DNA of 64,000 bases from Octopus sinensis (taxonomy: Eukaryota): contig NW_021833274.1 in assembly GCF_006345805.1 (NCBI RefSeq), positions 99,052 through 163,051 of the forward strand. The letters run 5' to 3'. The notes under the pieces are model-generated. The model did no database searches. It was not told where the DNA came from and was given only the letters and a program-made list of their open reading frames with translations. Positions within the stretch are counted from its first letter, which is position 1. Each line of letters begins with the position of its first letter. Positions 1 to 64,000 of the stretch are shown piece by piece. The position numbers were made by a program, and so were the translations under genes.

Positions 1-366
1 TGGCCAATAACATAATTTCTTTTCTATTCTTCAAAATCCGTGAAACTTGGGACTAATAACAGTTGAATCATGCAGATAGAGCTGCCTGAGTTTGACCTCC
101 TTGAATAAACAAATCGATTTGAGAGAAAAAAAGATCTTGACGTAGAAAGATGACATGTGGGTCCCTTGGCTGAAGCTTAACCTATGGATAATGGATCTGG
201 ACAGTCGTGGGTTCGATTCCGAAGAAGGCTAGGTAAGGCCTATTGCTGTAAGTAACGTCTTTGGGAGATTCAGCCAAAATAATGTCATATAGGATGGTTT
301 TGACTTTGAGTTTAGAGTTCTTCCTTTTTCATTATGGCGTCTGTTTTAAAAATGCAGACAAAAATC

Positions 367-830
367 TTATGGACAGGACTCGCCAGCTTGCCCACTCAAA
401 GCCCGAAAATTCAAGTTTATTGTTATGTTAGACGTTACTAATGCTTTCAACTGTGTTCGACAAGACCATTTGCTCCAAGTAGTCTCTATACGGTGCCCAG
501 ACCTCTTACCAATTGTAAAATTGGCGTATTCCTCCAAAAGTCGTTTTTGATTTATGACCAAATTATCATGTCTAAATGCAAAGTGACCCACTGGACCCAT
601 TGCTGTTTGCCATTTCTGTTGACCATATTGCACACAACCTTTCGTTTAATGTTAATTTCTGGTATTTTGATGACGTAACGATTGAAAGACCCAGAGAGGC
701 CGTTATGTAAAACGTTAACAGAATCACTTCTGGTTTCTCTAAGATGGGATTATCTTTTAACGACGGCATATTCGAACTCGTAAATATTTCACTTGCCCCT
801 GCCGTTCTCTTACACATTCTCTTCTCTCTG
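367..830 (+). mobile_element. CRE-like non-LTR retrotransposon RT fragment (degenerate)
   Basis: Frameshifted translation gives IVMLDVTNAFNCVRQDHLLQ, LLFAISVD and VNFWYFDDVTI, matching the RT motifs of the CRE-like copy at 13 kb (KLDLTNAFNSLRRD; VWYLDDATI). Confidence 0.6.
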
Positions 831-1262
831 ACCTGATCGATGAGTTAAGGCTTACACTTTGCAGCGATCTGGTTATTTTGAACTTGCCAATTTCCGACCA
901 TAGCATAGTAAAAAATTTTTTTTTCACTCTTGAGCCAGGCAGTCTTCCCGGAATGACAATTTCATTTTTTTCAATACTTTTAAACTTAAATCTCTTTTTT
1001 GAAAACTATATTTTGAAATTAAATGATAGGTAAATTAAGGAAGTTGAAAGTAGATTCACACCAATGAAGTCCTTAGTTGACGATTATTCAGTGGGAACTG
1101 AATGTTTCTGAAGATAACTATAACACGAGAAAAAAACAAGAAAGATATGTAGTGTGTTCAAGAATTTTAGTTAGTTTTCTTAATAAAAAGAAAGTATTCA
1201 GTAAAAAGTCTCGATTAGTAAAAAATTGTTAGTATATTGTTAATTAAACAGTTTTACGAGAG

Positions 1263-1877
1263 TTAAATATTTTGAATGACATTTTCATCTAAATTTGTAA
1301 CAGATTCATCTCGTGTTTTAGGAAAATCTTCATTTGGGTTATTGTAAGATTTTTCGGAAATATTTATATCACGTTCATTTTTATATTTTTGAGAAAACGG
1401 CAAATTTTGACCAAATCGGTCCATTTCGGGAAAATTTCCAATGACATTTCCATCTAAATTTGTAACAGGTTCATCTCGTATTTTAGGAAAATCTTCATTA
1501 GGGTTTTTGTAAGATTTTCCAAGAATATCTAAATCACGTTCATTTTTATATTTTGGAGAAAACGGCAAATTTTGATCAAATCGGTCCATTTCGGGAAAAT
1601 TCATATTTCTATATTTCTGTGGTCTATTATGAAATCTTTGTCTTGATCTAGTATTTTCCAAATGACCTCCAAATTTTCTGTCGAAATATTCTTTACGACT
1701 TTTGATATAATTTAAATAAGAATAAAAATCTGGGTAATGTTCGGCAAGCTCAGACTCAGATTCAAACAATTCATGTTGAAGTGGATTTTCAAATCCTTCA
1801 TCAAAATCAATCTCCGGTTTATAGAATCCGTGTATTTTTAAACTTAGTAGTATTACAGAAAATAAAAATTTGTTCAT
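1263..1877 (-). CDS. Orphan secreted protein, 204 aa, with N-terminal signal peptide and two 55-aa tandem repeats
   Basis: Uninterrupted ATG-TAA ORF. N-terminus MNKFLFSVILLSLKIHG looks like a signal peptide. The 165-nt duplication is in frame. No recognisable domain. Confidence 0.7.
   Translation of the reverse strand: MNKFLFSVILLSLKIHGFYKPEIDFDEGFENPLQHELFESESELAEHYPDFYSYLNYIKSRKEYFDRKFGGHLENTRSRQRFHNRPQKYRNMNFPEMDRFDQNLPFSPKYKNERDLDILGKSYKNPNEDFPKIRDEPVTNLDGNVIGNFPEMDRFGQNLPFSQKYKNERDINISEKSYNNPNEDFPKTRDESVTNLDENVIQNI
1272..1601 (-). repeat. 2 x 165-bp coding tandem repeat
   Basis: NFPEMDRFDQNLPFSPKYKNERDLDILGKSYKNPNEDFPKIRDEPVTNLDGNVIG is followed by a near-identical second unit (1601-1437 and 1436-1272). 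Confidence 0.9.
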
Positions 1878-2477
1878 TATTTACAGTTTTATCAAGCTCT
1901 TTATATAGTATTTTTGACGTCGTTAATACGCAATGGTATATTTATTTACAAAACTAAATCAAAATTTTGATGATATTATGCTTATTTCCGTCATGCTAAA
2001 TCACGCAAAATAAAAATAGTCATTAAATTACTCTTTTGAAAAATAGCTAACTTTTTAGATATTTTATTGTTTTTGAGTTTGTTCATTCGAAATTAATGGA
2101 ACCAAAAAACACGACTGTCTTTTTTCTCTTATTTTTACTTAAATATTAAAGAGTTTGGTGTGTAATTAAAAATACTTTAAAAAGAGTTTGGTGTGTAAAT
2201 CAATTTAGATTTATTAAATCAATATAATGTCTCTTAAAAGTGATCAGAAATAGTATTCCATTAGTAACAAATGATATTTTTTTCCAATAATTGACAATGA
2301 TTGAAATAAACACGTATTATCATTTTGAACATTGGATGATAATCTGAAACAACTATCATCCAATGATAAATAATTTTTTATTTACAACAGTAATAAAATC
2401 CGGTAGTTTTTAATTACGATAAAATTAAAATAATATACTTTCCTGAGGAGCTCACCTTGTTTTTATGCCACCCAAAT

Positions 2478-2995
2478 GCTGGAGGTCTGCGGAGAAAATT
2501 CTCAATGTGCATTTCGACGATATTGCCTGGTGTCAGGCTAAACTTCCTGTGAGTCACGGGGGTCTGGGCCTCCGTTTCTGTTTCCCCTCTATTCTGGAAC
2601 CACGAGGGCCTTGTTCTTGAAGATGCAAACGTCCAGACGGCTGTACGCTTTTCGATTTTGAATCCGGAAGCAGCTCGTGTGGGACGTCACCTTTTCCGAC
2701 TCTTTTGCCAAGGGTGCCTTAAATGCTAGGCTTGTCGACCCGGTTCGTCAGCTGAGAAGGCCGAATTCGCAAACTAACGAAATACGACGATTTACGCATC
2801 GATTTTGCTTTTGGGCAATTGCCGTCGAAACTTCCTGTGTTTTTTGGGCCAAGACGCTTGCTCATCTTAAGAAACTTGGCCGCCTGTGCACCTACCGCTC
2901 CAGAGATCCGAGGGAATTATAAATTCCTTATTCAGAGGATCTCGCTGGCTGTTTTACGCGGGAATTGTCTTTCAATCCTGCGAGCCAGTTCATAA
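2478..2995 (+). mobile_element. CRE-like retrotransposon 3' fragment with internal deletion
   Basis: Translations AWCQAKLPVSHGGLGLR, WDVTFSDSF, AVETS and RISLAVLRGNCLSI span the RT end and the RLE endonuclease, with frameshifts. Confidence 0.75.
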
Positions 2996-3074
2996 TAGCT
3001 AGTTTTTTTGACGATTTCTCTTACTTAGAACATTTACTTAATTGATTAAAAAAATATACTTTACGTAAAAGCTT

Positions 3075-3195
3075 AGCCACATTAAAAAGCCACGACATAC
3101 ATGAGACCCGGTGGCTTCTCCAGTTGATCTCCGTTACTATCGTGAGAGGCAACGCAACGTCAATAATGTTGTCGGGGTCCACTTTGGACGGATAG
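3075..3195 (+). mobile_element. CRE-like 3' tip (extremely 5'-truncated)
   Basis: Encodes HETRWLLQLISVTIVRGNATSI, the C-terminal motif shared by all CRE-like copies here. Confidence 0.6.
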
Positions 3196-4015
3196 CTTTG
3201 TTAACTTCTAGTAAATTACAATTATGATTCAAAAATTAGCTGTGAAATTTACGTAAAGAAATTTAATTCAAATCTAAAATTACATATCTAATTCATCGAA
3301 TTTGCCTTGTACAATATTTTGTATAAATAGTACAATTTTAGTAAAAAATAAAATTTGACCTTATTATTTTATCCAAAAATCACCAGGTTAGAATGACAAA
3401 AAACTCCCCAACTGACTAACTTATCCCAGGCTTTTAAAAGGTGAACTTTGTCATAAAAATTGGGTAAAATTTACTTTGTATAACATTGAGAATACGGAAA
3501 TAGAACAGGCTACAATTTGCCATTGTTTCTCACGTGATGTACTTTTTGTGTTGAATATTGGTAGTTTCCATCTTTGGCCTAAGAAATGCACTGAATCACC
3601 AATTTTTGTCTTTGCCGCAGCATCACCTAAAAATAATTTGAACAGAGACAGTAAAAACTACATTAGGTAAAAGCCAGGTTGTTTGGTTTTCTATTATTGA
3701 GATAGCTAAAACCGAGAAAAAGTAAAAAAATCAAACAAATACAAAAAAAACTTTAAAAGAGTCACAGTTTTTTTATAATGTTAGCTCTGTTTACGTCAAA
3801 AACAATTCCACTTCAAAAGCTTGTTATGTCAAAAAATATGCAAGATAAGGTTTGTTGTTTATTTTAGTTTGTTTAACCTAAACTTATTTCCAATTGAATC
3901 TCGACAAAAGTAGACAATTAACGAAAGATATATCCAGAAAATTTCCTAATTATTTGTAGTGAATTCTGTATAATGATTTTAAAAATATTCAATTGACAAC
4001 AAAAAATTTCAATTA

Positions 4016-7000
4016 TTAAACCCACGCAGCCCAACCCTCAAACATCAAGGAAAGATTGTTAATGTCCTGTGATTTGGCCATCTCCATGTCAATCTAATCA
4101 TAAATTCAGACAAAAACCAGTTCTTCTACAGTCCTTTCATACCCATCATCACTCAGTCCTCTCAATCTCTTCTCAACAAAACCAAATTCACCCCCAAACG
4201 AATTACTTGATGCCTCCTTTCCACATCCATTATCCAGTAGCCCATTTTTAAACATTTCCAAGACATTTTGCACACCATTAATAACCCTAAACTCAACATG
4301 TGGACATTACTCATTAAATACTCGTTGCATTTCATTTATTGTATCACATGTGGGTTTTCTTTCAGTCAATAAGCCCTCAAGATATTTCAATCCTGATTTG
4401 AGTTGGCTGCTAATACGACATGGTCTCTATAATTGCCATTAATGGGGACTTACGTTATGTAAAGGACACTCATCCATGACTAGAACTATGACCTCAACTG
4501 CTTTCGTCACTTTAATGACTAATCCCTTAAGTATAGACAGTTCAGAAGTCTTATATAACATGTTATCATATATATAACCAAATACAAATCCTTTCTTTCA
4601 AAAGTCACTTTTTTCTTAGATATTTCTTGCATTTCGGCACTCAGGTGAGTTGATAAAAAAGAAAGCCATTTTGGAACTTTTGAATGAAGTGGCTGATATA
4701 TTGAAAATAAAACAAAATACTTTTATTCGCAAAAGAGAATGCTCTACTGGTAATATTTTAGACTGAATATCTTTATATCTTTTAAGCAGAGCAGTATGAC
4801 TAGAATGGTATATAATACTTAACCTGTGTATATATTTGGTCAGTCGGTAAAAATCAACACGCTCCAATGAAAATCTACTCTCTTCAATCACCAGTATTGC
4901 TGTCAGGTGTTTCTTAAGTGCAGGGTCGATGGTTATTTCCTTTACTAATACCAAAAAAATCTACCTCCTTTACTCTTTTTAGAAACTCAAATCTAATCGA
5001 CATTGCTTCTTCTGACAAGTTAAACAACCACATATATGTTCTATGTGTAGTATCAACAAACCCAGAATATATATTTATTATATCTTGACTGATATACAGC
5101 TGATTATGACCGAGTTTGGGCACATATAGATCAGCGAGTGTGTTTATTATAGAATCTAAAGGCTGAGAGATTACATCCAAAGAAGGAAATGAAAACTCCT
5201 TGCAAGATGAATGAACATAAATCAATATATCAACGATACTGAGTCCAATCCGAATAAGACATGTGATTATGTAATATCGAAATATTTTAAATGTGGCACG
5301 ACTTGCCCCCATTTGAACGTACAAATATTCAAACTCACTCCAAGGCACTTGCAACTCTTCAAACACAGAATATGCTTTTATTACGTCATCAAAAGCTTCA
5401 ATTTCTCGGGTTTCAACCTTACTACCATCCATATACTCTGACAGACTATTGGGACTACTGCCTTCCACTAATTCTCTCAATTTGAGTATTTCAGGGTCGT
5501 TTCTGAGAAATGCAGCAAGTACAGGTATCACAACCTTCGTGATATAAGCAGCATACAAGTTCTGAAATATAACAACGTGATGGAACCTTATGTACTACTA
5601 CAATTTGTCTAAATGTCCCCACATCAGATATATCCACACATTCCGAACTACTGTCAGTCCTTGAAAAATTTTCAATTACATTCTTGGGTCTGTACTGGCC
5701 CATTTCAGTTATGTCATTCGCAACCGACCTAATCATATACACTAATCATTACTCCGAATAATTGTCAATATATTCAGTCAAAAGACTAGTCAGTCTAAAA
5801 ACTACGTGATAAGTCCTTCCAATAGGTGGAGCCTACATTTAAGATGTATTTCATACTAGTTTTATCATATCAACATATTCCTGTATGATAGAACTTGTAG
5901 TACTCACAGATCGTAACAAGTCTACCGCCTCCTCTACTCTGCTCTTCAATTCAATAATTATCCCAAGCATATTCCTCAATGAAGATGTACATTGTTCCAA
6001 CTCTTGTTCTGCATGTCTTTGTTGTTTAACTCTATTATAATTTAAAAGTTGTCTTCACCTTTTCTCGAAAGAAGAATGCCAACTTTTACCTGAGGACACA
6101 TATTCCAATTGGTCTCTTATTTTATCATTTTGATTTTTTAAAACAATATTACGCTGATTGAGCTCTTCAGATGCACTCAATTCCATAATGGCGTTGTGGA
6201 AATAATCATCAATTCTATGTGTCAAAAAATTCTAAAACTAACGAGGGGGGCAAAGAGTTGACAATATAAGAAATTAGACACGACTCACAGTAATTTGGAC
6301 ATGTTGGTTTATCTGTCTGAATTGACTCATTGGGTGGACTGTATAAAAATACTTTGAGAATAGACATGAGAGTCATTCTATCCGATCGCAACATTTGCAT
6401 AATATTAATCAAAGTAGAACGAAATAAGCCCTAATCTGTCAGTCCGACAACCACCTTCATTCCAAATGGTCCAAGAGCTCTCTCAATGTTACGTGTAAGA
6501 CGGAAAGGCACTTTCTCGGGTGTCTGGAGAGTCTTTCCCTTATCAAAACAAATTTTGAAATCTACGTGGATTATCTGCAATAAATCGTCTTTCCAACCTT
6601 TCCAGTCGACAAATCAAGAAGAATGTTATCCAAATGTCTGTCACCTAATCCAATGATGTAACCCAGCCCTGACATGACAGCACATGTCCGACAAAACATG
6701 TTTGTTGCTCTCAACCAAGTTATTTTTGAATCACAACAAAGCCACAATTTCCTATATTTAATTAAAAAATCAGCATACCGCGATATTAGCGAATTAGGTG
6801 TTTCAGAACATAGTTTCTGGAATATTTCTCTCTGAAGATCATGAGGCCACAGTCTCCGAGGCTTTCCAACATACTTTGAGTCATTCTAAGAACTGCATAC
6901 ATTTCCAATTGATTTGGCTGCGGAGTAGTAAATATCTCTAATAGACAATTGGCCATTTCCAGACTCTCCAAGGAACTGTGAGTAGATCTGTTGAAGGGGT

Positions 7001-10000
7001 GTGGAATCATCAACCCACTCTATCAGTCCACAGGCATTCCCGAGAGGAATGACTGAATAACACCCAATACTAGTAAAACTTAGTTTCCACAGACACCAAC
7101 CAGACATCACTGATAAGAGTGTTCACATAACTGAATAATTGCATCATCAACTCATCCATCCTCAAATCCTCGACTCCTTTGAGTAAAAAATGATGTCTTG
7201 AAATGAGAATTAAGTCAAAACTTATTTCCACTTTTATCAATGAGGCAAAGCTTCTTTGGTTTTGATTTTGAAGGGAATATTTTAATTTTGGATTCAATGT
7301 GATCAAGTTTCAGTACCCCGCCGTTCTCAGAATTGAATTTACAAGGCAGTTGGATATGATTGAACACTTTCTGACAAACTTGGTCGCACAACACAATCCC
7401 ATTCCTCATCACATGTTTCATCTCATTATCCACTACATAACACATCTGTATGATTATTAGACTGGCATACATCCTGGTAATTCTCGTAAAGAACATTGAC
7501 TGATTTGACTGTTAGTTTAGACATGTTCTCAATCAGTTTATGAATTTGTGGTCTAATTCTGGCAATATAATAATTGTTAAAGGCAGAATGTCCATATTTC
7601 TCGATTGAATTGTCAATTGATGTACTCAATGAGGACAACCAGTCGACAGTCTGGTCAATGACTAGAACAAAACTCACCCAGTCGACGACTCCCCTGTATA
7701 AATTCTCAAAAAGGTTCATTCGGTCAGCCCCATCTCCACAAATATTATCCTTTAGAAACCTCAGGACTTGCCCCGTGGTGTTATTTCGGTGGTTAAGTGC
7801 AGAATGAACCCTCTCGAGTGGGAGAACACTCACAAATTTCAATTTTTCCAATAAAAAGTGCGTCTCATAAACCAATCTATAACTTTTACAGAAAATATAC
7901 AACTCTTTATTAATTTTACTAATAGCAGCATGCAAATATGATTTGTATGGTCCATCATTCATAGCTATAACAGGTATAACAAGAGAATGTGGATAAGCAA
8001 CAGACAACTCATAAAGAATTTTGACAACACATGCTCGGACTATCGAAGATGGATGAGACAGTCTGGATATTAGCTGTTGTCTTACACCTAAATATGAATA
8101 AAAAAGCAAGTCTACTCAGCCAGGGAAATAGCACTTCAGTATTAATTATATCACACACCAGAAAAGGATAATCGTCCAACAAGTCAAGCAAAGCAAGCAT
8201 TATTTGAATACTCTCCCCCTATCTATCAGTAGTAGAACAAATACAGTATGGGAAAGACACTTCAAAAGTCCTTTGACTGTACAAGATAACAATTTTGGAC
8301 ATGCACTAATCACATCGTACAGCAAATTGGTTTCCTCATGTTTCAAATATTCCCGGGAAGACATGTAATTTTTGAATGCCGTCATCTTATTTTGTTCCAA
8401 AGAAGAACAGTCAATATCAAGCTATCAATGTGGGATAGTCACAACTTGGATGTTTTGGGAAGAGGCAATGCACATTTCAACATCTTGTGGTCTAACTATC
8501 CGCTTTATTTCAGACATCTGTTCATTTGATAAAGAAGGAATGCCACTTTACATTATAATCATGACTAATACATGTTTTGTAACTGTGACAGGCAAGCAGA
8601 AGAATATGCTCTCCACAAATAACCACAGTCTGGAAACCGTGTAAAAACAATGCTTGCTGTACTCTCAAATAACTCTTGAAATGCATTTCCCTCTGCTCCA
8701 ATAACATCCAAAAGTCCTTTCGAACAATCTCCCCCAAACATAGCCATACAGGCAATCTTAAATGCACTAAGTTAAACATTAATCAAAATCTGACACCTAA
8801 TGCTTATATCACTGTAACCACAATCCGCCAGTAATAACAATTTGGAGTAATCTTCGGCTTGCAATGAAGGTAACAGGCCAAAGGTATGAATTCGTTCAAA
8901 GTACTCAAACCAGTCATTTCCTCTCACTTCAAACAGCATTCTCTTATATTTAAGTCTCTCAGGCATATAGAGATTCTTCAGTGTCTCAAAAGTTGAGTAA
9001 CACTCAGTATCCAACAGTCTGTCAAACAAATTCTCAGTTAGATTAGTCGAATAACCTCCAATGGTTAATAATCTAATATCATTATGCATTTTTTGTCCAT
9101 AATTGAGATCAAACAGCTGAGCTGCCCTTTCTATTTTATCAGTAAGGTCAGTTCCCATCTCCATTCCAGTAAATGTGCGAATATCCAAGCATAAAGTCAG
9201 AGTATCCACACAAGCCATAAACGAATCTTGACATTTATCAACTGGTTTGCACATTGTATGCCCGAAATCAGTCAATTGTGCTATCAAATCAGTAGAAGGG
9301 AGAGGAATATGGTCAATCACATCAGCCACAACAGAAGGTGGAGTGTCAGTTCCAATACACTCCAACGCTTCCACCCACTGACATAAACTAATATGACATT
9401 GAACCAACTGAAATGGTAAATTTAATATAAAACTTCATATCTGAGATATTCTTTAATTTGGGGAGAATAGTCACTATTGAGGGAATCCCTTAATTGTTTA
9501 ATGGCTGTTTCAAATCTGTGATGTAAGCTGTATGACTGTACTTGTAGGCACTTTTGCTTATAATTCCATCAATCCAACAATTTCCATCAAACTGGTCGCG
9601 AATTCCTCTCAAATGATAAACCGAGTCAGGACACTGAGACATCACACGGACACAATGTAACACAGAAATGTCCTCCTTTTCACTAATAGAATAAAATACC
9701 TGGTTGTCTTGATATGCTTGATACATGTGAAAAGCAGAAATTTCATACTGACCACAGACTAATGACAATCGAGACATGATAAAACTGGTTTGGGATGGCC
9801 AAAGTCCAGCCTTAGTAATTAGAGTATTATATTCATACATATAATTGTCCAATATGTTCAAAAAGGAGTACAAATATGTTTATTCTGCAAATATCTTCAA
9901 CCCCACATATTCTAAAAGAGTCTATCATGGCAGAAGGCATATCTTATATTTGTTAGGTAATAAAAAACCATTAAAACACGTCAATAAACGTGAATCACTA

Positions 10001-12050
10001 CATATTTGATGTGCTGCCTGACGTATAACAAACTTCATTGCACTCTTATAGTGACTCATATCATAAACATTCGGCGGAAAAACCATATTATCAACATCAA
10101 AGTGATCTATGATGTAATTTCCATGACTTTCCATCACGTTTCTCACAATGGTATTAAACCTACCAATATATGTTTAAGTAACCTCTCAAAACTACTACTG
10201 GTAAATAAATCTAATATTATTGGCAGGACATTGCTGGTGAAATGTTTCAAATCTCCAATCCTATATACATCAGACATAATTAGACTACCGAATTGATTCT
10301 GGATTCTCAATACCAACTCTTCGTTGTGTCATTTCCCCTTGTTTTAAAGCCCAATCAACCACAACTGCCCGTTCTAGTTTGGTTTTGTCCATAATGTAAA
10401 GACATAGCTCGATATATTGCCCACATCCATACAAATGAGTCATCGACAGTAACAAAACACAACATGTATATAAAGTATCAGAACAAGTAACAAATCGACA
10501 CAACAATTCCACCAAACACATTAGTTTACTACAAATACAACAATCATACTAACCCTGAGACTTTGGAATTAAAGAATAAATCAGATTTGACAACCGATGG
10601 CAACAATAAATGAGCAACTTGACTATCAACTGTCTCAATATTAGGGAGAATAACATCAATCAGAGTACAAGACAATAAAGTATAACTCAACACCTTGTCC
10701 AAAACATTTAATAAATGTTGACATGTGATCTAGAGCTCTACTAATACACAACACCTTATCCAAACGTGGACACATCAACAGCAAATCACATTTTATCAAA
10801 GCTTCCTCAGGATTGTCTGCATTTATGGAAAGAGCAAGAGAACTAAACTAACACAAAATAGTAACACCGAGTATGCCTGGATATGTAATCGGAGGGGATT
10901 CTACTAAACACATCAAGCAACAGTGATCTGCCGGAAATATTAACAATATCAATGTGCTCAATCAAATTCTCAGTGACTTTATTCGACATTACTTTACACA
11001 AAATCTTCCAAAATGAACATCCGAGAGGATAGTTGTGAGTCAATTGTGACACCACAAAACTCGTTGTTTTTACATAACATAGAGTTCCATCCTCCGTGAA
11101 ATGATCAATTAATTTATTGACACTTCTAATAAGTGCTCGTGACTTTAACTGTGTGATCACTGCTGTGTCAATTACCATGTCAATAGTCTGTCATTTGGTA
11201 ATTACATTATAACCTGCTCTTTGTGGTACGAGGACAATTCTTGTGGGTTAGAAAAGGCGGTTAGAATATCGATGAGGACTGTAATTTCATCTACTGACCG
11301 AGTGGAATCTTGTTTTATTAAAGACTATATATTATATGTATATATACATATTGAAATATCAAATCTTCCAATAAACAAGTAAATATTGAATGAGCAGTGT
11401 CCTTTTTAGTCCAAATGGGGACACTCACTTTCCTTATTACTGAGAGAAGTGTAACCTTGTGGTCCCATTTGTTCCCCAAAGTGATATATAGGCCAATATA
11501 ACAATCAAGTAATTTCTATTATGTAACTATCAAGGAATATTACTTCAAAATATTCACTGCCAATTACGTAATACTCATGAGACAAATATGTAGTGATAAT
11601 ATCAGTCTGTAGATCAAGTAATGGAGTATATTCAGTTATATTGTCCATTGCCAATTTTACGTTTCCGATTAATTCCTGAAATAAAAGTAAATTGAAGACT
11701 TTTTTGAATGAGAGATTCTTGTCTGTGAGAATGTGACTGATTATTCTAAGCACACATGATTTCTCACATATTCCTAAAGAGGATTTAAAGCCCAATTTTA
11801 TGATCCATTTGGTGATTTGCTGAGGATCCATTAGACGTCGACATAGTGTGGTAATACAACTGAAAATTAGAGAGATCATCTCATTGCTTGCACAAATAGA
11901 GAGAGCATTGATAAAACTGGATAGTATGAGTTCGGCCTTGACAGAGGGCTGTCTATTATAACAAGTAGAGAACCAATGGGCTTGTTTCTTGGAGGTAGGA
12001 ATAAATTAGGCGAATATGACCTGTATTCTGTCCTCTTTCACATTCAACTA
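4016..12050 (-). CDS. SMG1: Serine/threonine kinase SMG1 (PIKK family, nonsense-mediated decay), multi-exon with micro-introns; 5' end approximate
   Basis: Kinase motifs [19 protein letters not shown] and [17 protein letters not shown]. After removing introns 6752-6778, 6575-6597 and 6431-6454 it reads [64 protein letters not shown] end [14 protein letters not shown]-stop (TAA 4016-4018). The ~2.3 kb between kinase and FATC is the SMG1-type insertion. Start codon not resolved. Confidence 0.9.
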
Positions 12051-12239
12051 ACAATGATTTAAGCAATGTATTTATATTATGTAAATGCATCACAAAGCTT
12101 AGTTATCATAACAAAAATTTATTAATCATTAAAATTAGTAATGTTATAAAAAATTGAATTCATAACATTTTTAAGGTATAAAACAAAAATTAAGGGCAAA
12201 AATAGCAATTAAATTTAACTAATATCTAAAGAATTGATT

Positions 12240-12990
12240 TGACGTATTAATTCATTCTTTTTCTTTTTGAGCCATTCCTTAGCTCTCTAACTGCAATCTC
12301 TTGTCGACCATCGCCAATCTGATCCTCATTCCAGGATTGTTGTTCCATGGGCACGATTCCGTCGTCCTCAAATTGTTGTAGAGATTTTCGTTGTAGAAAA
12401 TGAATGACTTCACTAACATCACTCTCTTGAAAGTTCATCCCATGTCGGTGCTCCACTAACATGCTTTCAAGAGTTTTCTTTAGTACGATAGATTGAATAT
12501 ATGCCCTCGGAATAATATCACACCTAAAAAATCCATATATGATGTGTAGAATTTACTCACAATTCCCTCCCAAGTCATAACAATCGGGACAATTTTAACT
12601 TTCGCTTTGTATATTTGGGACAACTCTCCAGCGAGGAGGTCGTATTTATGAAGTTTTTCAATCTCAACCACCTTCAGCATCTCCTGAGAAGTGATTCCGA
12701 CCTCTACTAAAGTAATTTCCCTTGTACTTTTATCGAAAACAAATATGTTCGGCTTGTTATGTTGTATTTTGATGTCTGTCATCAGCGTCGTATCGACTCT
12801 GATCTCAACATTCTCAGTTGTTACTATTGATTGGACTGAGTGAGTCTTCAGTTTCTTTGAATATGTGATTCTATATTTATGACACAGGTTTAAATGACGA
12901 CATCTCACCACCTCATTGTGACGGCGTATATAATCACTATTTAACATTCTATTGCATCTCGTTGCCAAATGATCGACTGTTTTTTTGGCA
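12240..12990 (-). mobile_element. R4/Dong-like retrotransposon 3' fragment (CCHC zinc finger + RLE)
   Basis: KTVDHLATRCNRMLNSDYIRRHNEVVRC, NKPNIFVFDK, LVEVGITS and EKLHKYDLLAGEL are paralogous to the element at 18.3-21.9 kb. Cut off at ~12990 by the CRE-like element. Confidence 0.85.
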
Positions 12991-14943
12991 GGAACTAAGT
13001 CTTTGGGCCAGGAACTACGCCCGTTTCAGTTGGGCGTCGGTGTCCGCGGCGGCTGTGAAGCTGCTGTCCATGCCGCAAGAAAGTTTATTCCGCCTCGTCC
13101 GAAAGGCCGGATAACGCCTCTGTACTCGTGAAGCTAGACTTGACAAATGCCTTCAACAGTCTTCGTCGGGACTGTATTCTCGAAACTTGCTACCGCCGTG
13201 CTTCCTCAATTGCCCGCTTGGTATCTATGGCTTACTCCAAGCCAAGCCTTCTTATTGCGATGACCAAATCCTACATTCCAGCAACGGTGTTCAACAGGGC
13301 GACCCACTTGGCCCGTTGCTTTTTGCCCTGACGATCGATCCTGTTGTTCGGAACATCTCATCTCGTTTCAATGTATGGTACCTGGACGACGCTACTATCG
13401 GAGGTCCGGTAGCTTCTGTCCTTAAAGATTTGGAAAATCTGATCCCCTCCCTTAATTCTCTTGGCCTATCCATCAATCCGCTCAAATCCGAAATTGCCAA
13501 TATTGGCTTTACCCCAGAAGATTTTACCTCTGTATTTAATACGTTCTCGAATGTCCTTCCAAATATCCGCAGGACCTTGATTGAAAATTTGAAAATCTTA
13601 GGGTCCCCTATATCTAATCTGGGTGTTGAATCATCCCTATATGCTAAAACATCCTCGCTGGTGGCAAACATCCTCGCTGGTGGCAATTTCTAACAAACTA
13701 GCAAAAATCGATTCCCATTCCGGCCTGTTTTTCCTACGCAATTGTTTTGCAATTCCAAGCTTCTATTTATCCTCAGAAGTGCCCCATGTTTCTTTAACCT
13801 GAGGGCTCTCGAATCATTTGATTTTTCGCTTAAATCCAGCTTGGAGTCCATTTGCAATATTACCCTCGATGAGATCGGTTGGCAACAGGCCATCCTTCCT
13901 ATAAGCCATGGCGGTATTGGTATCCGATCATCTGTCGACCTTTCTATCCCGGCGTACTTATCTTCAGTTAATGCGACAAATGATCTGGTCCAGGAGATTC
14001 TCCAATCCGTAACCGAATCATCTATGGACACAGAGTCGGTCGCCGCAGAAAGTTGCTGGAAAGGGATGTCTCTGGAAATCCCGGAGAATACGCACGCCCA
14101 AGGCAATGGGACCGGATCCTTTGCGACCACAAGATAAACAGCCTCAAGCCGAAACTCAATCACATCGCTTGGCGTGCTTATTGGCCGCCTCGCAACCATA
14201 CTCCGGTGCATGCTTACAGCAATCCCTATGGCGTCAATCGGCACCTAATGGACAACGACTGTGTAGGATTTCCGTCTCTCTCCGCCTCGGACTTCCCATT
14301 TGCAAAACACAACCAGTGCCGCTGCGGTTTAAGAGTGGACCCTTATGGCCATCATCCCCTCTCCTGCTCACGTAGTGCCGGACGTTTCCCACGACACGCC
14401 GCCATCAACGACACCGTGAGCCGTGCCCTAACGACGGCGGGGTTTCCTAATGAGCTCGAACCAGTCGGGCTCGACAGAGGCGACGGTAAGCGCCCGGATG
14501 GCATGACAATCTTCCCGTTTGAAAAGGGGAAATGCCTTATCTGGGACGCACCTGCTCCGACACTTTCTCGCCAAGAATCTAATTGCCTCCGCTGCGGAAC
14601 CGGGCTCAGTTGCAAAGCAGGCGGAACTAACAAAACAGAAGAAGTACCGGGTCCTGGCCATGAATCACCTATTCGCTGCAGTCGCGGTGGAAACCTCTGG
14701 AGTCATCGGTCCGCAGACGCTATCGTTTCTCCGTCGCCTTGGATCTAAGCTCGTGGTTGCCACGAAAGATCCCAACGAGTCGATCAGACTCTTTCAAAGG
14801 ATCTCATTGGCCATCATGCGCGGGAATTGCCAGTCGATTCGCTGCGCATTTTAACTCTTTTCGTTCATCTTAATAATAAAATGGTATGGTGTGTGTCTGT
14901 CTGTCTGTCTGTCTGTGTGTGCACACCAACTTCAAATTGGCAA

Positions 14944-15830
14944 TACGATGTCCTCGACTTACATGATGAGGTCCTTAAAACCTTCCCCCCAAAAAAATTA
15001 AAAAAAAATTTTCTGCATTTTGGTTAAAATGAACAACTACAATGTCCTCGACTTACATGATGAAGTCCTTAAAACCTTCCCCCCAAAAAAAATTAAAAAA
15101 AAATTTTCTGCATTGGTTAAAATGAACAACTACAATGTCCTCGACTTACATGATGAAGTCCTTAAAACCTTCCCCCCAAAAAAAATTAAAAAAAATTTTC
15201 TGCATTTTGGTTAAAATGAACAACTACGATGTCCTCGACTTACATGACGAGGTCCTTAAAACCTTCCCCCAAAAAAAATTAAAAAAAAATTTTCTGCATT
15301 TTGGTTAAAATGAACAACTACAATGTCCTCGACTTACATGATGAAGTCCTTAAAACCTTCCCCCCAAAAAAAATTAAAAAAAATTTTCTGCATTTTGGTT
15401 AAAATGAACAACTACAATGTCCGACTTACATGATGAAGTCCTTAAAACCTTCCCCCCAAAAAAATTAAACAAAAATTTTCTGCATTTTGGTTAAAATGAA
15501 CAACTACAATGTCCTCGACTTACATGATGAAGTCCTTAAAACCTTCCCCCCAAAAAAATTAAAAAAAAATTTTCTGCATTTTGGTTAAAATGAACAACTA
15601 CAATGTCCTCAACTTACATGATGAAGTCCTTAAAACCTTCCCCCCAAAAAAATTAAAAAAAAATTTTCTGCATTTTGGTTAAAATGAACAACTACAATGT
15701 CCTCGACTTACATGATGAAGTCCTTAAAACCTTCCCCCAAAAAATCAAAAAATTATTTTCTGCATTTTGATCAAAATTAACAACGCGAATGTCCTCGACA
15801 TTCATGATGAGGTCCATTAAAACCTTCAAG
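14944..15830 (+). repeat. ~94-bp minisatellite: 9 full units + 1 degenerate unit
   Basis: Unit starts at 14944, 15038, 15131, 15225, 15319, 15413, 15505, 15599, 15693 and ~15786. Variation is mostly in C and A run length. No spacers. Confidence 0.95.
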
Positions 15831-16035
15831 GCAAAATCTCACGTATTAAGAATATCCTTGATGAAAACGACAGCGAGAATATTAACAATGATGAACTCCC
15901 AATTATTCGCGATAAAGAAATTCAATTCATCCTATGTTTTTCTCTTTAAAATTAAATGCATATATCATTATCGACCATGAATCAAAATTAAAGCTATATC
16001 ATATTTGACTTTGACAGAATGTGCAATCACAGATT

Positions 16036-16240
16036 GCACGACTTTGAATAGAGTGTGCAATTAACAGATTTTGAAAAACCACTTTGATAGTTGAAACCAC
16101 ATTAGCACAATCATTAACACAATTTACCACCAATTGACGCACGACCTTGAATAGAGTGTGCAATTAACAGATTTTGAAAAACACTTTGATAGTTGAAACC
16201 ACATTAGCACAACCATTAACACAATTTACCACCAATTGAC
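16036..16240 (+). repeat. 2 x ~103-bp tandem duplication inside the Helitron
   Basis: gcacgac(t/c)ttgaatagagtgtgcaattaacagatt...ccaccaattgac occurs twice. The same duplication is present in copy 2 (~59149-59352). Confidence 0.9.
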
Positions 16241-18129
16241 AGCGCAATCAGAAGAATTGCGTAAAAATATTAACTATTTACTTGAGTTTTTCGTAAAGAT
16301 AGAATTTATTTTCGGTATGCCTCTTTTCCTAAACTTTTTTATTATTCAAAAATAATTTTTTAAATAGATAACCGAAGGAGGAAAAACGAAGCTGAAGAAA
16401 AAACGGTCAGCTTAATAAGGTAATTAATTAAATCTTTTTTGTGTGTCGCTTTCTTGCCTGCCGCATCTCCCCTGCCGCATTTCCGCCAGTAAAAAAAAAA
16501 AAAATAAAAAAGAAAAAAAAGGAAATTACAAAGGAAAAATGAAAAAATTAAATATAAAAAAAAATAAACCACAAAAAATGAAAAAAAAGTTTGCAATGAC
16601 AATAAACAAGGCCCAGGGACAGTCATTAAAGGTAGTTGGGTTATTTTTAGAGAGTGAGTGCTTTTCACATGGACAGCTGTATGTGGGATGCTCGAGGGTA
16701 GGCAGAAGAGAAAATTTATTCATATATGCCAAGGAAGGACGGACGACAAACATCGTTTATCAACAGGCGATAGAATAGGGTTACATTAAACCAGGTAGTT
16801 TTATACATCTACATAAACTTATAGTTGTTTGATGAAACAGGCCCTCCGCAGGAGCTAGGTCGCGGTGAGCGAAGCGAGCTGCCGAGCTAGTTAACAATAA
16901 GTTTGTCATTTAAAAAAAAAAAAAAAAATTTAATCCTTTTTCCTCAAAGAACAATTTCGGTCCTGTAAAAGGCAATACAATGCTTCGGCTCCTGGACTAT
17001 TATTCCCTTTTGCATTTTTATAGTATAAATTAATGAAGATATCTTTGATGTAAAATATCAGTAACCCTCTCTAAAAGTGACACGAAGTGTCCTAAATAAA
17101 ATATTTTTTTCTTTTGAAAGAAAATTCGTCATTCTGTAGTGTTTTTTCTGTTCTTCGCTAAGATTCATCCACGTTCTAGTTGAGAGTGGAATTTATCAGT
17201 ACGGAAATATTGGTTGAGTTCAGAATGTCGCAAAGTGCGTCAAAATTCGTGTTGGGATGACAGGAAGTGATAGCCTAGCTCGTCCGTCTGTACGCCGCAT
17301 GGACCTAATGAAACATGCCGTTTATGAAACCTACGGCCGAATAAAAGCAAGGAAACTCGACACACTAGATTATATTCCCATCTTCACTTTGGATTTTATA
17401 CAGTGGGCGCAAAAAAACCGGTTTTCCAATTTCTCAAATTTTTTATATTGTACATGTCAATTTTTTTAATTTGTAATTCTCATAAAGTAAACTCTTATGC
17501 GTTTTTTTAATTATTGTTTTTATTTTTTCTAAGGGATACTTAGAATTTAAATTTACTACGCGCAAAAAAAACCGGCTGTATTAATTATTTTTTAATAAAT
17601 TATTTAAAGAGGTTTTGAATGTTACTTTTTATCTTGTAGTTTCCATTTCGTGGCTGTGACTACGATGCTGTTATAAAAGCAATACTTAATGAAGAACTAG
17701 ATTATTTTTTACTCCAACTCCACTTCCCCGAGAAAGTAAATTTTGAAACTATAAATATTTTGAAAACAGTAATGTCGATTTTATATTTTAGTTGTTCGTT
17801 TAGAATCCGAAAAAGCGTCTTGGTAGTTCGCGAAATGGAATTCCTGAGATCATCGCCTATCCCTTTTTTATGGTACTCACATTTGCCAAGATAATTTTCA
17901 TTATAGAACCTGGACATACAAGCTATTCGTACAAAAACCATATTAATGATTCCGGGAAATACACCAACCACACGTGAGTGAACATACAGCTATCCACGCC
18001 TCTTTAAAATTAGTTTAACATTTATTTTTGGCATTTTTAATCTTATTTATTTTTCTTTCAAAGCCTAGTCGATCAATAGTTTATTTTTTGAAATATATGT
18101 GACAGATACATTGATACTTTTAATTATTT

Positions 18130-21100
18130 GTTATGAATCTCCATTTGGGGCAGACCTCTGGCTTGGGGAACCTCTATTTTTGGGGAAACCCTATTTTTTG
18201 GGTAGTTTGAAAAGGATATAATTTTTTTTGCGGTAATTTCCAAATTAGAAATTACCGGAACCTCTAGTGGCACAGGATTTTAATTTATATACATATTTGC
18301 TATTAAAATTAAATTTCAATAAGTTTAATTTCTTGTGGTGTCGTGTATGTCTGTTTTCACCAGTCTGCAAGCAAATCCTGAGGGCTCTCTTACAAAAGAT
18401 ATTAGAGATAACCAACAACTATTGGTAAGAAGCAAGTCTTCGGGGCTACATGATCCCCATGAAATTTGTGGAAACTCTCCTACCGAACATGTCTCACCCC
18501 ATCTAATCCCTCTTAAATCGGTGATCGGTGAGGAACACTCTAACGACAAAGTCAAATGGATTTCTGGTGTTGTGGAGTCAGCGAAGAGACGATTTGGCAG
18601 AATTCCTCGTGGGGATGGAGACTTATTGCCGAATGTTTCAACGTCCGCTTTCTCACTCAAAAGAGTGTCTCTGATGTGAAAAACTTACTGAATGTAAAGC
18701 CCTGCTCTAATGGCTGTGGCAGTCGAAATAATGTGGATACCTCAGATTACTTATTGCCAAAGACAGAAATCTCCATTTATGGTAAATGCAAGGAAGAGTT
18801 TAATCTCCAAATTCAGGAACTTAAGTCAATCCCACGAAATGCGAGAATGCCCACAAAGAAGATTCCGTATAAATTGCTAAAGACTGATGTTCTTGTCGCA
18901 ATTAATGCAGTGATTTCGAACTATATATTATCTTCTCCGCCTGCAAGCATAAATGAAATCACGGATATAATTTATGCCGGGCAATGCTCATATGAAAACA
19001 TTACGAGGCAACCCCTAACAAAAAGCACATGGCTTGAGGATACGGAAAGAAAGATTTCCAAACTTAGAGAAAATCTAACTTTCGTTAATAAGTTTAATGG
19101 CCAGCAATCTAAAGACGAAAAAGAGAAGACACTGAACATTTTATGCTCGTTTGGATACAAAAAATCCAGAAAGGGAGAGCTGGCACGCGTATCTAGTCTT
19201 ATTGAAGATAGAGTCAAAATTATGGAGAAAAAAATCTCAACCTATCGCTCCAGAAAGTCGTTTAGACAAGATAATTTCTGTTTTGAACTAAACAGGAGAA
19301 GATTCTATCGAAGACTGAACTGTGAAAACAAAGATTCTGATTGTCAAGTCCCAGAAGATAAGTGTCTATCTTTCTGGAAGGGCGTATGGAAGAAAGAGGA
19401 GAACCGTGCTCCTAAAGCTATTGTTGGTAAGCATATTACTGGAGCTGAACAGCTTCCAAGTGACGTGAAAACTGATTTTATCAAGAATGTTATCCAGTGT
19501 GTACCCAATTGGAAAGCCGCGGGTTGTGACGGAGTTTATGGATTTTTTATCAAAAAGTTCGAAGCTCTTCATGGCCATTTGTGCGATGAGATCCTTAAAA
19601 TTGTGAACGGAGGCTATTCCCCTGCTGAGTGGTTTTACACAGGAGTAACATACCTCATTCCAAAAAATGAAAAGTGCCATTCCCCAAATGACTTAAGGCC
19701 GATTACCTGCATGCCTATATTGTACAAACTTGTCACTAAATGTGTGAATACAAAGCTTACAGACTATATCGAAGCGTTTAACCTTATCTCGGATAATCAG
19801 CTGGGAGCTAGAAGGCAATGCCAAGGCGCAAAGGAACAAGCACTAATAAACCAGTGTGTCAATAGTGAGTATGGAAATAACTTATTTGCAACGTGGATCG
19901 ATGTCAGAAAGGCATTTGATTCTGTCAATCATGAATTCTTATGTCAAGTGCTTGATCAGTCTGGAATTCCGAATTGGATCACAAATTTTGTGAAAACTTT
20001 AATCAAAAATTGGAATGTCATTTTGACACTTAACAATAAGAGAATTGGAACTGTAAAATTGGAAAGAGGAATCTTACAAGGAGACTCACTCTCTCCACAA
20101 CTCTTCACTCTGGTAATGGATCCGTTAAGTAGGAGCTTGAATATGAAGTTCCCGAAGGTGCGTATAGGTCAAAATGACCCGTTCACGGTTTCATATTCAA
20201 CAAACCATTTGTTGTTTATTGACGACCTGAAAATAATTGCTGAGAAAGAAGACACCGTTCTAAAAATGATGGAAGATGTCGATGAATATTTTGATGCCGT
20301 TGGCCTCAAGAGGAACTCGGAAAAGTCTGCGACTAACCTGGACTATGTGAAAGATACAAAATGTCTGGATGGGTGTGCTGGGTATCGATACCTGGGAGTC
20401 TTGGAGGATAGAGGAAGTGATGTCAAGAAAATCGAGGTAATGAAAACAATTGCTCGAAACGTGAAAGAGAGAATCGAGAGTCTTGCAAAAACAAAGTTAA
20501 GTGCAGTAAACCTCTTTAAAGCGATAAACGAATATGCACTCTCTCTACAACTACTATATCGGATTGATCGACATTGAACCGAGTGAGTTTGATGCCATTG
20601 ATCTGGTAATTCGTCGCATTCTAACTACTTTACGAATCCATCTGAAGCCCGCTAATAAAGAAAGATTATATCTCGGCAGAAATGGTTTTGGAAGAGGCTT
20701 AATCTCAATTTCCAATAAGAGCGAATGCATCCTGCTCCAATTTCTCTCCGACCTTGAAAGAAAAGCCTCGTTGTGCCTCAGAAGAGCAGGAATCTTGCGG
20801 GTCTTGAGAGAAAAGAAAACACATATGACCACGATTGCAAGATTTCTCGCTCTCAAGTACAATCTGGAAGACCAATCAAAATTGGATGTAAACCTTATTA
20901 AGGAGTGCCAGAAGAAAAGACTAATGGACACCATTAAATCTAAGATGATACATTCAACGCTGTTTAAATGCATTCAGGAACCGAGTGCTGATATCGTGGA
21001 GTCCAATGTATGGCTAGCCAATGGGAACAATGGCCCAAAGGCCGAGGCACTATATTGCTTGGCCCAGGATCGCAATTTGTTTTTCGGAGAGGCAAAGCCT

Positions 21101-22658
21101 AATTGTAACCATTGCGGCTCGGCAAGAAAAACCGTGGATCACCTAGCTACTCGATGTAGCAGAATGCTTCACGGGTCATACATGCGAAGACACAATGAAA
21201 TTGTCAGATGCATACATCTACACGTCTGTCGTCAGTACGGAATAAAGAAATGCAAGAAATTGAAAGCACACTCAGTCCAGTCGGTCGTGGAAAATAGTCG
21301 TGTTGAAATACGAGTAGACATGACGTTGCAGACCGACATTGAAGTTAAAAACAACAAGCCAGACATTTTCGTGCTTGATAAAATGAAAAATGAGATAACG
21401 ATAATCGAAGTCGGGGTCACATCCCAGGACAGGTTAAAGCAAGTCGAAGTAGAGAAACTCCACAAGTATGATCTACTTGCTGGAGAATTGGCACAGATTC
21501 ACAAGGCAAAAGTCACGATAGTCCCTGTCGTATTGACATGGGATGGGGTAGTGACCAAGTTCTATAAGTCCTACATGAAAAAGTTGAATATAGAGGTCCC
21601 GACTAAGGCGTACATTCAATCAGTGACAATCAAGAAAACCCTGGAGAGCATGGTCGTTGAATACAAACATGGCATGAAGGTCGACAACTACCAAATTGAG
21701 AAGGAAACGGATAGTCTTATCGCTAGAGGAGAAGAACTGGGAGTGTCAGTTGACTTGCCAGAGGAGTCTGCTTTCTTACTGCAATACGAAGAGGAGAGGT
21801 GTCAAGACATGACCGGTCAACGGAGTAGTTCCCCTAAGAGAAGAGAGAATATCAATTAATTTTTAATTTTCGTTTAATTTTTGTAATTGTCTAACGAAAA
21901 AAAAAAAAAAATTAAAATTAAAATTAATTATATAAAATTTCATTGAAGCCTCGTGTAATTTTTGTATTCTTGTTGTTATGGCTCGTAAGCTTAGTCCTTG
22001 AGTTAAAGATCAAAATTGCCAAGGAATTAAGTGAAAATAAACATCTTACTGAACGAGATATGAGATAGTACAAAATTAGTAAAGGTTTTTTATTAATGTA
22101 ATTTTCAGGCGCTGTGTCACGTATTAAAAAAATTATCAAGGTGCGATCGGCAACAGATTCCTAGTTCAAATTTTTTAGTTAACAGTGAGAAAGAAAATTT
22201 GGACACGATAATTGCAGACGTAATTGCTGAAAATGAAGAAGAAAATAATGATGAGTCAATATATGACCAAACTGAATGCAACTGTTCACACTTGGACACG
22301 ATAACAGCAATGAATAACCTTGAAGAGAATATTCACCGTTTGTTTCCCGATGCGTTAAAAGACTATTACAATTTCAGAAAAATATTGGGCATACATATGA
22401 AGAAATCTGCAACAGGAAACAAAATAACAGATTATTTTCGTGTAATAGAATAACTCTAATTATCAATAAAATTAGTGGAAAACATGTTAAATGTTCTTAA
22501 AAATACTTATTTATTTTATTTTAATAAATAATGAAAAATATGCTAAAACTATTAAAATTTTTATAAAAATAAAGAAAATTTCAGACCTCCATTTTTGGGG
22601 AAACCTCTATTTTTGGGGCAATTTTTCAAAATTGATGCCCCAAATGGAGGTTATACTG
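18130..22658 (+). mobile_element. pogo/Tigger-type DNA transposon deletion derivative, interrupted by the R4-like element
   Basis: 14-bp inverted repeat ctccatttggggca (18139-18152) / tgccccaaatggag (22636-22649); right end CTG|TA. Degenerate ORF from ATG 21978 encodes a CENP-B-like HTH (LELKIKIAKEL...YKISK-GAVSRIKK after removing a 24-nt intron) and a Tigger-type C-terminus KITDYF (22199-22453). Left terminus poorly conserved. Confidence 0.65.
18314..21910 (+). mobile_element. R4/Dong-like RT-RLE non-LTR retrotransposon, near full length (~1170 aa if two slips are corrected)
   Basis: RT motifs WKAAGCDG, LRPITCMPILYK, WIDVRKAFDSVNH, GILQGDSLSPQLF, HLLFIDDLK, YRYLGV. CCHC finger CNHC...HLATRC and RLE NNKPDIFV...IIEVGVTS...EKLHKYD. 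Poly(A) at 21897-21911. Candidate 12-bp TSD attaaaattaaa (18302-18313 / 21911-21922). Frameshifts at the G4 run 18611-18614 and the (CT)4 run 20539-20546. Confidence 0.9.
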
Positions 22659-23475
22659 TATTTCCATAATTACGAATATAGTATCTCATTTTAAATACAA
22701 AATTAAAAAATATTTTTTGAGAATCTACATATAATTTCTTTAAATGGTATGGTGGTACGATGGTATCTAAATTCCACTTTCGTCTGGCAGCTAAATTCCA
22801 CTTTCGTAAGTTAGTAATTAAAAGCTACTTTTTGAAAATTAATATTAAATTCTAGAAACGATAATTCATTTTTCCAATTTTTATATTATTTCCGATGTGA
22901 TTTTTCACCAAAGCTTGCTTGATACCTATGATTTTCTAACCATCACTTATCTTCATATTGTTTTTTTAGCAGATTCTTTGTAGTATTCATTGTTTGGTAA
23001 TATGCAATAAAATTAAAGTGTTTAACTTCAGTTTGGTAGTATTTCAAATGAAAAAATTGTAATAAAATTAAAAAAATCATTGTGATAATCGTGGAAAACA
23101 CATGTTTAACACATTTTCATGAATTTATCAGAACGGAATGATTTTTAATTGACAATATTTTTTAGCACTGTTAACATAAGAAGTTCAAAATTTATTTTTG
23201 CGGTTTTAAAAGCAAATTCTGAAAAAACCAATAAGTTCCAATCGAAGTGTTTAGAATCCGAATAAAAATTTCACTTTATAAAAATTTATATTCGAATGAA
23301 TTTGGAAAAAAATAACTTCAAAATCAAAAAAATATCAAAACATACTTTATTATGATTGTTTTATTTTTCTGAAATCATATTTAATGATTTGGGTAATTTA
23401 AGTGTTAAAATGCTATTTTACTTTTTATACATTTTTAATAAGAAAATTAATAGTTAATCAGAAACTAAGCAGATC

Positions 23476-23670
23476 TCACTCCAGCTCGCTGATATCCACT
23501 CTCCTTCTCTTGGAAGAAGAGCCTACTTCCAGCTGCCTCTTACTCCCCATTACCACAACTGATTCAACCATTGCATCTTCTTTAGCATTCATTGGGTCGT
23601 CTTCACCATTGCATGCCATCTCCACATACCGGTTGGAAGCAGAAGCGTATTCTTCACCGGATACCTTCAT
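23476..23670 (-). CDS. Small hypothetical protein (64 aa) with a basic NLS-like patch
   Basis: ATG-initiated ORF forming a GC-richer island in very AT-rich flanks; contains SSSKRRRV. No homology recognised. Confidence 0.3.
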   Translation of the reverse strand: MKVSGEEYASASNRYVEMACNGEDDPMNAKEDAMVESVVVMGSKRQLEVGSSSKRRRVDISELE

Positions 23671-23799
23671 TCATTTTTAATATAAAATTGAGTTTACAAT
23701 AATTATTTTTGTACTTTTACTAAAAAATATAATAGTGCTATTTTTAATGCTACTTTTTTAATACTAATTTAAATTGCATTTAATTCTGCATTGCTGAAG

Positions 23800-24250
23800 A
23801 TGGCTTTTTATTTTGTTCTCTTTGTCTATCCGAAGTCAACTGTTCAAAAAAAATTTAGTCGTTTTTATCATCCGTTATACAAATTGAATAATGATTCAAT
23901 CAAAAAATGTTTGAAACATTTAAAATTAACACTCTATCTGAATTTTCATGCAGTTGTGTAATCGATGAACGATACATGTGACATGAAATAACTGAGGGTA
24001 AAGATTTTTAAGTATTTTGTCAGCTAAAACTTAAACATAATTTGATGCATCTGAAATCACAAAAGGAAATTTTCCATTTGAACAAAATTATTTAGAAGTG
24101 CATTGTCGACTATCTGAGTAATGATGTTCTTTTTAGGAGCAGATTCTGTCAGTTTAAACTTTAAACGATATCAGATATGTTGAATTAACAATCCAATCCT
24201 TCAAAATGGCTTTAGCTTCGATTTGATACGATTTTGCTATCTTAATGTAT
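23800..24250 (-). mobile_element. Degenerate hAT (DUF659/CGGBP-type) transposase remnant
   Basis: Minus-strand translation VISDASNYV*VLADKILKNLYPQLFHVTCIVHRLH resembles the hAT core SDAAPYM...YP...HVTC.AH.LH. Confidence 0.55.
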
Positions 24251-25598
24251 TATTAATAGCTAATTTAAAAAATTAAGAAATTATATCAAAAATTATAAAG
24301 TTAAAATAATTTTTTAACTTAGTTGTCACTAAATTTTAAAGTCTAATTAACGAATGAAATTTTGAAAAAACTTTATCTGCTTTATAAAACCAAGATAAAA
24401 AATTCGGATATATTGGAGATCCTTATTTGGCTTCAATTTCAGGATTTTATCCACATTATCTATTCACCTCGTCTTAATCAACTTGATTTTAAAATATCAA
24501 TAAAATTTTATTCTTATAATAAATAATGGATTTTGACTTTTAGAACCAAAGCCAGGTTCAAGTGGAAATGCCATTTAAAATAATAAGAACTAAAAAGGTC
24601 TAATATTTTTTCGAGCCATATGGATAATTTGATGTCAGAATCAAAGTGTATATAAATCAGTTAATCACAAAACAGTATTCATCATGGTCACCATATATAA
24701 TTACTTATTGTACTAAATATTTAAAACTCGTCAGACAAATGCCTCATTATAATCAAGTTTCATATTTTGATATATCATCATTCGAGATAACTAATTTTTT
24801 ACTGGAACACAACAACAAAGAAACAAAGTTGTTAACCACGTTAATATTAGTTTATTTAGAAAAATAAAAAATTAAAGTTAAGAATTATTAGTTTTAAATT
24901 TAAAGTATTAAAAAATTTTGTAAAACACCACGAGTCTTATTTTTAAAAATTCTATGTAAAGCCGGTGGTTTTAAAATATTTCTTTAAAACAGTTTTCATC
25001 AATTTTTAAAGATTTTTTAGTGAGAATTATTAAAATTGATTTTAGCTCAACTGTCTGAAAAGGTCTAATAACAATAATTAAATACTTTATTTTTTAAAGA
25101 GTTTTAGTTTAATATAATTTTGAATGGTGTTACCGACTTGTCGCGTCAATGCTTTCAATAACAAAAAGAAAGGCATATTTTTAAATAATATTGAACTAAC
25201 TTGTTTTTGTAAGTTGCATACATTGTTCAAATTTTTATAACTGTCAATTTCTAGTACTTCAACAATTTTCTTCAGTTCCAGATTACTGCTTCATCTGAAA
25301 AAATCTAATAATCCTTCATATAAAAATATCAATAAATGGGAAAAGAATCGCAATCAAATGTAATGTTTCTAAAAAACTGGTAAACGAGAATGATGGGGTT
25401 TTTACAAAAAAATTATACTTTAAGTTCTAAACCGATAATTATTAGCATTTATATTTTATTTGTGGCAAATATAATATATAACAATCCAGTTTTTGGAATT
25501 TAGCTTCTACCTAAAATTCAGCTACAGAAAACTAGTTTAGTAAACTCAAATCACAAAGCAGTTTTAATAAATTTAAAAAATATGCAAATAATCAGAAA

Positions 25599-26368
25599 TT
25601 ATTTATTTTTATGAACAAACAAGAAAAAAACACAACCAATCTAGGAAAATATATACATAAATACTTGAAAGGAAGACCCATGGACCAATTTCACAGCCGC
25701 TTCATTTTCAACAACCTGCCTGTCCTTTGAAAATAAAATTCTGCACTTGCATTCAATCTTAAAATAGAAAAGTCCAATAAATACTGAACAATCTGCTTTT
25801 TGGGGAGAATATCTCTTAGAATATTCGCCGATATCGTCCATAGCAGAACAAGCCTCCTCAATTTCCTTATTTTCATCCCAAACAGGGCAAACTAGCCCGT
25901 CTACGACAGTCGAGAATGCACTGTAATTCAACAGTTGATAATTCTTTCCGCCCTATTTTTATTCAAAATAGTTCAACCGTGTCAATAACGCACGCGTGAT
26001 ATTCAGAAATGCACTTGCATGCTGATTTAGCAAGAGAAACATCACAAAAAGTGCCTAAAAAACAGATAATGGACTACCTCGACCAATAGATGTGATATGT
26101 CCTAGTCTGTGCTTTACTCTCCGCCCTCCAGGATGTAATTCCACCAAATATGGTGATTTCAATTCGTCTAGAATAAAAAAAACGTTTCTACTCGGTTCTG
26201 ATGAATGATTTATGCTCTGATACATGCTGGAAAAAATATGAATATGACTTTCGTCCAGTTGGTTTGCTAAAATAAATCAAAATATATACAATAATCCTCA
26301 TTTCTTTTTATAACTCGTTCATTATCTTGTGGGGGGGTTTTGGATATGGTTGTCTTGTTAATATACAT
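25599..26368 (-). CDS. PHF12-like FHA-domain protein (FHA region only; five micro-introns)
   Basis: Removing introns 26267-26289, 26055-26077, 25953-25977, 25758-25784 and 25641-25664 gives ...SIGRGTFCDVSLAKSACKCISEYHACVIDTGGKNYQLLNYSAFSTVVDG...CKC...LVHGSSFQIGCVFFLFVHKNK-stop. This matches the PHF12 C-terminal FHA pattern as I recall it (HAC...YELLNYS..GTTVD; HHGSYIKLGCLQFVF). The ATG at 26368 is provisional. Confidence 0.7.
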
Positions 26369-26655
26369 GACTTTAACTAACGAAAATTCAACACCTATTT
26401 TGTTCATTTTATTAATATTATTTTGATTAAAAAAATATTAATATATATTTAAATTTTATAGGTAAATTTTTATTTTCCGGAAGCTCTGCGGACGGTAATT
26501 GTAATATAAATCCAAGACTGATCGTAATTAAGATTATTGTTCATTAGAATCAGAATCAATTATATTTAAATTTAATTAATAATTTAAATTAATAAAAATT
26601 TTTTTGGTGAATTAATATTATACATTACCGGTCTTTTTTTGTTGGTGTTGTTTTT

Positions 26656-26940
26656 ATGGTTGGGTACGTGGAGATACGCAGCGTGGAAAATCCCAAAGTA
26701 CGTAATTTACTAATAAATTTATAATTAAGAATAAAGACAGTCGTTCTTCTGTAAAATCTTTCCATAAATACAACCAAAGAATAAAAACTCATTTTATTAG
26801 ATTGAAAAATTATTTTGTATCTTTTTTTTACTATTCAGAAACGCTTTACACTTCACAAAGTCCCACAGAACAATCCTCACGTAGAAGGCCTAAACCGCAC
26901 AGACGCCTCAGCCATATCCCTCCTTTCTTATGTGCTTTAA
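26656..26940 (+). CDS. Candidate micro-gene (about 76 aa, 3 exons), divergent from the FHA gene
   Basis: ATG 26656, with two phase-0 GT-AG introns (26698-26729 and 26817-26838) joining three exons in frame to TAA 26940. An alternative model adds an upstream hydrophobic segment (ITGLFLLVLFLWLG). No homology recognised. Confidence 0.35.
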
Positions 26941-27305
26941 CTTTTTATTAAATTTCGTTTTTCCCTTATTAATTAATTATTTTTATTCTTTTTGGTCAAT
27001 TCATTGTTTAGAATTGATTTCTGTAGGATTTTTATTTTAAACAGCTTTTGTTTTTCTGACAATTCTAATAAAACATTCTTTTTATTGTAGAGTAATTTCT
27101 TTAAGTGTAATTAAAAAAATCTTTTTGAAGGGCTTAGATTTTTACCTCTGATTTTATATTTTTTGTACGTAGATGACAAATTATCCACTAAAATTCCTGA
27201 CAGTTTTTCTTATTAATGCTTGGCAAATTTTTTACGAACGAAAGCTCAGTTTGTAACTTAGTCTGAATTGTGGCGATTCTTCAAATTTTTTATTACAAGC
27301 AGAAG

Positions 27306-27386
27306 GAGAAATGGCTTTTCCAACGCATATCAATAGCCATCTTGCGTGGGAATTGCCATTCCATCTTATCCTCTGCTGCTAATTAA
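27306..27386 (+). mobile_element. CRE-like 3' tip
   Basis: Encodes EKWLFQRISIAILRGNCHSILSSAAN-stop. Confidence 0.7.
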
Positions 27387-28149
27387 ATACTAAATTTAAA
27401 ACCTAATTTCAAATATTATTTGCAAAAAAATTTTTTTTTAGATATTTATTTAAATGTACCATAGTCACTTAAATAAATTGTTAAAAATTGTAGAAATTTT
27501 TTTATAGAAAATAGGATATTTATTATTTCTCTTACTCGGTAAATGTTCTTGGTCGCCAATTTTGATTTGGTCTAAAAATGGTGAGCAATAGAAGAAAAAC
27601 TGGTTTTCCCAGATTTAACGTCGAAAGTGCAAGCATTTTAGTTAACCCTTCAGACTACAATGTTTAGGAATATTTTCCTAAATATGGAGAAATTCCTGCT
27701 TTTATTCGTAAACATTTTTCAAATCAATTTTATAGAGTTATGTTTTCAATGAGCCCATAAATGCTCAGTTGGATTTAGATCAGGTGACTGGGATGGCCAG
27801 TCTAATATTTTTATATTTTTTAATCAAAATAATTCAAGACACGGTGCTTTATAAAACGGCAATCAAATTTCATTTTTGCAACTGATCTCGGAAGCCTGTT
27901 GACTAAAAGGTTTAAATATTTTGTAGAATTTAATGTTCCGTCAACAAAAACTAATTCTCCAACATTGTTAAAAAAAACATTTCCTTATCATGTAAATGTC
28001 TCAATCCTCGATAAGTCAAATACTTTGTGAATGGAGAAAATCCAAAGATATTGAAAGGAAACCTCGTGGTGGAGATTATTCTTCCAAACTTAATGATTAC
28101 ACAAGCAATACCTTTTTGCTTTGTTCGATGATAATCCATTATTGACAGT

Positions 28150-28620
28150 ATCAATGTTAAAAGACACGCTGTTTTCTGAATATCAGATAAATATCAGTAC
28201 GAATACTATTAACAGATGTCTTAAAGACTTTCATTAAAGAATGAAACAAATTGTAAAAATACTAGCGAGAAGAAATATTGATACTACTAATGACTGAGAA
28301 AAAATATGCAGGTAAATTTCGACTTTCACAAATTGAAGATGAAAGTATCGTTTTCTCTATTAAGTAGGATTTTCAGTTTGTAGGCATGCGAAAAAGGAGA
28401 TCAACGCCGAGAAACTCGCCCTATTTGACGGTGCCTCTAGTAAAAAGCAGAAAATTGTCTTTTTCCGCAACAATGAACTAATATGGAATCATTTTCCATG
28501 AAATGTTCATTTTTTGAATGGAGAAACTTAAAGAATGTCTGAAAAACTCAAAGAAACTTTCATTAAAAATTATGATATTTCAAATCAAAATTATTTACTT
28601 AATTTAGAAAAAATTTCTCG
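28150..28620 (+). mobile_element. Highly degenerate IS630/Tc1-mariner-like transposase remnant
   Basis: ISTNTINRCL and VGMRKRRSTPRNSPYLTVPLVKSRKLSFSATMN*YGIIFHE resemble the region after the first catalytic Asp of DDE_3 transposases. Many stops. Confidence 0.4.
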
Positions 28621-28771
28621 ACTTAAAAAGTATAAATTAAAAATTTGAAAAAAAACTTAAAAAGCGTCTCACCTGTTCTAACGATCAAAGTCAGAATAAC
28701 TACCCTTCAATCAATCAATACAAAATGATTTAAACCTGTTTAATTGAAAGTAGACTGACAAGCACTTAGAG

Positions 28772-30205
28772 CAGAGGTTTCCAAGCTTTTTTTTACGCGC
28801 CTCCCTTAGAGAAAAAGTACAATCTTGCGCCTCCCTTTATATTCCATAATATAATACAATTATTATTTTATCAAAAACAATTTTTTAAAACAAAAAGTTA
28901 ATGAGATAATTTTTTTTCCATCTTGGCGCAAAGTTTTTCAAATCTTGGTGTCATCGCAGAGAGTGCTACTCTTAGCTCATTAGTCACTACTAAACGAGTT
29001 CGATATTTAGATTTAATTGCAGCTAGTGCAGAAAATCCAGTTTCGCATAAATATGAAGTAGCAAATGGCAACAAAACTTTCATTGCTTTATTCGACAAAA
29101 TTTCATATTCCGTTCTTACATTCAACCAAAAAGAAATTAGCGGTTCTCTCTCAAATTTTTGTTTCAATAATGTATCGCATGACAATTCTATCAATTTTTC
29201 TTTTTCAAAAGTTGTCAATGCAAATTGATTATCTTCTTCATCAATAAATGGATTCTGTATCCATTCGAACATTTTACAGTCGAGATCTTTAAAATAGTGA
29301 GCAAAATGCTTCAACAAACAATCCAAATGTTCAGCAAATATGTCTTTGTTTGCTTCAATGTTCACTATGGCGCAAAAGGTGTTTAAAAGTGGAAACATGT
29401 CATAGATATTTTTTTGTATATTTGATTTCCATAATACCAATTTTTTCATCAGATATGTCATCAATTCTTCTAGCGACTGTGTTATCAGCAAGCGGTATTT
29501 GCTGTAATTGTTTTGCATAGGATTCGCCAAACATTGCTTCAACCATATCGATAGCTGCTGGCAAAACTAGAGTTTCTCCGATATTGTGCGGTTTCTTGCA
29601 TTTTGCAATCCTGTAAGAAACTTTGTACGATGCTAGTAAAGCATTTGAAGAGACAGAAACAAGTTTTTTTAACGATTTCGTTTGGTTATCAAACTCTTCT
29701 AATTTTCTTTTAAAAAATTCTTCAGACTTATGGACATGTTCAGAATGCATCGTTTCAAAATGTCTTCTTAATTTGCATGGCCTCATACTATCTGCTGCAA
29801 GTGTTTTGAGGCAAAGCAAACAGAGGGGTTTTTCATAGAATCAACAAAGATACGTGTGAATCCTAACAAAGTAAGATGGAAAGTTTTTCTTGTCTTTGGA
29901 GTGGTATTGATTATATTCCAATCATTTTGATTTTTTGAACCATCGTCAAAATCTTTATTATTCGTGAATTTTCTTTTGCAACCACTCAAGAATTTATTCA
30001 TGTGTTAAAATTATTTAATTGTCTAAAAATTAAATAAATTTTTGAAAAATATAATTTTTAAATTATAACTCTTATTATCGGAATATAGTCACGTTTTTTA
30101 CATAGATATAATTTTCTAAAAAATGTTTCTGATACTTCTTTCGCGCCTCCCTTGACACGAGTCAACGCCTCCAGGGAGGCGCGCCTCCCCATTTGGAAAC
30201 CTCTG
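28772..30205 (-). mobile_element. hAT (Buster/Charlie, ZBED5-like) internal-deletion derivative
   Basis: TIR cagaggtttccaa; 8-bp TSD acttagag (28764-28771 / 30206-30213). BED finger CLLCLKTLAADSMRPCKLRRHFETMH and dimerisation motif LLPFATSYLCETGFSAL; the catalytic middle is deleted near 29445. Confidence 0.92.
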
Positions 30206-30475
30206 ACTTAGAGGATGTTATTTCACGAATTTTGGAAAACAATCAATTATTCAATCGAGAAGGATAAATTATTATTGGATTGAATTGAAACTGAGGAAAT
30301 TGGAATGATTGACATACTAAATAAACTCGAATATAATATGTACACAAAATGTCTCGAAAATCTACAAATCTACTATGAATTTAGAATGAAATTAATCCAA
30401 CAGTTTAGGATAAAGAAAATTATAAGAATAATTACTGCCTATTTTAATCATTTATAATTCAATTTTCTCTCCTGA

Positions 30476-30555
30476 CTTTTCCAGCGGTTCTCGATTGCCG
30501 TTTTCAGGGGGAACAGTCTGGTAATTCGTCAGGACGCTGGCCCTCTCTCGGCTAA
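30476..30555 (+). mobile_element. CRE-like 3' tip
   Basis: Encodes LFQRFSIAVFRGNSLVIRQ in an isolated GC-rich patch. Confidence 0.6.
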
Positions 30556-30859
30556 AAAATACAAATAACTGTTTTCCAATTTTTAATAAATAATTCAATT
30601 TTAATACAAACTTAAAGTTTTTATACACAATTATAACAAATTAACTAAAGTCATTCCGAATACAGTAATATCTATCGAATCCGCCGATTTTTGGACCAAA
30701 CAAATAATCTCGTAAAAAATTTTTAAATAATAAAAATTCACGAATTTTTAATATTTGTTTTTAAATGGTAAACCTAAAAAATGTATAATGTAATAAAATA
30801 CGTTATTGATTCGGAAAAATTGGTTTGGTTAAAATATAAGCAACGTTTGTTATCACGTG

Positions 30860-31730
30860 ATGGTACTGGCTTATTTCATATTTAGACTCGAATTAAAAAA
30901 ACTAAGAGATTTGAAAACAAAAAACGTCTAATTAATTCAAACGACAGCAGAATGTATAATTAAACTTATATTTTCATAGAAAAAAAGAAAATCGTCCTCC
31001 CGTCAAACCCAAGCCTAAGCCAGACGAAGGCCACCGAATCACCGTGAAACACATGTTGTGCTTATTCTTCAATATTTCAGAAACAAAATATCAACCTCCA
31101 TGTTCCTGAGCTACAACACTCAGCTTGGTCCTCCCTATCATGTTATTCTCGACACAAACTTTATAAACATATCTATTCGTAACAAATTGGACATTGTTGA
31201 GAATCTGATGACATGTCTTACTGCCAAATGTAAGTTCCCGCCATTTATTGATTATAGGCACGGCATATATCACTGATTGTGTGATCGGAGAGTTGGAAAA
31301 ACTCGGAAAGAAGTTCAGAGTAGCATTAAAGTGTTTTTTGTGTATATTTTGGTAGGATTGTGAAGGAAAGCAATTTTCGTCGATTAAATTGTATTTATAA
31401 GGGGACGTATAGCGACGACTGCATTGTCAAACGCATCACCGAGGTTCCCAGTGGGTCGATTTATTTTTAAGCACAAATGCTACATTGTGGCCACTTGTGA
31501 CCGAGATTTGAAAAGGAGGATCAGGAAAGTACCGGGAGTCCCCATTTTGTATATATCCAATCACAAGTTGACTTTTTTGTAGATTGTAGGTATTATGTCG
31601 AACGGATGCCTGATGAGTGTACGTTAAGAAAGTCTTGATTTTGTTTTAAGATGAAGCCGTCCGTATCGGCTTGTGTTTGCTATTGGAATTGGACATATGC
31701 CAACCGAACATTGTCGGTGTGGTTCGTTGA
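30860..31730 (+). CDS. FCF1: rRNA-processing PIN nuclease FCF1/UTP24, 8-9 exons
   Basis: Introns 30863-30885, 30954-30979, 31055-31080, 31230-31257, 31331-31355, 31444-31471, 31567-31589 and probably 31619-31650. Spliced product: [10 protein letters not shown]...[27 protein letters not shown]...[14 protein letters not shown]...[10 protein letters not shown]...[24 protein letters not shown]...YYVERMPDE. Alternative stop at 31638 if the last intron is not used. Confidence 0.93.
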
Positions 31731-32039
31731 TCTCAAAAACTGGTTTTGAATAATAAAATAAATAAAATAAAAATTCAATCAAAAAATTGAATAAATTGAC
31801 TTAATTCTATTGTCACGTTATTTTTAATTAATTAGGTTATTTTAAGGGGGTATTATCCAACACGTGACAACAATTAATTAATTTTTTATTGATTAGGACC
31901 TCGAATTAAAAAAATTGTTTTGATTTGCAAAAAAACGTTAATACTTGCATATATTGGCTTTGAAACTTAATGTTTAAAGTTTTTTTATTTAAAAATAGGT
32001 TTTAAATGCCCAAATCAAACTTAAATAGAATTATCTATT

Positions 32040-32440
32040 CGTGCTTGTCTAGTTTGCCGGGGGAGAGCCTAACGCGATCGAGAAAGGGTCAGAGCGTACT
32101 GTTGCAAGGAATATTTGCTCAAAATGATTAGAGTTGCAAAACTAATTCTTGCCTTTTTGACGATACAATGACAATTGATTTATTTTACTAGTTAGGAAGA
32201 CAGGAAAAACTAGTCATTATCGACGACGGGAAATTTTTACAAAGAATGAGGCACCGGAGTGTCTCTACTGAGCAGCATATTTCCCTGATAGACATTTTAG
32301 ATTTCTGACGTCCACTACAAAAACAACCGCGTCTTCTCCAGGACGGACTGTATTTTGGGGACCCAGGATTCATAAGAGTTATTTAATTTGTCACATGCAC
32401 AACGCGCCCTACGCCCTGAACGCACATTATTGATTCGCTA
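32040..32440 (+). mobile_element. LINE 3' remnant sharing its terminal ~47 bp with the LINE at 33.1 kb
   Basis: 32389-32435 is a near-perfect reverse complement of 33062-33108; upstream DNA is GC-richer and degenerate coding-like. Confidence 0.45.
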
Positions 32441-32675
32441 ATAAATATACCGATTCAAAAGGCCAATTAAAATAAAGGGAAACGTTCCGAATTAATGATT
32501 GAACTTTAAATTTTTGAAAAAATGATGTTTTGTATTTGAACCATGTTTGCTTTAAAATAGTAAAATTATTTACAACATTAGCAAATTATAATGTGAATTA
32601 TTTTTATTTTTGATATTATAAATTGCAACATTAGCAAATTATAATTTACATCAGATTTTTTGGCAAGTTTGTAAC

Positions 32676-32834
32676 AACCTTAACTCTAACCTTAACTTTA
32701 ACTATAAATGATTTCAAAGTTATTTATAAACATATTCATCATAAAAAAGACACTAAAGAAAACAGACCCTTACCCTAATCCCTGACCCTAAAACTGACGC
32801 TAACCCTGACCCTAACCCCTAACCCTGACCCTAA
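32676..32834 (+). repeat. Interstitial degenerate telomere-like repeats (CCCTAA/CCCTGA)n
   Basis: 32767-32834 contains about 10 hexamers of the ccctaa/ccctga type; a weaker aacctt/aactct array lies at 32676-32703. Confidence 0.65.
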
Positions 32835-33061
32835 TCAACCTGGGCTCGTATTCAACCGGTCACATTTCTTATATAACTTCTTTTGTTTTGGAAAACCAAA
32901 CGTGGACAATCCATAGTATATAGCGTGCGTAATATTTAATTAAAATTTGATGAAAAAAAAATATTAACAAATTAATAAATATATTATAATATTTTTAAAG
33001 TGCCATTTGTGTCATTATATTCAATTATTTCGAAAAAATTTATAAAAATTACAATATGACT

Positions 33062-35900
33062 AATCTATAATGTGCGCTCAGGGCGTAGTGCGCGTTGTGC
33101 ATGCGACATAATTTTTCTTTGAGATCGAGACTGTAGGACAACTTAATGGCGTAACGCCTCGTTTTCTGGAGTTTGTTGATTCTACAAACCATCTCATCTG
33201 TGTCATACCAGCCCTCAAACCCGTAGGTGAGAATCGGTTGTACACATGTCTTGTATTGGCATCTATTGTAACCCCAAGGTATTGAAAGTTCTGCGAAAGT
33301 TTTAAGTCTCCAACTCCAAAGACACGAGCAGTTTTGCTCCTCTGCTTCGACAGCCTACACACTGTGCTTTTGTCACGGGCCAGCGTTAGACCCTTTGCAC
33401 GAGTCCATTCCATTATCCTTGCAAGGTATGGTTCGAGCCTTCGCCATGACAGATCACTCCGCCTCGAGACATCGGTCACGAGAATGTCGTCCGTGTATAC
33501 AATGAGATTACTCGATCGACCCGTAGGTAACGGGATGTCAGCAAGAAAAAGATTGAATAACAACGGGCTCAGTATAGAACACTGAGGGACACCTCTTTTG
33601 AGATTCACACAGTCCGATAGTCAATTTCCGCACCGTACATAAGATTTCCTCTCGTTGAGATAACTCTTTAGCCATTTGAATGTTTTTTTACCTGCACCAG
33701 TTTCCAAAACTTTTTCCAGAAGTCCAAGGTGCCAGACGCAGTCAAAATCCTTAGATAAATCCAAGCAGACAGCTTTCATGCAAGATTTATTGCCTATTGC
33801 CCAAGAAAGTTCCCTTTCTAGTTCTTTCAGGCAGTTTCCCGTGGATTTGCCAGGACGAAAACCCTATTGGAAAGCAGATTATTCTTTTTAACATTTAATG
33901 AGAGTCTTTCAAAAATTATTTTCTCCATAATCTTCAAAAAAGCGCAGATCAGGCTTATAGGCCTGTAGTTTTCTGCTAGGAGACTTATTTTCCCGGGTTT
34001 CGAGATCATACAAACGACTGTGCACTTCCAGGTGGGCGGAAGATAACCAAGGGTAAAACTAGTGTCTAAAAACATAGTCAGAGCCTTGTTTTTCAGCCCT
34101 GCTATCGCTTCTTGTGTCTATTTTTCGGTAATAGCCTCGCATAGAGGTCCATTCACAAGATTTAGAGATTCTAGCTTTGAAGTGACTTTCTCAAAGGTCT
34201 TTTGTGGAATAATTGATTTAGGTTCGACTTCCTGGGTTTTTCCCAGCAGCCTTCTTAGTTCATCCGGGACAAGATCGGAGGGGATATACTTTCCATCTTG
34301 CCCCTTTAATACAATATCGTCGCCTTTTCCTTCCGTGTTGTTCAGGCGCTGATACGCCTTCCAAAACTTCGGATTTCTCTTATCCAGCATTCGCCATTCC
34401 TTCCTCCATGATTTTTCTATTTTCTTCTTGCCAATTTCTACTATCATCGTCTTGAGATTGTCGATTTCAATTTTTAACTGATTTCTGACCTTCTTCGTTA
34501 TAAGCATCGACAGTTTGTTGTCTGTTTGGCGGCAACAAGGTCCCGATGCTCTCAATACTCTCTTTTCCGTAAATTTTTCGAGAAATTCGACAATTGATAA
34601 CCTTAGATAGGCATCGAGGTCGTCGATATCCTCCATGGTCCGAAGAGGACGGAGCACGGTAGTATTAAGTGCCAAGCGCATAGAGTACTCAAATAGATGC
34701 CAATCCACATTCGACAGATTATATCCAATAAACACGTCCTCTTTCAGATTTATTTTCGTCCTTAGTCTCAATGATTGCGGGATGTGATCGCTTCCTACAT
34801 CCAGCTCGATTGTCGGACGATCACAGAGTGGAGTAATAGACGCCGAGGAGAGAAAAATTCCAAGGCGATCCGGTCTGGAGAGAAAAAGTGGTTTAGCTCT
34901 TCGGACGTCCATATCGAAAAATTGAGATTTTGAGACAAACTCTCAAGTACCTCTCCGTCCGTATTGGTTGCTTCACACCCATAGACAATATTTTTTGCGT
35001 TCAGATCACCGGCTAGGATAGCTAGATCGCTCTCTTTAAAGAATGTTCTTCTAAAAGCCTTTGAATACATCCCTCCGACAGTAACCCAGCCAACGGCTGT
35101 AAGCAGTTCGAACGATATAAGTTCACAGGACTTCAATAATCTTTCCGTTTTTGACTCTCATACTTCCATTATAGAAGACAGAGATTCCTGCTATTGCGTC
35201 AGTTTTTCATGGGATATTAAGGGATTTGTAGCCTTCAAATTCAATTTTATTTGATCCCTTCAGCTTCGTCTCGTTGACAATCAATACGTCAGTTTTCGCT
35301 GAAGCTAACATAAACCTCAGCTCCGTTACCCGTCTCGTGAGTGAGCGGGCATTTAAAATTGTTAGAATGAGGCATCCTTCCGACATGGGTGGCTGACCTC
35401 CCGTGGGAGCGCCACCTTTTTCGGTAAAGAGGGCCTGCTTGCTTTCCGTTTGCTACCCAGCATGCGTAGCAGATGCCGGATCAAGAAACTTCTCAGACCA
35501 AGGGGCCTTCATGGTAGACATTTGCCTTGCATCTACACCATTTCCCTTAGTGTGAGTCATTTTCAGTTTCTTCTTTATCGATTGCTTCGCCACCGGACAG
35601 CCCAGCTAGTTTGCTTGGTGTTCATGTGATCCGCAGTTGATGCACGGGAGTTTGACGTGTGTTTCAATCGTACATTGGGTGCGATCGTGAGCCTTACCGC
35701 ACAACAAACATCCCACTGCCTCCTTACAGTATAACGAGATGTGTCCAAATTTTTAACATCGATAGCATTGCCTCTCAGGCTTTTTGTACCAATTTTGAGA
35801 CCTAGGGTGATCAACGACTGTGCTTCGTTTCTGTCCTGGATAGTAAGCTTGGCGAGAGGCAGATATTTCCTATTATGTCACCGTCCATACCGGTTGGGGC
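33062..35900 (-). mobile_element. Jockey/I-group LINE relic (gag ORF1 with three CCHC knuckles + APE-RT ORF2)
   Basis: ORF1: QCYRC*KFGHISLYC, CLLCGKAH...C, CINCGSHEH...C. APE: ILAGDLNAK and DVGSDHIP. RT: NYRPISLI, GVPQCSILSPLLFNLF, VYTDD, FQYLGV. Multiple stops and frameshifts. Confidence 0.88.
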
Positions 35901-36468
35901 GCCAGATTGGCCACGTTCAAAATTTGTAATAAAAATTACCTTTCTGAGGTTATTTTCTTTTTTCTGTTCATTACTTTTTTGATTTTAATATTTTTTCCGC
36001 CGAAATTTTGAAGTTACTGATTTGATTTATTTTAACTCTTTTTAATAAAAAAAAGTATAAAAAATTGTTAAAAATGTTTTAATCTTCTATTTTTATCATT
36101 AAAACTCTAAAATACAAACCGTCTTGCGGCTGGATGATTCAATGCGAATATTTTCCCCTATGCGCTTTTCGGCCGCGGACCATTTATAACAATGGCACAA
36201 TTATTTCATAATTAAGTAAATATGGCACAAGATTCCGCGGATCTCCTTACCTGATTTGGTAAGAGCACATTCTACCATAGCAAATTTTGAAAAGAAATCC
36301 AATAAAACAAGAATCTATTATTTAGATTACTAAATCATCCAGGAATAACTATCATTTCGGGTCGAATAGCAAAACCGTGTTGGAAGCACAGCGAGATATA
36401 CTCGGCACTCCGTAGGGTTACTCATCAAAGATGTTTTGAAGAATCCAACCTATTTCGAGGGTTTTTGA

Positions 36469-38532
36469 CAGGGTTGTTAGATTTAAATCATTTGATTTTA
36501 ATCAACAATAAAAATCAATGATTTAATCATTTAAAAAAATCAAAAAAATCAAAAAAATCATTTAAATTTTTTTAAATGTCTGGAAGAAAGCGTGATTCTT
36601 TGTGGGCTTATTTTGATAAACGTATTATTCCTGGAAAGACCGGAAGCCGTGCCAGATGTCGTAATTGTGGGAAGGACATACAAGGTCTTGTATCTCGGAT
36701 GAGGCAGCATCATTTATTATGTCGAAGTAATATTGATATCCCTGAAAATATGCCGAGACCTGAAAGCGAATTTCCTCCAAGGATGAAGGACCATTCATTA
36801 ATCAATTTCGTAACTACGACGACTTCATCTAAGAAAGATTTGATGGATCTGCAACTCGCTAGATACATATTTTCTACAAACACTCCGTTTGCTGCTGTAG
36901 AACATCCCGAATTTGTCAAATTCGTCCAAATGCTTCTTCCTGGGTATCGTTTACCCTCTCGTCATCAAATTGGTGGTACATTACTTGATCATGTGTACGA
37001 CCAAATACATGAAGACTGTCGACAAAGACTCCAGGACAAAACAGTGTCTATGATGTTGGACGGGTGGAGCAACATTCATAATGAACCCGTTATTTGTGTC
37101 TCGGTTGTGACATCAGATGGGGAAAATTATCTCATTGACACTGTGGACACTTCTGGATATAGCCACACTGCGGAATATCTTCAATCTGTTGCTTTAGCCT
37201 CCGCACAATTGGCTGAACAACGGTTTGGATGTAAAATCGGCAGTCTTGTAACGGATAATGCTGCCAACATGACTAAAATGAGACGGATAATGATGGAAGA
37301 TGGCAATGAAATAATTACTTATGGTTGCTCGGCACATTATCTCAACCTTCTTGTGAAGGATGTCGAGGTAGCGGACGTTAAAGGAACTATTGTAACAATC
37401 AATAAATATTTCCGAAACGTCCATCTTCCAGCTGCATGGTACAAATCTAATGGAGGAAAAAAACTCGTTCTTCCGATTGATGTACGGTGGAACACTTTAT
37501 CAGACTGTTTTCAATCTTATCTGGATAATTGGTCTATTATTTTGAGAACTTGTGAGGAACACAGAACGGATATTGATACAGAGATTTTTCCAAGGTCCAA
37601 AATATTTCCCAAACGACGCGTTGAAGAATATCTGATGCTTATTAAACCAATTGCTGTCGCTTTAGATAAAATTCAGAATGATTCTACCACGATTAGTCAT
37701 GCTGTAGAAATTTGGAAAGAACTTGAACAGACATATATTGACAATGGATGTACGAATATTTTAGGAAAAGTGAGAATTCGAGCAAAACAAGCATTAACAC
37801 CTTTCCACTTACTTGCGAATTTGATCGACCCGACATGTAGTGGGAAATCTATTTCAAATGTTGAGATTGACATTGCATTGAGTTATTGTGCTCAAAATTA
37901 TGAATATGCACTTCCGACTCTGATTAATTTCAGAGCAAAAGCTGATCCATTTAAACAATACATGTTTGCTCCGAATTTATTGAGTAAAGTATCACCTATA
38001 GCTTGGTGGGAGTCGAATTCATACCGTTACCTTCACAAGTAATTCACTATGCAAAAAAATTCTTGGAGCAGTTGCTTCGACAGGTGGAATAGAAAGAATC
38101 TTTTCAACATTCGGATTTCTACATTCAAATGTACGCAATAGGCTGGGGATCGAAAAAGCAGCCAAACTTGTTTCCATTTACAAGCTTTTAAATAAATAAA
38201 AACGATTTCCATTGTTTTTGTTTTTATTTAGTTCGCTTTGAAATATTTTTTATTTATTAACCCGAAGACCACAAAGAAAGAAAGCGTAATGCAAACTAGT
38301 TAAGTGATCCCGGTGGACATAAGGAACTACGATAGATCGTTCTGCGTGGCCGTTTTTCAGTGTTTATGTACAAAGAGAGAGGTTCTCTGATAAGCCAGGT
38401 GGAAAGGGTCGTTTTGAAATAAAGATCATTTAATTCAAAAAAATCGATTTAAATCAAAAAAATCGTGATTAAATCAAAAAAATCAGATTTTTTTGATTTT
38501 TTTGAAAAAAATCATGATTTTTAACAACCCTG
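36469..38532 (+). mobile_element. hAT transposon (Ac/ZBED-type), nearly full-length transposase, frameshifted near the C-terminus
   Basis: TIR cagggttgtta/taacaaccctg; TSD gtttttga (36461-36468 / 38533-38540); AAAATC subterminal arrays. ORF 36576-38042 has a BED finger, LDGWSN, VTDNAANM, CSAHYLNLL and VRWNT. The dimerisation motif ASTGGIERIFSTFG continues out of frame to ~38200. Confidence 0.93.
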
Positions 38533-38734
38533 GTTTTTGACCCTTTCCCGTCAGATTCTTGTCTCAATCTTATGAGGAGTCAACCCAACTTTGGGCAAAA
38601 AAATAAATACATATAGTACATTAAATGCCATATGCAATCAAAACTATAAGATTTAATTGATTAGTTGGTTTCTCATACAGTAAATAAATCACATAATCAG
38701 ACAGGGATAATAATGTAATCATTGAGAACTATAA

Positions 38735-40095
38735 TTATTATTATTTTAAGCCAAAAACAGAATCACCGTCTTAACCATTAACTAACGTGTTCAGGTGATT
38801 CCGACACTTCTCAACAGTCTAGCCATCTTTTCACGATGTTCAGACCGTGACCCACACACTTTCTGTATGTACGGTGAAATGCTTGTGGTCCATCTCCACG
38901 ATCCCTCCCACTTGCCTCTACAAGAGACTCCAGTGTTCGATGGACAATTTTCATGTCGGTATGGTCCTTCAGTATGTTTATGGATTTTTCTTGGATTTTC
39001 TCGATTTTTAATTGGTTCGTTGCCGCCAGGTTACAGCCCCAAGCAGCACATGCTAGCCTATTGTTGGCTCGATATACTGCTTGTAAAGGGTCTCTACCCC
39101 TGGCGGACAAGTTCTCCCACAGTTCGAAAGAAAGGCTTTCACAAAATTGATTTTCTTTATACAAGTTGACACGATCGATTCAACATGAGGTGAGAAACAG
39201 AGGAAAGTGTCAAACGTTACACCCAATATCTTCTGTGTTTTCTTTTGTGGTATTGGGACTCCATTCAGCGTGACTTCAATAGTTTTCGTCCCCATCTTCC
39301 TGTTTTTCGTGAATAGGGTGACTGGTGACTTTTCGGAACATGCATGTAGTCTGTTTTCATATAGCCATCCATATAATTCGTCCAGTATTCTTTGTAGTCT
39401 TCCTTCGCGTATTCGACATTTACATCCCTAGATGCGACAACTATGTCATCGGCATAGGAGAGTAGTATGTCATTATTATCCATAGGAACCGGGAGATCAT
39501 TCAGAAACAAGTTGAAGAGGGTCGGGGATAAAGGGAGAACCCTGGGGTACACCATTGGGCAATAAGCGTGATCTTGAACTCTCGTTCCCGACGCACACTT
39601 TCCCCCGACGTCCGCTCAAAAAATTCGCTATCCATAGCTTCATAGGTGTAGAAATATTTGTACCAAATATTTTTTGAATTAGGATCTTCCTTGGGACGGA
39701 GTCAAACGCTTTTTGAATGTCGATAGTGCATACAATTGATTTCTCCTGCAATTTCTTCTTTATGTGTCCTTCATTTATGAAATCTGTTAGTGTGGTAAGG
39801 AAGGAAGTCGTTGACAATCCTTCCTTGAATCCATGTTGGAATGTAGATTGTGGGAGGAAAGGGCGAATATGTTTTAGGACCAGTTTTTCCAAGATTCTTG
39901 ACAACACACATATAAGGGATACTGGTCTATAGGATCCGGGGTTGTTCTTCGGTCTTCCAGGTTTTAATATTGGCCGGATTTTTGATAGTTTCCATAAGTT
40001 CGGTATTGAGTTCGTGATTAATGACGTGTTATAGATCGTGATTAAAGCATTTATTGAAACAGGGCCCAAGTGTTTTAGTAGAATGAGTGGAATAA
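38735..40095 (-). mobile_element. 5'-truncated Jockey-like LINE (RT domain)
   Basis: SYRPVSLI, QHGFKEGLST, DIQKAFDSV, GVPQGS, LSYADD and QKILGVTFD across frameshifted ORFs; (TAA)n-like tail near 38735-38750. Confidence 0.85.
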
Positions 40096-40499
40096 CAACA
40101 AAAACACGTTATTATTAGTTATTATAAAATAAAATTCAAAAATTATAACTAAAAAATATATATAATATTAAATGCCTCATAACGGGGTTTATCTTATAAA
40201 GAATAAAGAGAAAAACTCCTTATAGAAATTCAAATTGCCCCAAAACCCGAGGGTGCCCCACGTCCGGGGTCGCCCCAATAAGGGGTATTATTATTATTTA
40301 AGCCAAACAAAATCCTTTAAGCCAGACAAGTTTTTTGATTCAGGGACAAGAAAAGGATTTCGTATCTTAAATATATTAAAAAACTAATAACCCAATCGAA
40401 TTTTCAATTTTTAAGTCTGGAAAATAAGAATCCATTTTGTTTTTCAAAATTATTAAATGTTCATTAATTAGTCCCTGTATCAAATCATCATTATTGGGG

Positions 40500-41180
40500 A
40501 AATATTGATGTCAGAAGGCCGGTTCATGACCACAGAAAATTCTAGCTGGACCACAAAATATGGCAGGTATTCGGAATAGCAGAAATCCGGGATATCAAAA
40601 ATGAAATAGCAGTGATGGCCTATGAGGTGAATAAGGACCAGATCATTTGGGCAGAAGTATAATCCGATTTTTAGGGAACTCTGGTATACCGAGTAGTCGG
40701 TTTAGAGGAGTTTGACTGTATTTCAATACAATTCAAAAAAATTCAAAGAAATATACAGAATAAACACGTACTTCTGGCAAGTAGCGAGAATATTTTCGTG
40801 TATGAGGATTCGAAATATCCCGTTTTTCTGCGACTTTTGAAAAACAAACCTGATCGAAAAATGGCGCAATAAAACCTCACAAATTTAAACCATAGGCTTT
40901 ACTAAAAAGACTATAAACATGATTAATATTGTATATCTGAAATATGCGCATCATATGAAAGACTCATCATGGAAACATTCGGGAAAAAAGTAATCATTTG
41001 CGCATAATTCATAAAAAAACTCATTAGAAAATGTACAAAGCATATGACAACATAAAAATCAAGTTATGCCTCTTAATGCTTCTTATTATGTTACATAAAT
41101 ACAACTAACGAAACTGCGAATAACACATGTGCAAAATTTATTTGATTAGTTTTATAAAAAAACTATGTAAAAATAATTTA
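40500..41180 (+). repeat. ~680-bp dispersed non-coding repeat, copy A, containing a Tc1/pogo-like terminus
   Basis: Colinear with 60665-61349. Includes tttagaggagtttgactg|TA, which reads CAGTCAAAC on the other strand. Confidence 0.8.
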
Positions 41181-41375
41181 GCATCTTAAAATGGTGAGAA
41201 GGGGTTATACCACTTCCTTGGGTTCATCTTGCTGCTCGTGGGGAGTTTTACTCCACAGGTTTGTCATCCACGACATCTGAATATTTTCCACCACGTCAAA
41301 AAGATTACGTGTATAAATATTTTAAAATTTTATATTAGAAAAAAAAGTCCGTAACGAATTAAATAAAGAATTAAG

Positions 41376-42628
41376 TCAATTTAAAGGTATATCATCTTCA
41401 AAAGGAACCTCATCAGGAACCTCATCAGGAACCTGTTCAGGACCAACCCTGCGAATCTTATAGTTCTTGTAAAGACCACTGACTAAGTCAGTCACACATA
41501 GATCCGTGGAATTATTAGAAATCATTTTCAAAGCAAAAACCCCATCTTTCATTAAAACATTTTCCACAAATTCTCTGAGAATAGAATATAAATCTCCTCA
41601 TCAAAAAGATCATCTCGAATGTGTTTTCTTATGTATTGAACACTGCTATTTGTAGACACCAAGTACCAACACCACTTGACAAGACTGTAAGCGTTGAAGC
41701 AGACTATCATGACCAGCCAGAACCAGTAGAAGCAAAAAATAGCCTCAGAGAATAAATTTATAGGAAGCACACATTGCACTGTGTAACGATGTCCTTTGAT
41801 TTCATATCCAATTTCCCGTACACGCATATCACAATAAGTGACCCTTGGAAAATAGTAAGAATCAGCATTTGGTTTCCCAGAATTAAATTTGTGGAGTAAT
41901 TGAATTCCATAGAAACCAATTTCCCCACTCGATAGCAGCATGTCTGTAAGAACGCACTGGGCAACTGTGTTGACAAAGTACATAATTTTTGTAAAAATAT
42001 ACAACCGACAGAGGTAACGGTCATATTTTTTACCGCCACAAAATAATTGCCATAATTTCTTTTATAATATCTAGCTTGTTTGATTTATCCCACCGCCTTC
42101 TCATGTCAAAATATCGGTTAAAATACTCCGTCATTAATTTAATGATCTCCTCTTTGTCCTCAGTGTTACCTGCGTCGATATACTTGTTTGCCGCTCTGAT
42201 CATGCTGTTAAGGTTAAGTCCGCTTTTCTCATTATTTGCTCTCCAAAATAGGCATGGGATTTGATAGAAAAGAGCCAATCCAAGCAGAATGAAAGGCATC
42301 CATTGATAATAGCGAAGTTGAGGTTTAAAATTTAAATTGTCGGTTTCAGGAATTTTTTGGTCCATGGGAATATGATATGTGTTTTTTACCCAGCAAAACT
42401 TTTCAGTATAAGTAACATAATCATCTTAATTAAAGAAATTATTTGGTACTAACATATAAATTGTGCTGGACACCAGCATTTGATTGGAGTTCTGACATAT
42501 TCATAAGACGTAACTACGACTGCAAATACAATCAGAAGCCAGGATGAATAAGTATGATTAAAACGATCAGTTCTGTCGTCGTCTGTTCGAGCATTTGCAA
42601 TGTTTCTGACTATGCCATACAACTCCAT
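41376..42628 (-). pseudogene. Innexin paralogue with two frameshifts (probable pseudogene)
   Basis: ATG 42628 MELYGIVRNIANARTDDDRTDRFNHTYS; intron 42425-42453; YYQWMPFIL and CVLPINLFSE. Short deletion at ~42040-42046 gives an immediate TAA, and there is an 11-nt insertion at 41583-41593 relative to the intact paralogue. Confidence 0.8.
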
Positions 42629-43657
42629 CTGATAACCAATCTACATTTGCCGCAAAATCTCATATATATTTGATAATAAATTTTTAATCTTAAAATAGAT
42701 ACGACAAATACTAGTATATGTGTTGCAAAAATAAATTTAGAACAAAATTGATTTTTTTGAAATTGAATATTAACATTAAAAAACATTTTTATGAATATGA
42801 ATTAAAAGTTATCTCGAAATTTTTATTTATCTGGATTTAGATTATTTTACCTTAAACAATTAGATAATCAAATTTTTCAAAAATCATATTTTTCAAAATT
42901 GTAATAATTAGAATACACTTATCGGGGAATCACTCTCGTAGTTGTTCCTACATGCAATTTAAAAGTAATATTAAGTCAAAAATGCTTTTCTTAGAGATTA
43001 TTTACAATAGTTTATTTTAAAAATTTATTTGTGGTTTCATATCTAATCTAAAAATAAAAAATTATATATTTTCATGTCAACAAAAATATGATATTGATAG
43101 TTTCTAGATGACAAAATTAATTAACGACAAAAACTGTTTCATACTAAGAGCATCACTTGAGAACAGCAAGTACTTGCTCTATGTTTATGAAGTTTTGCAA
43201 GACTGATCATCGGGAACTCAAGATGAGCAGCCCTCATAAAAACAATCTGCATCCAACTTAACTATTATTTGCAGTATTTTGTAATCACTCCAGCTTTTTT
43301 TGTCACGCAAATAATTTGATTATTATTAAAAGCACATTCACAGGACCAAAAAATGTAAATTAACTAAAATCCCGTTTCGAAATTCTATTCATCTGATTTC
43401 TTTATCGGTATTTGTTCCTTGCTTCTGCTCTTAGTTCTTCTAGGTTTTTCGCACATTTAAGTTTTCTTCCAAATCATTAAGATCATTGTTTAGAGCAACG
43501 GGAATGGCGACTCTAGGTCTTTCTCTGAACAATGTTTTGTTTTCTATTTAAATATTTTGATGTTCACCATTAAAGAAGAGTGATCAGTAGTTTGTTAATC
43601 AAAAAATGAAAATTTAACAATAAACAAAATAAAGTTTAAATTAACAAAAGTATACAG

Positions 43658-44568
43658 CGGGGGTGTCAAAGATACGGCCCGCGGACGATCTCAAATGGCC
43701 CGCGGTAAAAGTTTAAAAGTGTATTTAAAATCTAAAATTATTATTTAACTCCAAATAAAAATACAAGAATTTAGATTCTAGAATATAAATAAAAATACAA
43801 AAATTATTACTTAAAAAATAATTAATTGTTTTTTGGATTTATATTATTCTAATTGTTTCTCTTGTCTTGTACTGATGCCTTTTTCAACAAAGCGCAAAGT
43901 TGATACAGAATGCAGATCTTTTCAAAAAAAGTGGAACCTGGAATATTTCTTTGCCGATTTAAATCGTAAACCTACTTGTTTGGTCTGTAGACAAGAAATT
44001 TCAGTTGTCAATGAATATAACATTCGACGACATTACCAAACCTACCATGCTCATGAATACAATAATTTGATGGGAAAAATTAGAAAAGAGAAGAAATTGA
44101 TTTGAAATGTGACTCAGATCTGAAGAATAAATTTACCATGGTGGGCTTAGACACCTTTTATAAATATCTCCTGCCGAAGTATCCCAACTTAACAGCCTTA
44201 GCTGAGAAAATCTTGTCAATGTTTGGAAGTACATATCTATGTGAACAACTTTTTTTTTAATGAACATAAACAAAACAAAATTTCGATCAAGGCTCACCCA
44301 CACTCATCTGAGTGAGATTCTAAGATTGACGGTAACTCAGGATTTCACTCCAGATATTGACGCTATTATGAAGAAAAAAAGATGTCAAGTTTCTGGAACA
44401 TATTTTAATTATAAAAATTAATAAATTTGTTGTTAAATGATTTTAAATTAAAATTATAAATTATAAATCGTAGTACGAATTTTGTTAAATCAAAAATAAA
44501 TAGTCTGGCCCGCGGAGCCTAAAATTTTTTTAATCCGGCCCGCGGAAGAAATGAGTTTGACACCCCTG
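43658..44568 (+). mobile_element. hAT SPIN/GTF2IRD2-like deletion derivative
   Basis: TIR c(g/a)ggggtgtcaaa; TSD gtatacag (43650-43657 / 44569-44576). N-terminal KRKVDTECRSFQKKW...CLVC fused at ~44095 to C-terminal IDLKCDSDLKNKF...MFGSTYLCEQ. Confidence 0.92.
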
Positions 44569-45579
44569 GTATACAGTAACACAAAAACGAGAACAAAAGT
44601 AAAGAACTAATGTTTTCTTTGATCTTATTTATTTTTAATGATTTTGTCAAATTTTAGCATTTTGTTGATAATGACAATACGAATGTCATGTTCATGATTA
44701 TGGCGATTTTTTTATTTAGTTTTAATTACCAAAAGAGAGCTGAATCCTGACTCACATAGGTATGTCGTTGCAAATGGAATAATATACTTTGAACAGGATG
44801 GACAACCTGCATCGGAGAGGCAGACGTCCGATGGACAGAACATCATTCTTGTCATTGCAAAAGATACTGAGTGCATGATCCGGAAAGACTAGGTTAAATC
44901 TGTTTTTTCCCAAGAGCAGAAATGGGGGGCCTACCTTGCTTCAGTGCTTCAGTCAACGATTTAGTTCGAACTTATCGTTGAATGCACTGAAGAAGCTGGT
45001 CAAGATCTCCCTTCCTGGCTCGTGGGGGAGAACTGGCGCTGCGGTTACGCCGACAGGATTCCACTCGTGTTCTGAACAAGAACATCAGAGTAACGATAAC
45101 TCACTACTCTTGCAGGTTAATGAGATATTTGGTAGGCATATCTCTACGAATCGTGTTGTCCTCCTTGTGGACCGCAAAGTGACCCAAAAGATATCTCGGT
45201 GGCAACTCAGGATTTTTGGACCGCAGAAACATTTTTCGTAATTTATGTTAGTCTAATTATATATAATTTTTAAAATTAGTGTCCTGAGGTCTTGGGTCTA
45301 CTTTACTTAAGCCGAGCAATTTATCCAAAAATATTTCATCGTGCTTGAAAACCTTTTATCAAATCAGTACGAAAAATTCTTTTGCAAAGAAATCCATAGG
45401 ATGGAGAGTAATACCTTGTCGTACAGATATCATTTCTAACATGCTCGGAAGTTCTCAACTTCACATTCTGAAACATATCTCACATAAAATGATACTGTTA
45501 GAGGACAAATAAATCAATTCCCTGAGAATATTTTGTCAATTTTAATTAACAAGATTAAGTCGAGGAAAAATCCCCAAAT

Positions 45580-46030
45580 GTTATTGGCATACATTTCTTG
45601 TTTTGCCGTCGTGCATTGATGAAGAAAACAATGCCTAATGATCCAAAAAATGTTATGAATTTCATGATAAAAACGATAAGTTATATTAAACGAAACACCC
45701 AATTCGCCTATTTGCTGAATTATGCAAAGAAAATGACTCTGGATTTAAGACTCTTTTATTGCTTTCAAAAGTTATTAAAGAGAGCATTTATATTACGAAA
45801 AGAAATACAAGAATTTCTTAAAGACGTCAAACTAACTGTTTAACAAGAAAGGAATTCGAGAGAAACAGTTAGTAATAAAGCGGAGAAAATGTGTTTCCAA
45901 TTTTATGGTGATTTGAAACATGAAACAAACTACTGACTGAAAAAAGCGGGAATTCTGCAGGTTATTAATTTAAAGAAAACACATATGGCTACTGTCGCAG
46001 AATTCTTATCTCTAAAAATTCAATACTGGA
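45580..46030 (+). mobile_element. Degenerate Buster-type hAT transposase remnant
   Basis: RRALMKKTMPNDPKNVMNFMIKTISYIK...LLKRAFILRKEIQEFL resembles the hAT HREAL...VNYIK...RVFELR.EI..FL segment. Confidence 0.55.
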
Positions 46031-46039
46031 AATGTAAAT

Positions 46040-46340
46040 GAATTGACAATAAAGAATCTGATAAACATCCAACGTGAACATTTACGGAAAAAAGAAACCC
46101 TTTCACTCTATTTTGTGCAATGTCTGAAGAATACTGAAGTTGATGTAATGAATCTTGTGAATGGCTAATCCATGCAAACATTTACCTTCAGACTGAAGAA
46201 AGCCTGTGCCTGCTGCAAGACGGAAACTTGTTTTTTAATATCAAAGAAAATAAATGTAGCCACTACAACTCATCCAAAGAGATCGTTAATCACCTTGCTA
46301 CCAGGTGTGTGGGAATGCTTTACGACCTCCTAAATCGGGA
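46040..46340 (+). mobile_element. R4/Dong-like zinc-finger fragment
   Basis: QTEESLCLLQDGNLFFNIKENKCSHY...IVNHLATRCVGML parallels EALYCLAQDRNLFF...VDHLATRCSRML at 21.05-21.17 kb. Confidence 0.7.
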
Positions 46341-46621
46341 GACCTTTCAGTATAATTTCCGATGGCTGCAGTTTATTTTGAGTGATTTTGTGTCCATTTA
46401 TCCCAAATAACAACTTTGAGTTTAGGTCCTTTTAAAAAGAAAGGGCATATCCCTTTTTTAGAGAATTTAAACTGCATGTATTCTTTAACAGATTTTTCCA
46501 TTTAATAAAACACAAATTTTCATCAAAGAATCTACACTAAAAATAGCCCGGGATAAATATTTGATTTAAAAGTCCACAAAGAATAAAGTCAATTTAAAGA
46601 AATAAAAGTTTTATCATGAAC

Positions 46622-47810
46622 TTATTCAGAGGGAAGCCTGCGAATCTTATAGTTCTCGAAGATAGAACTGACTAGGTCAGTCACCAAAGGATCCGTGGAG
46701 TTATTAGAAATTATTCTAATGGCAAAAACCCCATCTTGCATTAAAAAATCCTTCACAAAGTCCCTCAAATTTCCTTGATCAACAAGATCATCTCGAATGT
46801 GTTTTCTTATGTATTGAACACTGCTATTCGTAGACACAAAGTACCAACACCACTTGACTAGACTGTACACGTTGGAACAGACCATTATGACTAGCCAGAA
46901 CCAGTAGAAGCCAAAAATGGCCTCAGAGAACAAATTTATAGGAAGCACACACTGCACTGTGTAACGATGTCCTTTGATTTGGTATCCCAGTTCCCGTATA
47001 TGAACGTCACAATAAGTGCTTTTGGGAAAATAGTTAGAAACTTCATAAGATTTCCCGTATTTAAAGTTGTGGAGTAAACGAATTCCGTAAAAACTAATTG
47101 CCCCATTCGATAGCAAAATGTCTGTGAGTATGCACTGAGCGACCGTGTTGACAAAGTACATACATTTTGTTAAGATGTACAACCAACTGAGGTAGCGGCC
47201 ATATTTTTTACCTCCACAACAAAATGTAATGGCCATAAGTTCTTTTATAATATCTACTGTTTTTTCTTCATTCCTCCGCTTTCTCATTTCAAAATATTGT
47301 TGAAAATGCATCGTAGATAATTTAACAAACCTATCTCTGTCCCCAGTGTTACCTGCTTCAATATACTTGTTTGCCACTCTGATCATGCTGTCAAGGCTCA
47401 TTCCACTTTTCTCATTATTAGCCCTCCAAAATAGGCATGGAATTTGATAGAGAAAGGCCAATCCAAGCAGGATAAAAGGCATCCATTGATAGTAGTTAAG
47501 TTGAGGCTTGGAATCAAGGTCTTCGGTTTCAGGAATATATTGGTCCATAGGGATATAATATGTGTTTTTCACCCAGCATATATCATTAGTATATGCAACA
47601 TAATTAACTTAATTAAAGAATTAATTGGTACAAACATGTAAATTGTGCTGGACACCAACACTTGATTGGGGTTCCGATATATTGATAAGTCGATACTACG
47701 ACTGTGAATAAAATCAGAAGCATTGACGAATAAGTATGATTGAGACGATCAGTCCTGTCGTCGTCTGCTCGAACATTTACACTGTAGTAGACTATGTCAT
47801 ACAAATCCAT
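46622..47810 (-). CDS. Innexin (gap-junction / hemichannel protein), intact, 2 exons
   Basis: MDLYDIVYYSVNVRADDDRTDRLNHTYSS...PIKCWCPAQFT; 28-nt intron 47608-47635; then NYVAYTNDICWVKNTYY, YYQWMPFILL, FPKSTYCD, CVLPINLFSEAIFGFYWFW and QDGVFAIRII. Four hydrophobic segments and conserved extracellular cysteines. Confidence 0.93.
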
Positions 47811-49149
47811 CTGATAGGCAATCTACATTGCGGCAAAATCTTATATATATTTGATAATAAACTTTTAATCTTAAAATAGATACGACAAATACTAGTATAT
47901 GTGTTGCAAAAATAAATTTTAAGCAGATTTGAATTATTTGAAATCCAATAAAAACATTAAAAAACATTTTTATAAAAATGAATAAAAAAGATATCTCAAA
48001 AATTATCTGAATTTAGATCATTTTTACCCTCAAAGGATTAAATGATAGACTTTTCCCAGATTCATATTTAATTTAAAGATTCTAATAATTAGAATACACT
48101 TATTGGGGAATCATTTCTGTAAGTTGTTCCTACCTACAATTAAAAAGTAATATAAGGTCAACAAATGCTTTTTAAAAAATTATTTACACTAGTTATTTGC
48201 CTTTAAAAATTTATTTGTGGTTTTATATCTAATCTAAAATTAAAAAAATGTATTTTCATATAAACAAAAATGTAAAACTGCTAGTTTTTACATTACCAAT
48301 TTAATCAACGACAAAATGACTGTTTCATATTAAGAGCATCACCTGGGTACAGCGAGTACTTGCTCTATATTTATGGAGTTCTTCAAAACTGATCATCGCG
48401 AACTCAAGGTGAGCAGCCTTCTTAAAAATTTGACTGCATCAAATTTATCTATCAGTTGCAGTATTTGGTGAGCACTTCGATTCGTTTTATTGCAAAAAGA
48501 ATTGCATAGACTTTATGAAATTTCCTCCACCTGTTTGTCTGAAAACCTTAATTATAAATGGATTTCGATAATAGACCGGATAAAGCCAGTTTATGAACCA
48601 ATTTAAAGACTCGTTTTTTTTAAATAAATTTTTCCTATTATATGGCTTTGTGATTTCTCAGTTTTCACTCATTTATATTTCCCATTGTGACCTGGAGTTT
48701 CAAATATCAAAAAAGATGGTCACAGTAGATATGGATGGTAACTCTGACCCACGGAGATCTATCTCTAGCAAATATTTCAACTCACGTGAGACTGTCCGTT
48801 GACGAATGTTTAGGGATACTTACACTAGAAGACTTGCTTAAACAATGACAAATAATAAATTTTAAGTGAGAGACAAGCATACTTTTCCTGTAAATGAATA
48901 GCCATCCATGAAGCCTGCTTTCATCCTACTGTAAAAAGCTACGGGACATGAGAGCGATTAGGATCTAAAGAATGAATGCGACCCTCAGTGGTAGCGAGGC
49001 ATTAAAAGAAAAGGCTAACAGGTTGAATACAAGCCGTTAAACGATTCGTCAATAATTTGTAATGAAAAAATCAAAAAGTGATTCTGATTCATCAATTTCC
49101 GGGGAAGGTTCTTTAGTATTTTGTTAAGTGATAATCTCCAGATGGCCCT

Positions 49150-50100
49150 TGTGAAGATTAGGTCGTATATTAATGCTGATCTTTTTTTCTGTTGCCCAAG
49201 AAAATTTTCAACAGAGTTTTTTCCAGATCTGCACAGGTAGCACGTATTTTCTTTTTGTCGACGGTTTTACAAAGATTATGAGCCGGGTGGTAAACAGTCC
49301 AGGATTCATCTAAAAGTAGAGCCCACGCATTTAAGATGGTCAGCAATAGGCAGGATTTTTGTTTCATAATGGAGGTGCTCAATAAGGGAAGATTTTAAAC
49401 ATCCGGTTATCTTTTTAAGCCAAGCATTGTAAATTCTCAAGAGACGGAGACAAGAAAGGGTAGGCATAGTTCATTGTAATTTAAATAAAGTTTTTGTATA
49501 TCAGTTTTAAACTTTCCTTTGCTTATCAAACAAAATAATCAGAGACTGCAAGTAGTGGATGCAGCTTGCGCCTGGCTTTAGTAAATATTGTATTCATGTG
49601 GGTAGAGAAACTTCGAGATTGATTATAAGTGAAACCCAAAAATTTGGGGATTTTTTTGTGAGTAAACGATTTCCAAATATAAAGAGTGATGGTTTATGGT
49701 TGAGTTCACGTTTGTTGGTCGTGAAGAGTGTTGCGGTTGATTTAGATAGTGAGATGGATAATTGTTGTTTGGATGAATTGTTTGTATATCAGTTTAGATA
49801 GTTGTTGTTTATATAAATTGCAAGTAGTTGGTGGCCTTTTATAGATTGCTATTTCTTGATTCAATGATTATGTTGTCTGCGTATAAGAATAGTAATGTAT
49901 TCTTGGTGACTGGTGCTTCACTTAAATGGAAGTTGAAAAGAGCTGGCAATAGAACTGAGCTTTGCATGACTCCATTCGGTAAGTATCAGCAGAAGGACGT
50001 GTATCTTCTGACCCAATAAAAAAAGTTGTTAGCTAACATTTAGGGTTGTTGAAATCAGTCATAGCAAATTTATACTCAGAACATGTCTTGAAGTGCGATC
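49150..50100 (-). mobile_element. Degenerate LINE RT remnant
   Basis: Minus strand gives PNGVMQSSVLLPALFNFHL...LFLYADNII, resembling the RT at 39.3-39.6 kb. Confidence 0.6.
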
Positions 50101-50129
50101 GCCCTAGTGATAACATCAAAATTCGGTAA

Positions 50130-51374
50130 ACAAAAAATCAATAATCATTTTCCAAAAATTGATTTGAATTTTGATGCCCACGTCGGGTTCTTTCTTATGC
50201 GTAACTATTTCTCAACTCCGAGGCTTTTGTACACCCTAAGGAGTTCTCCTTGTTTTCGCATGCCTAATCTGTTATCCGATATCGATTCTATCTTGAAGTC
50301 TGGAGCCGAGTATCTGTGCAACATCCATTTCGACGCTCTGGGGTGGCTTCAATCTTCCCTGCCTGTTAATCTCGAGGGGATTGGCCTTCGTTCGCCCGTT
50401 TATCTGGCTCTTCCTGCCTTCCTCTCGTCCCTGGAATCATCCCGTGCCCTCACTGACATCGTTCTCAGAAACCTTCCCGAACGAAAAATGTCAGTTGATC
50501 ACGTGGCCGCTCTGGACCTTTGAGATTCATTGTACAACAAAAGACCCAGTGACCCGTGTATCCAAGCTCAATGGGATGCCATTTCTTGTGAAGCTCTTGA
50601 CGTACATCTACGCAAAAATTTCGATCAGCACAGACTTGCATGTCTCCGCGCAGGCTGCTGCACAGGGAGTGGGGCCTGGCTGGATGCTCTCCCTGTCCCT
50701 TCCACCGGTAACCTACTAGACAAAGATTGCCTACGAATTGGTTTATCATTGCGTCTTGGATTGGAAATCTGCGAAATACACAAATGTCGTTGTGGTGCTG
50801 TCATTGACCGTTTTGGTCTACATCCCCTTTCCTGTCGTCGCAGTGCAGGGCGCGCACCACGCCATGCAGCACTTAACGACGTTATTCAGAGGGGGCTCAC
50901 GGCCGCTGGGATTCCATCAATCCTTGAACCCGTTGGGCTTGCGAGGGGAGACGGAAAAAGACCCGACGGCCTATCGACTTTCCCGTTTGAGTTCGGCAAG
51001 TCTCTGTTATGGGATGCGACGTGTTCAGACACTTTCTCGGAGCTCAACCTTCCTTCTTCAGCTGTCGAGCCTGGCTCAGTCTCTCGCAAAACTGAGAAGA
51101 TGAAGATTGGAAAGTACAAGGAGCTCTCTGAACGGTATCTGTTCACTCCCATCGCCGTCGAGACTTCCGGCGTCATCGGCGAAAAGTCTCTTTCCTTTCT
51201 AAAAAGCTTGGCCGCATGATCTCCCATAAACGGGGAGACCCACGCGAGTCCAAGTGGCTTTTCGAAAGGATTTCCTTGGCCATAGTACGTGGAAACTGTG
51301 TTTCCATTTACGATGCCGGGAATTTAGTTAGTTAATAACTATTTGTTAATTACACGTTATTGATAAAAAAAAAA
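50130..51374 (+). mobile_element. CRE-like retrotransposon, 5'-truncated
   Basis: LYTLRSSPCF, LPVNLEGIGLR, SGAWLDALP, CRCGAVIDRFGLHPLSC, KRPDG, PIAVETSG and RISLAIVRGN; A10 tail at 51365-51374. Confidence 0.88.
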
Positions 51375-52532
51375 TCTTGAAACTTGATTTTTTAAAAGTT
51401 ATTTGGCTCATATTTCTAAACATAATTGTTCATATTATGTCAAATCTGATTTTTGAGATTACACCAATATAAATAAACACAATTTATTATTTACCACGAC
51501 CAAATAACACGCAGTTGTTACAAAAAAAACTAATCTGTTTTTGTCTTATTCATATTCTCAAAAGCAATTGTATGATTTAAAAACATTAAAGTAAACTTAA
51601 AAGTCGATTTATGTTCTCAATGAAAATAGTTGACCTCAGCTTTTTTATCTTGTAAGAGGCCAGGTGTTATGAATACAGGAACACAAATAAATTACTAGAA
51701 AGTATAAAGTAATGCAATTACTTCATCGTTTACTTATAGTAATAATAGATTAGTTTTAATTTTACATGTTTAAAGAAAAAAACCATTTAAAAATTACAGT
51801 AACATCATATGAAACCCGAACCAGGCTCGAGATAAAACATGGCTGGCTTATACATTCCCATGTGACGTTGAGAAAAATTACTAAAGTATTATCATTTAGT
51901 TTATTACGTAGTAATTTGACTAGGAATTGAGTCGACTTTATTCACTTGTTGATCTATTAAGGGACGTTTTGGTAGGGGATAATCCTATTTTAAATGATAT
52001 TAAAACTAACTGAGTCGGGAATTTGATTTGGTGTAAATCTTTTAACAGATTTTGCCATTTTATAACACACAAATGTTAATTAAAGAAACCCACACTAAAT
52101 AAATTGCGCGCGGTAAATATTTTATTCAATTAATAAAACTATAATATAAATAAAACATTCTTTCAATATAGTGATCCGCTCTAATGGAGACACCAGATAT
52201 ACTACAATCCCTCACTTATAAAAGTTCTCCGTTAAAAGACCAACTTCTTTTGTTTTCGAGCATGTTTTTATATCCTTTTTTCATAACTAAATTAGTCTCG
52301 ATGTCTGAAGAGACCAACTTAATATTGTACAGGAGGGAGTAATGCTAGATAACAGACATTTTGTTAAAGAAGGCAGAAAACATTTAATGTAAGGTCATAT
52401 TTTATGATCCATAGTAGGAAAAAAATTTGCACTACAGCATATCAAACCATATGGAACTGGTTTGTATATCCTTTTAATGTCGGGAAAAAGTAATTGGATA
52501 GGTAATTAGATATAGTAGGCGTACTTTTCGTC

Positions 52533-52598
52533 GGGTATCTAACCGAAAGAATATCCATGGCTATAGTCAGAGGCAATATTCTGGCTATCTGCCAATGA
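52533..52598 (+). mobile_element. CRE-like 3' tip
   Basis: Encodes YLTERISMAIVRGNILAICQ-stop. Confidence 0.55.
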
Positions 52599-52779
52599 CC
52601 AGTTTTCTCTAGTCCTTCTTATAAATTAGTTATTCAATTTGAATCGTTAAATTATAATCAACTAAATTATTTTCATTAGGAGTGTAGTTTGTCAGTAATT
52701 TCCTTTTTTTGTTTGGAAAAAGAGTTTGGCACAAGCTTTCTTTCATTTTCCATTCACACATAAAAGTTTTTGTGAACAG

Positions 52780-54000
52780 AGAGTTTGAAAAGAGTGAATC
52801 ACTCAAGCAACCTTCCTGCATCAAGACCTAACTTTGATTGAAAAAGGATTTAAATCAGCAGACGATCTCGAGCACCTGAACAGAGGGACTTGGAAGCGAT
52901 TAACAAAACGCATCCAGGAGAGGGTGGCACAAGCAAGGAAATGATTTTTACTTTTGTTTCATAGAACACCAGTTCGTTTGCAAAGTCAAAAATTTTATGG
53001 AAGTAAATGAAAATTCAATTCTTGTTGGGGACGTAAATGCGAGGCATACTGCATATTGGTACGTGAAGTCAAATCATGGTGGAAATTGTTTATTTAAGAT
53101 TAAAAATTCTTCAAATTTTTAAATTTTAACGTCCAAAGAGCTTAGCCGCTTTCAGCTTCTAAGTGGTAATCGATTAGGATTGTTTATTGTTGAGAATGGC
53201 TTAAGTAGTTTGTGTGACCGGCCTTATGTTGAAAATGATGTGGGGAGAGACCATCTTCTACAAATGATGAAATTACGAACGGGAACAGTTCTCACTGAGG
53301 ATGTATTTCTTGGTTATAATATCAGCAACATTGGCAAATACTCAAGAATTTAAATACTAAATCTTGATTAGATCAATTATTTGGATGAAAGAATGAGAAA
53401 TAATATTCTAGGTTATCTTGAGGACTATGGAAAAAAGGTTTTTCTTTTCATACAAAAATCGATTTTATAGTGGTGAATTTGTACATTTTAATTCCATAGA
53501 CTTTAGGCGTAAGATATATTCTTGGTATATTGGAATATGTAACTAATATTATACTATCAACCCATTATTGAGTGTATACTGTCCCTAACTCTTTTATTAT
53601 ATATTCCAATTGATGCGCTATTGCACAATTGCATTGAACCTGTGTAAAGTGCGATAAATAGCACGCTTGGGTTAAATTGTATTGCTAACAAATAATATGA
53701 AGCGGTGAATATCAAAAATTTTGATGTTATGACTATCCATAATAAAAAGTTTCGGAACTAAAACCACAAGTAGACTAAGCTTATTAAAAGTTAAGAAGTC
53801 AAAAATGAACTTGGAAAGTGAATTACTACGGATTGAAAACCAATTGTCGATAGGAATTTTTCTTAAGAGAGGAGTTCCACAGGGATCTGTCCACTTTTAT
53901 TTAACTGTTTGATGTACGACATTTTTCAAATAGATCATCCTAACATGGAGATGATCATTTACGCAGATGATATTTTAATTATAAATTTTTTTATGAGCAA
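52780..54000 (+). mobile_element. Highly degenerate APE-RT LINE remnant
   Basis: LVGDVNARHTAYW (~53020), DVGRDHLL (~53240), RGVPQGSV (~53870) and IYADDILI (~53960) occur in the expected order with large deletions. Confidence 0.6.
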
Positions 54001-54642
54001 TGGAAATTACCAGATTGTTGGTTTGCATAAATTTTGTTAAAAATAATAACTAATGAATCAGGAATACGTATAGAATTTAATTTTCATGTTTAATTAGAAA
54101 ATTGCTGATAGACTTATATAATCTGATGTCTAAACTTAATTTTAATTTGTTAATTTACTGTGGTTACATAACCTGCTGGTAGAAAATAGCGATTAAAATC
54201 ACATACTGTGTTCAAATAATAATTATTGTTGCATCAATTAAATAAGGAAATATATAATTTTTGTTGTCTATTTTCTTTTTTTAGCAGATTAGAAAAAATA
54301 TTGACTTTTAATCCGATAAATAATTTTAATTAATCAAATTTGATACAAGTAAATATGGAAAAGCGAAACTTTCAATTTCACTATAATGTATTTACCGCGT
54401 GATAATTTTGTTATAAATAGTTTTCGCTAAAAAAACAAAAAATATAAAAATGGATGAGTGGGAAAAGGCTGAACAAAAAACTATTGGAGAATTCATGAGT
54501 GAAGTTAGGTCGGCTTTAGAAAAAGCAATAGAACGATCAGGGGACTTCTTACGTTGCCCGGTAATATCATAGAGCCAATTTTTAGAGTCCTGACGATGAC
54601 GATTTTTGGGAAAAAAAGTTCTCACTTTTTTTTAATTTAGAC

Positions 54643-56016
54643 CAGGGGTCACCAAACTTTTTGCACTCGCGGGCCGGATTGACCCCAACACAATGAACGC
54701 GGGCCGGAGCACGTGCATAGGATTATAATTTTACTAGAAATTCATAAGTGTGTTTTTTACAATAAAAACTAATTTAAACAAAAATAAAGTAAACAAAAAT
54801 TTTAATGAGAGCTATGGAACTGTGATCTTTTTTTGATAAGTTCATCAATATTTGGTTTTAAATTGCTGCATCCTATCATGAGAATTGATTTTAAGTGTCC
54901 GTCAGTCAATCTTGCACGATGGGCAGACTTAACATATTTCATCCTCGAAAACGTTTGCTCACATTGGTAAGTTGTGCCAAATATAGAAATCATCTTTATC
55001 GCAAAATTCTTTAGTCTCGGAAACTCATCATCCTTGAGATATTCGTAGAACTCAGCGAGTTTGGTCCGTCTGTGACAATCTTTGAGCTGTTCATTTGATT
55101 GTAAGTCAATCACTTCTAATTGTAATTCATGTTGAACATTTTCAACATTACAAGAAAATGGATTTTCGAACAAAATTATATCGCTTTCAATTTTGTCAAG
55201 TTCAGAAAACTTATGTAAAAAATGATGTTTTAATTCTTTGATAATTCCAAAAAAGAAGTTGCGATGTTCCCGAAATGTCAACTGACTCATCCAATGCAAG
55301 AGAATACCACAACATATTACTTGTCTTTTCACAAATTTGTAAATATATATTTTTTCCAAGCTCTTCAGTTCTCCGTGATACAGAACTCGCCGACAAACTT
55401 ATTCCATCAAATAAGGAAGAATTTAGTGGGCACAAACAATTAACTGCTTCAATAATGCAATTTTTGATATACATCCCATCACTAAAGGGTTTCCCGTGTT
55501 GTGAAATAATTTTCGTTATCTCGTATCCAGCTCTTGTTACATTTTCATTATTTTCAAAATTTTTTTTTATAAGGCCTTGTTGAATTTGTAAAGTGCGTTT
55601 CAGTGATTCAACTTTATCCTCACGTAGCTTTCCAGTGTACTTGGAATATATCGGAGCATGATTCGTTTCATAATGACGTCGAATGTTATACTCCTTCATA
55701 ACAGAGAGATGTTCGTGGCATATTAAACAATAAGCTTTCTGCTTTAATTCATCTTTCGCAAAAAAATACTTCAATTCCCATAATTTATTGAATACACGGC
55801 ATTCGCGGTCAACCTTTCTTTTCATATTAGACATAGCAACAAAGAAAAATTTAACGTTAATGCTGATAAGTTTTTTTTCGAATTAAATCTTGCAAAATAG
55901 TTTTATTTAAGTTAATTATTAAGGTATTAATTGAATATCTCGAAATAGTGCGCGGGCCGGATAAAATGTTGTCGCGGGCCGGATCCGGCCCGCGGGCCGT
56001 AGTTTGGTGACGTCTG
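54643..56016 (-). mobile_element. hAT SPIN-like deletion derivative
   Basis: TIR caggggtcaccaaact / agtttggtgacgtctg; TSD atttagac (54635-54642 / 56017-56024). KRKVDRECRVF...CLIC...ALDESVD joined at ~55250 to FGTTYQCEQTFSRMK. Confidence 0.92.
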
Positions 56017-57274
56017 ATTTAGACGATAAACAATCGGTTATTCATATTAATCATTACTAATAACTTAACATTTAATCTAACACAATGAAAATCATTTTTA
56101 AAATTGATACTGATGGCTTTGTTTTAAGAATTACGTTTTAGAAATAAGCTAGATATTTTTTGTATAAATTGTGGCTAGAGCTTTTTATAAATTGTGGTTT
56201 TTTATAAATTGTGGCTAGACTAGATTCGAACTGGACTAAATTAAAAATAGAATATGACTAAATTCGGTCCATTCTCTCTATTTTGAATTTAAAAATTTTT
56301 AATTTATTTATGGTGTCAATAAATTTTTTCAAAATGAATTTAATTTTGTGTCGTTACTCTAAAAAATTAAGAGCCAATTAACTTCCCAATTAGGTAAGCA
56401 TTCAAAAAGATTTTATAAAACATTTCCTATCAGTCAATCTTTAAAAATATAGAAATTCAAAATCATAAAAATTCATGAAATACTAAAATTTATCTTACAG
56501 GCCTCGCCTCTATACCGGACAATTCTGTGGATCAACATTAATTTTGACATAAAAATTAGACATTTAAAAAAAGAAAGAAAATTCAAAAGTGTGTCGCATT
56601 AGTTTCTGTGTCAATTTTGTAAAGAACGATGATAATTTGTCGATGATAATTTGTCCAGACAAACAAAAGTTGTTAGAATGTGCTATCTAGAACAGTGGTT
56701 CTCAACGGTGGGCGATTCGCCCCCTAGGGGCGATTTTTTCTGCCAGGGGGGCGATGGCTGATTGCTAATATTTGAAAAATTAAAATCTTATGTTAGAAGT
56801 CGATAATCTTTGAAAAAATAAAGATATATAATCCAGTCTAATAATATTTATTAATAATATGATATTTTTATTATATTTTATTAAAATTTCTAAGCGTGAT
56901 TTCTAGTTATCTTTATGGGTCGTGTTCAAAAAAAAGTCAGAATGTATAAAGATGAATATATTTCTCTTGGATTTATTAAAGATCCTCAAGATCCTAATAA
57001 ACCACTTTGTCTTCAATGTGGTACAATTTTTTCGAATGAGGCAATGAAACCGTCTCGTTTGATTGAACATTTAAAGCGAAAACATCATAATTCAATTGGA
57101 AAAAAGCCAGACTTTTTTCTAGAATTAAAAAAGAATTTTGAAAATAAAAACACCTTACCGTCAATCTTTAATAAAAATATATCTCAAAATGTCTCTGGAT
57201 TATCTTATTATTCATATAAAGTTGCAGAGATAATCGCAAAAACTGGTTGCATTATTATTTTAATTTATAGGTAA

Positions 57275-57701
57275 GAAAAAAGTAAGCAATTGGGTGGCTA
57301 AGGGAATTGTCGAGGGCCTGAGGGTCAGCTCAGCGATGCCGCGCTGCGTATTGAGTGGCAGTTTCCGCGGAGCACAGCAACCGAGATTCGCTGGAACAGC
57401 CAGCTCGTCTCCCTTCGGTCGTTTGTTTTTGTGGAGATTTTTCTACCAATGGCGGTGAGGAGTTGAGTCGCAGCCTTTCCGACGATTCCAGAGGTTTCGA
57501 AGGCGAGGGGGGCAAACTCAAAAGCGTCCGAAATACACCGGTATTTCGTCATCTTTGTCTCTTCAACCAGCGCACTGGCGGAACCCGGGTTTGCGACAGT
57601 CCTGGGAAGCATTGTCGCCGAAAAAGAGTCGACACACGTGGCATCCCAAACCAGGGACTTGCCTTCCCTAAAAGGAAAGGTCGTCATCCCGTCGGGACGC
57701 A
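57275..57701 (-). mobile_element. CRE-like 3' fragment with a 13-bp TSD
   Basis: RPDGMTTFPF...WDATC...FAPLAFETSG...FQRISVAVLRGN; direct repeat aatttataggtaa at 57262-57274 and 57702-57714. Confidence 0.9.
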
Positions 57702-57756
57702 AATTTATAGGTAATGCCCATTCGATTGCAGAAAATGTCATCCGTCCTTGTTTAAA

Positions 57757-60005
57757 TCTTAATAATAAAATGGTATGGTGTGTGTCTGTCTGTCTGTGTG
57801 TCTGTCTGTGTGTCTGTCTGTCTGTCTGTGTGTGCACACCAACTTCAAATTGGCAATACGATGTCCTCGACTTACATGATGAGGTCCTTAAAACCTTCCC
57901 CCCAAAAAAATAAAAAAAAAATTTTCTGCATTTTGGTTAAAATGAACAACTACAATGTCCTCGACTTACATGATGAAGTCCTTAAAACCTTCCCCCCCAA
58001 AAAAATTAAAAAAAATTTTCTGCATTTTGGTTAAAATGAACAACTACAATGTCCTCGACTTACATGATGAAGTCCTTAAAACCTTCCCCCCCAAAAAAAT
58101 AAAAAAAAATTTTCTGCATTTTGGTTAAAATGAACAACTACAATGTCCTCGACTTACATGATGAAGTCCTTAAAACCTTCCCCCCAAAAAAAATTAAAAA
58201 AAATTTTCTGCATTTTGGTTAAAATGAACAACTACAATGTCCTCGACTTACATGATGAAGTCCTTAAAACCTTCCCCCCCAAAAAAAATTAAAAAAAAAT
58301 TTTCTGCATTTTGGTTAAAATGAACAACTACAATGTCCTCGACTTACATGATGAAGTCCTTAAAACTTCCCCCCCAAAAAAATTAAAAAAAATTTTCTGC
58401 ATTTTGGTTAAAATGAACAACTACAATGTCCTCGACTTACATGATGAAGTCCTTAAAACCTTCCCCCCCAAAAAAAATTAAAAAAAAATTTTCTGCATTT
58501 TGGTTAAAATGAACAACTACAATGTCCTCGACTTACATGATGAAGTCCTTAAAACCTTCCCCCCAAAAAAAATTAAAAAAAAATTTTCTGCATTTTGGTT
58601 AAAATGAACAACTACAATGTCCTCGACTTACATGATGAAGTCCTTAAAACCTTCCCCCCAAAAAAATTAAAAAAAAATTTTCTGCATTTTGGTTAAAATG
58701 AACAACTACAATGTCCTCGACTTACATGATGAAGTCCTTAAAACCTTCCCTCCCAAAAAAAATTAAAAAAAAATTTTCTGCATTTTGGTTAAAATGAACA
58801 ACTACAATGTCCTCGACTTACATGATGAAGTCCTTAAAACCTTCCCCCCAAAAAATCAAAAAATTATTTTCTGCATTTTGATTAAAATGAACAACGCGAA
58901 TGTCCTCGACATTCATGATGAGGTCCATTAAAACCTTCAAGGCAAAAATCTCACGTATTAAGAATATCCTTGATGAAAACGACAGCGAGAATATTAACAA
59001 TGATGAACTCCCAATTATTCGCGATAAAGAAATTCAATTCATCCTATGTTTTTCTCTTTAAAATTAAATGCATATATCATTATCGACCATGAATCAAAAT
59101 TAAAGCTATTATCATATTTGACTTTGACAGAATGTGCAATCACAGATTGCACGACTTTGAATAGAGTGTGCAATTAACAGATTTTGAAAAACACTTTGAT
59201 AGTTGAAACCACATTAGCACAATCATTAACACAATTTACCACCAATTGACGCACGACCTTGAATAGAGTGTGCAATTAACAGATTTTGAAAAACACTTTG
59301 ATAGTTGAAACCACATTAGCACAACCATTAACACAATTTACCACCAATTGACAGCGCAATCAGAAGAATTTGCGTAAAAATATTAACTATTTACTTGAGT
59401 TTTTCGTAAAGATAGAATTTATTTTCGGTATGCCTCTTTTCCTAAACTTTTTTATTATTCAAAAATAATTTTTTAAATAGATAACCGAAGGAGGAAAAAC
59501 GAAGCTGAAGAAAAAACGGTCAGCTTAATAAGGTAATTAATTAAATCTTTTTTGTGTGTCGCTTTCTTGCCTGCCGCATCTCCCCCTGCCCCATTTCCGC
59601 CAGTAAAAAACAAAAAAATAAAAAAAGAAAAAAAAGGAAATTACAAAGGAAAAATGAAAAAATTAAATATAAAAAAAATAGACCACAAAAAATGAAAAAA
59701 AAAGTTTGCAATGACAATAAACAAGGCCCAGGGACAGTCATTAAAGGTAGTTGGGTTATTTTTAGAGAGTGAGTGCTTTTCACATGGACAGCTGTATGTG
59801 GGATGCTCGAGGGTAGGCAGAAGAGAAAATTTATTCATATATGCCAAGGAAGGACGGACGACAAACATCGTTTATCAACAGGCGATAGAATAGGGTTACA
59901 TTAAACCAGGTAGTTTTATACATCTACATAAACTTATAGTTGTTTGATGAAACAGGCCCTCCGCAGGAGCTAGGTCGCGGTGAGCGAAGCGAGCTGCCGA
60001 GCTAG
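57757..60005 (+). mobile_element. Non-autonomous Helitron (copy 2)
   Basis: A|TC...CTAG|T termini, with the same internal organisation and helicase remnant as 14868-16890. Confidence 0.9.
57857..58940 (+). repeat. ~94-bp minisatellite: 11 full units + 1 degenerate unit
   Basis: Unit starts at 57857, 57951, 58045, 58139, 58233, 58329, 58422, 58518, 58613, 58707, 58803 and ~58896. Confidence 0.95.
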
Positions 60006-60664
60006 TAAAATTTAAAAATGAAAACCTGACACAATTCAGGGGAGAAAAATCTATAAAAATGAAATTCCCGAAATTATGTGAAAAAATGATGCCAATAATA
60101 TTATGTTTTCCTACGTCATACTGCGTAGAGAGAGGATTCAGCACTCTGAATAGTATGATCGGAAAAAAAAGAAACAAACTAAATATAGAAGAAAGAGGCG
60201 ACATTAGAATTACACTTACGAAAAGAAGTACAAATTTTGAAAAACTTGTCAATCTTCATCAACCACAAGGATCTCATTAAAACTCTTATTTTTTAAATAA
60301 AAATTTTTACTACTGAAATAAGGGGGCGATATAAAAATTGGAGGGGCGAAAAAAATTCCAAGGGGGCGATACAAAAATAAAGGTTGAGAACCACTTATCT
60401 AGAACCACTCCAAAGTGATTTTTAGCAGAATTTGCGTAGTTATTGAATAGTCCTTAATAAATATCTACTTTTTAAATATGTCTGATACAATGCTGCATCC
60501 AACTCAATACTTAATGAAAAATTTTTGTGTAAGCTTAAATGTTTGGTTCAATTCATTCATTTATTCGCAGCGTAATCGTTTCCTTCTGTAGTTTTTGTTT
60601 TTCAGTCTAGTTGTTCGCAATATATATTCTTTCGTTGTTTGCAAAAAACAATCAATATGATTAG

Positions 60665-61349
60665 ATCAAATATTGATGTTAGAAGGCAGGTTCATGACCA
60701 CTGAAAATTCAAGTTGGGACCAAAGGTGTTCTGAATAGCGGAAATCCGGTATTTGAAGGATAAAATAGCAGTGATGGCCTATGAGGTGAATAGGTACCAT
60801 ATCATTGTGGCAGAAGTATAAACCGATTTTTAGGGAATTCTGGTATACTGAGTACTCGGTTTAGAGGAGTTTGACTGTATTTCGATACAAGTCAAAAAAA
60901 ATCAAAAAAATATACAGAATAAACATGTACCTCTGGCAAGTAGCGAGAACATTTTCGTGTATGAGGATTCGAAAGATCCAGTCTTTCTGCAACTTTTGAA
61001 AAACAAACCTGATCGAGAAATGGCGCAATTAAACCTCACAAATTTAAACCAGTTTTAGATAGGCTTTACTAAAAAGACTAAAAACATGATTAATATTGTT
61101 TATCTGATGTATGCGCATCATATGAAAGACTCATCATAAAAACAGTCGGGGAAAAAAGTAATCATTTGCGCATAATTCATAAAAAACTGATTAGAAAATG
61201 TACAAAGCATATGACAACATAAAAATCAAGTTATGCCTCTTAGTGCTTCTTATTATGTTGCAGCCAATACAACTAACGAAACTGCGAATAACACATGTGC
61301 AAAATTTATTTGATTAGTTGTATAAAAAACTATGTAAAAATAATTTAGT
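60665..61349 (+). repeat. ~680-bp dispersed non-coding repeat, copy B
   Basis: Colinear with 40500-41180, with scattered substitutions and small indels. Confidence 0.8.
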
Positions 61350-61499
61350 GTTAAATTATGCTTTGCTTATTACTCATACATTTAAATTTCCTTTATTATT
61401 TCATTATCTTCTAAATAAATATTTACATTTTTTATCTGTGCTAAACAACGATAAATAACTAAGATTTAAATTTTGAAGGTTTTTCGGTATTTTTAAATA

Positions 61500-64000
61500 A
61501 AATATCCATTTAAAATTCCGATGTACCGAAAATGCAGCTGCTTTCAAGGCAGAGTTCTCGAAAGCCAAAATGTTTTTCGAAGGCCGCCATAAATTTGCCT
61601 CAGTAACTATGAAAGCCTCTGTCTTGATCCTAAAGAAAATCTTTCACTGGATCTCGAACAACGACCTCAACCTTAAATTCTCGAATCAGATATCAAGTTC
61701 GAAAGGTACTCTCGTAATCGAGCCGACATTCCGTTCGGAAAATTTTCGCTGGACTCCAGAACCGAGGCCAATATTCTCATCCGCTTTGGAATCACTGCGG
61801 GTTTAAGCCATATCCGTTGTGAATGGCACAACACTGCCCAAAATCGAAGCCAACCCCCAACGTCGCAGCTGCAAAAACATTAATTGCAACAACATTGGGC
61901 ACCTGGCGTGCTACGGTTGATGCCCATCTGCCAAAGCAGCAACAGCAGCCTAATTTAGGTATAGAAACGGAAACCCCCGGGATGCCGGTCACTGGACATA
62001 AAATGGGGCAGTTCCTTCACACCAGGAACCGGTTCATGCATGTTCTATCTTGAAAAACTCAAGTCCGCAACCTTACTATCATCGAGGACAAGTTATGTTA
62101 ATTCCATTCCCTCGGAGTGAAAACCGATTCCTTTTGGCTAAAAGTCGAATGCTTATATTCCAAAAACTCCTCCTCCTGCACCAGTTTGATCAATCACTTC
62201 TTCTTAAGTACAGCTCACTGTCTTCTCGTTGGAGACCTAAACTCGAAGCACAGGGCATTTGACTGTCGGACGACCAACCAGGATGGTCGTACACTGAATA
62301 AAGTCACTGACAAGCTCAGTGTATTTGTCAGGACCTCAGAAGTCCCGAACCACCACTTGCCCAACGGCTCAGACAACTTTTGCTTAAGTATCTGCACGTA
62401 CACTGTCGCCAACCTTATGAAAGAGCTCACAGTCCCTGATGATATTGGGACCCACCACCTACCAATGGAGGTAAAATTCACGCCTGAATTGAAAGGCAAG
62501 AACGCGAATTTACTTGGTTCTCTCTTTTGAAGATCAGCTGGCCGCAGAAGCTTCTTTCTACGCGACAACAGTATCAGGGTCCGCTACAACTCAGCCCTCG
62601 ATATTGACTCTGCGAGTAATGCAATAATCAAATTTATTCACCACTATCACACCAACTACGCAACCAAACTACGTGCTGGGCAGGCGGTGAAAACCAATCT
62701 GTGCGCGAAAGTGACTTGGAGAGAAAGCGCCTGAGAAACAAACTTAGACGCTGTGTGGACCCCTTTGATCGGACCACGCTCAAGGACATGGTCTCTAAAA
62801 TCAGTGGAAAAATAAATTTCAGGACAAAGGTGGACGCCGCCAGGAAATGGCAGAAGGCTTGTAAAAATTTTAACCACAAAAACCCAAACTTCTGGGACTG
62901 TTTTCACAAAGTGTCAAACCTCGCAGGAAAGTCCTCCCCGCCGAGGCTGCACAACCAATCCGGAATGCCTACCTCGCTGGAGGAGATTCCGAACATTTTC
63001 GCAGAATATTTGGCTGTAACCCAAAAGGCTTCTTAAGGGACGATGCAATTCTCAATGTCGAAGCCACTGTCGTGCCCATTGCCATCGGAACACTACCCAA
63101 TCACCACAAGAGAGGTGACCTGGGATATCCGTTCGTCTAAAGACAACGCACCGGGCCACGACAAGCTCCCTATGCCAGGAGTGTCAAACTCATTTCTTCC
63201 GCGGGCCGGATTAAAAAAATTTTAGGCTCCGCGGGCCAGACTATTTATTTTTGATTTAACAAAATTCATACTATGATTTTTAATTTATAATTTAAAATCA
63301 TTTAACAACACATTTATTAATTTTTATAATTAAAATATGTTCCAAAAACTTGACATCTTTTTTTCTTCATAATAGCGTCAATATCTGGAGTGAAATCCTG
63401 AGTTACCGTCAATCTTGGAATCTCACTTAGATGAGTGTGGGTGAGTCTTGATCGAAATTTTGTTTTGTTTATGTTCATTAAAGAGAAAAGTTGTTCACAT
63501 AGATATGTACTTCCAAACATTGACAAAATTTTTGCAGCTAAGGCTGTTAAGTTGGGATACTTCGGCAAGAGATATTTATAAAAGGTGTCTAAGCCCACCA
63601 TAGTAAATTTATTCTTCAGATCTGAGTCACATTTCAAATCAATAATTTCCAATTGTAAGTTAGCTGCAAGATGTGTAATATTTGCTGTGAATGGTGATCG
63701 AAAAACAGTAAATTCTTTTTCAAGTTCACGAAAAATTTCAAAACGTGTCTCAAACTGTTGAAGTAATCCTGTTATTTTCACTTTTTCACTTTCTTGTATT
63801 TTTATTTGGTGTTAAATAATAATTTTAGATTTTAAATACACTTTTAAACTTTTACCGCGGGCCATTTGAGATCGTCCGCGGGCCAGCTCTGGCCCGGGGG
63901 CCGTATCTTTGACACCCCCGCCCTATGCGCTTGTTTAATGAGGGATCCGAGGAATTACACAAGTTCCTGGCGCGACTGTTGTCGGCGAGTTTGAAATGGG
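61500..64000 (+). mobile_element. Jockey-like LINE relic (ORF1 end, APE, start of RT), interrupted by a hAT and running off the window
   Basis: APE motifs LLVGDLNSKH and DIGTHHLP. Removing the hAT and one TSD restores APGHDKLPMRLFNEGSEELHKFLARLL, the start of the RT region. Confidence 0.8.
63176..63920 (-). mobile_element. hAT SPIN/GTF2IRD2-like deletion derivative (same family as 43658-44568)
   Basis: TSD ccctatgc (63168-63175 / 63921-63928); TIRs as in the 43.7-kb copy; retains the C-terminal 154 aa (63317-63781). Confidence 0.92.

Follow-up and report, generated by a model that had tools for sequence, protein, structure and literature searches.

The window analysed here, a 64-kb stretch of contig VCDQ01012393.1 (assembly GCA_006345805.1, filed as Octopus sinensis), contains an SMG1-like kinase gene, an innexin gene and copies of LINE, hAT and pogo elements, in DNA with a GC content of 0.26–0.43, mostly about 0.34; an Rfam scan of the window returned zero matches. 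Positions 18136–22660 hold the two halves of a pogo/Tigger DNA transposon, of a family hereafter labelled family A, separated by a LINE that lies in the transposon's 5′ UTR (Table 1). At the 5′ end, the core of the terminal inverted repeat (TIR), CTCCATTTGGGGCAG, is found at 18140–18155. A search of the window for the 5′ TIR with up to 3 mismatches found nothing, and this degenerate end was placed upstream of the LINE by self-BLAST. The LINE insertion of 3.6 kb carries two ORFs, at 18556–20577 (with the RVT_1 match) and 20534–21859, followed by a poly-A tract at 21897–21911, and its target-site duplication ATTAAAATTAAA occupies 18303–18314 and is repeated right behind the poly-A.

The transposase gene between these ends is heavily damaged. 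An extra C at 21996/21997 causes a +1 frameshift after MARKLS and brings a TGA into frame at 21999–22001. Small deletions further downstream scramble IVDK to MR*, leaving an in-frame TAG at 22066–22068, 15 nt 5′ of a 24-nt segment at 22085–22108 that is the main subject of this analysis. An internal deletion of approximately 970 bp has removed the second helix-turn-helix (HTH) domain, HTH_Tnp_Tc5, and the DDE_1 catalytic domain, and the C-terminal remnant that follows at 22147–22453 is in a different frame from the N-terminal remnant. An intron could not account for these breaks in the frame, and the copy is dead. Given the frame breaks, the deletion and the LINE between its ends, we describe it as an internally deleted, non-autonomous copy that was later disrupted by the LINE. 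The extra C, the TAG, the internal deletion and the LINE in the 5′ UTR do not appear in the original prediction for this locus.

Table 1 Features of the pogo family-A copy and homology-supported introns of host genes in the window.
Feature	Position	Strand	Evidence
Pogo family-A 5′ end: degenerate TIR, subterminal GGGG-repeats, start of 5′ UTR	18136–18314	+	90% identity to L004 element 7–214
LINE (non-LTR retrotransposon) in pogo 5′ UTR	18315–21911	+	Pfam RVT_1, E 1.3e-31
Second copy of LINE target-site duplication and remaining pogo 5′ UTR	21912–21977	+	96% identity to L004 element 178–410
Exon-1 remnant, MARKLS..LELKIKIAKELSENKHLTERD..YKISK(G)	21978–22084	+	matches N-terminus of P0004
24-nt GT...AG segment, read as phase-1 micro-intron relic	22085–22108	+	homologous segments in L004 (2839–2863) and family B
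Start of exon 2, (G)AVSRIKKII, putative recognition helix of first HTH, until deletion	22109–22137	+	
Deletion breakpoint with ~9 nt of filler	22138–22146	+	L004 element ~412–1380 missing
C-terminal remnant, ..RQQIPSSNFLVNSEKENLD...KITDYFRVIE, stop at 22451–22453	22147–22453	+	88% identity to family-A C-terminus
3′ UTR, subterminal repeats, 3′ TIR at 22636–22658 (reverse complement CAGTATAACCTCCATTTGGGGCA), flanking TA at 22659–22660	22454–22660	+	
24-nt intron in kinase domain of SMG1-like gene	6431–6454	−	gapless alignment to human SMG1
23-nt intron in catalytic loop of SMG1-like gene (LLDLSTGK|IIHVDF)	6575–6597	−	alignment to human SMG1
28-nt GT..AG intron of innexin gene (ATG 47810, stop 46622)	47608–47635	−	386-aa frame

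The segment at 22085–22108 reads GTTTTTTATTAATGTAATTTTCAG and comprises 24 nt with GT...AG ends and an in-frame TAA at 22099–22101. The frame on its 5′ side translates as LELKIKIAKELSENKHLTERDMR*YKISKG and the frame on its 3′ side as AVSRIKKIIK. With the segment removed, the G at 22084, which closes the exon-1 remnant, meets the GC at 22109, which opens exon 2, to give ...YKISK-G-AVSRIKK...; with the segment retained, the codons run GGT TTT TTA TTA ATG TAA. The original prediction had described exactly this arrangement, a 24-nt stretch with an in-frame TAA that splits YKISKG|AVSRIKK, and the letters of the window confirm it. An alternative excision of 30 nt starting from GTAAAG (22079) was rejected, as it would cost two residues of the turn and is not supported by the other copies. 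A tandem duplication of an AG|GT site as the origin of the intron was also considered, but the similarity is weak, in AT-rich DNA, and supports neither side. GT..AG segments of 18–30 nt number 4288 in the window, and approximately 23% of all its stop triplets fall within one that is divisible by three in length. A GT..AG bracket is thus weak evidence by itself, and the case for an intron at 22085–22108 has to rest on homologous copies.

These copies were reached through the C-terminal remnant. Pfam searches with the window fragments alone gave no match to HTH_psq, CENP-B_N or DDE profiles, and a homology search with a peptide stitched from the N- and C-terminal parts returned no relatives. The exact C-terminal translation, searched against 1.84 billion representative proteins, identified P0001, a DDE_1 protein with 41% identity in the C-terminal part (E 5e-6), and a relative of P0001, P0004, begins with MARKLSLELKIKIAKELSENKHLTERD, the N-terminus of the window copy. 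The locus that encodes P0004 (L004), on another contig of the same assembly, is a near-full-length family-A element of 1908 bp, with perfect TIRs of 23 bp (CAGTATAACCTCC...) and a TA target-site duplication at both ends. The window copy is 90–96% identical to this element, lacks its positions ~412–1380, and retains an intact 3′ TIR with TA next to its degenerate 5′ terminus. In L004, the segment is 25 nt long, GTTTTTTATTAATGTAAGTTTTTAG, at 2839–2863. Taking these 25 nt out yields one frame from the ATG that runs through ...YKISKGAVSRIKKNYLNFFNTGAVQTDFPRNIQ... and on through HTH_Tnp_Tc5 (E 3e-11) and DDE_1 (E 1.3e-35).

The domain content places these elements in pogo/Tigger. The D..D..D triad of DDE_1 is represented in the family by the motifs NCDET, LDNASCH and QPLDMG, and the CENP-B/Tc5-type second DNA-binding domain (HTH_Tnp_Tc5) is found in family A and in a second family, B, described below; both have been deleted from the window copy. 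For the N-terminal HTH, the spliced peptides match CENP-B_N (E 0.029; 14.5 bits against a cut-off of 21.2) and HTH_23 (E 0.0024) at sub-threshold level, and these matches reach across the splice junction. A weak match of the spliced N-terminus to the engrailed homeodomain in a PDB search was inflated by the tandem construct used and is probably spurious.

Family B, with the TIR CAGTACGACCCCGGTTTGGGGCAG, is represented by three copies, two at locus L003 (L003a and L003b) and one at L002, and its protein is 53% identical to that of family A over 467 aa. Its GT..AG segments measure 29 nt (L003a), 30 nt (L003b) and 28 nt (L002) and interrupt KKYKTTK-G|TISRIKQ, so that the two families share an interruption at the same G codon in phase 1. 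All five copies sampled, two of family A and three of family B, retain GT and AG at the ends of the segment and run into a stop when read through; the one-base differences in intron length may partly reflect homopolymer errors of long reads or assembly errors. Without its 29 nt, L003a is open for 412 codons, and a composite of L003a and L003b encodes a complete transposase of 466 aa (DDE_1, E 7e-39; HTH_Tnp_Tc5, E 3.2e-13). Over 352 codons compared between families A and B, pN is 0.27 and pS, which is saturated, is 0.76. The excess of pS over pN points to purifying selection during the divergence of the two families and argues that the transposase was kept functional while carrying the segment, in which case the segment would have to leave the RNA. 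The 63 nt immediately 3′ of the segment are likewise kept as protein when the two families are compared (GAVSRIKKNYLNFFNTG and GTISRIKQNFVYYFDAG). L006, a relative that stands further off and comes from an unrelated metagenome, has FKTNKSVVGRIGDN running uninterrupted across the same position, so that the interruption appears to be peculiar to the lineage that comprises families A and B.

The other copies of the family thus have the segment, and the homologues align best to the spliced reading; on both points the original prediction held. As judged from these alignments, 22085–22108 is the relic of a phase-1 micro-intron of pogo family A, and in the window copy this remnant cannot function. 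The proposal of an intron in the first HTH of a pogo/Tigger transposase hence survives as to the type of interruption, by virtue of the family copies, and is to be corrected for the locus itself, where what is left is a fossil inside a dead, deleted and LINE-disrupted element.

The host genes of the window have introns of similar size. Open segments on the minus strand, alternating between frames, together cover a large SMG1-like kinase gene that runs from approximately 12000 to 4900. Removal of seven GT..AG segments of 23–28 nt from this gene yields a stop-free stretch of 474 aa, which aligns with human SMG1 (E 4.9e-63) over five junctions, and two junctions in the catalytic core are gapless against the human protein. 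The innexin gene, once its 28 nt are removed, encodes a complete protein of 386 aa, whose alignment with the oyster innexin P0010 has no gap at the junction. The NCBI model of a 99%-identical innexin copy on another contig (P0006) begins after the intron position and is missing the N-terminus. The homology-validated host introns therefore span 23–28 nt, compared with 24–30 nt for the transposon intron, and the miniaturised-intron system that had been postulated for the host is borne out, as both the SMG1-like and the innexin gene need such introns. The companion claim, that micro-introns also occur in a second DNA transposon superfamily, could not be confirmed: the damage in the three hAT copies inspected (36576–38200, 54802–55834 and 28898–29819) consists of frameshifts or internal deletions, and none of them has a convincing micro-intron.

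This gene structure is not of octopus type. Median introns in octopus are 1,520–2,467 bp long (PMC10700109), as opposed to the 23–28 nt of the host introns in the window. Relatives of the innexin at 99, 71, 60 and 44% identity occur only within this assembly, the next matches being molluscan proteins at 35% identity, and orthologues from other Octopus species are absent from the match list. For the pogo families, the search of 1.84 billion representative proteins gave only three relatives from this assembly, and other cephalopods contributed none. Dicyema japonicum is a dicyemid that lives in O. sinensis, where it is found in the renal sac, and has a genome of 67.5 Mb with a GC content of 36.7%, 49% repeats and numerous LINE copies (PMC6736024); Dicyema assemblies are filed under RDEW00000000 and GHAB00000000. 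Dicyemid introns have a median length of 27 bp (PMC6543705) and a mean of 38 bp (PMC6736024), and among animals, introns below 30 bp are on record in myxobolids and D. japonicum alone (PMC13644364). The window shares with dicyemids its micro-introns, low GC, LINE and repeat content and the association with O. sinensis. Exact look-ups of the hAT and innexin ORF proteins matched only the O. sinensis record and zero Dicyema records, so the assignment to dicyemids is one of properties and not of identity. Most likely, the window is DNA of a dicyemid renal parasite that was co-assembled with its O. sinensis host; a literature search found no published report of such contamination in this assembly. 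Overall, we consider it likely that 18136–22660 is one non-autonomous, internally deleted copy of pogo/Tigger family A, later split by a LINE, that its 24 nt are the remnant of the only spliceosomal intron of the family and that the host is an animal, most probably a dicyemid.

Other explanations for the segment have to be weighed against a spliceosomal intron. It might stem from an ancient insertion, such as a short duplication, that is never spliced, that destroyed the transposase and that has been passed on to every copy, with its GT..AG ends arising by chance. The window copy is clearly dead, and GT..AG brackets are common in AT-rich DNA, where approximately 23% of stops would be ‘rescued’ by one, but an insertion of this kind does not account for families that are 47% diverged in protein and yet share its position and phase with pN well below pS, nor for the 412-codon frame of L003a, which needs 29 nt removed. 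The lengths of 28, 29, 30, 24 and 25 nt are, moreover, not confined to multiples of three, and we regard this explanation as unlikely. A different intron is drawn in the NCBI model of P0004, where the donor is unchanged but the acceptor lies 88 nt downstream (L004 2839–2926), so that the recognition helix is skipped. That model preserves the frame (88 = 25 + 63), and with a dicyemid mean of 38 bp, introns longer than the micro-introns do exist. The 63 nt that it skips, however, encode 21 residues that are conserved as protein in families A and B and in L006 and that complete the HTH, with the sub-threshold HTH matches spanning the 25-nt junction; the downstream acceptor falls within the deleted part of the window copy. 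The same annotation pipeline missed the validated 28-nt innexin intron, truncating the protein, and hence probably cannot model introns of 25 nt. As the skipped residues are conserved in both families, we regard the 88-nt model as a gene-finder artefact, and an intron with those boundaries seems very unlikely.

The contig might also be genuine octopus DNA, in which case a 24-nt intron could not be spliced and the resemblance of the segment to an intron would be meaningless or the result of horizontal transfer from a parasite. The record is indeed filed as Octopus sinensis, and the NCBI protein names follow it. Against this stand the SMG1-like and innexin genes on the contig, which are readable only with introns of 23–28 nt where median octopus introns are 1.5–2.5 kb, the innexin list without any other octopus species and the absence of pogo relatives from other cephalopods, which together make an octopus origin highly improbable. 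Finally, the gap might be crossed in translation, by ribosomal bypassing or programmed frameshifting. Such a process would tolerate variable lengths and otherwise has nothing specific in its favour, whereas all five copies have preserved GT and AG at the ends and the length lies within the host intron range. Translational gap-crossing is not known for eukaryotic transposases, and we give this explanation next to no credence.

Returning to a spliceosomal intron, the copies suggest how families A and B could operate. Intact elements would be transcribed in the host, and the host spliceosome would remove a single phase-1 GT-AG intron, of approximately 25 nt in family A or 29 nt in family B, predicted to separate the turn (YKISKG) from the recognition helix (AVSRIKK) in the first HTH. 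We infer this splicing from the conservation of the segment and of the protein around it. The spliced mRNA would encode a transposase of approximately 470 aa, consisting of the HTH, HTH_Tnp_Tc5, DDE_1 and the C-terminal tail, whereas translation of unspliced RNA would stop after approximately 41 codons, ahead of the recognition helix. With both element ends preserved, the window copy could have been mobilised in trans by intact copies until the LINE inserted.

Introns of 24–30 nt in animal transposase genes have consequences for annotation, as genes with such introns are broken up by standard gene finders and by transposon annotation tools. Three NCBI models were examined (P0004, P0003 and P0006), and each is wrong at micro-introns. 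At least four contigs of the reference O. sinensis assembly carry the micro-intron signature or families A or B, and for several RefSeq proteins with octopus names the source seems to be a dicyemid, which would affect comparative work on cephalopods. The broader suggestion in the original prediction, a genome-wide adaptation of the mobilome to the splicing system, finds no support, because any resident intron would take on the size usual in its host and a host-sized transposon intron is expected either way. Only DNA transposons can retain introns; retroelements cannot, since they are copied from spliced RNA. A doubtful extension is that it is usual for dicyemid DNA transposons to have obligatory ultra-short introns, removable by the dicyemid spliceosome alone. 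If this were true, the intron would throttle transposase output through the premature stop in unspliced RNA and would lock the element to dicyemids, leaving it inactive after transfer into the cephalopod despite the intimate contact between the two; it would also be the first documented transposon-borne intron below 30 nt in an animal. With families A and B, it could be tested in a simple way whether an ultra-short intron restricts the settings in which a transposon is active.

Families A and B share with other pogo/Tigger elements of the IS630-Tc1-mariner group, such as Drosophila pogo and human Tigger, the TIRs starting with CAGT, the TA flanks and the protein order of a putative N-terminal HTH, HTH_Tnp_Tc5, DDE_1 and a tail ending in ..KITDYF. 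What sets them apart is the intron, which at 24–30 nt is shorter than the minimum usual in animals and interrupts the predicted first HTH. Drosophila pogo itself reportedly joins two ORFs by splicing of an intron of approximately 55 nt, a finding attributed to Tudor et al. 1992. In the Drosophila P element, the transposase also needs the removal of an intron, and unspliced RNA gives a truncated DNA-binding product; that element is unrelated to the pogo families, and its intron is of normal length and under tissue-specific control. Two large surveys of pogo elements make no mention of introns (PMC7386202, PMC7325037).

The closest match in intron size is found in the host genes of dicyemids (Dicyema japonicum and Dicyema sp.), whose micro-introns belong to the same length class as the transposon intron: two thirds of dicyemid introns are shorter than 30 bp, and they are of GT-AG type, AT-rich and have weak splice motifs (PMC6543705, PMC13644364). 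Those reports concern host genes, whereas the intron here lies in a transposase gene, and the question of introns in genes of transposons is not taken up in the dicyemid genome papers. The splicing system itself is already known, with introns of approximately 27 nt on record for dicyemids (PMC6543705, PMC6736024, PMC13644364). Tiny introns in transposons are not a new idea either, as the Paramecium Tc1/mariner elements Anchois, Sardine and Thon have transposase ORFs with predicted tiny introns of host type (PMC3464196). Like families A and B, these are DNA transposons in a tiny-intron genome, and the introns are predicted in both; unlike them, they are carried by a ciliate instead of an animal and represent another branch of the superfamily. 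The transposon micro-intron described here is a new combination of known things, with no new mechanism.

Micro-introns break the NCBI gene models of three proteins: P0004, in the near-full-length family-A pogo/Tigger element of locus L004; P0003, at L003, a locus of the second pogo family (family B); and P0006, a 99%-identical copy, on another contig, of the innexin encoded in the window. The P0006 model is without its first ~78 residues, which in the window gene are encoded 5′ of the 28-nt intron. In part of the large SMG1-like gene, seven introns of 23–28 nt were verified against human SMG1. The window, filed as Octopus sinensis DNA (GCA_006345805.1), has compact genes with introns of 23–28 nt, and this signature or the pogo families recur in L004 and in the family-B loci L002 and L003 (contigs VCDQ01006390.1, VCDQ01001464.1 and VCDQ01002911.1, respectively).

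Features of the window and of loci L003 and L004
Feature	Position	Strand	Description
P0004 model	L004 2839–2926		88-nt intron; helix-turn-helix recognition helix left out
P0003 model	L003 6001–7201		start placed in wrong frame
SMG1-like PIKK kinase gene	~4900–12000	−	tiled by ~30 short exons
Innexin gene	46622–47810	−	28-nt intron
LINE	18315–21911	+	almost intact; poly-A tail; 12-bp target-site duplication
Pogo C-terminal remnant	30263–30445	+	36% identity to family-B tail
Pogo fragment	~40237		similar to family-B subterminal repeat (GCCCCAAAACCCGAGGGTGCCCCA)
hAT transposase ORF	36576–38200	+	488 aa; zf-BED, DUF659
hAT-like copies (two)	54802–55834, 28898–29819	− (both)	Spin-doc/BED zinc finger, hAT dimerisation domain
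94-bp tandem array	14944–15827		9.5 copies
Same 94-bp repeat, second array	57857–58938		11.4 copies
102-bp doubled unit	16036–16240, 59149–59352		same unit at both
ORF pair	14053–14748, 50530–51219	+ (both)	common conserved cysteine/histidine-rich stretch
204-aa ORF	1263–1877	−	N-terminus apparently hydrophobic

Among the transposons, the C-terminal dimerisation region of the hAT ORF runs on in two other frames past 38020. Micro-introns are disfavoured here, as the frame shifts are close to an A-run and thus look like frameshifts or assembly errors. The two hAT-like copies look internally deleted, with no micro-intron evident in either. The LINE is younger than the pogo copy that it interrupts; its two long ORFs (673 and 441 aa) are in different frames and share 44 nt, as would be expected from one frameshift or assembly error. 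A more distant pogo-like element, L006 (ENA ERZ21818093, 3473 bp), comes from an AT-rich contig (27% GC) of an unrelated metagenome, and has a long N-terminal extension and an uninterrupted first helix-turn-helix.

Each 94-bp array is followed ~200 bp later by the 102-bp doubled unit, and the two sets probably mark a single larger element, carrying these repeats, that is present twice. The paired ORFs, with the common stretch ..HPLSC.RSAGR.PRHAA.ND...GDGKRPDG.., probably represent one retroelement family, and the 204-aa ORF contains a 165-bp tandem duplication (1275–1601).

No orthologue of the window's innexin from another octopus species is present among the matches listed. The window, together with L002, L003 and L004, looks like DNA of a dicyemid parasite co-assembled with that of its host. 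If so, the RefSeq label ‘[Octopus sinensis]’ is wrong for the proteins named innexin unc-9-like and tigger TE-derived protein 6-like.

Follow-up and report, generated by a model that had tools for sequence, protein, structure and literature searches.

The transposase gene of a hAT/Buster transposon in the window, that is, the whole stretch of 64,000 nucleotides analysed here, probably contains a genuine U2-type GT-AG intron of only 25 nt (intron 1) that is spliced by the host; in this sequence-based reading, both intron 1 and a second intron (intron 2) would have been gained, and the host would likely be a dicyemid mesozoan. The original prediction, that a Buster transposase carries a host-sized spliceosomal micro-intron, is supported by the presence of the 25 nt throughout the transposon family, by the KTG/NAH motif that their removal restores, and by the sizes of introns in host genes.

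The GT-AG segment has the sequence and the coordinates originally given for it (Table 1). When unspliced, the ORF from the ATG at 56915 runs into ...AEIIAKTGCIIILIYR and then a stop, in agreement with the read-through stop described before, and with intron 1 kept a TAA stop stands immediately 3' of the intron. Taking out the 25 nt together with the adjacent insertion yields ...IAKTG-NAHSIAENVIRPCLN, as had been proposed, with the KTG/NAH motif restored, and the gapless fit to the Buster consensus claimed for this reading holds against 12 Busters from the databases. The KTG/NAH motif is uninterrupted in the Oratosquilla protein P0112, where AKTGNAHTVAENVI is contiguous. GT..AG ends are expected by chance in ~0.25-0.27% of random 25-31-mers of the window. 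A GT start and an AG end are nevertheless found in introns 1 and 2 as well as in both segments of a sister family, giving four frame-restoring GT..AG segments across two related Buster families, which represent three independent events.

Table 1. Positions in the window of the transposon copy, its nested insertions and the host genes used for comparison.
Feature	Position	Strand	Details
SMG1-like PIKK gene	4094-11973	-	gene model; 35 modelled GT..AG introns of 15-28 nt (median 25)
Innexin gene	46622-47800	-	N-terminal exon and main exon, one 28-nt GT..AG intron; the joined protein is an innexin
Left 8-bp target-site duplication	56685-56692	.	ATCTAGAA; same 8-mer at 60397-60404; fits nnnTAnnn
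5' terminal inverted repeat	56693-56706	+	CAGTGGTTCTCAAC, then subterminal GGGGCGA repeats; inverted-repeat pair 90% complementary
Transposase exon 1	56915-57245	+	331 nt (110 codons + 1 nt), ends ...IAKT-G; BED-like zinc finger within
Intron 1	57246-57270	+	25 nt, GT..AG, phase 1; GTTGCATTATTATTTTAATTTATAG
13-bp LINE target-site duplication	57262-57274 (left), 57702-57714 (right)	.	AATTTATAGGTAA; flanks the LINE fragment
Exon 2, first 4 nt (GTAA)	57271-57274	+	within the left 13-bp duplication
5'-truncated LINE fragment	57275-57701	-	427 bp; codes for the C terminus of an ORF2-like protein
Exon 2 remnant	57715-57769	+	..NAHSIAENVIRPCLN..; element broken after it; blastn against L051
Second nested composite repeat	57770-60005	.	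2.2 kb; replaces 1.15 kb of the transposase gene
Exon 3 C-terminal remnant	60006-60280	+	...FPTSYCVERGFSTLNSMIGKKRNKLNIEERGDIRITL...QPQGSH, stop; ORF 59984-60280
3' terminal inverted repeat	60383-60396	+	GTTGAGAACCACTT; last base mutated from G
Right 8-bp target-site duplication	60397-60404	.	ATCTAGAA; matches the left copy

The window copy itself is a dead derivative: a LINE has inserted where intron 1 ends, and a composite repeat occupies mid-gene. Its exon 1 is 100% identical to the best family matches. Counting one copy of the target-site duplication, the LINE insertion covers 57275-57714 (440 bp). Its minus-strand ORF resembles window positions 14507-14854, and the LINE is absent in other copies, where intron 1 runs straight into exon 2. 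The composite repeat, 98% identical to window positions 14868-16868, contains (TGTC)n, an 11-copy 94-bp satellite, a 2-copy 102-bp repeat and the end of a helicase-like ORF. In blastn comparison with the full-length copy L051, reference positions 544-610 correspond to window positions 57702-57769 and reference positions 1758-2146 to window positions 60006-60395, and the window copy lacks reference positions 611-1757. The original prediction had missed this dead, internally deleted state with its two nested insertions, as well as the second micro-intron and the likely dicyemid host.

The full-length element is 2,147 bp long and belongs to a family of at least 35 copies, which share 91.5-99.3% identity with the reference copy and include many internal-deletion derivatives. 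Its gene consists of exon 1 (331 nt), intron 1 (25 nt), exon 2 (~255 nt), intron 2 (usually 31 nt) and exon 3 (~1.19 kb). Intron 2, GTATTACTTTTTATAAATACTTTTTATAAAG, is in phase 2 and is 31 nt long in 17 of 22 copies; it contains in-frame TAA stops, and its excision gives ...MAYV-R-YFDDD. In silico removal of both introns, with the predicted spliced junctions ...AAAACTG/GTAATGCC... (junction 1) and ...TATGTAAG/ATATTTCG... (junction 2), produces a 591-aa transposase that aligns with Buster-type proteins of 588-596 aa at 99-100% coverage (E down to 6e-190) and has no gap at either junction against the 12 Busters. A total of 432 proteins matched it at E<=1e-10, the named ones being SCAND3-like, ZBED5-like, ZBED8 and ZMYM6-like, and the matched proteins bear PF14291, PF27073 and PF27046. 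The Buster clade comprises AeBuster1 and the domesticated ZBED5, SCAND3/ZBED9, ZBED8, FAM200 and ZMYM6.

The predicted catalytic and structural Buster motifs are retained in the 591-aa product. The columns invariant in the query and the 12 Busters include D246 and G247 of ATDGA as well as C274 and H277, at least 90% of the aligned sequences share D179 and E180 of LDES, and the C-terminal motif SYCVERGFS is seen in family copies. The hAT dimerisation domain PF05699 (16.5 bits against a cut-off of 21.4) and zf-BED (19.1 bits against 20.6, E 0.0014) both narrowly miss threshold in this protein, which is AT-rich and divergent, and membership in the family rests on full-length homology, terminal repeats and target-site duplications. 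The two terminal inverted repeats read CAGTGGTTCTCAAC and GTTGAGAACCACTG, and the 5' terminus of the window copy is common to 22 other loci read (20 independent copies). In most other copies read, matching 8-mers are present at both ends; TA occupies positions 4-5 in ATATAGGC, CCGTACAT, GCTTATAG, CTCTAGAG, GTTTAGAA and ATCTAGAA (nnnTAnnn), while two duplications read, GTCTTGAG and ACATGGGG, have no TA there. A preference of Buster-type elements for nnnTAnnn targets was reportedly described by Arensburger and colleagues in 2011. The family thus resembles the Buster clade in its 8-bp nnnTAnnn duplications, in a short terminal inverted repeat starting with CAG, in a protein that aligns colinearly with SCAND3-like and ZBED5-like ones (40-52% identity), and in the BED-like finger, ...CATDGA..., CxxH and C-terminal ...SYxVExGFS... 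that are all kept, but differs from it in having two introns shorter than 32 nt at sites where the aligned Busters are gap-free.

Intron 1 is present throughout this family. The 25-mer is identical in 20 of the 25 copies matched at the intron 1 site and has 25 exact matches in the 2.72-Gb assembly, all on small contigs, whereas the intron-less junction 1 and junction 2 both gave zero matches at <=3 mismatches in the same assembly. A copy-specific insertion, against which the original prediction had proposed a search for uninterrupted family copies, is ruled out by these identical copies and exact matches, and the search found no such copy in the assembly, the 25 nt being family-wide. In the old copy L039 (91% identity), the segment is 24 nt long, in frame and stop-free and has lost its AG, which to judge from its sequence shows the decay of intron 1, the segment being readable once mutated; as an old decayed copy with many indels, L039 is uninformative on selection after the gain of intron 1. 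Natural splice-site mutants occur among the copies, for example versions of 18, 24, 30 and 31 nt.

The distribution of the 25-mer also bears on whether it could be a mobile introner-type micro-element that brings or creates its own splice sites. It is flanked by a 3-nt repeat (ACTGGT...ATAGGT) readable as a tiny target duplication, and five identical 2-mismatch variants lie outside the listed family matches. However, with <=2 mismatches allowed, the 2.72 Gb contain no more than 39 matches, all on small contigs and essentially all of them directly 3' of exon 1 in family copies, and 0 of the 36 host introns modelled in the window resemble the 25-mer. Introner elements likewise create introns by insertion (PMC9860276), but copies of the 25-mer are not scattered through other genes. 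Such an origin is very improbable and was rejected, the 25-mer being essentially confined to one transposon family.

An intron of this length is ordinary for the host, as the term host-sized had implied. Host genes on the same contig contain GT..AG introns of 23-28 nt, with a modelled median of 25 nt. In the SMG1-like gene, the PI3_PI4_kinase profile is continuous (E 1.4e-48), the best solved-structure matches are SMG1 (E 1e-55, in one stretch over five modelled micro-introns), and introns of 23, 24 and 25 nt are pinned by conserved kinase motifs. The transposon introns, at 25 and 31 nt, compare with host introns of 15-28 nt on the same contig; their AT content is 83-87%, against 68% for the modelled SMG1 introns. 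The 5' splice site of intron 1, GTTGCA, departs from the animal consensus. This is weak counter-evidence, since host sites are equally degenerate and splice-site motifs are reported to be reduced in dicyemids (PMC13644364); the third base of the modelled host introns can be T, A, G or C. A residues sit a few bases 5' of the intron AG, host branch-point and polypyrimidine-tract signals being too weak for scoring (PMC13644364).

Removal or bypass of the 25 nt by a non-spliceosomal route, such as developmental DNA elimination or translational bypass, is extremely improbable. Dicyemids are reported to form extrachromosomal circular DNA in development, which could recommend such a route, and nothing found here points to it. 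The segment ends in GT..AG, unlike the TA ends typical of eliminated sequences, its size and composition match the introns of neighbouring genes, and the four segments in two families lie at coding positions and in phases that restore the frame exactly, all of which favours spliceosomal removal.

Animals were for a long time believed to lack introns shorter than 30 nt, which have only recently been recorded in dicyemids and myxobolids (PMC13644364). In these animals they have a median of 22-27 nt, GT..AG ends, reduced flanking signals and a high AT content (PMC13644364 and PMC6736024), and the host genes in the window, with their median of 25 nt, are alike. The host is most likely a dicyemid mesozoan co-assembled with Octopus sinensis, although no named dicyemid sequences were among the matches of the innexin protein search. 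This parasite appears to be the source of the window and of many small contigs deposited as Octopus sinensis, and the RefSeq proteins on them are named as octopus proteins.

A sister family, represented by L056 and sharing 48% amino-acid identity with the family, has a 29-nt GT..AG segment of different sequence at the same Arg codon and in the same phase as intron 2. Where intron 1 would lie, the sister family is uninterrupted; ~17 codons upstream of that site it has a 26-nt GT..AG segment of its own. This gene structure was derived from one copy read (L056) and the exon-boundary pattern of matches, with exon boundaries at the same residues repeated in many sister copies. One sister copy, at C9587:83595-84209, is read through at its intron site. 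Between the families, pN is 0.32 (dN 0.42) and pS is 0.71 (dS above 2), on both sides of the shared intron, indicating that the gene was under purifying selection while interrupted. The shared intron position together with this selection is the strongest indirect evidence for splicing. Conservation of position holds for intron 2, whereas intron 1 is family-specific without cross-family conservation; the case for intron 1 as a putative intron is made by its ends and length, by the exact recovery of the frame and by its having been present before the family amplified.

These data allow another explanation to be weighed, namely that the 25 nt are a frame-breaking indel or repair scar in the founder of a dead, non-autonomous lineage, with coincidental GT..AG ends and spread in trans. 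No intact copy was found among the three full-length ones read, and in the best of those scored for exon 3 the frame is open for 370 of 396 aa. The family could have been mobilised in trans; intact intronless Busters with ORFs of 607-608 aa occur on the same kind of contigs as a possible transposase source. Moreover, no family transcript, cDNA or spliced protein was found in 5.8 billion proteins including assemblies of public sequencing runs, where the best identity was 50-52% for the 591-aa and 266-aa spliced products, and exact look-ups of the read-through ORFs gave no match; splicing is what we infer from the genomic pattern. Yet chance GT..AG ends, at ~0.25% per event, would have had to arise in three independent events, the base-exact removal restores a motif conserved in other animals, and the lengths match the modal intron length of the host. 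In addition, the second interruption shares its codon and phase with one in a family that is only 48% identical and whose coding sequence evolved at dN/dS of ~0.2 or less, a pattern impossible for a gene that died when the interruption arose. A scar is thus unlikely, and a spliced intron is preferred.

Of the two origins originally offered for intron 1, a gain in this lineage is favoured over a long-resident intron that shrank with the host's, as the sister family lacks it and the aligned Busters are gap-free at its site. The alignment to other Busters that had been suggested for this question is gap-free at the intron 1 site in ten uninterrupted ORFs and two NCBI gene models (compared as proteins) as well as in intronless families of the assembly, and the other Buster families in the assembly are gap-free through both intron sites. 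Both introns therefore look like gains within the transposon lineage, the direction of change being read from these comparisons. Intron 2 would be the older one, gained before the two families split, with intron 1 and the 26-nt intron of the sister family each gained after the split. Intron gain is rare in animals, and these would be clear cases of it in an animal because the intronless state is known from relatives.

Transposase introns sized like those of the host are known from Tc1 and Tc3 of C. elegans (introns of ~40-50 nt), maize Ac and the P element. CACTA elements also have transposase genes with host-sized introns (PMC4158355). The family studied here is similar to all of these in that its transposase mRNA would need host splicing and its intron length follows the host norm. 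It differs from them in that its introns are 25 and 31 nt long, where a floor of ~30 nt was long assumed for animals, and in that they are apparent recent gains that can be mapped onto a small family tree. A transposon gene dependent on host splicing is already well known, and in this modest sense the family is a tidy example and not a new kind of system. The ultra-short introns described in PMC13644364 and PMC6736024 are those of host genes, and the available excerpts of both papers make no mention of micro-introns in a transposon's own gene.

According to the proposed mechanism, the transposase mRNA would have to pass through the host spliceosome, whose own introns cluster at ~25 nt, and keeping either intron would lead to an immediate premature stop. 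Since translation would stop at once on retention of either intron, unspliced RNA would give at most a stub with only the BED finger, and the predicted product of intron 1 retention is a stub of 118 aa (119 aa in the window copy). The suggestion that the intron acts as a splicing/NMD switch would be compatible with these premature stops and with the SMG1 gene in the window. In the P element, retention of IVS3 acts as a splicing switch by which a repressor is made instead of transposase, and the N-terminal finger left by intron 1 retention may be likened to it, as a resemblance only. As a tentative proposal, Busters in a dicyemid genome would have gained ultra-short introns at no fewer than three sites, and so recently that the gains can be ordered on the family tree, and intron 1 retention might give a BED-finger protein that damps transposition.

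In summary, a multi-copy transposon with two introns of the <30-nt class would serve as a built-in reporter of ultra-short intron biology. The probable misattribution of these contigs matters for users of the assembly, including claims of horizontal transfer between octopus and parasite. If the reading is true, the family would offer a natural, multi-copy record, open to dating, of the origin of introns shorter than 30 nt in an animal.

The 25-nt GT..AG interruption that the original prediction had described in a Buster hAT transposase of the window was confirmed by its coordinates, by translation and by copies throughout the family. Translated straight from the ATG at 56915, the transposase ORF gives ...VAEIIAKTGCIIILIYR and then a stop, as had been claimed, and removal of the 25 nt together with the adjacent LINE insertion restores ...IAKTG-NAHSIAENVIRPCLN..., exactly the predicted reading. 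A further interruption, intron 2 (GTATTACTTTTTATAAATACTTTTTATAAAG), lies between ...SILMAYV-R and YFDDDSILQEELLF...; it has GT..AG ends, interrupts an Arg codon in phase 2 and contains TAA stops in frame. The spliced protein of 591 aa, a conceptual product assembled from real copies, matched 432 database proteins at E<=1e-10 (best 6e-190, coverage 99-100%, targets 588-596 aa), with SCAN domain-containing protein 3-like, ZBED5-like, ZBED8 and ZMYM6-like among the named matches. Its alignment with 12 Busters is gap-free at both junctions, KTG-NAH aligning to K(S/T)G(K/S/N)(P/A)H and YVR-YFDD to YVR(F/Y)(I/F)xD (hyphens mark the junctions), and AKTGNAHTVAENVI is contiguous in a mantis-shrimp relative. 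Because the Pfam hAT dimerisation domain and BED finger score just under the cut-offs, membership in Buster rests on full-length homology, terminal repeats and target-site duplications. The copies carry 8-bp duplications, nearly all of which, among those read, fit nnnTAnnn, the Buster target-site preference.

In the assembly, which is filed as Octopus sinensis (2.72 Gb, 13,516 contigs) and in which the window is C9745:99052-163051, an exon 1 query recovered dozens of copies with 89-100% aa identity, all on small contigs, the best match on the large chromosome-scale contigs C1-C29 being 49%. At the DNA level, those read show 91.5-99.3% identity to the reference copy. Many have arisen by internal deletion, the norm for hAT elements, and no intact autonomous copy of the family was found among those read or scored; homopolymer errors in the long-read assembly may account for some of the apparent frameshifts. 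Compared with full-length L051 (2,147 bp), the window copy retains only reference positions 1-610 and 1758-2146, having lost 1.15 kb, and has in its place a 2.2-kb composite repeat whose ORF end resembles, by eye, a PIF1/Helitron-type helicase C-terminus (..AMTINKAQGQSL..). The 440-bp insertion adjoining intron 1 is a 5'-truncated LINE, since its minus strand carries the C-terminal part of a LINE ORF resembling that at window 14507-14854. The window copy has thus been killed three times, and the interest lies in the family. In another copy, L006 (G000:C8703, about 362216-362470), ~225 bp with a poly-A tail have been inserted independently at this 3' edge of intron 1, and retroelements seem to favour the intron's AT-rich end as a target. 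Locus L001 (G000:C9073:276719-280051) matches window 55415-58747 at 100% over 3,333 bases, LINE insertion included, and is a redundant haplotig or overlapping contig.

Features of the window and of the transposase family (window positions unless a contig is named)
Feature	Position	Strand	Details
Intron 1	57246-57270		25 nt, GT..AG ends, GTTGCATTATTATTTTAATTTATAG
Transposase gene			exon 1 331 nt; intron 1 25 nt; exon 2 about 255 nt; intron 2 31 nt; exon 3 about 1.19 kb
Terminal inverted repeats, window copy	from 56693; to 60396		CAGTGGTTCTCAAC; GTTGAGAACCACTT
Target-site duplication, window copy	both sides of the terminal inverted repeats		8 bp, ATCTAGAA
Insertion adjoining intron 1	57275-57714		440 bp, directly 3' of the 25 nt
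Duplication flanking the insertion	57262-57274; 57702-57714		perfect, 13 bp, AATTTATAGGTAA
Composite repeat	57770-60005; 14868-16868		2 kb, 98% identical; (TGTC)n, 94-bp satellite in ~11 copies, 102-bp unit x2, helicase-like ORF end
Variant 25-mer sites (five)	C2502:518077; C7755:110420; C8703:423588; C9587:109825; C11751:16950		G000 assembly
Innexin paralogues (two)	41552-42425; 46622-47800	-	about 5 kb apart
SMG1 (PIKK) gene	4094-11973	-	36 exons, 7,269-nt CDS, 35 GT..AG introns of 15-28 nt
Other hAT-like transposase ORFs/fragments	36576-38042; 43815-44105	+	488-aa open frame in the first
Other hAT-like transposase ORFs/fragments	28898-29840; 54802-55882; 63317-63811	-	
LINE reverse-transcriptase ORFs	13-15 kb; 18.5-21.9 kb; 33-35 kb; 39-40 kb; 50-51 kb		

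The 25-mer of intron 1 is identical in 20 of the 25 family copies matched at this site and was present before the family amplified, old and heavily decayed copies included. Across the whole assembly there are 25 exact matches to it and 39 matches at <=2 mismatches, always on a small contig and mostly directly 3' of a family exon 1; from these occurrences, the alternative of a dispersed element was rejected. A variant with 2 mismatches (GTTGGATTATTATTTTATTTTATAG) is found in five identical copies outside the listed family matches. The original prediction had named full-length copies lacking the 25 nt as refuting evidence, and this test did not refute it: neither intron-less junction 1 nor intron-less junction 2 was found at <=3 mismatches in the 2.72 Gb. 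The intron 1 segment is flanked by a 3-nt repeat, GGT. By chance, GT..AG ends occur in about 0.25% of random 25-31-mers of the window, and they are seen in 3/3 independent events, namely intron 1, intron 2, which is shared with a sister family, and a 26-nt intron of that family. The case for intron 1, built on its ends, host-modal length, base-exact restoration of a conserved motif and pre-amplification presence, is weaker than that for intron 2.

Intron 2 measures 31 nt in 17 of the 22 copies; four others (L045, L049, L052 and the diverged L055) have 30 nt, and one has 18 nt. The 31-nt form (e.g. in L051) contains a 13-nt tandem duplication (TACTTTTTATAAA twice) and the 18-nt form a single unit, so that the variants together make a natural length series for a micro-intron. 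Past intron 2, exon 3 of copy L049 is open for 370 codons. The sister family, read at L056 (C9073), has a similar terminal repeat (CAGGTGTTCTCAACC) and a protein 48% identical to that of the window's family. L056 carries a 29-nt GT..AG segment (GTTATTTTCGAAGTTTTAATAAAATTTAG) at the exact Arg codon and phase of intron 2; its intron 1 site is uninterrupted, IAKTSSSHTIAENV being contiguous there, and its own 26-nt GT..AG segment (GTTATTTAACATTTATTTATATGTAG) lies about 17 codons upstream of that site. In many sister copies, the match pattern puts the exon boundaries at identical residues (92/93 and 198/199). In one sister copy (G000:C9587:83595-84209, -), residues 1-199 seem to form a single open frame that continues through the 26-nt intron site of its relatives, with ~18 extra bases. 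Between the two families, pN is 0.32 (dN 0.42) and pS 0.71 (dS above 2), and likewise in exon 2 and exon 3; the coding sequence flanking the stop-bearing or frame-shifting 29-31-nt segment was thus under purifying selection throughout divergence to 48% identity. With such selection on both sides, the segment would have to leave the mRNA, the only reading that makes sense. The sequences therefore support a micro-intron reading of this Buster transposase gene.

Ten uninterrupted ORFs and two NCBI gene models show no gap at either intron site when aligned, and at least three other Buster families of the assembly (L057 and L059 on small contigs, L058 on chromosome C3) are likewise gap-free at both. 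The comparison with Busters of other animals that had been proposed, here extended within the assembly, thus found both sites gap-free in the aligned relatives. Because of this, and because intron 1 is missing from the sister family, the simplest history would be that the introns were gained within the transposon lineage of the window's family. Intron 2 would have been gained first, and intron 1 and the sister family's 26-nt intron later and independently. The intronless Buster L059 (G000:C9497:543500-547500), with identical copies on C12461 and C2025, has intact ORFs of 607-608 aa on small contigs, and the ENA, Logan and JGI data sets likewise contain proteins >=90% identical. The intact 607-aa ORF on C9497 is the same in every residue as XP_029655957.1, 'SCAN domain-containing protein 3-like [Octopus sinensis]'.

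The description of intron 1 as host-sized was also right, judged by an innexin and an SMG1 gene of the window. A 28-nt GT..AG intron separates the N-terminal exon of the innexin from the main exon; of the two paralogues, the upstream one has a frameshift beside an A-run, which could reflect a pseudogene or a homopolymer assembly error. The modelled SMG1 introns have a mode of 25-26 nt and a median of 25, from heuristic exon chaining restricted to introns of 15-60 nt, in which single junctions may be a few bases off. Since the exons almost abut, these introns must be tiny, and three junctions pinned by conserved kinase motifs give 23, 24 and 25 nt. The PI3/PI4-kinase profile aligns without a break to the modelled protein (E 1.4e-48), and so does human SMG1, which ranks above mTOR and ATR, in one stretch (E 1e-55) that spans five modelled introns; the protein ends in the FATC motif ...EGWAAWV. 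This gene is the orthologue of the nonsense-mediated decay (NMD) kinase SMG1, which the host thus possesses.

Near relatives of the window's innexin were found only among '[Octopus sinensis]' models on small contigs, and the octopus innexins proper, on a 208-Mb chromosome and common to O. vulgaris and O. bimaculoides, are 38% identical to it. The SMG1 homologue on chromosome C28 (G000:C28:10257378-10258073, -) is 42% identical and belongs to an open frame of 2,676 codons with no stop, which makes a very long single exon. Most of the window derives from transposons; it is rich in LINEs and hATs and has a GC content of 26-43%. Among animals, introns below 30 nt are known from dicyemids and myxobolid myxozoans only (PMC13644364), and Dicyema japonicum is an inhabitant of O. 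sinensis with a 67.5-Mb genome of 36.7% GC, 49% repeats and many LINEs (PMC6736024). Given the ~25-nt introns, the 38-42% identity to octopus homologues, the GC and the repeat content, the window is most likely dicyemid DNA co-assembled with its octopus host. Small contigs such as C9745, C9073, C9497, C12603 and C9082 most likely derive from the dicyemid parasite, and their RefSeq proteins are named as octopus, e.g. XP_029655957.1 and 'innexin unc-9-like'. Probable parasite contigs are thereby exposed in an octopus reference assembly.

Retention of intron 1 is predicted to place a TAA directly after the intron and to give a 118-aa stub with a BED-like finger (119 aa in the window copy), and retention of intron 2 would meet an in-frame TAA. 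Because of these stops, unspliced RNA is a candidate NMD substrate or a candidate source of a DNA-binding-only product, which would fit the idea of a splicing 'switch'. The predicted stub would resemble that of the P element on intron retention. DNA transposons with host-type introns in the transposase gene are a known phenomenon, of which this family is a further example, notable for a record-short intron size for an animal and for apparent recent intron gains.
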